Source of the DNA: Lepidodermella squamata
Taxonomy: Eukaryota; Animalia; Gastrotricha
Assembly: GCA_047495785.1 (NCBI GenBank)
Contig: JBLDXI010000011.1
Location: 744,001 to 808,000 of the forward strand
Length of the DNA stretch: 64,000 bases
Direction of reading: 5' to 3'
Shown: in pieces, positions 1 to 64,000 of the stretch
How positions within the stretch are numbered: the first letter of the stretch is position 1
Layout: each line of letters starts with the position of its first letter
Translations under genes and position numbers: made by a program
Notes under the pieces: generated by a model
What the model was told of the DNA's origin: nothing
The model's input: the letters and a program-made list of their open reading frames with translations, nothing else
Database searches by the model: none

Positions 1-735
1 GACTGTTTACCTCGGCTGTCAAATCTCCACCGTTGGTTCAACGATAAGCACTGTTAGGTACTGCTCCCGCTCGGGTTCATGCCCGCTCGGCGGCATCCAA
101 ATCAACACGCCAGCACCCGTTTCCGCAGCCACGTTCGACGACTGCTGCACAGCCATCGCTTACGCAGGCATACCAGTCACCTATGAATCTTACACGGTCA
201 GTGGCTCGATTGTCAACTCGTGCATCGCTACCAGCTCTGCCACGCCGTACCGAGTTTGCGCCTCGGTTAACACGTCGCCAGCTTACTGCCTCCGCTTTCC
301 GCTCAGCTGCGAAACTTACGCTGTAGGCCAGTCGACTACTCTGGTAAGATAATTTTGCCGCTCTAAGTACTGTTTCCTCTAGAAAACTGAAATTAAGTCT
401 AGCATTCAGTTGACATTCCTAATATTAGGTAAATAGTAATTACTGGGAACCTAATTTCATATTTGAGAAGGGCTCAGCCAGGAATAATAATTAGCTTCTT
501 GATCTGGCTTAGTTTCACATTCGCAGAAATTCATGAGTTGGTCATCGCTAACTAGAAGATGAAATTTAAATTTGTTAACTAGGCTGATGTCACAATAACT
601 CCGTCAGTCTTGCAATTCGCAAGCTACGCCAAGTGCTGTGCAGCCCTCACCGAGACCGCTGGCATCACGCATACGTCATCGGCTACGACGGCAACTGCTC
701 AGGGCTTCTCTGTTGACAAGTGCAGCCGTGGTTAA
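1..735 (+). CDS. Cys-rich protein of unknown family, 3' part (exons <2..343, 583..735); paralogue of the gene at 7449-8477
   Basis: Frame 2 is open from the window start: TVYLGCQ...TFDDCCTAIAYAGIPVTYESYTVSGSIVNSCIATSSATPYRVCASVNTSPAYCLRFP. GT 344 / AG 582; last exon ...SYAKCC...CSRG, TAA 733-735. Not in the ORF track. Confidence 0.8.
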
Positions 736-1241
736 GTCCTAGCTACATTCGCCAAAGTAAAGCCAACGAAACGAGATTTAAAACAATTTATTCAATTAAT
801 TTATTATTCATGCATGTATGGTCCAGAAATCCTATCTATGAATTGTGCCAATGCTGATCGAATTGAAAATAACTGAAATTGTTCAATAAAGTTCTTTGTT
901 CGAGATGCTGTGCCTTATAGATTCCAAAATCTTATATTCTGTCTGAAAAGAACTTCAAAGTTGGCTAACGGCAAATCTTTTCAGAACTTCAATTATTTTA
1001 CTTCATTTTTTTATCCGGAGTTTTCTGCTTGGTGAGGAGGCTATTTCAAAAATGTTGCTCTCGATTGTCGATATGAATTTTGGTACTGAAGCAATTTTCA
1101 TTAGGAAAGAGGACGTACATTTTTCTGAAAGAGATCAATACTTCCCCCTTCATAAAAAATGCATAGGTTCGCGATAAATCGATGACGCATCACTTATTCA
1201 ATCGCCGTATGAACAAACCTTACTGCTCATAACTTCCCAAA

Positions 1242-2040
1242 ATGAATCAAACATCGTCGAGACGAATTCTTCACTTCAGCTTGCCTTGTGAGCTTTCTTA
1301 ATTTTAATAATCATTTCATCATAATTCAATTATTCAAAGGTATCCAACACCCTGAAACTCCGCCAGATGTCGAAAAATTAAAGTTGGCTCTGAGCCAAAA
1401 TTTCAGCACGGTCGATTTGGGCAATCTAAGCGACGTGTTAGAGAGCCAAGATGAAGTTTCCTACAGAATCATCCATGCAGCTCTTAGTGGCATCGACTGC
1501 ATCTTGGTTTTCGTTGGCTGCAACTGTGAAGTTGATAAATTTCAACAGATCCTCAATTCGGCTAATTTAATGCTCAGCAAAATTTTCGGTCCGAATTTAA
1601 AAAATCGAATGCTTACCATTTTGATACGAAAACATGATGAGCAATCTGGTTCAACTGCAGTCAAATTTTGGGCTTTTGAAGCTGGTTGCGACGAGTTAGA
1701 AAAACGCATTTTCACCTACATTCAAGACTTGCCTCAAATTCGGCTATTTCCCGGCCAAACTCAAACAACGGCTGTTAGAATTCGGCAGCGATCGTTAGCA
1801 AATGACGGTATCAGTGACGATTTCGAAGATGCGCTCGAGGACATAGCTGTGGCTGCTTATCTAACTCGTAATAGTGACCATAACTGCCCTATTTCTGCGG
1901 TTAATCATGAAGGTGTGACTCTTTTGCCTGCTGAGATTCATCATGGGGATGATAACACGAGTTGCAATATGCCTGATTGCGATTGTGACTCTTGCGAATG
2001 TGATTGTGACTGCGACTGTGATGGCTGCTCTTTACAGTAA
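1242..2040 (+). CDS. Unknown protein with weak AIG1/GIMAP-like segment and a Cys-Asp repeat C-terminal tail (exons 1242..1287, 1340..2040)
   Basis: ATG 1242; a 52-nt GTGAG..AAAG intron joins in frame. GIDCILVFVG...LSKIFGPNLKNRMLTILI resembles the GIMAP core, but no P-loop is seen. Ends CNMPDCDCDSCECDCDCDCDGCSLQ. Confidence 0.6.
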
Positions 2041-2669
2041 AAGCCGAAAAAGTACAACGTTAGTATACTGTGTTGTAAATTTATCACCATATTCTGATGG
2101 TGCCGAAAGAAAAGAGTGCTACATTGTAATACCCAGGATTCATCCGTGGTGCATGCGATGCGAAGAAAGATTGCCTACTTTATTCAGGCATTCAAATAAA
2201 AAGGGGTTAGTGTTATAGTGTTAGGATTATTCAAAATACCTTTTCGTATGCAAATTGTTTATGTACATTATCCTACGCTGATTGACCACCTTAACGCAAG
2301 AATAATAAATCCCAAAAACAAGTGAAATATCGGAAACATTTGCAAAAAAAGTCCTGGGAAACAGTTGAATTTGTTTATAAATTTGAACTGAGCTTCAGAA
2401 ATATGGCGTTGTCCAAAATTACCCCACTTCACGGCATTTAGTTTCAATCCTCAAGATTAATATGATTTAAATAAATGTTCACAGAATGAATGATATTTGA
2501 TGCCGCTTCAATATCCAGCTCATGAAAATGACCGCTCGTGACCTTTCGTGAAATTTGGGTGCAGTTGTTTGTAGTAGCGAAATGCACTGGCTGCCCTACA
2601 TGTATCAACCTTTCTCGAGCTTACTCATCACGAGTGCAATCCACATTTTAGCTTTTTGAAGTTTTTACA

Positions 2670-3023
2670 ATGAAAACTCTTCAATTGCTTTGCTTTCTCG
2701 CAATTTCGACAACTTATTTCTTTGTGTTTTCGCAAGTCATTGACGATGATTCAGATGACGACGATGATGCGAGGCTCAATTGTTTGAAATTTCCGCCGCC
2801 GAAAGCTCAATGCCAGACAACTGATACCTCCTACAAGGCGTATTTTACCTACAACTGGAAGTCAAACGAATGCTTGCCGCATAACTACGTAAATTCATAC
2901 TGAAATAGGGATTCTCGATATTTTGAATTATTTTCCTAGCGATGCGGGCCTATGATCAATATTTACGAGACGTTCGACAAATGCAACTCGACATGCGTCA
3001 TTGACGATGATGATTACTACTGA
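2670..3023 (+). CDS. Secreted single-domain Kunitz/BPTI-type protease inhibitor (exons 2670..2888, 2940..3023)
   Basis: Signal peptide. Six Cys in Kunitz spacing: C..C..YFTYNWKSNECLPHNY|RCGPMINIYETFDKCNSTC. 51-nt GT-AG intron; AATAAA downstream. Confidence 0.85.
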
Positions 3024-3356
3024 ACTGGCTCAGAATCTATGACGAATCTTACTTGATCTTGCTTCTCACGGCTAAATAAACGTAACAAATATATACCTGA
3101 ATAAAATCTGAAAAACTGAATTCACCCTTTTCATTGCCGTGTCTCAAATGAACGAGTACGCGTAGCTCTTAAATGGATGCTATGAAAGGCGTTTCTAGAT
3201 CAAAAGAATCGCTTTTCAGCGCATGGCAACAGAATGCCCTTTCCCCATTCATCTCTTATTTTCATCCTATCATAATATAAACGCAATAACTCGTGGATAT
3301 AGTCATCGCTGTAATGTTACCTTCATTGGTACTCTCTGACTGATTGAGTCGCAAGT

Positions 3357-6300
3357 ATGGCCTCGCCTGATAACAACAGCAGTAACAACAGTGAGGAGGG
3401 CGGTTCGATCTCGTCCGCGTCGACTGCTGAAGAGAAGCGCCGCCTTAATGCAGCCCTCGCGAAAAGGCGAGAGCTCATCGAGCGAATTAAGGTGGAGCGA
3501 GCGAAAATCATGGGTCTTAGTCGAGTTGCTGAGCTGGAGGAGGACCGCAAGTCCCAGCAGCAATCGCAGAGGGCTGCTTCTCAGATGACGCAACAACAGC
3601 AGCAACAGATGCCACAGATGCAGCAGAATTTTATGCTTCCGCCGATTTTTGGGCAACAGGCCGCGCTTTTGGCTCCGAATGTCATTTTACCAAGAACGAG
3701 AGGAGACTGGAAGAAATGTGAGTTCTAGCTTAAAATCTCAATTTTGCAATCGAGCGTCTGTCCTTTGACAGCTCACCAATAGTACCGAGTTGGAGGCTTT
3801 AATAACCGAGTTTCAAGGCTTAACATTTATTTCTTATCTTCAGCTCTGATGGAGATGTCCACCTTTCAAACTACGGCACTTCAAGCCGCCCTGTCGCAGC
3901 AAATCGCGTTGAGAAACCTCGTTTGCCTACAACGCCGCCAGGCCTCAGCGCCTCCTATGCTAGCCGCTCCCCAAGTTACTTCTACAACCATAACCACTGA
4001 GAAGAAAACAGAGAAAAAGACCGAACCACAGCCTTTCAGCGCCCAGCAGATGATCGAGCTGTTGAAGGGCACGAAAAACTTAGAGATTCGGCAGGAATCG
4101 AACGGAAATTGGCAGGTTGGAAGTAAAAATCGCCATAATTGCCATCATCACCATCACTGTCATTGCCATGGCGGGGTCCAGCAGCCGGAACCAGCTCCAC
4201 CCCCTCCCCCTCCGCCAGTACAGAGACCAGTCTACTATGAACCATCCCCGCCCCCAGTCCGGAAGCCGCGGAAGAAGTCGAAAAAGCGGTCTTCTTCATC
4301 TTCCTCGGAGGAATACACGCCGAGACGGACGAAACGTAGGCCGAAACAGCGGTCGCCATCGCCGGAACCTCCGAGGTACCGGGAGAGGCCGACCATCATC
4401 CAGCAGACCCCGCAGGGCCCGATTAGGGTTGAGGTTAATGTTCCGCCCGGACAACAACAGCAGCAAGTACAGCCTCAGTACATACCCCAGCAGCAGCAGC
4501 AGAATCCTGTTTACATACCTTATCCGGTTCAGCAGAACCAGCAGCCGCAGCAACAGGTGATTCAGCAGTCGCCTCGGGTGATTTATCAGAAGGAGCGCAG
4601 GCAGCCGAAGCCGAGGAAGGTGAAGATTGAGAAGAAATCGTCGGAATCATCGTCGTCTTCGCCTTCGAGTTCCTCGCCCAGTTCCTCTTCGGAGGAGGAA
4701 GAAATCACGACAACGCAGAAACGGGTCAAATTCAGGGTAAATTTGTTACCTTACCTTCTTGCATAGTTATTCTGAACGGTTTACTAAAATGCTACAGGAA
4801 TGTTACTAAATGTGAGTTTTAGATGTGAAAATCTCGGGTTAGATTTAGAAGAATTGAATATTCCTTTAGATTGTAGTCTTTCTTCTTTCTCTGGCTTACG
4901 GGGACATAAGAGTTGGATACGTATTTAGAAATTATTGGAATGAGGTGGGTTGGCTTTACCCTTCTAGCATCCGATTTTCCTTATAATATTTGGAAGGGAT
5001 TCCATAGGACTTGGGTCCTAAAAGCCATTAAGCTCAATAACTCACTGAGGTCATCTCTCATCTTTCATCCACAATCAATGAAGACATTTTAAGTTTACTA
5101 GAAACAACCCGGTAAAACCCGATGGTAACTGGTTCGGTAATTTCGGTAATTTACTTGGTCGCACCAATTTACCACGAATTTGTGTGCTACCCATTGGCAG
5201 TTGCATGCTCGATTACCATTTTCATGGCATTCGGAAATTTCCGATTACAATATGGTCCAAAGGGAATGCATCGATCGATTAGGGAATTTGAAAAGTGCCA
5301 AGTACGGCAATCCTTTCAATGAAATTGCAAATCTTGAATCTTAAGAGATGAGAGATTGTAGATAGCTATTACAAGTTTCTGTCGAGAAAATTTGACAGTG
5401 CGTGAAGTAGGTTCCTCGAACTTCAGGCCCAAAGTGGTTTTTCACCTTGGCCTAGTGAACTGGGGGCTACAATAACCCCCGTTCCTCCGCACTTCGCGCA
5501 CTGGCTCATAAGCTTGCACAGCAATTCTTAAACTCTTATTCCTAATCTCAGCCAACCACTGATTGATTTTCTCTTCCAATAGGCAAAGCCCGAGAAACCG
5601 AAGCAGTCAGACGAGCGTTGCGAGGACCCGATACGCCGGCGCAACCGCATCCGCGCCAAAGTCGCGAATCTCATGTGGCCCGGCATCGGGCTGTCGTGGT
5701 GGATGCGCAACCCCGTCGTGAAGGCCCTCCGCCGCGCCTTCTACGTCGCGTGGTTCTTCGGCTGCGTGCGTCGCATCCTCGAACTCGAAGGCATCACCTA
5801 CGAGCCGCAACTGCTCGACGGCGTGCCGGACTATCTCACGTTCGAAATCTGCCTGAAGGACATCGCCTCTGCCGTAGTCGGGCTCTACCTCAATATGCAC
5901 GGCCCGATTCGGCCTCTGCTCGACTCGCTCTTCGCCGCTGACGCCATCGACCTCCGAGCAGCCTTCACGCGAGGCTCCGAAGCTGCGTTCAAAGAAATAA
6001 AGTATCTGATCGAAAACATATCTTTCCACATAACCGACATCCAACCGCAAACTGGCTCGTTGGGGACCCATAAGAAAGGTCTGCTGCAACAGGTGTTGAA
6101 GGATGGCCAACTCTTCCCGCATAACGAGCTATGGCAAATGGAGCGGGACCGCCTTGGTTTTGACTATACAGGCCGGACTGTTGGTATTGGCGAGCGGGAG
6201 TCGATGTTGTTGATCATGAGGTCTTTTCTCAGGCCGCTTATTAATGTTATGATTAATCCGATGGGTTTCGGCTGGACGCAGGCGAATCCTACGCCACCGC

Positions 6301-6917
6301 AGGCTGCAAGTCTCAGGACAATTTATTCCATTTTTACGCACATCTATAGACGAGCGATACTGCCGCGTGGGGCAGATCAAAATGCATTGGTAAGGCTTGA
6401 GAAATTTTCAAAAAATAGAACATTGAAATGCTGAAATGTTGTAAGCAACAATATTATTTTAAAAGTGTGATATTTGATTTGAAAATATTTGTATAATCTG
6501 AAATTCAATTTCTACAATATTTTTAGTGTTTTCCAAAGAGCAGTTCTAATTTTTTCAGATTTTTCAAAATTTTAAAATTTAAATATTTTGAAACTCTACG
6601 AACGTCTGAGATTGCCAATTACGTTAGTGCAAATATTTGCGATTAACAATGTATTCACTGTTTTGTAGCCTGTGATACCGGAGATTGGTCCGTATTTGAT
6701 CCCAGATCAAACCCTAGCCCCAGTTATCGAACAGCTTGCTCCTACACTGGACTATGTGGATAACTTGTTCCGAGAATGGGCTCTGTCCTATGTTAGGAAG
6801 CTACGCATGGCTGCTATGGGCCTCACGTTGCCTCCGAATTATACTTCTAAAGCCTACGGCGGCGAGGAACCTTTCATCCTAGCCCCGGATCCGCAGTCAG
6901 AACAACAGCCGTTATAA
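3357..6917 (+). CDS. Uncharacterised protein: Q/P/S/K-rich low-complexity N-half plus conserved ~330-aa C-terminal domain (exons 3357..3717, 3844..4736, 5583..6389, 6669..6917)
   Basis: All three junctions are GT-AG with matching phases. The C-terminal domain (WPGIGLSWWMRNPVVKALRRAFYVAWF...PTLDYVDNLFREW) closely matches the gene at 10034-11402. Confidence 0.8.
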
Positions 6918-7448
6918 AACACAGCTAATCATGATTTCTGCGATACAGTGCGGCCGAAAATGTATACTCAATTCTTGTTAATCGAATTTGTGTTGAAATG
7001 CTTATTTTTCTTATGAGGAAATAAATTTCGCAGTTGAAGAAATGCGGAATTTTTTTTAAAAATATGAAGAACGCGGCGGAATATCCGGAGGAAAAAAACA
7101 TGGATACTCTAGCTAAGGTACATATTTAGGGACAAGGAAATTTGTTGTGAATTTACTAAATTTACTCGCGCTAAAACAACTGCCTGCTTTCGCAATGCCT
7201 GATCCTTTCAGTTCCAAATAGATAGTACCGACCTGTTGTCAAGGTAATTCCAGCAATTAAAAATTCGACGGCTAAAGAAATAAGTCCTTCTGTTCATTGA
7301 TTTTTTTTATTGTTTTTTTCGATTTGCGAAATGGGAAAACCCAATAAAAGCAAAGGAAAACGCGACGCATATATAATGAATATCTTCATAAATTTAAGTC
7401 TAGTAAATACGCGCACATTTTCGCGGTCAATATCGGTCAAAATTAGCC

Positions 7449-8477
7449 TTATAAACATTGAAGGAAGTCATTATTATAAGTACAATACTCGAAATCGGCA
7501 ATCCCATAAGCTATAAGGCCGGTCTTGTACTGCGCATCAGTCGACTTGAAAACCTTGCAGCACTCGGCGAAAGTGTCAGCGGTGGTAAATGCAGCAGTTG
7601 GGCCGCTGCACTGAAAGTAAAAAGAGACGATTACGATGAGCAAAACTGTGAGTCTAAAAGTTACGAATGAGGCGCCGGATTCGTAAATGTAGTTTGGGGC
7701 ATATGCTGTATACGGGAAGCGGACGCAATATGCAGGTGTGGCAGTACCATCATCTTTAGAAGCTGATACTTTATATGGCTTGTCAGCGTCGACTTTGCCG
7801 ATACACGCCATTACAGGGGCAGAGCCGGAAACAGGGACACTCTCGTATATCAGCGTATTGGTTCCCTTCGCCGCAGTGCAACATTCAGCAAAGGAGCTGA
7901 AAGTATTTTTCGCAGCAGACGATGGCTGAAATGAATCCAACTGTTAAATCGAAAATAAATCGGTTGGAGGTCGATTCTTACGGCGGTGCCTGATAGGAGA
8001 ACCGAGTCGCATGCGCCAGCATTTGCCGTGCAGAATGGCACATTGCTCTTTGTGATCCCAGTACTGCCCTGCGTTTTGGTTATCACGCACAAATTGTAGG
8101 TGGGCTGTGAAAAATTCACATAAGTTATCCGGGTTTTGAATGCTGGGCAGACTTACGCTTGCAACGGCCGCGCCGCACGTTTGACCCACCGGGCATTGGG
8201 TTGCGTCCTTGGCTATGCAGTTCTTCGAAGCCAGGTCGCAAGTGCTGGTGACTGCGCCTTTGACTGTGCACGTGTTCGTTGTTGCGTCGCAAACGTTAGC
8301 CGTTGCTACACAGGACGTTCCAAGGCTGCATTGGCTCGCTGTCGAATAACAGGCCTGGCCATTCGGGCACGTTCCAGGCGACTCTGTCACCGTCGCTGCC
8401 CTCGGGCACGGAGTTGTCGTGGCTGAAGGGCAGGCAGTGGCAGTGGCGACGAGTAGAGCTAACACTAAAGCTTCCAT
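7449..8477 (-). CDS. Secreted Cys/Thr/Ala-rich protein of unknown family (exons 8477..8157, 8104..7982, 7925..7665, 7610..7449)
   Basis: Signal peptide MEALVLALLVATATA. Three ~52-56-nt phase-0 GT-AG introns. Repeated FAECC modules; aligns with the gene at 1-735. Confidence 0.8.
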
Positions 8478-10033
8478 GATGATGAGTTGAAGAAATAATT
8501 CTTAAGAAATGATAACACTGGCGAAAACAGGGGCTCTTAAATATCATCCGTTTTTCGCCCCCTGCCTGAATTCGGCCATGGCAAGTCTCCGTTTACGACA
8601 CTCGCTTTCAGCTGTCTTGCGTATTGCCAAAAGCACGCATTAGGAGATGCATTAGGCAGGTATCGAGAAAATTCACAGACAAGTGGAAAATACACAGCTT
8701 GGATGCTGCCTACCTAATAACCATCGTCAACTGCGCACGCCGACCTTCACCAAATGTGGATATAATTTCAATGCATTGTTATTATCCTATTGCTTGTAAT
8801 AGGCATGAAATAAGCATCCAATTAAGATACGTTGAGGAGATATCCAAGCTATCCAAGTTCGCCGTTGTTAGGCACTGTATATAAAAAAATCCTTCTACGA
8901 TCTAGTTTTAGACAGCGAGTCCAACACTGAGAACTACAACTTTTTTCATCTGCATTTTTTTCTGAGTATTCGTTATTTTTCATTTTTTTTACTCATTTTA
9001 CAGAAGAAAACTGGTGCATGCAAATGTGTAACAGATGTAGAACAGCAGCGTAAGCTCTGATTCAGGTATCAAATTGAGGCTTATAATTATATCTGCGCGA
9101 TGAATCCATAATTTATGGATATGGTACTTGATCGGAGAGAAATCGGAGTAAGTTAAATCCGAATGAATTTCTTTCAAAATTAAGCCATATCTTTTCTTTT
9201 GTTGAAATTATTAAAATTATTCATTTGTTAAAATAATTAGTGTACAATTAAATTCGAGCAAATAAGAAGGGAGCCTTAAATTAGGGAACCATATATTACA
9301 TGAGTATATTACTGAGCATATTTTAAATAAAATGATTATTTATTTATTTTCAAAATGAAAACGGCATTTGATCGGTTGGACTAATTTGTCGCGGGCGGAT
9401 AAGTCGCCCTCATTTTTGGGCTATAATGTCTGTGGACGTCATTGTCGGGGCGCAAAGTTTACGAACGCAAAAGTCGCGCACGGATTTGTCGCCACACCAT
9501 TTGATCAAACATAGATCACTCCGTTCACATGTGATCAAACGAAATTGTAAAAAAAGTATTTAATAAAATTCAAATAAATTAGAAATAAATGAAATTCGGG
9601 GATTTTTTGGACAAAAATTTGAATTGAAGTGTGATAACTATGATAACTAATTTATCAACAATTTAAATTACTTCTGATTTATTTAAATTTACCTATATTA
9701 AATAATTTTTTTTACAATTTTGCTCAGTTGTCGTTTCGCTCAGTTTATTTTGCGCTAATGTCGGGCAACCAACAATTAAAATGAAAAGTTTTAAAATTGT
9801 CCAACTTATTCCAAGGAAAATCAATACGACGAGATAAACCCGAAAATTTTATTCATTCTGCATTGAATGCCCCTTTTTCTCCTTTCACTCATCCGTCAAC
9901 GATATAGGCCATGATTTGAATAGCGTCGTTGCTATACACAAGCCATTAAAACGCTGCTTTTGAAAAAATATTCACACACAGTTCCTAATAAAAATATAAA
10001 CTATTTTATTTATTTTTTTTCAAAAAAATAGCT

Positions 10034-11402
10034 ATGAGCTTATCGCACCGGAACGACCGGTTCAAAGTGCGCGCAAAAACCGTCGACATGCTATGGCCAG
10101 GCATAGCCGTGTCATGGTGGACACGCAAGCCCACGGTCAAGGCGCTACGGCGCATTTTCTACATCGCATGGTTCATGGGCAACATCCGGCACGAGGTCGA
10201 GCTGAAGGGTAAACAAATCGAGCTGGAACTACTCGACGAAACCGGGCATCTCACCTTCGAAGTGCTACTCCGCGACATTTCGCAATCCGTCATGGCCGTG
10301 TACCTTAACATGCACGGCCAAATTCGGCCGATCATCGACTCGCTATTCGCGCCAGATGCTGTAGACCTTCGAACGGCTTTTTCTCGAAAATCTGAACCTG
10401 CCCTGAAAGAACTGAAGTTTCTGATTGAGAATATAAGTTTCCATATAACGGACATCCAACCCGACCAGGGCGCCCTGGGCACCCATAAAAAGGCCCTCCT
10501 ACACCATGTCATTAAAGAGGGCCAGAAATTTCCGGAAAACGAGCTGTGGCATATGGAAAAGCAGCGGATTATGTTCGATTTCACGGGTCGGACAATGGCG
10601 ATAGGCGAGCGTGAGGGAATGTTGTTGATAATGCGCAGCTTTTTGCGCCCGTTGATTAGCATGATGATTGACCCGGTGGGAGCGGCCGAGTGGCGCAAGG
10701 AGCCGCCGACGCCGGCGCAGGTCGCCAATTTGCGCATTGTCTGCTCGATTTTCACGTTCATCTACCGCCGTGCTGTTATGCATAAAGCTGTCAACAAAAT
10801 AACGCCGGTAAATTTTGTAGGAAATTTTTCAAATGTCGTCCTAGGATGAAAACGAAATTTTTCGATAATAATAAAAATTACTAATTTTTGAAAATAATTA
10901 ATCAAGCCGAAAATTATGAAAAGTTTTTCGGAAAACTGGGAATATTTTCAATAATTTCTATTTCAAAATTCTAATATTTTCCCCTATAATTTTTTTGGTT
11001 TTTTGCTTCCATCGAATTTATACGAATTTTCACCGCCTTATACTCTCTCAGGCTCTTCAGTCACCCTAAAAATGAAGGAAAATCTGTCTAAACTTGGTTC
11101 TATAAATTCTGTTCATCAAAACACAGTTCTAGATTTGTTTGAATTTTTTGCAGCCCGCTGTTCCTGAAATTGCTGGTTATTTGGTATCAGATGCTACGTT
11201 AATGCCAGTTCTGTACGATTTACTGCCAACGCTGGACTACGTCGACAACATGCTCCGCGAATGGTCGTTGTCCTACTTTCGAAAACTTCGAGCTGTTGAA
11301 ACTAACTCAAAACTGCCGCACAATTTCAACGCGAAAGCTTTTGGCGGTCAGAATCCTTTCGTTTTCGTACCAGATCTACCTGGACTGCCTCCATTGGACT
11401 AA
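10034..11402 (+). CDS. Stand-alone paralogue of the C-terminal domain of the 3357-6917 gene (exons 10034..10807, 11154..11402)
   Basis: WPGIAVSWWTRKPTVKALRRIFYIAWF, YLNMHG-IRP--DSLFA-DA-DLR-AF, LIENISFHITDIQP, LLIMRSFLRPLI and PTLDYVDN--REW are all shared; same last-intron position. Confidence 0.85.
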
Positions 11403-12196
11403 AATCTAACATTAAAAGCAACTACTTTGTTGAACTTTTGCTTTGGTGCATGAAAATGATTATTATCACTCGAATAAACATCAAATTTGTTTCAAATATC
11501 TTTGAAATTTCATGGTGAGATGAAACATTGATCTTAGGCGGATCAAATCACGATTATAACTCACGATCGAAGCTTGCAAAAATTGTGAAGAGATCAAACC
11601 AGAGTCAAATTTTTGACAATGATCAAAAATTGATCAATGCATCAAATTTTGATGTAGAATTGAGCAAAACACCCTATAATGCATAATGGTTTTCATGATT
11701 CATCGTCATTGAGGTTAGTTCTACGTTCGACTATTGTCCGTAATCTGAAAATTAGCCAACGAGTGTCGCAAATTCCTACCTTTTTGTTTACTCAATAAGG
11801 GCGTGACCATTATAAAATATCATAATTACCTAAACACGCCGGATGAAAGTACTTTGTTTGTTATACCACGCAGAATTATTTTTTTCACCGCTTTTTTGCT
11901 GACCTATAAATAAAATGCGAGCCAACATTAGATAAGGCGAAGTCATGGCGACAGCTAAAATAACGCTAAGTAAACGCTGGCAAATTCCTGTAAAATTGGC
12001 GTTTTGTTCGGACTGATAATTTGTGGAGCCATTAAGTCGCGCCAGCATTGAGAACACCTTGCTCACCCTGCAATAAATTCCCACGGAGTCTATCTTTATA
12101 GAGGCCAGAAATGTGGTCTGAAAGTGCTTCATATATTTTAACCAGCCCATTTTAAAAGAATTTCAGAATTTTCAAAGAATCTGATTTCTTTCCAGA

Positions 12197-14200
12197 ATGA
12201 TTCTTACTCAGATTTGTTTGTGCTTCTTCATGGTGGTTGGATGTTTCGCCAATGACCGATATTTCGGCTCGAAAACAGGCTACCCGATGGACCCGATTGA
12301 TTGGCAATCAATTCGAGAATACGCCCAACTTCCGCAATCCTGCAAATTGATACATGTAAAATTTTAATTTTTTGAAATTTTAAAATTTAAAATTTAGAGT
12401 TTTCAAAATAGCACATTATTTTTCAATTTTTTTAAATATTCTAATTTTTCAAAAATTTTCAATAATTCAACCGATGAAATTTTTCAAGAGATAATTCGTT
12501 TTTTTTTATAATTTTTAGATCCGAGCTGTATTGAGACATGGAACTCGATCTTATGGCGAGGATGACCTAGACACAACGTCAAAAGCCGTTGCTAAAATAG
12601 CGGCAGTCGGCGCGAATCCGAACCCGAATTCTGGCGGAATAACCTCGGAAGAACTAAAAGCCCTACTAGCCTGGCAAAATACCCTCGCCATAGGGAAAGA
12701 ACTGCTGCCCCGCGGCGAGGCTGAGCACGAATTTCTAGCCGAAAATTACTTCAATCTGACGAAAGAATCAACGTCGCAAATCGATCAGAATTCGATCCTA
12801 TTCGAGGCGTCGAATGTTAAGCGAGCGATTGAAAGCGGCGAGGCGTTCCGGCGGAGATGGGCCAATTTAGCTAGCAATTCACAGCTGAGCGAGATCACGG
12901 TCAATTTGACGCGGAATTATTTCCATAAAAACTGCTCGGCTTACAACGATAGAGTTGCGAAAAACGCTTCGGCTACGCCCGAAAAATCGCGAATTCCGTC
13001 TACGCCCGAAGCTTTGGCTGTTGTAGCGAATGTTAATCGGGTCAAACTTGGACTCAATTACGATCTTCTTACTTGGGGTGAGTCATAAATCATATTTCTC
13101 ATTTTTTTCTAAATTTTTCAAAACGGAAGGAAATTCGGATTCTGAAAATGTTCAACTTTCTGCAAATTTTCTAAAGTGTTGAAGTTTTATTTAAAATTTG
13201 AAAAAAATTTAAAATTTTGAAATTCTTAATATTTTTGAAATATTTTTAAATTTACCACTTTTTTATTGGACCACAGGTGATATTACGTCGATGTATGTGG
13301 TTGGCGCAACCGAGTCCGTCGCAAATTACGGCCAAGGCTCCGTTTTCGAGCCGCTTTTCGACCCAGAAGACCTCGCCTATCTCGAATACGCCGCCGATGT
13401 CGACCAGTACTGGACGAAATCGTACAACTACGACGACGTTTCGCGGCAAATGAGTTGCCCGTTGACGAATCACATCTTCGAAACGGCCGACCGCGCGTAC
13501 GCCTCGAACGGCAAAGAGCCTAGCATGTTCTCGTTTTCGCATCTCGAAATTGTTTTGCCAGTATTCGGCGCATTTCACATGTTCTACGACCCGCAGGACG
13601 GTTTTGTCGCGGATGCGAAACGATTTTTCTGCCTAAATCGAAATTTCGATACGTCCGAAATGGGAACTTTTGCCGTTAATCTCGCCTTTTTATTCGTAAG
13701 TCATAAAATTATTAAATTTTGAAAATTCTTGTGATATATGAAAAATTTCATATATATTCTAAATTAATTTTTTGAACAGGAGAAGATATTTTTCAAAATG
13801 TCAGAACCCCTGTGTTCAATTCCAGATTTTAATTCATATATTTTTGATTTTTTTTTTAATTTTGTTTTGATTTTCGTTTGAACTTCGAATGATTTTTTTG
13901 AATTTTTCTTGCCTATAGTACGACTGTCCTTCCGAGCGTGCGCCCCGGAATAAATTGACGCTTATGGTCGTGAACGGCCAACCGCAAGCACTGCCAAAAG
14001 CGTGCCCTTACGATCTCGCCTGCCCATTGCAGACCGTCAAAGAAAAATACCCGTTTGAAACCGGTTACAAATCAACGTGCGACTACGACGCTATTTGCTG
14101 GCCGCAGGAAAATACTAAAACTGTAAACTCAGCAATCAGCTTTCAGCCGCAATTTTTCATCACGATGATTCCCGCTATTATTATTGCTATCATTTATTGA
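12197..14200 (+). CDS. MINPP1: Multiple inositol polyphosphate phosphatase 1-like histidine acid phosphatase, probably active (exons 12197..12355, 12519..13077, 13277..13695, 13919..14200)
   Basis: Signal peptide, YFGSKTGY, catalytic RHGTR, LEYAADVDQYW..SY, FSHLE, N-terminal C and C-terminal CP..C; hydrophobic C-terminal tail. Confidence 0.8.
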
Positions 14201-14570
14201 GCTAATTATGAATTAATTTTTTCACAACTTTAAAGTTCATTGAAAATAAAGCAATTTTTGATAATATTATGAAACTGGAATCCATTTAATAATTCAGTGC
14301 GTGGGTATTATATCTAATGTTTATTCGCAAAATTGCCAGCGATATGCATCGCAAAAAAACCGGCTTCTATTGTTTTATTAAAAAAAAAGGCCTGAGATGA
14401 TACCGCGCGCGCAGGTAATTTTTGCGCGTAAACATTAATTCTCCTAATTGGTAATTGCGGCGCGAACAAATTAAACCGTTTTATTATCCCCGCCGTTGGT
14501 AGAAAAAAATAAATAGCCGCGATGACAATTGTTCTTTCATTCATTGCCACAAATTGGCTGCGAAAATATA

Positions 14571-17500
14571 ATGACAGCTTATTGCCGGTTAGTTTTACTG
14601 TTAGGTTTTGTGGCGGCTTTTGCCGAGGCTGGTTTCGAAGGATCGAAGCGGTATTATGGGACAAATACGGCCCTATCTATGACTCCGACTAATTGGGATG
14701 GAATTTTTAAATTCGCAAGAATTCCGCCAACCTGCAACCTGGTTCACGTAAATATAGCCAACATATTAGGCTTTTTCACACTACGGTAAAGTGAAGTAAA
14801 AAAAGCGTTAACCGATCGCGTGCTCGTTGAAGTGCGTTGAAGTGATGTTAAAATTTCGTAGTGTGAACGCTTCTGTTGAAGCTAAATAGGCTTTTTGATA
14901 GCATAAAGCTGTGCAACGGCACTTTATACAACCCAGAACCCGTTTTAGTTGTCTCTATCGATATTAAGCAAGTAAATAGGCGGGGTAAATCGAAACAGTC
15001 CAGGGATTTCACGCCCTTGGAGGGATTGATTTATCTATTGCTAAATGTTCATCTAAGCGTGCTCTTTTTGCCAGTCTCTGTTATACCGGGCCTTATATTT
15101 CAGATTTGAGGTTTATTCAGGGTCAAGCAATTTTTAATTATTAGAATTTTTTTTCGAATTTTCTAGTATTGCAAATACCTAACTAATATAACCCTCGACT
15201 GCTGATCAGTAAAAGCAATCAACTCATGAGTGAGTAATAAATATTGGTGGTCAGACTTTTCAGCGATGTGACTTTCTAGCAAATGACGGTCGAATCAGTA
15301 GTGACCTATTTTATGACACTGTCAGGAAAAATTTTAAAAATTGTTTAGAGTTTTGACAATTGTTGACAAATTTGTGGCAACAATTCATCGGGCCCGAAAG
15401 TTCAGTGAGAATTAAGCCGCGGCAAATGAGCAAGGGACGATCAAACTTTATTGAAAATTTCAAGTTGTAAAAATGTAGATGCAATTGAACTCTACTTTTA
15501 GTTAATTCCACTGTTCTCTATCCGAGTACGGCTGAAATTCTAGGAAATTTTTCTTGCCGTGAAATTGCCGTGAATGCTTATGTCACAGCGTAAATGCTAC
15601 CGAGATGAAACAGCAAAAATCCGAAAAGACTGGGATCGGGTTAAATATAAGAGAACCATTGCTGATTCGTACATGAAAAGTAATCACTGCGCAAATGTCG
15701 CCGCTGAAACGTCTCAGCATATTCGTGAATGATTAATCGACCGCATTGCTCAAAAGTCTCTGCTCGTCTCGTAAAATTGATATCATAAATTCAAGAATGT
15801 CCGTTGCAAAACAGACCTCTTTTGAGCCTAGGTATTTAATCCTATCGATAGCTAGTGGTTTTTCGGTTTTCGGCACATCTATAAGCACGCGTAAAACTGT
15901 TGTCTGGTCTTATTCTTACTTGCAAATATTCAGGCTCCATGGTTATACTAATTTTCTTATAATTATTAGAGCATAGAAGGCATTTGCCCACTCATCGCTA
16001 AGTTAACTTCTGGCGTTCACACTGCTGTTTAAGTGAAAAAAGATCACCAGCTTCAATCAGCTCGTGCTGGGATATAAGTGCGGTAAAGAATTTGCATTGA
16101 TTTGATGCACGCGCTTTACCGAGCTCGGAAAAAAAATAAAAAAAAAACACTTCAACTTAGATATGTTCACACTTGGTTATTAGGAAAAAATGATTTTTAA
16201 CCAGATCGCATGGATTTGCGGTGATGAATTTTTTTCATTTATATGGCGATTTGCAATCTCAGATAATAACTTCAACGTAGTGGTGAATTTTTTGTGATCA
16301 CCAGAGCACGTGTTCACACTACAGGGAATTTTTTTTCTCAAAAAAATGCTTCAATTTTCTTCACTTCACCGTAGTGTGAAAAAGCCTAATTTTTTTGAAA
16401 ATTTAAAAAATTTAAAAATATAGAATTTTCAATATTTCATTTATTTTATTGATTTTTTTTTAATTTTTCAAAGGTTCGAAGCTTGTTGCGGACTGGTGCA
16501 AGGTCCATTGGGTCTGATATTCCGATCCAGGTCGCGGCTATAATTTCGAAAATCGGTTTCGCCGCTGTGAAAGGCACTCGAGGCCCAGGCGGGTTGTTTT
16601 CCGACCAATTCCGGGCTTTGTTATTCTGGCGAAATTTACTACCCCTCTCAACGGAATTGCTACCTCAAGGAGCTCAGGAACACTCGTTTTTAGCCGCTGA
16701 TCTCATGAAATTAATCGCGAGGCCGAGCTCGAAAGTCGACATGAAAAGCGTGAAGTTCGAAACTTCGAGCCTTAATCGGGCCATTGAGAGCGCTAGCTCG
16801 TTCCGCCAACGCTGGGCTGATATGGTTAAATCGATTTCGCTGCCTAATGTTGAACTCAACGATGCGAAGAATAATTTTCAAGTGAATTGTACGAATTATT
16901 TCGACCGAGTTGGGAAGTCGCAGCCGAAAGAAGCTATTGAGGCTGGGAAATCGGCGATAGCTCAGGAAATTTTGTACAAGATCAACAGGGTCAAACTTGG
17001 ATTGCTATCGGACGTACTCACATGGGGTAAGAAAAATCGAAAATCGATTCGAAAGAATTTTTTTAATTTTATAAAATATTTTTTTAATTTTTTTATTTAT
17101 CGCTTTTTATTTATCAAAAAAAGGAATTTTTTTGAGTTAAGTTCAATTTAAAATTCTATAAAATTGAAATATAATTGGGAATGAGTTCGAATTTTTTTTA
17201 AACTTTTTAGCACTTTCTCCTTTCATTTGAAAAATAGTTTTCATTTTTTCGGCTCTTTCTCTATTATTTTTGAAATGTTCTTATTTTACTATAGATGATA
17301 TTGTGGCTTTGTACACTATGGCTGCTTTTGAAGTGGCTACCTCGCCCAAGCGATATTCAGCAATCGCGCCACTTTTCGACGAAGAAGACCTCGAATACTT
17401 GGAATACGCAGCTGACCTGCAAAATTTCTACCAAAAATCGTACAGCTTCGACGCTGTAACCCGCCGCATGAGTTGCGCTCTAACCACCGATATCTTCGAA

Positions 17501-18362
17501 TCAGCAGCTCGAGCCCTGTTGAATCCAGCCAATGAGCCTAGCAAATTCTCGTTCATTGACGAAGAAGCTCTGTTTTCCGTCATCGGAGCTTTCGATTTGT
17601 TCCACGACAAGGAAGAGCCGTTCAACGCTAGAGCGGCGCCGTATTTCTATAGAAACAGGCAGTTTGATTCGTCGGAAATCAACGGATTCGCTTCTAGTCT
17701 TTCATTTCTATTCGTAAGTAGAGCCAATTCTGATTTTATTCCTAAAATCATACTTTCAGCATTCAGCCAAAAAAATGAAATTTTGTTAAATTAAATTTTG
17801 GGATTTTTAAACTTTATCTAAATGTTCAATTCGAAATTTTTAAAATTAATTAAAAATTATTTTGAAATTATTTAAAAATTTTTAAAAATTATTTAAATTA
17901 GGAAAAAAATTCCTGTTTTTGCGAATTATTTATCCTCTTTTCCAGTATAAATGCGCCAATGTAACCCAGCCTAATGAGGACCAAGTCCTTCTAGTATCGA
18001 ATGGCCAACCTCAGCCGTTCCAACTCGCCTGCCCTAACGATCTTCTGTGCCCAGTCGAGCGTGTCAAAGCCGCGTATCCTCAGGCCACCGGCTATCTCTC
18101 AGCGTGCGACTACTCCGATATCTGCCTACCCCCTCCACAAATTCCTAATTTGATGCTACCCACCAACCTACAAAGCCCAACCTCGTCATTTTCCTCATTC
18201 CCGTGGATGTTTGATTTCACGAAAATTTTCGGCAATTTCATGGGACCGTCACGCAGCGACTCTGGAAGCAGCAGCAATAATCCCGTCGGCGGTTTCTATG
18301 GCAACTTCCCGTTCGGCAACCCGTTCAGATCGCAATCGTTCGCCTTCCCATTTGCTAATTAA
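14571..18362 (+). CDS. MINPP1-like tandem paralogue with catalytic residues substituted (exons 14571..14747, 16474..17026, 17295..17713, 17946..18362)
   Basis: Same three intron positions as the upstream copy. RHGTR becomes RTGAR and FSHLE becomes FIDEE. Reading frame intact; F/S/G/P-rich C-terminal extension. Confidence 0.8.
14769..16386. mobile_element. Non-autonomous DNA transposon (1.6 kb) in intron 1 of the second MINPP1-like gene
   Basis: Terminal inverted repeats GGCTTTTTCACACTACGGT(A/G)AAGTGAAG at 14769 and ending 16386, flanked by TA on both sides. Internal GTTCACACT subterminal copies; no transposase ORF. TIR is reminiscent of PIF/Harbinger. Confidence 0.8.
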
Positions 18363-18901
18363 TCAAAATTGCCTATACTAATTTCTCACTGCTTTGGAGG
18401 TTGTCGAATTTGCTCAAAGACACCGCATGGTCACAGAGTGCATCAAAAGTTCACTTTATAAAATAAAATGAACGTTCAATTGCATTTTCTCACAATTTTT
18501 TGCTAATAAATATTATTCGAATTTTTTTTTGGTTTTTTCTTCATGTACACAAAGTCAAATAATCCAAATTAGAATAATTTATTATTAATATTTAGCTTCA
18601 TTTTCCCAATTTTTTTTTCTTTCGAACCTAAAGATTAGGTAAATTCCGGGACATCAAAAGCTTTTCATCTCTGTGATGAAAGAAAAATATCGCGCCCCAT
18701 TCACACTAATAGGTAATTAACCTAGCAACGCGCATTTTTTTGATCAAAAGCCGTGAATATGAGCCGTTTTTCACACGGCAGAAGCGATGAATAGCTTGAG
18801 AGCAAATTAAACGCAATCCGGTCACAAAATAATAATATCCAACCTTTTTAAATTAACAAACATAATATATCGACTGAAGCTGGATTGGAATTCGAACAGC
18901 A

Positions 18902-21900
18902 ATGATCATTTCGGCTAACGATGAATTTGGATCGACGCATGATTCGAGGAAAATTACAATCTATTTCAGCTTTTGCCGAGATGAACAAGCCGGAAAAGCA
19001 GCGGCTATTCGGGAGATTATCGAAATTATGAAATCTTCGAACGAATTCAACATTTATTACAACAATGGCAGATCTAAATCTGGAGATGCTGAAATTAGCA
19101 AGGTATTTCTCATATAAATTTGAAAAAATCGCAATAATTTGTTTTAACTTCTCAGAATTTCCAATAATTTTTTATAATAATTTTTAAATTTTTATCGATT
19201 TTTTTATCGATTTTTGCTGAATTTTAAGATTAATTCATATTCAAGCTCGAAATTGATTCATCATTCATCCAGTCTGGAGGATTCCAGCCATTTAAAATAT
19301 TTAAAATTTAAAATTTAAAATTTCTAAATTTATTGAAATAATTTTTTAAGATGATTTCGACGGCCGATGTTGTCCTAATCTTTTTCGACGATCTGTACCG
19401 TCGCTCCTACGACTGCAAATTAGAAGCCCTCGAAGCTAGGAAACTAGGCAAAACCATCCTACCCATCCGAGTGCAGCCTGACCTGGCATTATCTGGCTGG
19501 CTCAGCGATGTTATCCATGAGGGGCATTTCTTCGATTTTTCTCTCGACGAGCCTGTAGAGGCGATTATTGCCGAGCTCAACTACCAGATTCCGACTCTTT
19601 TCGATTTCGCTAATAGGTAAAAACTTACAACCAATATCTTTCAGACTCAAATTTCTACAACAAAGTAAGAAATTCCAAGGTACCAAAGGTCCAGATGAAC
19701 TTTTAGAACTTCAAGCTAAACACTCCTAGACTAGCTAGAATACTATGCCCATAAATTCGAAATTCTACTATTGATATTTTGATGTAATTGCAGGGGGAAG
19801 TACCGCGTGTTCGAAGATCGACCAGCTTCAACAAAGGAGCGGCTGTATCAGAATTCAGAAAAGTTGACCGACCTGTTGGAAAAGGTCAAACTGCTATGCG
19901 ATGGATGTCCCAACAGAGGTGTGTATCAACAATCTGTAATCTTTCTGGTTGCAGCTTTCATGACCCTAACCGTCTTAAGACACATTAATTTCTTTCCAAG
20001 GTGGATTGTTGGTCTTAAGTGGCGACGAAGGCGTAGGCAAAACAACGCTAACCCGTCAGATCGCTTCATGGAAAACCGAAAACGGCTACGCTCTACAGCA
20101 AACCTGCAAAATCGGTTCAGCTTTCAGCATCAACTGCCACGGCTTACGCAACGACAAGCTTAGCTTGGAATCAAAGCTCATCGACCTGTTGGCCAAAGCT
20201 ACAAAACGTGGCACAGACCTTCCGTTCTCCGAGCATATTCGCTTGATGACCGAAGTTTTCGATTCTCCCCCTTTGCTGATTTTCGACAGCGTCCAACATC
20301 TAGACGTTCTCTTCTTCATGAAAGACCTTTCTTTGCCCTGTATCGCTACGATGAATTCAGAACAAGTTCTTATCGCTAAATCTTTAATGCCGAACTGGTC
20401 GAGCTTTGTTGATCAAGAATTTGTGATGGAACGATTTTCTGACAAAGAGATTCTCCACATCCTTCAGGATACCTTCAAGCTTGGGGCGAAGTTGGATAGT
20501 TCCACGCTACGGCATCACGTTGTTTCATGTGAGGGACTGCCGAGTCGAGCTAGAAAAATTGCTGATAGCTACCTTCTGAAGCCCGCCAGCGAGAACGATG
20601 AGAAAAATGTCCTCGAAATTGAGAGAAAATTCGAAGCGTGGGACGCTACGTCTCCGCTAGACATCGAAGTTTCTAGCCGAGCTTTGCTGGAGTGAGTTTT
20701 GAACTTTGGGAACTTCAACTGATATTGGTTATGTTTTACTTGAACTAGGTTGGTGAATGTTCCGAAGTATTCCGGGTACACCGCGAGGCCCAGCGAGGAA
20801 CAAGCCGTGCTCCATGGGTTAAAGGCCTTCGGAAACAAACCTGAATCGGGTATGACGAAACTTCTGGGGATATCGAAGCTTTGTACCCAGTACCGTTTCC
20901 AATTTCAGATATGGGCTTTTACGTGATCGAAGGGGTGGCTGGAATTGGCAAAACGACTCTGATATCGGAACTATTTCATAGAAATGGCAGTTTCATATCC
21001 CACCAATGCAATTTCCAGCTCGTCATCTGGCTCAACTGCTGGGAGTGGCGAAATGGCTTCAATTGGGACCAGAAGCCTATTCGAAAGTTCCTGGACACCC
21101 TAACCAAAGATTTGGGACGAAGAGCTGAACCTTCATTACCAGACGGCTTCATCTCATTGAACGAAATGCTGCGTCACTTCAGCACTAGCAGCAAGCGAAT
21201 TTTGTTTGTGCTAGACGATGTCTTCTCAACTTCGATTCTTGACGTTTTTCGCAACGAATGCCCTAATGCGTTTTGCCTCGCTGTAACTCGATCGTCGTCG
21301 ATATTCCAGGACAAACCAACCTATAAACCATTTACAAAGCTTGAAAATTCAGCAAATCCTTTGAAAATACAGCCTTTGAATACCGAAGAAATGAAATCGA
21401 TTTTAATGAACGAATTCCGCCTCAAAGATCGAATTACTCAACTTCAAGCATCGAAAATCTTCGTATGTTGTAACGGGTCTAGTTTGGTCACCGATTTGAT
21501 CGGCTGCCACTTACGGAATTCCAGAAATATCGCTATAACTCTAAAAAGAATCATCAAAGGCCTCGCTGGCATCAAAAGCGGGGAGAAAAAAGCCGTAGAG
21601 CTAACTGAATTCGCCCTCGGAACTTTGGAGGAGAATGTTCGAATTCGATTTTTCGCGATTCTGTTCTTCAAACCTTCAGAATCGATATCTCTCGAGGACT
21701 TGGCGTCTCTGTGGGGGCTGGAATACATTTCTGAAGCTAGGGACCTATGTTGCCAGCTTGAAAAATGGTCTCTACTAAGGTTCGAAAGTGGCTTTTACCA
21801 AGATTCGGGCGCTGTTAACCAAGTCGTCTACGACGCAACTTTCAATCGAGCTTTGGTCGATTTTTCCATAGTTCCAACTTCGAAATCGCTGAGCCATCGG

Positions 21901-24140
21901 AAGAAAATCACTAGCCAGTTAAGAATCGGCATAATCCTCCAGCTATCAGAACGATTTTGCGAGGAAAGTGTAGGAAGTTTCTTCTCTCGGCTGGATAAAG
22001 ATCTGGCGACTAAAGTTCTATCAGGAATCGAACCTGGAGCTTCGAATATGCTACTGGCAAGTGCGGAAGGGTCTCATTTGAGAACGATTCTTCTCGCCGC
22101 TGCTTCAAGTGGCCATCTTGATATAGTAGATTTCGCGCTAAGAAATGGGGCTGATATCAACTCAACGAGTGATAACGGCGAGACAGCCTTAATTCTAGCT
22201 GCTCGAAGTTCAAACGAGAAATTGGTGGAGTTATTACTGTCTCGAGATGCGGATGTTAATTTGAAAGCTGAAAATGGAACTACAGCTCTGATGGAAGCTT
22301 CAAAAATCGGCCATTTCTTCATTTTGAACTCATTACTCAAAAAAGGAGCTGACTTTGAGGCGAAAGGTCTATGCGGCGAGACTTGCCTAATGAAAGCAGC
22401 AATTTTTGGTCATATCCCAATCGTTTCTGCCCTAATCAAAGCTGGGGCGAATTTCAATGAAAGGAATGATCAAGGTAGCACGGCTTTAATTGAAGCGGCC
22501 CGTTTCGGATGGGAGAAAGTTATTGGGGTGCTGTTGGATGCAGGTTCGAATGTTAACGAGAGAACGTTCGATGGCACCACCGCCTTGATAATGGCCGCTT
22601 GCTATGGTCACGAGAAAGCTGTCCTTTTGGTGAGAATTGATGCAAGAAATTTATTTTATCAGAAATTGTTGTATGTTTGAAGCTCTTATCTCGTGGAGCT
22701 GATGTCGAAGCAGCGGGCAATGACGGCAGTACTGCTCTAAGCGAAGCTTCAAGAAACGGTCACGTGACCATAGTCAGCGCCCTTCTCCGCAAAACTTCAT
22801 GGCGAGAAGAGGCAAACTCAAGCCTTCTAATCGCCGCTAGAAACGGCCGCGATCGCGTTGTTCAGCTGCTGCTTCAAAAAGGCGCAGATCCAGCCATGCG
22901 TGACTCTGACGATAGCAACAACACGCCCCTAATCCTAGCTGCTAAAAGTGGCCATTTGACTACAACGGAAGTTTTGATAAACCACGGGGCTGATGTTAAC
23001 GAAATCAACGATTTGGGTCAAACTGCCTTAATGAACGCGGCCTTGGGGGGTCACGCATCAATTGTGCGCGCCCTAATTAACAACGGCGCGATAGTTAATA
23101 TTGCGGATGACGAGACGGGATTAACGCCTCTCATCTCCGGTGTAACGCGCAACTCGTTCGCAATTACAGATTATCTTCTCGAGAGTGGGGCGGATTTAGA
23201 ACTGGCGAACAATCGAGGCGAGACAGCGTTTTTGATTGCCGCTAAATTAGGCCACGAAAAACTGGCGGCTTATCTCGCAAGTCGAGGCGCCAGTATCGAC
23301 GTGCGAGACGTTAGCGGTAATACTGCTTTAATCTTAGCCGCGAAAAATGGCGCAAAGGTCGATAAGTTGATAGAAATTTGCGGGAAGTCATCGGACCAGA
23401 ATGAGAGCGGCGAGACTGCGTTGATTTTGTCAACAAATCCTGGAAACACGGCGAAATTACTCGAAAACTGCTCGGATTTTTACGAAATTTCAACTGCGGT
23501 TCTTTTGGCTCTCGAATCAAATAATATCGCATTGTTGGATTTATTACTCGCAAAATCGAATTCAAGGGCTAAATCAATATTTGCCGCCGTGATTGGCAAT
23601 AATTCGAATTTTTTCGCGAATTCTTTCAATTTTAAGGAGGAATTTCTGTTTTCTGTCGCATTTGTCGCAGCCGCTGGTTCGGGCAGTTTAGAAATTGTTG
23701 ATCGATTATCGAATTTTATCGAAATCGAAACTCGCGAGAATTCGATGCAACAAACCGGGCTTATGCGGGCTTGTTTGAACAACCGGCTCGAAGTCGCTGA
23801 GTTTCTACTCACCCGAGGCGCAGATGTTAACTTGAAGGCTAGAAACGGTATGACCCCGTTGATGTTCGCGGCAAGTCGGGGTCACGTGACACTAGCTAGG
23901 CGGCTTTTCGAAAAATCGCGAGTCGAAATTGATGCTGCTGATAAGAAAGGATGGACGGCTTTGATGCATGCATGCACTGCTTTGGATGAATCAGCAGCCT
24001 CGGAAACGGTTGAGTTGCTGGTCGACTTCAACGCTGATTTTCAATTGAAAAATTCCACAGGCGAGACTGCCCTTCAAATTGCCTCACGACTAAACCGGCT
24101 GAATATTGTCAATTTTCTTAAAAATATGGACAAACTTTAG
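18902..24140 (+). CDS. NLR-like protein: TIR - P-loop NTPase - NB-ARC-like STAND NTPase - long ankyrin repeat array (exons 18902..19102, 19351..19616, 19794..19918, 20001..20691, 20749..20849, 20909..22629, 22683..24140)
   Basis: TIR motifs IYFSF, ADVVLIFF..Y.RSYDCKLE, ILPIRV, GWL. Walker A GDEGVGKTT and GVAGIGKTT; Walker B LLIFDSV and LFVLDDV. Many GxTAL/PL..AA..GH ankyrin units. All junctions are GT-AG and in phase. Confidence 0.85.
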
Positions 24141-24941
24141 ATTTTCATTCTGATAATAAATTTGTTATACTGGTCCCTTTCTTTATTTTGGAGTATACAA
24201 GATCGATTTGTTATCCATTTGATTATTAAAGCGTAAAAATTCTCGTTTTATTTACCTTGCAATGTCCCAGGGTGGTGATAATTAATTCGCTGCGTACACA
24301 TATTGACTTGGGGTAGCGTGTTTACGGATGTTGTCCTTCTTATTACACGTCTTAAACCGCGCGCAATCGCGCGGCCTTGTTTGCGCTATCGCCGAGTGCG
24401 AACCGCAAACATCATAATCGATTATAGAGTCGCGCGCGCGCACCAACAAACAAAAGCACGCGCGTTTTTATTGCTTGCGCATGATGTATGAATTTCGATT
24501 AATTACACCCCGAGGGGCCTTGTCCACTTGACCGGCTAGTCAGAAATTAATATAGCATGCTCAAGCATCATTAATCGTGAACATTTCGATTTTTATTACA
24601 CCTGATGTCTGATTTTTTCATCGTAGAGGCATATCTCGTGGTTAAAAATCCTAAGGTTTCGAATTTCACTAAGTATTTTTTGCTAGAAAAAACTACATAT
24701 CCCACCTGAGTTAGATGCATTAAGGTGTCTAATTCTCACGTTTCATGTGTCTTACATCCGTTTCCTCCGCCCACTTGATTAGTTTTTTCGTTCAAAGACT
24801 CGCAGCCAATCTGCGAGCAAACTCGCGTCGTGAGTTGCTCGATTCATCCTTGATGGATATCTAAATTTAAGTTGAATCAGTGAGCAAGCTAATCATTTTG
24901 AATATCTCTTGACTTGTGGTTTGTCATTCTTCCGTGTAGAG

Positions 24942-25210
24942 CCAATGAAACGTTCCCATAGCAACGGTTGCTAGGGCAAATATTAAGCTTATTTATTTGA
25001 TTGTATTTGGTCTCGCTTTCTTTAAGTTTGACCCTGAAAACCGCTAATATTAGCTATTTTGAAATGTCCCTAGCAACGGTTGCTAAGATTAGGCTTCCTG
25101 TTCAAATCGACGGGCTAAGGCACATCGGCAGGGTTAAAATTGCTCAGGAGCATCTGATAACTCAGGTCCAGGAATATATTTTTTGACCTTGGCAACCGTT
25201 GCCATAGAAA
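24942..25210. promoter_or_regulatory. Cluster of RFX X-box-like motifs with adjacent CCAAT box upstream of the 25262 gene
   Basis: CCAAT 24942, GTTCCCATAGCAAC 24952-24965 followed by GGTTGCTAGGGCAA; TAGCAACGGTTGCTA 25071-25085; TGGCAACCGTTGCCA 25190-25204. Confidence 0.6.
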
Positions 25211-25261
25211 AGCGTCATTTCGACTCTTTTCATTAACATTTTCATATGAAATTAGGGCAAA

Positions 25262-25975
25262 ATGTTGCGTCAGCATGAAATTGATTTTTTAAATGCTGCC
25301 ACGTCGCCGTATCGCCCTTCCAATCGAACAGTGAGCAATCCAGCGGCCTGCGTAACAACAGACTTCAAGCATATGATCGAAAGCATTGGCGAAATGAGTT
25401 TGGGCGATGACGAAGTTTACGACTCAAACGACGACGTTTTCGCTACGGATTCAACAATTCTAACTGGCTGGGACGAAACTTGCTCGCTGGGTAGTGAAGG
25501 CCTGCAGCTATCCCCAGGTCGTGCTCTAACGCCGACCTATGACAGGTGGTGCCGAAGGATCAACGCCTTTGCGAAGTATCCGGATGAATCATTGAGGAAA
25601 AAGGCGTTTGCTGCGTATCAAAGGGCTAGACAGGCTGCGTTAATGGCTCGACATCCTTCCTTGAGTGCTATCGAACACCCGCAGCCGCTGCGGAACATCG
25701 TGCGCGCGAGGACTGAGCGCGAGCGGCAAATCGGGTGGCCGACGAATTGCTGTCGCGAAGAGCTGCGAGTTCACAAAGCGACTCAAACGAAAAGTTGTGC
25801 TGTTGCGCCGAAAGATGAGGATGAGTCAGTTCAGAAAAAGCGGAATGCTTGTTCGGACTCGGAGCAACTGGTGCTTAGTAAGATTTTCGATCAAGCTGTC
25901 GAGGCTTCGATCTATATTGACTATCGTTTTACGATGAGGCTGTCAAAGGATAGTAAAAAAGTTGAAAAAGCTTGA
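25262..25975 (+). CDS. Uncharacterised single-exon protein (237 aa)
   Basis: ATG-initiated ORF in a GC-richer coding-like block; AATAAA at 25978 just after the stop. No recognisable domain. Confidence 0.6.
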   Translation: MLRQHEIDFLNAATSPYRPSNRTVSNPAACVTTDFKHMIESIGEMSLGDDEVYDSNDDVFATDSTILTGWDETCSLGSEGLQLSPGRALTPTYDRWCRRINAFAKYPDESLRKKAFAAYQRARQAALMARHPSLSAIEHPQPLRNIVRARTERERQIGWPTNCCREELRVHKATQTKSCAVAPKDEDESVQKKRNACSDSEQLVLSKIFDQAVEASIYIDYRFTMRLSKDSKKVEKA

Positions 25976-26432
25976 CAAATAAATGTCGATTGTGCGACAA
26001 AACTACTGAATTCCTTTAACAGTTTCCAAATAAAATTGCAGCTTGTGGGGCATTCAATTTAATCACGTATCATGTGAGTATTTGAAACTATTTTGAAACA
26101 GCTTTCCAAAAAAGATTAAGACCTTTGCGGGTTCAGGGAATTCACGCTAAAATTTTATTTTATTACAGCTAGGCCCAATAAATTAGGAATTCTTGTTCCA
26201 TCACGCAGTAAATGCCATGGAGTCTAAACGGTATCAACGCAACTTTTCCATCACCAACACTGATATTCAGAGTATTCGACATTTAGTCCAATAAATAATA
26301 ATAGCTTATACAAGATAATTCCGTACTCGCCTTCAAAATCAATCACATCACAATGAAGCCCAACCATCAAAATAACTGATCCAGTGTTTCATAACAAAGC
26401 TTTTTTGCCGAATTTGGTCTTAAACGCTTTTC

Positions 26433-26990
26433 TCAAATCTTTTTCTTCAGGGAGACTGAACCGGCTGGAAGAAGTAGTGCGCTAGGCGATTTGCAAGACG
26501 AGCTCAACTTGCACTCGGCATCTTTTGCGTTGTATTCCAGGGCCTCGCAATATGGGTTATCATAACACTTGCTGATACATCTAGCCAAGTAGGGCTCATT
26601 GAAGCTGCTGAGAATGTTGCCACAGGTTCCGTTGATCCTATCGAAGGTCCACAACTCTTCATGTTTGAATGAAATAATATCTCAAAATATAGGCTCAAAA
26701 CAACTGGAAGTTACTTACCGAATGATTTATGATAAACGGGACTGTCAGGGTGAGCTTTCAAGGTTTTAGCTTTCCCATTATCATGGCATTGGGAAAATAG
26801 CAGGCAAACCGATTTAGCTGGGATGAAATTGAAGTGTCTGCAATCTCTGCCAAACTCCGGTTCCCTTTGTGACGAGTTCAGCACAGAATTCTTTTACTGG
26901 CTCAAAACTTTCATTCAACGGCGAATATTCGTCGCCAAAAGTTGATGCGAGGCTGATAACTACCATCAAGAATAAAACAGCAAGCGACAT
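26433..26990 (-). pseudogene. Secreted protein with two PAN/apple-like domains, frameshifted near 26870 (exons 26990..26719, 26656..26433)
   Basis: Signal peptide MSLAVLFLMVVISLAST. Domain 1 FCAEL/shift/EFGRDCRHFNFIPAKSVCLLFSQC; domain 2 ARCISKCYDNPYCEALEYNAKDAECKLSSSC. The frameshift could be an assembly error. Confidence 0.6.
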
Positions 26991-27739
26991 ATTGATAGAG
27001 CCGTTTAAACTTGAAAATAAGTGAACTTGAAAGTAAAACTGAAAGCTGCTTAGTGACGAATGAAAATCTACTTTCTGATGCGGTTGCACCTTATTGAAGC
27101 AGCTGTAGAGAAAGATCGTTGGTCTAAGCATTGTTTAGCAACTACTTTGAGTTGGGTATCTACGTCATTCGCCAGTAAAAATTAAACAAAACACCAGTTT
27201 AATTGCTATGGATGTCATCCAGCTATTGCCTTACAGCCTCCAGATGTTTTTACAATGACGCAAGTAGCGGATGTTATGACGCACTCGCCGATAAGTTTTG
27301 GGCATTGGGGCACATTCAGACTCATCGGTAATATACTCATTTTCCAACCTTTCGCCAATTCCATTCACAGCAAGTGCATCAGATTCGTTTAGGATTCATC
27401 ACGAAACTGTTCCAATCAGTGCGCGAAGTAGGATTCTGAATCTGAGGTATTTTCTAGTTCCTTGCCGAAGAAACTTATGGGCCCTCCTGTGGTTTTTCAA
27501 TCGTCCTATGGATGGCACCTCGGAGCTGGAGTGTCGCGACCCTGTACTTCGCACCCTGGTTCCAAGGCAGCAGCATTCGTGTTGGACCCTAATATTAACC
27601 TTGTGGTTACGGTTACGGTTACCGCTAATGCTGAGTTTCTGCAGTTATTCGGAAATTGAGCGGGGCAAAGTTTTACTCACAGTCATATTCCACAGAATAA
27701 CATTTTCATATTCTTAAAACAACATAATCAAGGTTTAGA

Positions 27740-30347
27740 TTAGTCATCCTCAGCCAAATGAACGAAACCCGGGTCATCCTCAACATCATCCAAGTGGTTG
27801 AAGAAATAGTGGTACCAATATGCCATGTTGAAGACGAGAAACGCAATTGGAAACAAGAAGCGCGACGCAACCTCGAGTTGGCTAGGCAGCGTGTTGAACT
27901 TGCCCTCCAGCGCCGCGATGAACAGCTTCTTGAACCAGTTCGAATCCGGCTGGTCGAGCAGCCACGAGTACTGCCGGTCACTTTCGTATGGATACTGCGA
28001 GGCCCGCAGTAATCGTCGATGCCGTAGCCGCTGTGTCGCCATCTCCAGAACGTTGTGCCGTTGGAGGCTAGGTCTGGCGTCTGCTAGACCGATTGGGGCC
28101 ATCAAAGTGGTTATGATGGCCTCGCCTTCGTCAGTGAACGCCATTCGCGACATGCGGCGTTCGTTCTCTCGCAGGATGTAGTTGGCGTCGTATTGCAGCG
28201 AGAAGTCGCACAGCTTTTTGTGGAGATATGCCACGATTGCGTACTCGACGAGAACGAGAAATACGAAGATGAAACAGGTCATAAGGAATAAATCGAGGGC
28301 TAGAGACAGAAAAATCAGCTTTCAGCTATAATAAAAAGGTTGAAACTTACCATTGAGATAGGAGAGCTTCGGAAGTGAGGTCATCGAATTGCCTTGGACG
28401 ATAAGCGTCACAATAGTCTAAACATTTGAAAGAAAGAAGCATTCAATGAAAACTTTGATTTTTTTAAATTCGAAAAAATAACTAAAAATAAAAAATTCGT
28501 AAAATTGAGCTAAATTAATTAAAAAAAATTCAAGGTTGCGGAAGCTCGAAGTTTTAATTCTTAAAAAAAGGTTTACACTCTAATTTTCGAAATTATTTCA
28601 AATTTTAGGAATTTAAACTTTACTGAAGTTGCATAACTCACCAAAATTGTGGTCACTGTTAGGGTGATTCTAGCTGGTGCCGAGTTGCGAGAAATCCAAA
28701 AAGAAATCCAACTCGTGATGACCATCAGAGTCGCCGGCAGATAAACTTGGATCAAATAGAAGACAAGGCTTCGCGAGAAATAGAAATTGATAATTAGCCT
28801 CGAGTGATTGTAGCCATCATCGCGGGTGACAACAGTTTCTGACAGGCTGTAGCCAAAAATGACGAGATGGGCCAGCGTTGCGCCTGTCATGTCGAATTTA
28901 ACGGCCCGCCCCAGCAGCGATGGGTCATCGTCGTTCTGCGAAATCGAAGATCGACCGCCGTCTGAGCTCCACAGGTACAACAGGTTGTTTATATCGTTTG
29001 CGAATGATTCGAAGCTGAAAGTGCATTTTTGATGGTCGAGTGGGAAGAAACTAAAGTCCATCAGCTGAAAAAGTCGAATATTTATTAAAAATTGATTTTT
29101 AGTCGTTTTCTATATTTTCATTTTTCATCAGTCATATCTTGGGTCATTTAAAGTGGGAATTCGTAAATTGCGCCGATCAACAGTTTTAATACAGAGAAAT
29201 TTGGAAAATTTGACCAGCTTTTAGAAAAGGATGATCAATTTTTGATCAGTTCTGTTGATCCATTATTGATCGATTATTGATCAGTTCTGGTTCAAACATG
29301 ATTAACTGATCAATTTTTGATCAGTTTAGAAGATTCATTTTTGATCCTTATTTTACCAAAAGGAACTGGAATTCTCGTGCTATTTTATTTTTTTGCATCA
29401 GTTAATAAATTGGCGCGCGCGGGAAACTTCTGCGTCCATTATGGTAAGCGTAAGGATCATTTCTATTGATCGATGTTTGATCGGTTTGGTTGATCAAAAA
29501 TCAAAACTCACGCAATAAGCTGTGACGGTGACTCGGGTTGAGCTGCTCACGAAACCACTTGGTTCGACTCGAATGAAGCCGTTGTGGCGCGTGACGTGGT
29601 GAAACGAGCTCTGCTTGGCACTGAAAAATATCATAATTTAGAAACCAAAATATTACAAAATTTCCAATCTGATTTTGAAATTTTCCAAAAACGTGAAATT
29701 TTATATTCAAAAAATGGGTTAGACAAAGAATGCAAGCCTGAGATGATTAGCATTAAGGTAGATTCTTCAATTTTATATTTCTGGAATTTAATTTTTAATT
29801 TTTAATTTTTTTTAAAATTTAATTTCCAAATATTTTTACGAATTTACAAGACAAAAAACGTATCAGGCCGCCACAAGAAATCCAAATGATCAGCTGGAAT
29901 GTTGACAACAGCCTCGTCCGAAGAGTTGAACTGCAGCCGCGGGTCGAGCCACGACTGGCGAAAGTAGAAGTCCAACGTATAGTCCATGTTAACCTCTGAT
30001 ACGGAACTTATCGAGCCGATGTAAGCGCTGCAGTAAATCTCAACCACCCTGCCGCCGTAGAAAGGCCTAATCCGCGTGTCGTAGTAGTCCTCTTCGATAG
30101 AGAGGCGTTCGAACAGCTTCGACGCGTTCAACGGGGCTTCTTCTTCGATTTCGTGATCGCCCTGGTGCTCGTCGGTGTTTGAGTGGGAATTCGCCGGTTG
30201 TTGGGGTGTTTTTAAATTGTGGAAAATTGAGTTCGGAGGTATTTGCCACAGGGCTATATCTTCATCCGCTGATCTCGGGTTGCGATTTTGGCACATAATT
30301 GGGCAGATATTAATTAATGAAATAAGAAAGGCCAATTGAGACTTCAT
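27740..30347 (-). CDS. Cys-loop ligand-gated anion channel subunit, GABA-A/glycine-receptor-like (exons 30347..29848, 29620..29512, 29064..28642, 28417..28351, 28299..27740)
   Basis: Signal peptide, YDTRIRP, MDYTLDFYFRQSWLDPRL, LWRPDTFF, Cys-loop C-LMDFSFFPLDHQK-C, M1 YLPATLMVITSWISFW, PAR motif before M2, LPKLSY..ALD, M4 SRFLFPIAFLVFNMAYW. Confidence 0.92.
29230..29500. repeat. TGATC-rich degenerate low-complexity repeat in intron (similar tract at ~11520-11650)
   Basis: Numerous TTGATCA/TTGATCG units. Confidence 0.5.
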
Positions 30348-31310
30348 ATTTTTATTATTTTTCGCTCTATTTCGTCAAACAATAGAAGTGAAGTTTCAAA
30401 AAAGAGAGAAATAACGAAAATGAACTGAAAAAATGAAGTCATGTGTATTTCGTATGTTTGTATTAAGGTTTCAGTCTTGATGAAAAAATTCAAGAAAGAA
30501 AGTATAACAATAGATCAAAAAAATCATAATTTGATAAAATGAACTTCCTGAACAATTGGGATCGAAATTTGATACACTTAATTTGTGGGAAAATGCGAAA
30601 ATTTACTTGAATTTAATCGAAGTGAAGATTATATAAATTGGGAAAAATTCTCAATTTTGGCTACACATTTTCACGCTACATTTTCAGGAGAAAATATATG
30701 AAAAAAAGCGGACTTTGAAAAATTATTGGGCTATAATTTCTGAGCTCCAGAACCACATTTTCCAAAAAATGATTTTTCGTCTTTCAAATTTCAAATCTTC
30801 TCTAAATTTACGATTTTGCTGACCCATAGATCTCAATAATACGCATATTATTGAGTATCGAGGGTCAGATACTGCTGGACCGATATCGATTCGAAGTATC
30901 GATTTTACAAATCAGTGATTTTTCCGATATGAGCAGCCTTGGCAGCCACTGCGCAATTTTGAGACCCGAGAAAAATATCCATAATATGGTAATTTGAGAG
31001 GTGAAAAGTCGGATCATTGTAGGCTGAACTCATAGGAAAGTAAAATTCCGAAAAGTTGTCACCTAAATTCCGGCTTGAAAATTCGAATTTCCGATTTCCG
31101 GTTCGATTCGATTCGAAAATTCGATTTCCGATCAAAATATGATACGATATTTCAAAGCCATTTTAAAGCGTTCTTAACACGGCAAGAATATATTTTAAAG
31201 GTTTATTAACAAGTTTAAAATTAATTTTTTTAAATTGGAAAAATCTTTTCTTAATTAATGCATAGACTACAACATTTCACGCTTGATTGCGCACGCAGTT
31301 TTTCATTGTT

Positions 31311-34300
31311 TCATATTTCATTAAGTTTACTCCGCGCATGATCGAACGTTATCGCTGACCAGTCAGGCAGTGGCTTCGTAAACCCGGCCTTGCCAGTTAG
31401 GAAATACGTATCCACAACGAGAGCTCCATTCCTCATCACCAACTGGCCCGCCTCATTAGTCCTATACCCGCCCCATTTATCAAGTTCCAACTTGGCGAGC
31501 TCAGATAATCGAATTTTCAGCCCTGGGGCTGATTTCATTAGCCGGCTCGTAATTTCGACTGCCTCGCCGAATAACATGTAGCGTTGCCGGTGTTTACGGC
31601 CGATTAGCCCGGCTAGAACAGGCCCGCAGTGGATGGCACAGCGGAAGAGCAGGTGCAAGTCCGGCCGGTTGAAAATTTTAGCGTCCAGCGACGCGGCTAG
31701 CATTTCTAGGGCCATTTGCGCGATTTCAGTCACGTGACGCGTCCCGTTCGGCTTCGGAAGGCCACTTGCAATTCTCAAAGAGCCACCTGAAAATGAAAAA
31801 TGACTAGAATTTTTTAATTTTAAAAAAGTTGAAAATAAATATCTTTATATATGTTGAGGTATCCACTCAAACGACAAATGCGCTACGACAAACCAGCAAA
31901 CGATTGATGACCAATAATTGTTAAATTTTGTATCATTCAGTATTATTACGCGAAACAGTGAAATGAAACGTTGAATTTGAAAAATCATAAAATTCCCTAA
32001 ATTTTGAAAATCAATAAATTGTTCTCAATTTTGTTTCGATTAACTTAAGACCCATGAACTATTGAGTTATATAATTTTTTCTAGGCGAACCTTTTCAATT
32101 TTTTCAATTTTTCAATATTGAAGCGACTCTTTTTCATAATAGAAATTTTTACCAGGCTTTATTTAAAATTTATGCAAACATTTTAATAGCCTTGACAATT
32201 GAAAACGGTATCTTACGCACTTCTTAGAAATTTTCACCAAAGCGCAAAAAGGCCTGATTGGTGAATTTTATCAAAATCGACTTTTCATAGGTTTCCTATG
32301 CCGTTTTTCACGAGGAAACTGCCGGTGCAATCAGATTTTCACTGCGACGCATAGTTTTAATGTTATACCCAAATAAATGCGATAGTGACAAAAATCATGA
32401 AATTGACGCACTTTTCTTAGTTTTTTGCTAAAATTTGAGGTGAGCGTAAAACTTTTTCCGATTATATTTTTCGAGCAAGAGCCCCTTACTCATTTTAAAG
32501 CTTATTGCTTGTAGTATTTTTAGACGTAAAAACCGGCCTTCAATTCGAAACTTGACCTTTGACTTTAACGTGCCGAATGCGAATGACTAAAAACAGCAAT
32601 TTAAAATCCGCATTTTCATGGCATTTTTTTATTATCACTACAGTCATTGTAGATTGTAGATTCAGCTAGCATTTCTTTGAATAGGGTCAGGTTTCTTTAG
32701 CTTATAATAGAAAAAACTCTGTATTTGAAGGAATAGGGTAAATCGTCGCTCAAGATGTTATCCTGTTCCTATTTTAAGGGACAAAACTGTTTAATTTTTC
32801 ATATTTCCATTAATTTGCCGAATTTTCCTTGAGAAATACCGCAGGTCTATAAAAGCGCAGAGCTAAAATCGGATTTAATTACTTCTGGGACACAGCTTCG
32901 AGGTTTCTGTAGGCCAAATGTGATCACTTTTCGCGTTTAAAATATTAGTTTCCTTTTTTTTGGGACCTCTCACAAATTTCAACAACAAACAAATTTGAAG
33001 TCATTCCACTAGCCGTTTTCATATTCATTTTTTTAATTCAATAGTTGTAGATTGTCGGAATTTCGGAACTACGAAATAACGGAAACTATCAAATAAGGCT
33101 ACTAGAAACTAGCAGTGTTTATTCTAAATGATTATTACGACTGGGCCTTTCACCAATACTTCATTCAGACTTCGATGGATCTTATGCTCGTGATAATGCA
33201 AAATTCAGAATCTACGACTCAAACTGCACTAGATGGTAATAAAAAACCAATAAACGCGCCGTTTCAGTCTACGCGTAACAGTTACATCAAATTTCGATGT
33301 GCGAATCTTTTGTTTTAGTATTTCGCTTCTCCTGAAAAATTGCGATTTTAATGCGCGCGCACTCGATTCTAAATATCTTAAGAACAGTAGCAGATATTTA
33401 AAAACGGGTTTCAGATTTGAAATCAGCGTCGAGAAATAGAGTAGACGTTGAGGTAAACTCATATTTCAAAAAAATGTCCTAAAATACTGTTTTCACTTGA
33501 CAATGATTTTTCAAGTAATAATCTTAAAAATTTAATTAGAAAAGAAATGTACCGTTTTGGTCGATGCGAATTACATCATGCGCTTCGATGATAGCATCCA
33601 GCTGAGTGCTGAATTCATCCAACGCATGTACAACCTCGCCCGCATTCGTCTCGCGTATCAAATGTGGCAGGCCGACAATGTCCGACTGCAACAGGGTGAC
33701 CAGTTCAAATCGCTTCGGCCTAATTTCATGGCCAGCTTCTAGTTCTTGCGTTATCACTCGTGGCACAAGGTGCGATAGAATCTCCTGGCGCCGCCGCCGC
33801 TCCTCCTCGACTTCTTGCTTACGCGCTTGTAACGTCTCCTCCAACTCTTCGGCCCGTTCTTCGAGTACCAACACCATTTCATCAATCAAATTTTCTTCCC
33901 TTTGGGAGAAATAGGATAATTTTATAATATAGGGTGAAGTGGCGACTTATGGTTACCTTCCCTTGTTGATTTCTTTCAGGCATATGCTGATTTCTTGGAA
34001 ACTAGGCCGAGCTTCCGGCTGTTCCTCCCAACATGACCTAGGAAAATAAAAAATTATTTTTAAATTAAAAAATAATAGAAGTAGTTTTTATCAAGTTTTT
34101 TTGCTGAATCCTAATTTTAATTGTTGATTTTTCGAATTTTGCCATTTGATGTTTTCTTACTCTGCTATCTCTTGAAGCTCGTCTGAATAGTCATCGACGG
34201 GGAGGCCTAATTTAGGCCTAAATGGCTTTTCAAGGGCACTGTCGTAGCAAATTCGTTCGTGAAGCTCTTGTTTTTCTAGCCGATAATGACTGTACGGCAC

Positions 34301-37300
34301 AGAACGCATTAGGATTTCGTAGCAAATAAGGCCGAATGAGAATACATCGCCCTGCTGAGTGCCTTTAATTGGCCTCTCATCGCGAGGCAATCGCAGCAAT
34401 TCAGGCGACGCATAGAAAAAATCCTTGTCCTCATTGAATATTCGATGCGCTGTATGGACGTTCAGCGAAGACCCCGATGCACTGCCCGCATTTTGCAGTT
34501 GGCCGATGTTCAGTGATTTCAGAAAGTTCCTAGGCGATTTAGCGCCTTGATGCGACCGTGAAGTTTGGCTGCTGTCGTTCGACGTGTTAGAGTTCTTTCG
34601 ATTGCCGTTAAGAGCAGCGAGTCCAGCAGCTTCGGCTTGGTCGATGCGGACCAGAGTTGGAATGGGAATGTTGGCGATTTTACACATCCAACGAGCATCG
34701 ACTGAAGAGATGAAAAAATCAAATATTTGAAGTTTTTGAATTTCTAAAGATTCCTAGAGCCCTAAAGACTGGCCCTAACACTGAGGGGCGTTAGCCCTAT
34801 CCCTAACTCTAACCCTAACCTTAACAAATCCGGAGTTCCAAACTAAAAAATAGAGATGTTAGGAATGTAGGAATGAACCCTAATTCCAACCCTACTAACC
34901 CCAACCCTAACCCTAACCCTAACCCAAATTCTAAGCTTAACCTTTCCCGGGAACCCCAAGAAAGACTAGTTTAGCCCTAACCCTAGCACTAATACGAATT
35001 CTAACCTTAGTCTTAACCTCAACCCTAACCCTTAGCCCTAACCCTGAACCTAACTGCCCTACCCATATGCCAAGCCTTGGCCCAACTCTTGTAAACTAAA
35101 AAGAAACACGACCGAAACACCTGCACATACAAAATAAAACCTGCCTACCAAGAATATTCTCGGGTTTCAGCTGGCCATGCGATTTGACCTTGGATTGATG
35201 AAGATACTGCATGCCCCTCGCAATGTCGTTGACGAAGCTGATCTTGAAAATCTTATCCAATCTCAGCGACTTGCGATACAACAGCATTGCTAGGGTCCCC
35301 TTAGCACACCATTGTTGAATCGAACAAACCAGCCCAAGTTCGATGGTAACCCCGAGAAACGCGTTGATATTCGGGTGATTCAGATCCCGCACCTCGAGAA
35401 GTTCAGTAATCAGAGCTTTCGTAACCTCCAAATTCTGCAATTTCACTTTCTTCACAAAAACAGGTTCGGAGTTGTAGAGGGCCCTTGCGAGTGATTTTCC
35501 TGTAGGCCCCTTAACATTCGCCATTTTGAAGGCGTTGCTTTTAGCCGAAGCACCTGCCGTCTCGATTACTTCATTCTGAAACCTAGCCATTGTTTGAAGA
35601 AGTTCGGTTTTCGTTAAGACTGAACCTCGCCGCTTTGCAGCCTCTAAAAGTTCCATTCTTGTGTTCCGATTCGGGTCTGGAGGTGCTAAAGTATTGGAAA
35701 TTCGTCGCTGGAACAAAGACGGCCGATGTGAATCCTTAGCTCTAAGCTGTTCATTCTCCCCATTCAAACTATAGCTTGTTGCTTCGTGTGCGGGGTTCAA
35801 TTTGGCAAGAATCTGACTTAAATCCACAGATTTCGACCGCTGGCTCTCGCTCAGGCCGAAACGTAGTTCGCTGAAGTTGAGAATGACCATATTCCTCAAC
35901 GTGGCTTCGTAATCCTTCCGTCTTTGGGCGAGTCGCCAGAACGCAAACGTGATAAGACCGATGATGAGGAGTAAAGCACCCCCACTGCTCGCTGCCGGTA
36001 TGATGATGTGCATTCTACTTGGAGGCGGGCAGCCTTGTCCAAAGAGGAGGCACAAATCTTCGTTGGGTAGATTATTCCCACTGCCCAGCCATCTCGGTTT
36101 GCTTTGCTGCACAAAACGGCCTTCTTTCACGATGTAGGCAAGGTCGATTTTCGTCTCGTTTTTGTACTTTCCCACCTCGTTGCGCTTCACATTCCAAATT
36201 TCTTGTGGAATGTTAGTTTTCAAGCAATCAGAGCCATAGGTGACTGAATCCAACGAGTCGTCAACTAAGGAATTAGAAATACTGGTGAAGTAAGATTGAA
36301 AATCATAACTTTTACATTCGAATTTGCTGTTGCAGTAAAATCCCGTCAAATGGGTATATTTACCCGGCGATTGTTCCGAAATTTCGATGATTTTCGATAG
36401 CATTCGAAGTTCCCTATACAGCAGTGCATCAACACCAAGCGTGTCGTAACCATCGATAGCTACCGGCTTGAAAATTGAAAACACGAGAGAGATAAAGCAT
36501 AGAACTATCGAACAAGTGTCAGTTTACCTGATAGTCTCTAAGTTTAAACTGCCGATCACGAATCACCATCATGCCATCATGAGCTTCTTCCTTAAGCAGT
36601 GGAAAGAGCCGAGCAATCATGCCCGAAGTATGGATGAACATAACAACTTTGCCTTGCTGCAATAATTCGTCTCCGGTTCTTAAGTCCTCAATTTGCTGGA
36701 GGAAGGCCGGAAAATCCTTGTCGGAGTTCAACAGAAGAAAAGTTACGGTCGATGTATGCATTATGACTTCATGTATTGCCTCTTCGCTACATAATCCGCC
36801 CTCCAACAGGTAAGCAGTGCAGAAGTAGGATTTAGTCACAACAAGGTTTTCGTACTCTTTCTCGTAACCGATAGACTTCTGCTTGAACAGCGTATCCAAT
36901 TCATCGTAGAACTTGTCCATTTCATCTATATTAGGCGACAGTACAAAGTGAATATGTCGCCAGTTGTACTTTCGAACTATGTGGAACGTGATCTCTATCA
37001 AGTTCGAAGGTTGGAATCCTGCGAAAATGTAATCAGCTCCTTTGCCGGGCTTCAGAATCTCAGGGTTTCTTTTCGGGACATAGCAGCAGCTTGAAATAAC
37101 CAAAACTTCTTCCGATAATTGATTTGAGAATTCCTCGATTTGTAAACATCGTAGTTGGTTGCATGTTGCTACATCCAGTGCTGCGAGAAGTCTCTTGCCC
37201 TGATTTTCGTCCAAGCCCATTACTGCCGTAATGTTGCCATTCATTCGCTCGCTGATATCAGGTTGGATGAAAATCGGCCTAATCACAACTTCTATGTCTG

Positions 37301-37586
37301 ATTCGCCCGATTGAACAGCTCCGTTAAACATAACACGGGTTTTTCTCCGCATTTCGGACCGAGTCGCCTTTCGGAAAATTTCTTTAGCCATCTCTTCGGT
37401 GAATCGCCGGCTTAACAGCGAGCTCTCCTCCGCAGTAAGACGGCCGTAATTCAGGCTCGATTTTCCGTTTTTAAGCTCGACGAAAGGGTCTGTAATCACG
37501 GCTACGAAGACCTCTACTGAATCTATGTGATTGTCTGCATTGGCCGCGATAAACAGCGGCACAAGAAAAAATACTTGATAAAACAT
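31311..37586 (-). CDS. Receptor guanylyl cyclase-like protein A, degenerate cyclase domain (exons 37586..36528, 36466..35149, 34701..34161, 34037..33957, 33899..33553, 31786..31311)
   Basis: Signal peptide, extracellular domain, TM, kinase-homology domain (HGQLKPENIL, SPELLR, GDVFSFG), coiled coil, cyclase domain with RIDQNGGSL for KVETIGDAY and RYMLFGEAVEITSRL for [15 protein letters not shown]. Confidence 0.85.
34774..35052. repeat. Degenerate interstitial telomere-like (CCCTAA)n tract in intron of rGC-A
   Basis: Multiple CCCTAA/AACCCT units, with a perfect run at ~34903-34925. Confidence 0.75.
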
Positions 37587-37760
37587 GGCTAAATATGATT
37601 TTCGAGAAATTATGATTTCAGTGTTCAGCCAAGAGGGATCGATGCGCCTCGAGAGCCTAAAAGCTCGGCCTATTGCCGACTGTTTAAAAGCATTTACCGA
37701 TCATCTCACAACATGTTTATTCAGTAAGCAAAAGAGTTCCCGATAATTGCGCGACCTACA

Positions 37761-40700
37761 TCACGTAAAATCTGGCCTAATTTCGGACAAAACAGGCAAG
37801 GGCTTTTTGAATCCGAGACGGCCAGTTAAAATATGAATGTTAATAACTTCCTCTTCAAGTTTAAGTTGGGCAGCCTCGGAAAATCGACAGCCGCCAAGTT
37901 TTGTCAGTTCCACCTTCGATTGTTCGGATACGTAAATTCTAAGAGGCAAAGCGTGAGATTCCATTAAACACACGACCTCCAGAATATCGCCTGCTAGACT
38001 GTATCTCGGTGCTTTAAATCCAACTATCCCGGCTGATATTGGCCCAGAATGGATAGCACATTTCAGCTGCAAAGCGTTTTTGTCTCGATCTGAGCCAGAG
38101 GCTTCCCGAAGTTCGTGAACAAGAGCCATCATTTCTAGAGCTAAATTCGCGATTTCAGACACATGCCTTGTACCATTCGGCTTTGGAAGTCCGCTGGCAA
38201 AGATCATTCCATAGCCTGAGTAACACAAAAACATGATTTACGAATTCTTGCGATTCTAACTTCATCCCACCATTATGATCTATTTTGCATATATCGCGAG
38301 CTTCGATGATGTGATCGAGTTGTATGAAGAAGTTCTCGATCACATTGACAGCATTCTCAGGCTCTGAATCTTCATCAAGGCCCTCCAAGCCCGATAAACT
38401 TGCACAGAGAACTGTTACAGAATCGAAATGCTGAGGCGCTATGAGTCGCCCAGCGGTCATCTCCATGACCAAGAATCTAGGAACGGTCTCTTTTAGAAGG
38501 TCCTGAGTTGTGATTTTCTCATCAGTGAGCTTCTCAACTTCAACGTGAAGCTGGGCCTCAATATCATCGCCGCGAGATTCGAGCACAATCATCATTTGAT
38601 CGATCAAATTAACGTCTCTGGAAACAGTAGAAACTAGGCAAAGTTGTAATCGAGAGTTGAAACATACTTTCCGCCATTCAGTTCTTTGATGACTTGACAG
38701 ATGATGTGGGCAGTTGGCCGGTTTTCAGCCCTCTCAGCCCAACAATTTCTGAAAAAACTCGATTACCTAAAGTTCGGAGGTTTGAAGGAGCGGAAACTGA
38801 CCTAGCGATTTCGAGATACTCGCTCATGTCATCCTCCAAAGGCTTTTTCACCTCAGGCCTGAAATCCGGAGCTGTGCTTCGCCTCTTTCTAAGCTTCTCG
38901 CAAATCACTTGTGGTGGAAGGAGGGTGTTAGCGAATGGTTTCTCCCTTGTTAGAATTTCAAAGATCAACATGCCAAAGGAATAGATATCGCCAGGTGCGC
39001 TGCCGCGAATTGGTCTAGCTTCTTTGAAAATCCTCAACAACTCAGGAGCTGTGTAGAAGAAATCCTTTTCTTCATCGAACTGAATGTTGATAGCATCCGG
39101 GTTGATGTTGCTGTATTTGATTGCCGGAGCTTGTTGAACGGGCGCATTCTTTTTCGAGGCGCTGATTTCAATTTTAGGAATCGATTTCCGAATTCCGTCC
39201 AAAGTTAGGCTGGAGCCAGTTACATTCTCCGAATTGCGTTTCGCAGCCTCAGCTTTGACAAGTAAGGGTAAAGGGATGTTGCTAATTTTGCAGGTCCATC
39301 TAGCGTCGACTTTAGAAGAGAAGGGAACATCAAATTCAGAGTAAAGGTTATGCTAAAGTTTGGATAACATTTGACAACAAGCAACAAAAACAAGCATACT
39401 GAATCCCGCCGTAACCCTAAACTATGGATGCCGTAGGCTCAGCCCAAGAATCTAGGCTTAATCCTATTCCAAGCAATACTAGTGTAGCTAAAACTAAACC
39501 CAAATAAAACGTAAACATGGTTTAACCCTAGCTGCAATCCTAACCCTAACCCTAACCCTAACCCTAATTGACAGCGCTAAAATCCTAACGCATTTCCCAA
39601 GTAAATTGCTAATGCTTTTGTTTTTCCAATTCTAATGCCAACTCACTGAATATATTTTCCGGCTTCAAGCGACCGTGTGAGCCGATAGCCGACTGATGTA
39701 AAAACTGCAACCCATGCGCAATATCGCTAATGAAGCTGATCGCGAAAACCTTATCCAAATTCAGATCGGTTCGACTCAAAAGTGAGGCTAGAGTTCCCTT
39801 GGAACAGTACTGCTGCACAGAGCAAACTCTCTCCCCAGACAAAGTCACGCCGTGAAAAGCATTGACATTTTGATGATGAACACTTCTTCGCTCCAGCAAC
39901 TGAGCAACAAGTTCTTTGCTTGGTACAACAGTTTTCCGAACCAGCTGCCTCACGTAAACAGGCTCGCCGACGTAGATCCCTTTAACGCCTGTCCTGCCAT
40001 TTGGCCCAACAGGCTTATCCTCCTTAATTTGCGGCAATTCATTGAATTTGAACTTGCCCTTTCCAAGAGGTACGACTATGTCATTTTGAATATGAGAAAC
40101 CGTATTCAACAGATCGAGCTTGATACTTTTCCCGAAATTTGCATCGTCGACAAAACTACTTTGAGAGCTCAGGCGTGTCGCTCGAGTTCGTAATTTATCC
40201 AACGGGTTGATCTCAATGGCTTCCAAGGCCTTGCCGTCAACATTGAAGTCGATGTCATCAAATTCGATGATAACCATTTTCCGCAGACTTTCCTCTTCCA
40301 AAGCTCGATTTCTAGCAATTCGTCTCATGATATACGATATCAATAAGATGACCAATACAAGGAATATGAATCCAGCCACACTTGATGTAATGATCGGCAC
40401 AAGGTCCAACGGCTCTGCTGGACAGTTTGATCCTTCTAGTTTGCAAAAATCTTCGACTGGGATTCGGATCCCACTGCCAATCCAATGCGGCACTGCTTCA
40501 TGAATGATTTCCCCATTCGTGACCGTGTAAACGATTTCGACTTTAGTTTGATTGTGGACCTTTTTGATATTCAAAATTTCGTAAGAAACAAAATCACGAT
40601 CGCAATGCTCCGAGTAGCCGATTGTGTAGTTAGCGTCGGTAACTTGAAATAACGAATTGAAAAATAAATGATCATCAACTTGTCTACTTACAGCTGTATT

Positions 40701-42075
40701 TAGTACCGCAATAGAGATTCGTCACCCTTGGATACTCGCCAGGTATCTGTTGCGAGATCTCGACGGCCCTTGCCACCATCCGCAGTTGCTGATACATCAA
40801 AGCATCGACAGCGACCGCATCTATAGGTCCCACGTTCACAGGCTTGAAAAAACAACACATTAAGGTAATCGAGAGTGATTGTTATTCGAACCTTGTAGTC
40901 AGTGAATTCCAGCCGTTTCTGCCTGAGGACCATCAAGCCATCCGGACCGTATGTGTACAATTGGTCGAAAATACCAGTCAACACGCCCGTGAGGTGAATG
41001 ATCAACAGAAATTTGCCATTAGCCAAAACCTCTTGATTAATCTCATTTATCTGACGCAAAAACTCAGGCAGGTCATGCGTATCGTCCAATATCATGAATG
41101 TAGCCGTTGCTTCCCTTAGCAGTATTTCCTTAGCCTGTTGAGGGCTGCACAGCTTGCCCCGGGCGTAGTAGCGGGTGCAGAAGTAAGATTTGGTGATGAT
41201 AAGATCGCCAAAGTCCATTCGCAACAGGGGTGAGATTTCTTCGATTGCGAGCAGGATTTCCTTGTACATAGCATCAAATGTCGGCCAGTTCGGCGAGAAT
41301 AGGAAATGAAATCTGCGCCATCGGTAGTATCTTGCGAAATAGTAAGCCAGGTGAACTAAACTAACAAGTAAATGTTCTATCAGCGATGAATCTAGAGGCA
41401 CCTACCCAAGCTGTGAGGCTCAAGACCTTCGTATATGAGTTTCGGGCCGATATCCGAAGCCTGAACCGCGTCGCCGTCATTATGGCTGAAACAGCACGAC
41501 GAAAGCGTCGCAGAACTATCCGGCAAAGTCTCTGTGATTTCGTCAAGTTGGACACAACGAGCCGGTGAGCATTCGGCAATATCAATCACTGCGGCGATTT
41601 CAGCGCCTTCATTCTCCGGCGAGGTCAAAGCAGCCTGAATTTGCGCTTCCATGTCCTCGCTGAAGCTTGGCTTGATGAAAATCGGCTTGATAGTTACGTT
41701 CCTTAGATACGCGTAATCTTGCTTGTAAGAATCGCCGTCTATATTCATGAGAGTTCGATCGACCGGGGACATGCTTAAGTAGCTAAGTCTCCGCATTTCA
41801 GGCCGAACAGCGTGATAGAATAGACTTTCGGCCTCTTCATGGGTAAAACGAACAGCTTCGATCAGTTGGTCTGAAACTTGTAATTCTGGGTCGTTCTGGT
41901 GACTTTCTTCGCCAGATTCGTCCAAATCAATATGAACTGCGATAAACACGGTTTTAGCCGGTTCGCGTAGCTTGTTAAGATCATCAGGCAGCGTCAAGTT
42001 AGGATGGTGACTGTGAATTCCTTGCTCACAGATCGATCCCGCAAACGTGACGCTTAGTAAAAAGAGAACTTTCAT
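37761..42075 (-). CDS. Receptor guanylyl cyclase-like protein B, degenerate cyclase domain (exons 42075..41406, 41355..40892, 40842..40692, 40642..39647, 39309..38802, 38748..38668, 38617..38271, 38215..37761)
   Basis: Same architecture as A and C. Cyclase motifs are CASLSGLE (for FSDIVGFT), KIDHNGYGM and RYSLAGDILEVVCLMES. All junctions GT-AG and in phase. Confidence 0.85.
39410..39570. repeat. Interstitial telomere-like (CCCTAA)n tract in intron of rGC-B
   Basis: CCTAA followed by four perfect CCCTAA at 39539-39567, plus degenerate units upstream. Confidence 0.75.
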
Positions 42076-42429
42076 GCTTTTGATGCTTTTGATAAAAAAC
42101 AAGGTGCAATGACGGATGGAATGTTGATTACTCGTGCGATTTTTCAAGTGATTGGATCAATAAGTAGATACTGAAAGGCCAATTGAGTCGGCTGATGATA
42201 TCGAAATAAAAATATCGAATAATTAGCAGAAGATACTCCATTTCAATTGATGTTTGACGCTGCATGCCTGCTCATCGAACTGGAACTTCAAGAGGAGGAA
42301 CGAGATAATTGATCAAATTTTCTCCTTTATGGCGAATAATCGATTGATTTTATTCTTTATTCTTATATGACGAAAATTGATAATTTTTTGCACAAATATA
42401 TGCGGAAAATTGATGGACACTCCTGGCAA

Positions 42430-43040
42430 TTTCAGAATGGCTTCCCTATTAATACTGAACAATTTCTGAACCTGATTGCTTTCGCGGAAGATGGAACTTT
42501 AATAGGCATGAGTCATGAAGAAATTAAATTATTACTGGATGCTTTCAATAAAGCGTGTGCGGAACTAGCTTTGAAAATCAGCATTAGTAAAACCCAATAA
42601 ATGGTGATCGGTGATGATAGCAGCTATCAACTTGAATTAGACGGCAAACTATTGGAAAAAGTCACATCTTTCAAATATTTAGGAAGCATCATTACTTCCG
42701 ATGGGAAAATGGACGAGGAGATCAAGGCACGCATAGCGAAAGCTGGCGGCTGCTTTGGTGCCCTCAATAAACTTATGTGCAATAGGAAACACGTCAGCTT
42801 AGCTACGAAATTGAAAATTCTTAAATGCGTTGTTATTCCTACCGTCACCTATGCTTGCGAAACCTGGAACCTGGCCACCCAACAATAGCAAAGGCTAAAT
42901 GTTATTTTTATGCGCTGGCTCAGAACAATTGCGGGTATGTTTAGAACGGACTATGTTCCTAATGTAGATATTAGACTAATCTGCGACGTAATGGAATTGA
43001 GTAAATTGATTGAAATATTTCGTCTGAAATATCGTCATTT
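42430..43040 (+). mobile_element. Truncated non-LTR retrotransposon (RTE-like LINE) reverse-transcriptase 3' fragment, inactivated
   Basis: LIAFAEDG (degenerate FADD), LKISISKTQ, LEKVTSFKYLGSII, EIKARIAKA..FGAL, TKLKILKCVVIPTVTYACETW; in-frame stops at 42598 and 42886. Confidence 0.85.
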
Positions 43041-46000
43041 TGGCACGGCCGAAAAATCGCCTCATAATTGGCGGATGCGACTTAAGGCATTTAAATATTT
43101 TTTTCGGCCGATACCATCGTGCTGACCTGAGCTTTCTGAATATGTATTTAGACTAGAAATAAGATGAGTCTAACAAGGTGCAAACCGTCAGAGTTTACCT
43201 GCGACCGGACATTTTCTAGTGCGTTATGGCGTGTGGCTGAAAAATGGTGATTTAATTTGTGGGAGCGACCATTTTTTGCTCATTTTTTGCCTTGATCGTA
43301 AATTATCGATTTTCGAGTTTGCGTTAACAGCATTTGAGTGGAGTCTCCATAACGTTATTCCTCTCAAGCCGCAACATGTTGACATCGAACGCTTCAAAAA
43401 GAGTGTGAATGTCCTAGGCTGCACCTCATCACCGTGATAAACACAGCCGAAATTCTTGCGTAAATAAAAAATGCATAGATTTCAGAAGGGCTGTGCAAGC
43501 TTTGCAAGAAGATTGAAGCAACTCCCGTTAGTGAATAGCATGACAAGTTATATTGTTTTAGTTCACTCTATTTAGAGAAACGGCTTCGACAAGAGCCGCT
43601 CTCTGAAAACCTAATGATAAAACAATAGAGCAATTGCTTCGCTTTTGATGTTTGAAAAGTTCATTGTTTCCTTGTTTTTATTTTCAATATCATCCTAACC
43701 CTCTTGATTGAAGCAGACTGAGTAGTCAGAAATTGCGAAAATCACACCAATGTTTCTGGTTACTGTACAATAGCCCTAAGCCCAAAATCACAGTGCTACG
43801 CCATGTCAGCCGGCCACTACTTGTTTTTACGGAATTCGTCAGTTCCGTCAATTCAGGATGACGTTTTGCCTCCGTTTTGTTTACTCCAACATTTTTGCGT
43901 TTTGCTGCTTAAAAAGGCTCCGACTGTTCCGCTCTATTAAAGCTTGAGCTTTCATCGAAAGAACAATAGAATAATGAATTTAAAATGTCATCATTAAAAC
44001 ATACAAAGAACCCCAGATAGTAAAACTATAACGTCAACATTGCATTTTTATTTATCAAAGCAATTATTATTTTTGATAAAAATGTGCATTGTTTTGCTGT
44101 GATCGTCAACACCGCTAAAAATATTTGTGCATGTTTAGCCTGCTTTATGCTCTTCCCGTTCCATATTGCTTCACCAATGTAAAAGCTATGCATATGACCC
44201 GTAAAAGCTCAAACGTGTTTCTGTCCATCACTGGAAAATAAGTGCAAACTGTACTGGTTGGTTGAGAGCTGGTTGTGACATGAAAACATGTGGATGATGT
44301 CTGCTCCTATTCATGTCTCGAAGAAAATTGTTCACTCTGAACGAGATAATTCAAGCTTCAGTCCAGTCACAGCTACAACGGCAGATGGATGTGCGATATA
44401 GCATCCACATCAACTTTTACATCTCTCGACAGTAATGGACTTTTCGTTTTCTTCCCATTTTGAGTCCATTTTGCAATAAAAATGTGAGACTTTGGAAAAA
44501 ACAATACGAGACAAGAGACCGATATGCGGGGTTCGGTGGAAAATAAGATTCAAAAACCAGAGCTTTCAGCTCCGTTTCCACTGCTAACAGAAAACGAATA
44601 CTGTTTTTCGAAAACGGTGTTCTACATAAACAGGCAATACATGTGCGATAGAAATTGGAGAAGTACTCTATACGTTCAATTTTTCCCGGCAATCTTTAAT
44701 CGCCCTGAAATGAGCATTTTTTATTTTCGCGAAATTTAGGATTCGATTGTCCACATTCAACATACAGCCCTCACTTTTCACCGAGTTGGAAAATATCTAA
44801 ATATTAAGCGGGATCGGATTTTCTGGTTTTTCATTTAGCTGGCACATGTACGATATACCTTTTGTTTTGCAGCGGCATTAATGCGTCTCCCGCGTTTATT
44901 TTTGAATCGACCAATGGCGTGCGAGCAAATAATTGTTATGGAAAACTAGCCTTTCACGGCTTTTTAGTGACCGGAGGAAACCAAGCGGATCCGTAAATTA
45001 GCACATTTAGCACAGATCCATGAAATGTGTTCGGCAAACGACAGCCACTGTGCTGGGACACTGTCATATTGGTAAGAGTACGAAGACGTTCTTATGTGAA
45101 AACTTCAACAACTTCAAGCACATTGGCGTTCGTCCTCTGTTAACTGACAAAAAATACGAACTCATTATCGCACAAATGGGATTGTGTACAGATGATGTCT
45201 AAGACGTGTTCATTCTTGAGCAAAAAAATTGTCCGGCAAATGTTTAGATCGTTCGAGATAGTGTATTTCGTACAGGATGCTCTATGATCTATTATTTGGC
45301 TTGCAGACAAAAACAACTGAACAACGAAATAATGACAAAAAGACATGCCCAGTCGGAATTGAATGACACTGTTCTCAAGACAGGCATCTAGCTCCGACTT
45401 CAGGTGTTGAAGATCTACACAGCCACATCGCCTCATCGGTTAGTCTTGAAACGCTGCAACCGTGGCTGACATGAAACATGTTTTCAGACTTGCCGGTTCA
45501 AAAATGATGCCAGACAGAACTATGTTCGTGGACGAAGCCAAAAAAAGAACGCAACATACCAGTTGCGCAAGCAAATTTACAAACGGTTAGGCTTCAGGAC
45601 AATGCAATTTTATAAACAACAAAACATGTTGACGGGAACATTCAAAATTAAGGACTCATTATTATTTTTAATTACAACAAATTTTCAATGCAACAATTTC
45701 ACTTAATAACAGAGCGCACTTTCAGTAATTGGAGCAAGCGTAGTATTGCCACTGAAGCAACATTAAGTTAATCATTTGACTGTGGCGCATATAATAAATG
45801 AAAAGTAATTAAAAATACTGTCTCATTGTTCTATTTCCTTTTGTTGCGAACACCGTTTGTTGCTTAGAAGATTTTCACAATTGAGAGTGTTGCATCAAAG
45901 GAAAGCATTCGACGCGACCCTTTTAATTTGTTTCTGCGATTGCATTCTCGAAGATGTGGCAATAGCGTTGTGGATTCCATGAAGTTACCGTTTCGGTAAA

Positions 46001-46171
46001 AGTCTCCATTTGACGGTGTGTATTTTAAGCGGCGATAGTTTTACCGTAGATGTAATTGCGGCAGTTGCTATTTAACGCAAGCTTTTGTCTTCTTACACAC
46101 TCAGCGAGCGCAATAAACATTCTGCGCCGTGGAGGGATCACTTTGCTTCATCGGATCGATCTAGAATTTTA

Positions 46172-46922
46172 GCACATTTTCTGGCCCGCCGGTGTTTCCT
46201 CCGCGCGCGCGCTCCTATTAGTTGGGGCTTATTGCGCAACATTTCAAGATAATTATAGCCTACCCCCGCTCCCATGCACTCGAGCGCGCCATGAGCGCCC
46301 GTCCGCCAAGTCTAAGACAGTTTGCTAAGTTGAAGACAAGCATGCTGCATGCTCTCCAACAAAAATATAAGCCCACCCTTGAAAAGGATGTTTGGTATTG
46401 TTAATACGACAACAAAATTGACTGCATCGTGGCATACACGACTTTATTTGATGGATCTGTTCGTATCCAAAAACACCGGCCATAAGAATTCAAAAAGGTG
46501 ATTTCAGAGAAAGGATGCGATGGATTTTTTTCGAAGAACACGCTTTTTATGAAAAATTATAAAATTAAAAAAAAAATAAACTGGAAATAGCCATTTTAGG
46601 CGCGCTATTTTAGGCTATTTTAGGGTGATGTTGAACACTTCAGGGAAAAATTCTGTTCAAAGTTAAAATCAACTTGAAATACCAATGAAAAAAGCGAAAA
46701 TACGAAAATTTCGCCTTTTATTCCACCCACCACGCATATCCAACCACTAGCGCGCCGTTATTCTCCTGAATTTTCGACTTGTACATTTTCCTGCGAGCGC
46801 GCGAGGGAGGGCTGCAATTATTTGTTGCGCAATAAATGCGAGCGAGGCGTATTTACGCGTAAAACGAGCCAACCAATAGGAGCGCGCGCACGGAGGAAAC
46901 ACCGGCGGGCCGGAAAATGTGC
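46172..46922. mobile_element. Non-autonomous Mutator-like (MULE) element, 751 bp
   Basis: ~54-bp TIRs GCACATTTTC(T/C)GGCCCGCCGGTGTTTCCTCCG.GCGCGCGCTCCTATT. Exact 9-bp target duplication AGAATTTTA at 46163-46171 and 46923-46931. Confidence 0.85.
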
Positions 46923-47068
46923 AGAATTTTAAGAGGCGAACGAGAAAATTGATCAAATGATCAATTGCTTGTTTTCTCAAGAGGTCAAGACTCAAAACAA
47001 GGAACTTGAAACCCATTTGAATCAAAATTGCTTTTTTATTCTTATCAAAAAAATTTAGAAACTATAAA

Positions 47069-50000
47069 CTATTTAAAGTCATGCTCTGACAGGGGCGCCG
47101 CCAGTGAAAGATCCGGAAGGGGTTTATCAAATCCTATCTTGCCCTTGAGAAAATACGTCAAAATGCAGCCTTTGCCCTTCATCGTCACGTTGCCACGTTC
47201 TTCGAGTTGAAAACCGCCAATTTGATCGAGAAGGGCTTTACATTCAGGGCTGACGTGAATGCGCAGGGCTAGGCCGCTGCTCTCCATTCTAGACGCGTAA
47301 TTCACCGAATCTCCGAATAAGCAGTACCTAGGCATCTTAAGGCCAACCACCCCAGCCACGACAGGCCCGGAATGAATCCCGCATCTTAGTTGCAAAGTTC
47401 GACCGGGCCGATGGGAGATTCGAAAATTCGTCACGCAACTCAAGATATCAAGAGCCATCGACGCTATTTCAGCCGCGTGTTGAATGCCATTTCTGCAGGG
47501 TAACCCGCTCGCAACCATATAAGCATCGCCAATAGTTTCTACCTTGTAGACATCATACGAGTCGATAATATGGTCGAATTGGCTGTACAGATCATTTAGC
47601 AGCTCGACAATCTCCATTGGGCTGGACTCTGAGGCGAGTGATGTGAAGCCGACTATGTCTGAGAAGTAGATCGTCACAGATTCGTAGGTTTCAGGGTGAA
47701 CCACTCGGCCGGCCTTCAACTCGTCTACAACGTATTTCGGCAGCATTTTTGATAGAAGCTCTTCAGATCGCTTCTGTTCCTCGCTCAGCTGCTTCGTCCG
47801 CTCGTTCACGGTTTCTTCGAGGTTTTCGGCGTAGGTCTCGAGCATGCTGATCATTTGATCGACCAAGTTATTCTCTCTAAATTAGATTTCCAGGGTTTCG
47901 GTTCCGTAAAATGATGCAATAACAAAATCTTACCTTCCATTGTTTTTATGTTGCAAATCGCGGAGAATCATGTGAAACGGTGGTCTGGCTACTGGGATCT
48001 CGTTCCAACACGACCTAGGATGGAAACAGGAATAATTCAGAATAAATGGTTAGATACTTATTATCAAAACCTTTATTCTAATAATTGATCAACTTATTTA
48101 TCCCGAACCTTAGTATTGACCTTACAATTAGCTCATACCACACCCCTATCATTTTTCGAACTTCCGCCCCAGTAATTTTACTTTACTAAATCCATCCGCG
48201 TGATTCAGGTCGAAAGCATAAAAAACGGATGTCGAAGAGCTATTCTTGCCGCCGATCATTTGATACTTTAAAAGCACTCACTTGGCAATATTGATCAGGT
48301 CTTGCATCTCCTCGTTGTATTCTTCCGGAATGACGGGTCTTGTGGGTACTTCGCCTGCAGTTCGCAAGTGCTCGACGAGTTCTGTGGAAACATGGAAATT
48401 TCAAGATAAACACGAATCTGTACCAAAACGCCTAAAATAGCTCTTTCTCGATGTTATCATTAGATTTCCTGAGAGTAAAACAAAAACGTATAATCAAACC
48501 TTGGTCGGAAAACGGTGTAGACGCGTAAGGCGGTTGGCGTGTGATAATCTCTGAGATGATAATACCAAACGAATAAATGTCACCAGGTTGTGTTCCGCGT
48601 GGATTTCGCTTCAGTTTAGGCGTTCGTAAAATTTCAGGCGCCATCCATTGAAAAGCTGGCTCAATCTCATTCGGCATAACAGCCACTTGATTAAAGCCTG
48701 TTGTACTGAACACTGATCGATACGTCCCATCGTTCATTAGAGTGGTGCTTTTATGATTAGAGGTATCGAATGTCTCGTCAATCGACCCAATTTTCCGTAG
48801 AAAATAGCCGCCAACGCGAAGAAAAGCTCGTTGAAGAATCGAGATATTTCTCGTTTTTCCTGCAATGGATTTCACGAGAGTTTCAGCTGTTTTGGTGGCT
48901 ATTTTAGCTCCCATCTTCGATTTAGGCCGTTCCGCTAAACTCGCAACCGGAATGTTAGCGATTTTACAAAACCACCTAGCGTCTATCAAAATGTTTTCCG
49001 AGGTTAGCTGGCCATGCGATCTAACAGGGGTTTGATGCAAATACGCCATGCCGCAAGCGATATCGTTGACAAATGACATTTTAAACAGCTTGTTGAGTTT
49101 GACTTTTTTCTGGCTCAGTAAGTTTGCCAAAGTCCCTTTCGTACAGAAAGCATGGACTGAGCAGATTCTTGAGGGGTCAATGGTTAAGCCAAGGAATTGG
49201 TTGACATTGTTATGGTTTAGATCTCGAAGTTGGATCAACTCTTTTACCAGCTTTTGATCGATTCGATGCGTCTTTGAGCAAGTTAGGCGTACAAATACAG
49301 TATCGCCCCGTAACGTCGCTTTTACAAAAGACTTTCCGGTCAAACTGAAGTCCTCAGTAGATTTGCCCCTCTTGAGAGTTGGGATCAGACTTACTAGGGA
49401 ATCGCCTACAGCAGTATGGCCGGATATCTTCTTTGTAACGCCCTCCTGAAAGACGAGATCTGAAAATTTAATAAGGACCAAGGATCTTATAATTTCCTCT
49501 TCCCTCCGCCTCATTTTCTCTCTTCTGATGCTGAGAAAGATGAATGTTGCGATTCCGCCTGAGACTAACAGGAATCCTATTACAGCTGGCGGTACGATTG
49601 GCCGAAGGTCGATTGGTGGTGGAGGGCAGCCAGCTCCGTCCAATATGCAGAAATCTTCAACGGGTGCAATTGTTCCTGATCCTAGCCAGTGGGGTTTTGT
49701 GTGGCTGTAAGAGATCAACTGGCCGTCCCATATGTAGAAAACACGCTCGATGGCGGCAATTTTGGAGGAAGTGTTGCGTTTGACGTTGAGCACTTCGGCT
49801 ACAGCAAAATCTCGATCGCAATGCGGCGCATAACCAACCCAGTCTTTAGTGTCATCAACTGGAAAAAGACGGAAATTAATTTTCGAGCATAAACATTCAC
49901 AAAAATTCAACCGTAACAAAATGAAAGCTAGAGGGAACTACAAACGTGAAAGAAGGAAATCATTGTACCATTTTTGAGGATCAATTTCTGAAATGAATTG

Positions 50001-51180
50001 AGAAATGCTTACAGGTGAACGCTGTGCCGCAAAACATGTCCGATGGTCGTGTGTAATTTTCCGGGTAAAGCTCAAAAATTTCGACTGCCTTCGCCAACAG
50101 TCGCAACTCCGCATACATCAACGCGTCGACCCCCACAGCTTCAACGCCCATCGTCATATGGGGAACAAAATCCGGAAACCGCATCCGTTTCTGGCTCAAC
50201 AGCATCATCCCATCCGGCGCTTCTAACATCAGCCGTTCAACAATAGGAGACATAACTCCGGTTAAATGGATCAGAAATATCGCCTTCCCATTCAACAGGC
50301 GGCTGTCATCTTTACTGATTTCGTTGATTTGGCGAATGAACACTGGCATATCGTGCTCGGTCTCAAGTAACAGGAAAATCGCCGTGGCTTGTCGTAGAAC
50401 CAACTCCTTAGCATGATTCGCACTGCATACATTACCCTTAGCTAGATAAGTCGTGCAAAAGTACGATTTCGAGATTATCAACTTCTTCCCACCATCCTCG
50501 ACTAGATTTTCAGAGACCTCCTCGAATATTTCGCTCAAATCTTGATAGAACGTATCGAAAGTTGGCCAATTTGGGGAGAAAACGAAATGAAACCGCCGCC
50601 AGTTGTAAGTTCTGGCAAGATATGCTGTTAAATGGACTAGGCTATGGGGTTCCAAGGATTCGTAGACCAAGCTCGGTCCAGCTTGGGAAGCAGCGATTTC
50701 TTCCTCTGAATGGCTGTCGAAGCAACAAGTCGATAATATCGCTACATTTTTCTCTAACATCCCGCTCAAATCTAAAAGTTGCTCGCATCGTTTCGGCGAA
50801 CAGGTTGCTACATCAAGAAGAGCAGCCACCCGCCCCTCTGCTTTTTTCAGTTGTTCCATCATAACAAGGCTATGCTCCGCCGTGAAAAATAGCGGTTTTA
50901 TGTCGACTTGAGAATAATTTAGTGTTAGATTTAGCGAATCTTTATGAGTGAAAACGCTGTGTTGATCCTTGTAGACTGCAATACGGGTTTTTCGTCTATT
51001 CTGAGCTGAAACTGCTGAGTTGAAGGTTTCAATGGCTTTCTCTAGGTTCCAGCTGGATTTGTTGCTTCCAACAGGCCATTCGTCGGTTATAACGGCGATG
51101 TAAGCAGTCTTGATCTGAATGATTAAACTGGATTCAGCAGATGCGAATCCAATCGTGGAGAGGAGAAGTAGGAAGAGCAT
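47069..51180 (-). CDS. Receptor guanylyl cyclase C, catalytically intact, NPR1/speract-receptor-like (exons 51180..50013, 49858..48500, 48381..48282, 48014..47934, 47876..47069)
   Basis: Signal peptide, ECD, TM, kinase-homology domain; canonical [64 protein letters not shown]. Confidence 0.93.
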
Positions 51181-51420
51181 GAGATATTCTCTATTTATTG
51201 TCTAGTAAAAAAGGTGTTGAAGTTAAACTGATGAATTTCACAGAAATGTACTCATTACAAGTTCTGAACTTAAAATGGACGAAATTGCTTTCAAGTTGAT
51301 TGATAAAAATCGAAAAAACAACAAACAATAAACTTAAAAACTACAGAATCGATCGATATTTTTAAAAAGTGTTTAGGTTTTCCGTCTCGAGCGCTGTTCT
51401 TCAGTTCAGCCGACAAAGTA

Positions 51421-52369
51421 TGGCTTATGAAACAGACACTTCGCGACACGCGGAGGTTATTTGAATCCGAGAAAGCTATTAAATGCCGCAGATTTTGCTT
51501 TTTGACATCGCCTCCGCATGTTTGTCAGTTCCGGATCTCGCATTTAAAATCACGATAGCGCTGGATTGTTGTCTGATGATATGAGTGTCAAAATCTCGGC
51601 TTCTTCTGCTTTCCTCGAATTCTTCGTTTTAAATTGAATAAATGAGCATTTTAGTTCGTATTCGTATTTGTATTCGTTTCAGTTTATTTTCAGAGCTTGG
51701 GATAGCGGTAAACTAAATTGATACCGAGATCAATCAATCCATCAATGATAACAAGTCAATGGGTATTTTCTAACCTTCAATAACTTAAAGAAACTCAATG
51801 CATCACGGCGTGCATCATTCCAAGCAGCATGAAAGATCGTCTTTCATCAGTGTAGAAAGTAGGCCAAGCTCCCACGTACGGATTGCATCTCATGACATAC
51901 AAACAGGTTGAAAAAATTGCGCTCGCGACGCTGCGCGTCGCTCGCATTTATTACGTATTACCACTTTATTTCACATCTTTTCTCATAACACTTTGATTTT
52001 GAGGCTCTCAGTTTTCATTTTTGTTTGATGAAAATTTTGTTTAGAATGGTTTCGCGCCTGTTGAAAGGAGCAGCCGGTCGAAGTCGACCTTCGATTGTTA
52101 GCCAGCCAACTTTTAGCATAGCCTAGTGGCTCGAAGTCAGCCAACCTCGGCCCATTGATAGAGACAAACATGAGAGCTGTTAAAATAAATTTTTATAGCT
52201 TGCTAAATTTCGCGGCTTAGTTACCAGCAACGGTCGATACTTGAAGGCGAAGTTTCGACAGCGTTTGACCGAGATGTGAAGAAGCGAGCGGAATTTCTCT
52301 GCGGCATTTAATAGCTTTCTCGGATTCAAATAACCTCCGCGTGTCGCGAAGTGTCTGTTTCATAAGCCA
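51421..52369. mobile_element. Non-autonomous DNA transposon with perfect ~72-bp TIRs and TA flanks
   Basis: TGGCTTATGAAACAGACAC...ATGCCGCAGA 51421-51492 is the exact reverse complement of 52298-52369. Confidence 0.85.
51691..52180 (-). mobile_element. 3' fragment of a hAT-type (ZNF862/KIAA1586-like) transposase nested inside the TIR element
   Basis: LMFVSINGPRLADFEPLGYAKSWL resembles the C-terminal tail of these transposases; CAGAGCTTG at 51691 is a possible hAT terminus. Confidence 0.55.
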
Positions 52370-54834
52370 TATTTGAGCGGAATTTGAGCCTGTAATGGTT
52401 GATGGAGCACAGCGGCTCCAATCAACTTTCCTCACATTTTGAAGTGTTGTTCATGTTTCACAGATAGACCAGTTTTGACAGTACGTTGTTCAAGGTCAAA
52501 ATCGGTTAATCCGACCGCCAGTGTGACGGTTTTAGCCAGTTTTCACCAAAGGCCGCCCTGAAACAACAGTGTAGTAGGCTATAGGCTATGTAAGCACGAG
52601 TGTTCTTGTCGCGTTTGAGAATGAAAGAGACGCATGGTGGGCACGAGTGCGTAATGGCGATAGGATATCAGCTGCTCGAAATTTCCGACAAAAAAAGTTC
52701 GAAAAGCCAACCGTCTAGTTAATTAGATGGCGATATCATTGAATAAAACAATATCCTTTCGAAATTGTTCACTGGGTTGATGCTAAGTTGTTAACGAAGT
52801 ATGTGCGTTGACCCTCATTTTTATTGTTAACACCTTCTGAACAGTTTTCAAAAGGAAAGGAAACCTCCTGAGATAATTGTTCCTTTCTAGTTAGTTATTT
52901 TTTTGCGAAAAATGGTGCAACACCAATGGTGTATTTTTGTCGTCCGCAGAACATTCTGCAATTTTCTCTGGTTTCCCGAACTTCCCGGCCAGCTAAGCCT
53001 AAAAGACTTAGGACTAAATCTTATAACGTCTTCTCTTTCGTCAGCTCATGCAACTGCAAATTTACCACAAGAAATCGCGGTTTGAACGATTTTTCTAACG
53101 ATTTTATGAGGATATTGTACTGTAATTAATTTAAATCTGTAATTCATCATTGCATCTCTCAAGTCTCAGTTTTCATGGTCGAATCGGCGCGCGCCCTTGT
53201 GATAAATAACTAATAATAAACGCGAATTAAACTTGGACAGGCGATATGAAGTTTTGAACGGTGCGGAATTTCAAAAAACAAATTAGATATTCTGATTCAG
53301 CGTGAAAATCTCAAAGTTAAGACCAATTTGCGCGCGTTTGTCTTTTTAAATGATGAGGAAATGCGGAAGAAATCGAAGTGAGCGCGCGGGCTTCAAACCG
53401 TACGTGTGTAGCGGTCACCTGCGCTCTTCTAGGTATAGACGAGAGAGGTGCGCGCTTCAACACCAAACATACACTCACACACGCGCACAAGCGAAATTGT
53501 TATTGATTGTTATTGAAATTGCATTCATTTGCTGAGCTTTTTGTAGCTATTGTAGCTCACCCAGAGTATTATTACGCGAACGCCCTGTAAAACTGGACAA
53601 TTTGAATTGCCTATGATCATGTTCAATTTATTAATGCTACGAGCCCTATATAGCATGGGGGCAATATATCGTTGGCAGCGCGGCAGAAGGAACCTTTAGG
53701 CTTGTTTATATGACGTCAGGCGGTAAACGTTAATGCCGTCGAAAAAAAGTGTCCGATCCATATCCAAAAGGCTATACAGGGGCAATAAAAATGCAGCAAT
53801 TTAACGTCAACTAATATGCGGAAAGTATTTTTTGCCTTGTATCGTTTCATCTAATACTAAGCGAATACTAACGTAATAACAGTAAAAAAAGATGATAATA
53901 AGAAGTTGAAGTTGTAAAAGTTAGTTGAATTAAATGACCGTTAACAAGTGAGAAGTGGGCTTTTGCGTATTTTCTGTAGGACGATTCCTCTAGTTTCTTA
54001 CTCAGATTTTCTCGAAGATGTTGAATTAAGAAAAGACCTCCAGGAAGCTCCCATCCACCTCAGAGACGTGAGATCACAAAGTGTCGCCAAAATGGCTTAT
54101 CGATTTCGACTGACGTGCTAGCATGACCTTAATTCCATCAATTTACTCGAGCGGCTGCAAAATCCCACGATGTCAAAGATTTAAACAAACCCCACTTTTC
54201 ACTTGTTCAAGAACCCAGGGCTGCAAAAAATGACCAACTGACGGAGTGACCGATTGACCGAACGACGCAATACAAAAAAAAATAGCAATAAATTTTTGCA
54301 GCGTAGAAAAAAACTTGTTATGATTCATCTACTCGACAGATCCGGACTATAATGAAACAAAATATAAAAAAGTAAGTAAAAAGTAAGTAAAAAAAGACTA
54401 AGGGTGCGTTTCTTTATGTCAATTTTATTTCATTTTTTAAAATAAAATGAAAATAAAATGTTCGTTTTATTGATATTCATCGTTTATGAATTTTTTGTGT
54501 TTTCACGTTTCTTTTCGTCATTTTATTTTATAAAATAGCGCAAATAAAGCACGCGTTTCATCGAAAAAATCCATTTTTTTTAGGTCAAGGAAAAACAGGG
54601 GGTAGAGCTGTTTTGGTCTTATTTTACACTTCGGTATTGCGGCATAATAACTGCTTTTGATTTACCATACATTCCATTGTATTATATTGCGCGCGCTAAC
54701 ATTTATGTTATTATACGCTGCGCCAAAGCGCGCATTCTGTTTATGAATATACTACGCACACATAGGAGTACTACCGTACCGCTTTTTTACTTCGAGCCTT
54801 AACGAATTTAAGTAGGTTTTATTGAAAAAACTTT

Positions 54835-55800
54835 GGATTTTCGTGGATGATGCTGGTATTTTGTGAGACCATCGTATGCCATAGCCCTTCATTAACAGTT
54901 TGCCTGAGATTCCCTTTTTTTGTTGGCTAGTTTTTTCGAAAAAACGAGTTTTTTGAGGGAAAATCTGACTTGGCTTGATGTTAGCAACCGTCGTTGAGCG
55001 GCTGATTAATTAGTATTTCATCTTGAGATGAACATTATTTCATGGTGCAAGGATGAGAGGCACTGAATCGAACAATTAACGCCGAGATGACATAGTTCCA
55101 ATCGATGACGTATTCTCCTCCTCAAAAATTATTGAAATTCAAGTTTTCCAGTAATTAATAATGAATTGGTGTAATACGTTAATTTCGTGGATGATGATGG
55201 CATTTTTTTGCTGAAAATCGAAGTCGAGAACCAAACCATTGATTATGTTGGGTGAAAAATAAATTCTTGTGGCTAGCTTATTTACAGCTGTCACATAATT
55301 CTAAGAAACAGGAAACATGTTTACACATTCGACGACATTTTCTGTTCATTAGGAAAAATGTAGCCAGCAATTGTTAATGTTCAACCCTTAGTACCATTCG
55401 ACAGGTCCTTCGCACTGATATTCAGTGGAAAAATGTAGTAGTCATCCACGAAATCACTAAGCTACACCGATTCCAATTTGAATACTGAAAATCTTACCTT
55501 GCTGTCTTAATTCACAGGAGAACATGAACCATAGGTTAAAACCATGTCATTTTCTCGTCGATTGTTCTCTTCAGTGCCTGTCATCTCTTCAATAGAGTGA
55601 ATTTTCATTCAAAGATGAAATAGTAATAAACTAGTGGCTGAAAGACGAAACCGAACTTCATGTCTAGTCAAAATTTCCCTATAAAATCTCGATTTAAGAA
55701 AAACCCAGCCTGTAAAATCGAGAAATTCTTTATAAACTAGTTAAACCAGACCCTAACCATTCAGGATTCTAAATAAAATAATTAAATCATCCTCGAAATT
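54835..55800. repeat. Decayed ~1-kb palindrome (foldback) centred on AAACATGTTT at 55313-55322
   Basis: Arm pairs with constant coordinate sum ~110636: 54840/55790 (CGTGGATGAT/ATCATCCTCG), 55015/55615, 55060/55575, 55185/55445. Confidence 0.6.
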
Positions 55801-56010
55801 AAACAGATATTAATTGAAAACCCCGCAAATCTGGCTAAAAGTCAAAATTTTCATGCAAATTCTCGTTTTGAGAAAAAAGCAGCCAGTGAAATCTAGCAAT
55901 TTTTCTTAAACCAGTTGAACCAAACCCTAACAATTCAGAATTCTAAAAAAAGTAATTATGTCATCCTCGAATTTAAAAAGATGTTAAATGAAAATCGCGC
56001 CAAATTGGCT
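55724..56010. repeat. Two-copy direct repeat, ~175-bp period
   Basis: AAC(T/C)AGTT.AACCA.ACCCTAAC.ATTCAG.ATTCTAAA...TCATCCTCGAA at ~55734 and ~55909. Confidence 0.7.
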
Positions 56011-57090
56011 GTGGCTCCAATATTACACGATGAAAACGATATCGTAGAACTCATGTGTGCGCAACAAAGCGCTTTATATAACGTGCCTTACGGCGGAGTA
56101 TAGAAGAAAAACACGCAATTTCCGCTGATTGCTGCTGTATACATCCCATTATAAAGCGGCGTTACGGTTTTTATCGCGTTTTCACATCATTTTTCTACAA
56201 AATCACTCATTACTTACGGATTTCATTAACATATTTCACGGCGAAATTTTGTTTTCAGCTAAAAAAATCAAATTTTTGAATTTTCGAGCAAATTAAGGAA
56301 GTAGTCGGAAAATCGGCAATGTGCTATTCTAGGGACTGATGCGCATTTTTCTCATCAATTTCTGATTTCACTAAAAGTTTCAAACCCACTATTTTTCAAT
56401 GAAATTACAGAAAAACATGGCTAGTCAATTGGACCCCGCCGGACAGGCCTGTAATGTCAGATAGAGTCCAACTGAAGCGCATTGTAATAATGTCGGTTTT
56501 TTGTGGCGGGAACATCGCGAGAATACGCGGATGAATCAAATGACGACGTGGGCTTGCTAGTCATTTATCGACGATGATGTGACTGGCGATTACTTCAAGC
56601 CATTAGTGGACGTTGTTGCAGCGGGGAGAGTGGGAGAGTCGCGAAAACGAGTACACGATGCAATACTTGCACTCGATACTCGATACTCCGTACGCCGTAC
56701 TCGATTTACTCATCTTCACTCGTCTCCGACTCGTTCCGATTCGTAAATCTCGACCGGCTCCGTTCAGAGATGAACTTTTTACTCATGTTATACATTATAG
56801 GCCGGGTTTCGTAAGGTCAAAGTCCAAAGCATGATTCACGCTATTGAAATAATGCAGCTGGTTGTTAAAATAATTTTTCAAATTCTCCAGATTCTCCAGA
56901 TTATTGAAAAGTATCTTGAGAATGCTGGCTTATTTTTTATAGTGGAATTTCTAAAATAGTTTGAAAAATCTGAAAAATTTGAAAAATAAGGCTACACAGG
57001 AAACGTTACAGAGTAGTGCTATTTTTAAACGTCACGCGCTATATTTAGAGATGTACTTTGACCCTGCAAACCCGGCCCACAATGTACCTT

Positions 57091-57538
57091 AAAATATCGA
57101 ATTGGCTCGGCCTATATTTTTGAGGACAATTCTATATTTGTATGGTATAACATTCGTAAATCGTTTATATCTGAACTCGCCGCACTCGATTTACTCATCT
57201 CAACTCGCCTCCGGCTCGTTTCGATTCGTAAATCTCGGCCGGCTCCGTTCAGATATGAACTTTTTACTCATGTTATACCATACAAATATTGCATGAGCAC
57301 ATCTGCTAACACTTTATTTTTAAAACGAATGCTATATTTGTATGGTATGACATGAGTAAAACGTTTATATCTGTACGGAGCCGCCCGAGATTTACGAGTC
57401 GTGACGAGCCGGAGGCGAGTTACGAAGAGTAAATCGAGTGCGGCGAGTTCAGATATGAACGATTTACGAATGTTATACCGTAAAATATCGAATTGTCAAA
57501 GCAACTCGACCTATATTTTTGACGACAATTCTATATTT
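57091..57538. repeat. Inverted pair of ~155-bp MITE-like units (57134-57289, 57334-57488) flanked by ~50-bp direct repeats; third partial copy at ~56690-56793
   Basis: Each unit has TIR ATATTTGTATGGTAT(A/G)ACAT, and unit 2 is the reverse complement of unit 1. AAAATATCGAATTG..CTCG.CCTATATTTTTGA.GACAATTCTATATTT occurs at 57091 and 57482. Confidence 0.75.
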
Positions 57539-58740
57539 CCTAATAACGCTATCAACAAGATTTCTCGAATTTGAATCTTAAACGACCAAATCGACAGAAC
57601 CGACAGTTCACTGAGAAGACCAAAAGATTGAGATTGGGAGTTGCGCACGTTAGAGAATAAATGGTTTGCAAGAAAACAGGTTTGGTTATTCGAAAACGTA
57701 GCTCAGCTGACAAAATGCAAGTGCAAGTTGGGTTGTTCAGTCTAACTCACTTTGCAGTCGCTCGAAGCTTTGCAAACAGCTTGTCCGAAAATAAAAATTC
57801 AAACACCAAACGAATTGTAATGGCCGCTATGTCTTCGCTACCTCTAGAACTGGCACTAGACATAACTGTACTTACTGTGTTTGTGCGAAATTGGGGGAAA
57901 TTCTAATCTTTTTCATTATGAAGAAAATCGAGAAGAATTGCATAACATGGATTGAATATTTGGGTTCAGCGTATCACGTTGAGCTAGGTTGCACAGTTCA
58001 GCGCGACTACGAATAAAATGCGCAATAAATTGGTAGAATAAATCGTACAATTGTTAGTGCGCATGCGTGTGTGTTTGTGTGGTGTGTGTTGCTGCGCGCT
58101 CACAGCCTCTTGTCTCTTTAAGCCAAGTTCGTGCGATCAGTGAATCATTCATCCTATAAGCGCGCGCATCGGTTCGCCTACGAGAACTGAGTCCTAAAAC
58201 TTGAAATAATTTCTGATTCATATTAACGCGAGCACACGCCACTTTACATGCCAACTGCCAAATCAACAGATTTTCTTTGTTAACATATTCTTTTTTCTCT
58301 AAATCAAGATTTTGACGAGAAAATTCAAACTTGAAAACTATTTTCAATTTTTACGGTGGATGATGCAGAACATTTTATGAGACTACCTAAAAGCCAAAAT
58401 TGCAACCCAGCCTTCTCGATTAAAATCATTGTTCCCCTGCCTTGGTACCAGTCTTTCAGATTTCTTGAATCAAGAAATTGTATACCACGTTAGGAGGATA
58501 GGGGCACACTACAGCGGGTCCACGAATTACGTGCTGTTTGAGCGTAAAAATTAGCATTATAAGACTTACAAAGACATTTACATCCGCCGCTGCTTAATTC
58601 ACCTATTTTAGCTAAATATCGAGAATAAAAGCATTTTTTTTCTAGCAACATTTTCATTTTGTTCATATAAGAGCACCTTTTTTCCTCACTTTTTTCACTT
58701 TTCCTATTTTTCTCATTTGTTAACTTTCATATTTTCTAAT

Positions 58741-59702
58741 ATGAATGAATGCTCCTCAAAATCATTCAATTTTGACATCGGATCCCCTAACTTTGCTGAT
58801 ATTTTTAATTCCAACTCTACGTCCTCGCCATCATCACCAACCAGACACGAGCTACCGCCTCCGTCCGCAGTCAAAGGCAAACCCGCTTCTCGAAAGAGCA
58901 TAATTAATCAATCAATTAAGAAAAAGTCGAAGGCATCTGTAATAGTTAAACCTAATCTGAAGCCACAAGACAGTTTCATTGCCATCTGTTTCACACCCAA
59001 CATCAACACGTCTCTATGCGAGGCGATTGATAAATGTCTCAACATTGCTGGTTCTGTCTGTTCCAGACACAATTTCCAGACTCCTGGCATTATTTTTCTT
59101 CACCAGAGCACAAAGACATCACCACCGTCGCTCTCCCCGGCAATGCCGTCATCGACATAAAGCTCGAACTGGTCAATACAATAACAATTTGTTCCCTTCA
59201 AACTAAGTTAGACCTAAAACAGCTATGCTACCTACTTAAAAACTGTGAATATAAGCCGAAAAAAATGACTTCAGCTCTCTTTATAAGAGTCAAAAATCCA
59301 CTAATAACGCTTATGCTATATTCGTCCGGCACCCTCATATGTACAGGTGCCCGGTCGCTTGCTATAGCCAGAAAAGCTATTCGAAAAATTGCGCGAAAAA
59401 TTCTAATAGCTGGTTATCCAGTCAAACTCTCAAGTATTAAAATAAAAAATTTGGTCTTTACTGGAAAGCTTCCATTTCAGACTAATCTAAGTCATATTGC
59501 TGCCGCACACTCTAATTTCCTAATATATCATCCAGAGAAATTTCCCGCCTTAAGAACTCGCCCTCTTCAATGTAATGCCAAACATTCCCTCTCAATTCTT
59601 CTTTTTCATACCAACAAAATTATCATCACTGGTGTTCACAGCTTTGGAACAACAGCGTCATTGATTAAAGCATTTATCGCGTTATTTCTATTAAAAAAAT
59701 AA
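58741..59702 (+). CDS. Divergent TATA-binding protein (TBP-like) (exons 58741..59050, 59107..59702)
   Basis: Both TBP repeats present: LVNTITICSLQTKLDLKQL..NCEYKPKK..IRVKNP..LMLYSSGTLICTGARS..ARKAIRKIARKI..GYPVK..KIKNLVFT..YHPEKFPAL..LLFHTNKIIITG. A 56-nt GT-AG intron joins the two ORF-track frames. TATAAG at ~58666. Confidence 0.88.
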
Positions 59703-59816
59703 TTTAGGTAGGAAAAAAATAGCCCAGACAGCACGCGATCTCGATTAATGCCTTGCCTGCTTTCTAACAAAATCAAACTCAGTCTTCATATAATTTTCTG
59801 CGTCGATCAGTCAACC

Positions 59817-60157
59817 ATGCATCTTTCAACTGAGCGTAATTACAAATATTTTGCTCATTTTTCATCTAATTCCCATTGTTTTTTTTCACAGGTCTTCAAA
59901 TTGTTCTACTTTCCTGCTGCCTACTCTCGGCTATTATCGACGTCTCACTGCAAGTATACAACTTCAGCGTCAATAGTACTACTACTCAAGCTGTCACCGA
60001 ACTTGCCCAAGTCATCCATGCATTTCACCAATTAAGTATGGGGAAAATTATCGAGCTTGAAAGCCACAATGTATTTTTATTGAATAACCTGTTTGGCTTT
60101 ATGATGAACTGCTCTGCCCTACCTTGCCATACCGTTCGGAGAAATAAAAATACCTAA
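59817..60157 (+). CDS. Small hydrophobic (secreted/membrane) protein (exons 59817..59835, 59892..; 3' end uncertain)
   Basis: ATG micro-exon and 56-nt GT-AG intron give MHLSTERLQIVLLSCCLLSAIIDVSLQVYNFSVNST... Confidence 0.4.
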
Positions 60158-60170
60158 TTTCTGCCTTTGA

Positions 60171-60855
60171 TCAATTTATTATTTTTTCAAGCAATAACTT
60201 CATATCAATTTGTTCCTTATCGGTTTCAGACAACATTATTTTACTCCCAGCTGAAAAATCGTCAAAAAATTGGTCAAAACTTTTATCCATAGCAGCTAAG
60301 TGCTCCATATCTATCGAAGTCTCACCATCTCTCCCACGCATCTGGATCCTTTGTTGCAAAATCGACAATGGGGCCTTCAAAAACAACATTCTCGACGGCT
60401 TTGGTGCCCACTCATCTAACGGCGTGTAGATACAACGCAGCATATTCAGTTCCGTATCCGTCAAATAACCGCTGAATAAAATAATGAAAATTGATATTTT
60501 TCCTAATTTACTCAAGACCATACCGCGAATATGCCAACTTCACAAAGACGTGAGGGGATGTAAGCCAACAGCGATCACTGACTACGACAATATTTCGCTC
60601 CAAACGGCCAATCTCGACGGTTTGCCTAGCCATGGCTCCATGAACTAAACATTGTAGGTCGAATGCGTACCGATGTGGATCTTTATAATATGCAGCCAAT
60701 AGATCACCTCGCTGCTGCCATTCTTTAACCGGTTCTTCAAAATAACGAATTTCACGGCCATTAAACTGCTCCCCAATCTCCCTTTGCATGCGACTTAAAA
60801 GCCAACTTTTACCTACGCCAACACAGCCGTCGATGAAACACCACACTCGAGACAT
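60171..60855 (-). CDS. Deoxynucleoside kinase (dNK family) (exons 60855..60524, 60471..60171)
   Basis: IDGCVGVGKS P-loop, EEPVKEW, YYKDPHRYAFDLQ, SDRC, lid RIQMRGRDGE; 52-nt GT-AG intron. Confidence 0.9.
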
Positions 60856-61216
60856 TCGTTTGAAAAAATTGAAAATATTGAAAATATATAAAAAATGAAA
60901 AATACAACCTGGACCTACTGCTGTTAAATCACCAAGTTAATGACTAAGCAGGTGGTTTACTTGTTTACAATAACAATAATCTCATCAACTCTGTTAAGTT
61001 TAATGACAGTTATTAAGCACTACAGAGCTATAAACAATCCTAAGTTACATTCAAAATAGCGGTCAGACTTGTCGAAATGCCTCCGAGCTATTAGGCTCCA
61101 GGCCATTTTTCACCTGTAATACGAGACTGACCATCTCATTTTAGCCTATCACAGCCCTATTTAAAGATCAAATTATTTCATTTTTTTATTCAATTTTTGT
61201 TTAAATCTTTATTAAA

Positions 61217-62122
61217 ATGAACACTCTTTCCAAAATGCACTGCATTGTAGCTTCGTTCGGGTCGTCATATGCCATAAATTTTCGGCCGCCCGGCACGATA
61301 TGGATAAACAACCGCGTGTCCCAACATCGCCATTTCACAGCAGATGCTAAAGATTTTCTGGCTGCGCTCAAGCTCCACTTCATCGAAGACACAGAGTGGA
61401 TCGGGCAGCTTGAAATCGCCATCGCGGATCCAAGCTACGAGTTTCCCGAACGTCATTTGATAGCTGAATTAGTCCGACTCTCCATACAACGAGCACCAGC
61501 TCTTCCAGCCAGAGTCGCCATCCGTTATTTCACTCGCCCTTACGGCTGTAAATTTAAATTATATATTAGTACTTAAAATTTTCTATTCAATGAAATCTTA
61601 GCTAATACGGGCGTCAGCTATCCTACAGTTAATGGCATTCTTATAGACGCAGCATCATTCCGACATCTATATACCGAGGTTTTGCCCGGCTTCATTCGAG
61701 ACGTAGACAGCCAGCTAGAAATTCTCCAGAGCACTATGACACCAGGGAACAAGAAAAATGCAACGACCCTCACTAAAAAGAAAGCACCATCCAACGCTAT
61801 TAAAAAAGCAGCAGTCCCCTCCACTCCAACGAGTTCTCTGGTCAAAAAGAAGAGCCTCAAAAAATCTACTACCAAGGAACAATCGCCCAAACTACTCATG
61901 ATAGCCTCAGCTGCCAGCGACAGTCGATATGAATCAACGCAACAAAGTCTTCAAAAATCTGAGGTTCAATCCCCTATAGTGATCCCACCTGCCAAACAAC
62001 CGTCTAAGAAAATGGAAGAAGAGGAAGAGGCGTCAGATAACAGCGAGCCCGAGCCTGAAATGGAGGAAGATGACGAGGATGGGTACCAAGTGGATGAAGA
62101 CGAGGTCATTCTCATCGAATGA
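61217..62122 (+). CDS. Protein with PC4/Sub1-like ssDNA-binding motif, basic linker and acidic tail (exons 61217..61547, 61602..62122)
   Basis: A 54-nt intron joins the frames to give VAIRYFTRPYGSNTGVSYPTVNGILIDAASFRHL, compared with the PC4 pattern VDIREYW...KPGRKGISL...W..L. Lys-rich middle; Glu/Asp-rich C-terminus. Confidence 0.6.
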
Positions 62123-62262
62123 CGTCACATCAGCAATAAGACTACAATAACTATAATATTTAATATTGAAAGATCAAGTTTTTTCCCCCTATATAGTTTT
62201 TTCTTGCTCTCTCAATATACAAGTCTAATAATAATAAATTTTATTCTCAATTTTTTTCTTAG

Positions 62263-64000
62263 GAGAATTGATCCCTCTCCGCTTTACTTTTCAATTGTTC
62301 GGGCTAATCAACGCGTCCTTGCTCCGAAATTTCAAATATATGGTCAAATTTTTGAGCTACACTTCCTTAATCACCTGCTCGACGAAAATTTCCAAGACCC
62401 GCCTCAGCTAGGTGCTGGTCGGCCTGGTAGTTGGCGAAATCGAGCAACCCCAGAAAATGCCGATGATGAATTTCCGGAGCCAAACAACTCGTCTACCCTC
62501 CTGCATACATTCACAATTCCAAGCGCGAAGCGCGGTGAGATCGAATCTGAAGACGTAGAACAGCGATTTCGCCGCGTAGTTATCATGCTAATTGATATAG
62601 CCGACAAGCTTCGACTCCAAATTAATCAACACGTATCTATCAATCCTAAGAAGGAGCGCATCTTTGTCAAACTACGAATTGAACACCCTCAACTCCACAG
62701 GTTCTCTTTTCTAGCTTGTCTTCCAATTGATTACTAGCTTTCTATTTAAGAGCGATCTGCCTGCCGTTTCACCCGATCCAAAAGTTGACAGATGAGCGGA
62801 TCTACTCATTTATCGAGCGAATTCTTAATAGTCAAGAAAATCTCCTCCTAGAGGGTCACTGGTTCATCGAAGCTGTAGTATGTCGAGTCCCAACAACCAG
62901 CGCCGAAAACGACAGTAGCGACGGCTCAAACCCTACCAAGAGCATAAAAGTTTCAGGGAAACGCCGTCGAGATGTGACCAAGCGACCAACCGTTCCTGAA
63001 ATTATCGACAAACACCTCAGTAACTTTCGCTCAGTCATTCAGATTAACAATACGGAAGACCACCGCTGTCTACCTCGTGCACTGATGCTCGGTGCTGCTA
63101 GATTGCTCTATATGGCAAACAAGGCTGATCGCCAGCTTAAAAAATACTACGACCAAATCAGAGATCCCAGGCAATCATTACAAAGCCAAGCCGCAATACA
63201 GCTTCTACTAACGGCAAAGTTACCTGTAAACCAAGCTGGATACAATTTAGGCAGCGACCTGACCAGCCTTCGTCAAGCCTTGGAACTTTTACACAATCGC
63301 GATTTTAAAGTCATAGTTTACAGCAGCTCCGTTCAAAGAGTTACGACCACCGACCCAGCATCTTCACCAAATGACCCGACTCCACGGGAAAGTATCTATC
63401 TGCTAGTGACAGGCGATAATCATATTCATCTCCTAAGCAACCTCGCTTCAATCATTGGGACTCGGTTTTTCTGTCAAAGCTGCTATCAAGGGCTGAGTCG
63501 GCGAGATCAGGCACATGCTTGTGAATTCGCTTGTGATAAGTGTCTCCAACCTGATGCGAACTGCAGTCGCCTCCCCCAACAATGGCGACGATGCTCCGAA
63601 TGCCATCGAAACTACTACAACCCAACGTGCTACAATAATCACAAGGTCAATCACCGATGTCAGCCCAAGCAACGCTGTGTCAACTGCTCACGGCTATTCA
63701 TCGATCTGACCAAACACAAAAACTGCAAAGGTCGGCGATGTAGAATCTGTCACTCTATCCTAGCCACTGCTCAGAACCTCCCAGTCGGTCAATCTCTCCC
63801 AAGGCATCAATGCTATATGCAAGTTGCGCCACTCGTAGATCGCACTTCATATAAAAATATCATTGTTTTCGACTTTGAAACTCGAGTTGAAGAAGCAAGC
63901 TGTCGGCTAATTCCTAACCTCTGTGTTGCCTTCAAATGCTGTCCCGGATGTATGAATGAAGAACCAATAATCCAATCGGAAAACTGTACGACGTCCTGTG
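62263..64000 (+). CDS. Polinton/Maverick protein-primed DNA polymerase B, N-terminal part (exons 62263..62700, 62751..>64000; start exon uncertain)
   Basis: Frame is open from 62751 to the window end: FIERILNSQE (terminal-protein-like region), SVIQINNTEDHRCLPRAL...IYLLVTGDNHIH (OTU-like), FCQSC..HAC..CDKC..CSECHR..C..H..CVNC..CRIC..HQCYMQ Cys-rich region, then ExoI IVFDFET..IPNLCVA. 50-nt intron 62701-62750. Confidence 0.88.

What the first reader, a model, noticed from the sequence alone, without database searches (positions are those of the whole stretch)
58700..64000. Polinton/Maverick-like element apparently carrying its own transcription-initiation kit (TBP + PC4-like) plus dNK
Seen: TBP-like, dNK, PC4-like and pPolB genes packed within ~5.3 kb. 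Established: Polintons have pPolB, integrase, packaging ATPase, protease and capsids, and normally rely on host Pol II factors; viral TBPs are a hallmark of large nucleocytoviruses. Inference: a mid-sized integrating DNA virus has captured a TBP and pairs it with a PC4-type coactivator/ssDNA binder to drive its own promoters or reprogramme host transcription, with dNK supplying nucleotides. I do not know of this gene combination being described, but could not search.
Basis: partly seen in the sequence, partly recalled or inferred. Interest (0 to 1): 0.92.

Follow-up and report, generated by a model that had tools for sequence, protein, structure and literature searches.

The report
Virus-like gene block with its own TBP
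The last 5.9 kb of the window is a compositionally foreign, gene-dense block in an animal genome that really does encode a divergent TATA-binding protein and a deoxynucleoside kinase.

Summary
Confirmed: an intact two-repeat TBP-like ORF (59034-59702, +; Pfam TBP E=5.7e-30) and a deoxynucleoside kinase gene (60171-60855, -; both pieces above Pfam's cut-off).

Not confirmed: the 'PC4-like' gene (61217-62122, +) has no PC4 match in Pfam, PDB, PHROGs or NCBIfam when searched piece by piece. The 'pPolB' is an open frame that runs off the window. It has no profile, PDB or homologue hit. Only motif-level features (Cys/His pair, Cys-rich stretch, a D-x-E motif) fit the published TP-vOTU-exonuclease N-terminus of polinton polymerases.

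New evidence: from about 58.1 kb to the window end the + strand is C-rich (GC skew -0.20, against -0.009 +/- 0.033 elsewhere). This holds at third codon positions, in spacers and across the opposite-strand dNK. All four genes therefore sit in one unit that differs from the host flank.

The host is an animal (Cys-loop anion channel, receptor guanylate cyclases). I therefore fetched neither the rest of the element nor other copies.

A TBP gene in a mid-size linear dsDNA virus with an adintovirus-like PolB is already in a published figure legend. Verdict: probably the accessory arm of a Polinton-like element. The 'transcription kit' reading is only half supported.

The parts
58099..64000 (.). Compositionally distinct block, C-rich on the + strand. 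It is cut by the window end. The left edge is estimated, with a support interval of 58079-58581.
   Evidence: GC skew is -0.20 over 58251-64000, against a mean of -0.009, sd 0.033 and minimum -0.088 for all other 5.5-kb windows. A two-segment change point falls at 58099 with a log-likelihood gain of 31.5. The asymmetry is present at third codon positions of the + strand genes, mirrored in the minus-strand dNK, and present in three spacers. Host ORFs are near zero.
59034..59702 (+). TBP-like gene: an intact 222-codon ORF with a two-repeat TBP core from about residue 43 to the end. An overlapping upstream ORF in another frame (from about 58.74 kb) might be a 5' exon. This was not resolved.
   Evidence: Pfam TBP E=5.7e-30. 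PDB TBPs at about 5e-27, aligned over residues 30-202. NCBIfam TBP models at 6e-27, all below their cut-offs. No relative above 40% identity among 1.84 billion cluster representatives. 21 of 30 columns that are at least 90% conserved in 139 TBPs are kept.
60171..60855 (-). Deoxynucleoside kinase gene, read in two pieces with one interruption. The stretch between the pieces is short and bounded by GT and AG, so it is probably a small intron rather than damage.
   Evidence: Pfam dNK at 56.6 and 34.1 bits (cut-off 27), with abutting profile ranges. PHROG 761 at 4.4e-06. Only weak PDB matches to dGK/dNK, E about 0.006-0.009. A P-loop G-x-x-G-x-G-K-S and an Arg-rich lid are visible in the translation.
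61217..62122 (+). It has an N-terminal region predicted as mostly beta, a Lys/Ser/Thr/Pro-rich middle and a strongly acidic tail. It has one in-frame stop, inside a short GT..AG-bounded stretch that may be an intron.
   Evidence: Translations. No PC4 or other family match. The AlphaFold single-sequence model of the first piece has pLDDT 38.0 and is unusable.
62200..64000 (+). Polymerase-like gene region, whose true start is unknown, running off the window. It is two long open stretches in different frames: one change of frame, which may be an intron or a frameshift.
   Evidence: Translation. It shows a Cys ... His pair of OTU type, a Cys-rich stretch, then a hydrophobic strand with D-x-E about 40 residues before the window end. 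No match in Pfam, NCBIfam or the protein search, and only chance-level ones (E>=0.009) in PDB and PHROGs. The AlphaFold model has pLDDT 34.8. The order fits the TP-vOTU-exonuclease N-terminus described for polinton pPolB (PMC11071308; PMC11071296).
61157..61165 (+). TATA-like box (TATTTAA type), about 55 nt upstream of the start codon of the 61217 gene. Two more copies lie on the + strand at 62157 and 62743, and none on the - strand of the block.
   Evidence: Not significant on its own: the 9-mer has 3 matches in the window against 2.2 expected.
60856..61216 (.). Divergent spacer between dNK and the 61217 gene. It holds a 9-bp tandem array and a TATATA box about 35 nt upstream of the dNK start.
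   Evidence: Tandem repeat at 60860-60902, period 9, 4.9 copies. Sequence.

Best explanation
The block from about 58.1 kb to the window end is the terminal, accessory-gene arm of a Polinton/Maverick-type (adintovirus-like) virus-like element integrated in an animal genome. Reading inward from the edge it carries a divergent TBP paralogue, a divergent deoxynucleoside kinase on the other strand, a basic/acidic protein of unknown fold, and then the start of a large polymerase gene. Shown: the TBP and dNK identities, the common foreign composition of the whole block, and the position of its left edge upstream of the TBP gene. Inferred: the TBP-like protein keeps the saddle and the second-repeat phenylalanine pair but has lost the first-repeat pair. 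It therefore probably binds DNA and general factors with altered specificity. It may seed Pol II initiation on the element's own TATTTAA-type promoters, or it may compete with host TBP. Inferred: the dNK salvages deoxynucleosides for the element's DNA synthesis in non-dividing cells. Inferred: if the third protein binds nucleic acid at all, a role as single-strand-binding helper of protein-primed strand-displacement replication, next to the polymerase gene, is at least as likely as a PC4-type coactivator. Two of the interruptions sit in short GT..AG-bounded stretches (for the polymerase-like region's change of frame this was not settled), and host genes in the window also have very short gaps between exons. 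The genes are therefore probably expressed in the nucleus through the host's splicing machinery.
For: TBP. dNK. One unit: GC skew is six standard deviations from the rest of the window, it is independent of gene orientation and codon position, and the change point at 58099 (58079-58581) lies upstream of the first gene. Both cellular-type genes are far from any cellular homologue, as is usual for viral captures. TBP is at most 40% identical to anything in 1.84 billion representatives, and its top hits are ordinary plant and animal TBPs with no lineage preference. dNK reaches only E about 0.006 against solved dNK/dGK. The polymerase-like frame has the order Cys..His, Cys-rich, D-x-E, which matches the published TP-vOTU-Exo layout. 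Precedent for a TBP gene in such viruses. Gene density jumps at the block.
Against: No tool recognised the polymerase, the OTU domain or PC4. Both structure models were unusable. No integrase, packaging ATPase, protease, capsid gene or terminal repeat lies in the window, and no second copy does either. Co-occurrence of TBP with pPolB in other copies was not tested. Introns would also fit host genes. The direction of the skew (C and A rich on the + strand) is not what simple single-strand deamination of a displaced strand would give, so its cause is unexplained.
Confidence: 0.55

Rival explanations
1. The block is part of another kind of integrated or horizontally acquired DNA. Candidates are a fragment of a larger DNA virus, or a mid-size linear dsDNA virus that is not a Polinton in the strict sense. 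On this reading the long open frame at the window end is not a protein-primed polymerase.
For: TBP-like proteins and nucleoside kinases are typical of large DNA viruses (own knowledge). The polymerase call has no tool support. The foreign composition says 'foreign unit', not 'Polinton'.
Against: Short spliceosomal-type interruptions in two, perhaps three, genes point to nuclear expression, which is unusual for cytoplasmic large DNA viruses. The Cys..His, Cys-rich, D-x-E order fits the polinton pPolB N-terminus.
Confidence: 0.2
2. TBP-like, dNK and the third gene are host genes (a fast-evolving TBP paralogue and neighbours) that merely lie next to an element whose left end is to the right of them.
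For: The genes appear to have host-type short introns. The TBP hits are all cellular TBPs. Animals are known to have TBP paralogues (own knowledge).
Against: The strand asymmetry starts upstream of the TBP gene and runs unchanged through all genes and spacers into the polymerase-like frame. Eight host ORFs in the window show none. Neither protein has a close cellular relative.
Confidence: 0.15
3. The block is a decaying remnant. The interruptions are real damage, not introns, and none of the genes works any more.
For: Three of the four genes cannot be read in one frame from start to stop. No transcript evidence is available.
Against: The TBP ORF is intact. The two dNK pieces meet exactly in the Pfam profile (98/98), with GT..AG borders between them. 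Open stretches of 204 and 423 codons are far longer than anything in the 7 kb of flanking non-coding DNA.
Confidence: 0.1

Closest known systems
Polintons/Mavericks and adintoviruses of animals (Polintoviricetes)
   Same: A virus-like unit integrated in an animal genome. It has a large polymerase-like gene whose N-terminus has the order expected for TP, OTU-like protease, then exonuclease (PMC11071308, PMC11071296). Accessory genes sit at a terminal arm.
   Different: None of the hallmark genes could be verified here. TBP-like and dNK genes are not among the accessory genes listed for animal adintoviruses in the papers read.
MELD viruses with adintovirus-like PolB that carry a 'TBP' gene (Starrett et al. 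2021, Fig. 5 legend, PMC8502044)
   Same: A mid-size linear dsDNA virus-like genome that combines an adinto-type PolB with a gene similar to TATA-binding proteins.
   Different: Those genomes came from non-animal datasets. The figure itself is not held, so which virus carries the gene and how similar it is could not be checked. No dNK is listed there.
TBP-like proteins of large DNA viruses (Nucleocytoviricota)
   Same: A virus-borne, strongly divergent two-repeat TBP fold (own knowledge for the viral side).
   Different: Those viruses bring their own RNA polymerase. A Polinton-size element would have to work with host Pol II. No viral TBP was among the named top hits: 7 of the 10 best were named, all cellular.
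Cellular TBP paralogues (TRF/TLF-type factors)
   Same: A TBP core with some DNA-contacting phenylalanines replaced, as in paralogues with changed promoter preference (own knowledge).
   Different: It sits inside a compositionally foreign block. It has no close relative in the libraries. Its best hits are canonical TBPs, not a paralogue family.
PC4/Sub1 family (Pfam PF02229)
   Different: No profile or PDB match, piece by piece. The joined form was not searched.

Membership tests
TBP (Pfam PF00352) | Two tandem TBP repeats scoring above the curated cut-off | tested here: met
   103.4 bits against a cut-off of 22.9, two stretches. Aligned to human and other TBP cores over both repeats.
TBP (Pfam PF00352) | Two phenylalanine pairs that kink the TATA box (own knowledge of canonical TBP) | tested here: inconclusive
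   Both Phe positions of repeat 1 are replaced (Met, Tyr) and both of repeat 2 are kept. 21 of 30 near-invariant columns are kept.
Deoxynucleoside kinase (Pfam PF01712) | Profile match above the cut-off over the whole domain | tested here: met
   Two pieces at 56.6 and 34.1 bits (cut-off 27), covering profile positions 3-98 and 98-182 of 203.
Deoxynucleoside kinase (Pfam PF01712) | P-loop and Arg-rich lid | tested here: met
   G-x-x-G-x-G-K-S near the N-terminus and an R-x-x-x-R-x-R stretch in the second piece are seen in the translations. That these are the catalytic motifs is own knowledge.
PC4/Sub1 (Pfam PF02229) | Profile match to the ssDNA-binding domain | tested here: not met
   No match at E<=1 for the pieces or at E<=10 for sub-pieces, and none in PDB at E<=10. 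Tested exon by exon only.
PC4/Sub1 (Pfam PF02229) | Four-stranded sheet plus helix fold | tested here: inconclusive
   The single-sequence model has pLDDT 38.0. No fold search was run on it.
Polinton/Maverick | Protein-primed family B polymerase (exonuclease and palm with TPR1/TPR2) | tested here: inconclusive
   Only about 40 residues past a D-x-E motif lie in the window. No match in Pfam, NCBIfam or the protein search, and only chance-level ones in PDB.
Polinton/Maverick | OTU-like protease domain N-terminal to the polymerase | tested here: inconclusive
   A Cys and a His in suitable contexts and order are seen in the translation. There is no Pfam OTU match, and the model is unusable.
Polinton/Maverick | Retrovirus-like integrase, packaging ATPase, adenain-like protease, major and minor jelly-roll capsid proteins | not testable with these tools
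   None lies in 58.1-64.0 kb, and the element is cut by the window end. Fetching the rest was left out (host is an animal).
Polinton/Maverick | Terminal inverted repeats and 6-bp target-site duplication | not testable with these tools
   The right end is outside the window. Self-comparison finds no partner for the left part of the block.

The most novel reading that the evidence does not exclude
An animal Maverick/adintovirus-like element carries, in its terminal arm, its own divergent TBP and its own deoxynucleoside kinase. Both are expressed through host-type short introns. The element's DNA bears a strong strand asymmetry, independent of gene orientation, that records how it is (or was) replicated.
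Probability: 0.4. Interest if true: 0.7.

Novelty: new variant of a known kind. Interest (0 to 1): 0.5.

Why it matters
Polinton-size elements are thought to depend wholly on host Pol II factors. If one in an animal carries its own TBP, even 15-40 kb nuclear virus-like elements tamper with promoter recognition, a trait usually linked to giant viruses. A dNK would add nucleotide salvage to their known repertoire. The strand asymmetry offers a way, from sequence alone, to map element boundaries and possibly replication direction. If instead the block is ordinary host DNA, or the polymerase call is wrong, the finding shrinks to a fast-evolving TBP paralogue.

Tried and rejected
1. Word-indexed homologue searches with the TBP ORF and with the 423-codon frame found nothing. 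The third and last search went to a host kinase-homology exon to place the host. Its best hits were animal ANP-receptor-type cyclases at 26-36% identity.
2. The full HMMER scan with TBP gave 3303 hits but none closer than 40% identity. The named top hits are ordinary TBPs.
3. Single-sequence AlphaFold models of the polymerase-like frame and of the first piece of the 'PC4-like' gene had pLDDT 34.8 and 38.0. I therefore ran no fold search, since matches would be meaningless.
4. PHROGs and NCBIfam added nothing beyond TBP and the kinase.
5. Rfam and tRNA scans did not help to place the host.
6. The bacterial promoter/terminator scan was at chance level.
7. A shared promoter motif: three TATTTAA boxes lie on the + strand, which is suggestive but not significant.
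8. A second copy or a terminal repeat partner inside the window: none found.
9. Rejected: a bacterial or phage origin (introns, eukaryotic TBP) and a human origin (long exons, gene content).
Full report
**What is in the sequence**

Region 58.7-64.0 kb holds four gene-like units after about 7 kb without any open stretch of 100 codons.

- **TBP-like gene.** An intact 222-codon ORF at 59034-59702 (+) matches Pfam TBP at E=5.7e-30 with two stretches. It aligns to solved TBP cores over both repeats at about 5e-27.
- **dNK gene.** A deoxynucleoside kinase gene lies on the minus strand at 60171-60855. It is read in two pieces, both above Pfam's cut-off, and their profile ranges abut exactly (3-98 and 98-182). 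The short stretch between the pieces starts with GT and ends with AG (sequence). I therefore read the single interruption as a small intron, not damage.
The gene at 61217-62122 (+) has a beta-rich N-terminal part, a Lys/Ser/Thr/Pro-rich middle and a very acidic tail. It carries one in-frame stop, again inside a short GT..AG-bounded stretch.
- **Polymerase-like region.** From about 62.2 kb to the window end there are two long open stretches in different frames, so one change of frame. The second stretch, of 423 codons, runs off the window.

**The two calls that hold**

The TBP-like protein is a real but strongly divergent TBP.
- A full HMMER scan of 1.84 billion cluster representatives gave 3303 hits, none above 40% identity.
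- Seven of the ten best hits carry names, and all are ordinary TBPs of plants, a mite, a sea cucumber and a fish, with no lineage preference.
- In an alignment with 139 of these hits, the query keeps 21 of the 30 columns that are at least 90% conserved. It averages 31% identity to the others, while they average 48% among themselves.
- Both phenylalanine positions of the first repeat are replaced (Met, Tyr) and both of the second repeat are kept. That these are the DNA-kinking residues is my own knowledge of canonical TBP.

The dNK is also divergent. Its best solved relatives reach only E about 0.006-0.009. It keeps a P-loop and an Arg-rich lid.

**The two calls that do not hold**

No PC4 match was found for the third gene:
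- Pfam at E<=1 for the pieces and E<=10 for sub-pieces;
- PDB at E<=10;
- PHROGs and NCBIfam.

The joined (spliced) form of this gene, of the dNK and of the polymerase-like gene was not built or searched. If a domain straddles an interruption, this test would miss it. The single-sequence AlphaFold model of the first piece was unusable (pLDDT 38.0).

The polymerase call has no tool support either:
- no match in Pfam or NCBIfam, and only chance-level ones in PDB and PHROGs;
- no homologue within the length range the word-indexed search can see;
- an unusable model (pLDDT 34.8).

What the translation shows is a Cys and later a His in OTU-like contexts, a Cys-rich stretch, and a hydrophobic strand with D-x-E about 40 residues before the window ends. 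This order fits the published architecture of polinton pPolBs: terminal-protein domain, vOTU-like protease, then exonuclease and polymerase (PMC11071308). [quoted passage not shown] That is a resemblance, not a test.

**New evidence that the four genes form one foreign unit**

- Over 58251-64000 the + strand has a GC skew of -0.20. All other 5.5-kb windows average -0.009 (sd 0.033, minimum -0.088).
- The asymmetry holds at third codon positions of the + strand genes (-0.14 to -0.39).
- It is mirrored in the minus-strand dNK (+0.17 and +0.64 on its coding strand).
- It holds in three spacers (-0.17 to -0.24).
- Eight host ORFs lie between -0.12 and +0.05.
- A two-segment change-point fit puts the left edge at 58099, with support 58079-58581 and a log-likelihood gain of 31.5. 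That is upstream of the TBP gene.

The cause of the asymmetry is unexplained. Its sign is not what simple deamination of a displaced single strand at a left end would give (inference).

**The host**

The flank encodes:
- an NB-ARC/NACHT-ankyrin protein and several receptor-type guanylate cyclases with kinase-homology domains;
- histidine acid phosphatases;
- pieces of a Cys-loop anion channel, whose best solved relatives are glycine, GABA-A and GluCl receptors at 2e-21 and below.

The best homologues of a cyclase exon are cnidarian and mollusc ANP-type receptors at 26-36% identity. The host is therefore an animal, not human, with long exons and very short introns. The species was not identified. 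No protein of the window found itself in either protein library, so the source genome seems not to be in them.

Because the host is an animal, the element counts as a virus-like element of animals. I therefore did not:
- extend the contig;
- look up encoding contigs for the element's proteins;
- scan the viral or metagenome collections with them;
- fetch any Maverick, adintovirus or adenovirus comparator.

As a result, the hallmark genes, the terminal repeats, the copy number and the co-occurrence of TBP with pPolB remain untested.

**How it most likely works**

This section is inference, except where marked.
- The block is the terminal accessory arm of a Polinton/adintovirus-like element.
- The TBP-like protein keeps the saddle (shown) but has an altered first repeat (shown). 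It may nucleate Pol II initiation on the element's own promoters, or it may compete with host TBP for general factors.
- TATA-like boxes lie upstream of the third gene, in the dNK spacer and ahead of the polymerase-like region. Their number is not beyond chance.
- The dNK would feed the element's DNA synthesis.
- The third protein lies next to the polymerase gene. If it binds nucleic acid, it is as likely to be a single-strand-binding replication helper as a PC4-type coactivator.
- The short GT..AG stretches suggest nuclear expression with host splicing.

**What is known**

[quoted passage not shown] 5 of Starrett et al. 2021 for MELD viruses with adintovirus-like PolB from non-animal datasets (PMC8502044). 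A TBP in such a virus is therefore not unprecedented.
- I found no paper that links Polintons or Mavericks with a deoxynucleoside or thymidine kinase as a cargo gene, or with PC4. This is a text search of open papers only.

- I also recalled short motif fragments of OTU proteases, kinases and polinton polymerases. None was entered into a tool or used as evidence.
- In my reasoning I worked out candidate intron bounds around the interruptions.
- I have not repeated those places here and have deleted nothing.

**Verdict**

The best reading, at about 0.55, is an accessory arm of a Polinton-like element carrying a divergent TBP and a dNK. That would be a new variant of a known kind, of moderate interest until the rest of the element is seen.

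Noticed in passing
window 58099-64000: There is a strong strand asymmetry, independent of gene orientation (+ strand C-rich and slightly A-rich). It is present at third codon positions and in spacers, and absent from host DNA. Its cause is unknown, and its sign is not what simple displaced-strand deamination would give.
   Followed up: partly
window 31314-51201 (- strand): A tandem cluster of at least three or four receptor-type guanylate cyclase genes (kinase-homology domain, HNOBA linker, cyclase domain) with long exons and very short gaps between them.
   Followed up: partly
window 20845-24137 (+): A large NB-ARC/NACHT NTPase fused to many ankyrin repeats, in two long open stretches. This is an NLR-like architecture in an animal genome.
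   Followed up: no
window 27743-29109 (-): Pieces of a Cys-loop anion-channel subunit (GlyR/GABA-A/GluCl-like). A 95-nt tRNA-Arg(TCT) call lies at 29215-29309, just beside it.
   Followed up: partly
window 54925-57540: A repeat-rich, ORF-free stretch just left of the block. It holds a 174-bp tandem repeat (55666-56010), about 100-bp units in direct and inverted orientation (56693-56793, 57178-57278, 57345-57445) and a long imperfect inverted pair (54925-55219 / 55417-55710). No skew is seen there, and any relation to the element is unknown.
   Followed up: no
window 58058-58100: A GT-rich low-complexity run sits exactly at the estimated left edge of the compositional block.
   Followed up: no
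window 62000-62122 (+): The third gene ends in a long acidic run followed by a short hydrophobic V/I/L stretch. This resembles a SUMO-interaction-type motif (own knowledge) and was not tested.
   Followed up: no
window 59703-60170: The convergent spacer between TBP and dNK holds two overlapping unassigned ORFs of about 95 codons with no family match. AATAAA signals for both flanking genes lie at its right end.
   Followed up: partly
window 12519-17791 (+): Histidine acid phosphatase (His_Phos_2) exons, possibly two neighbouring genes.
   Followed up: no
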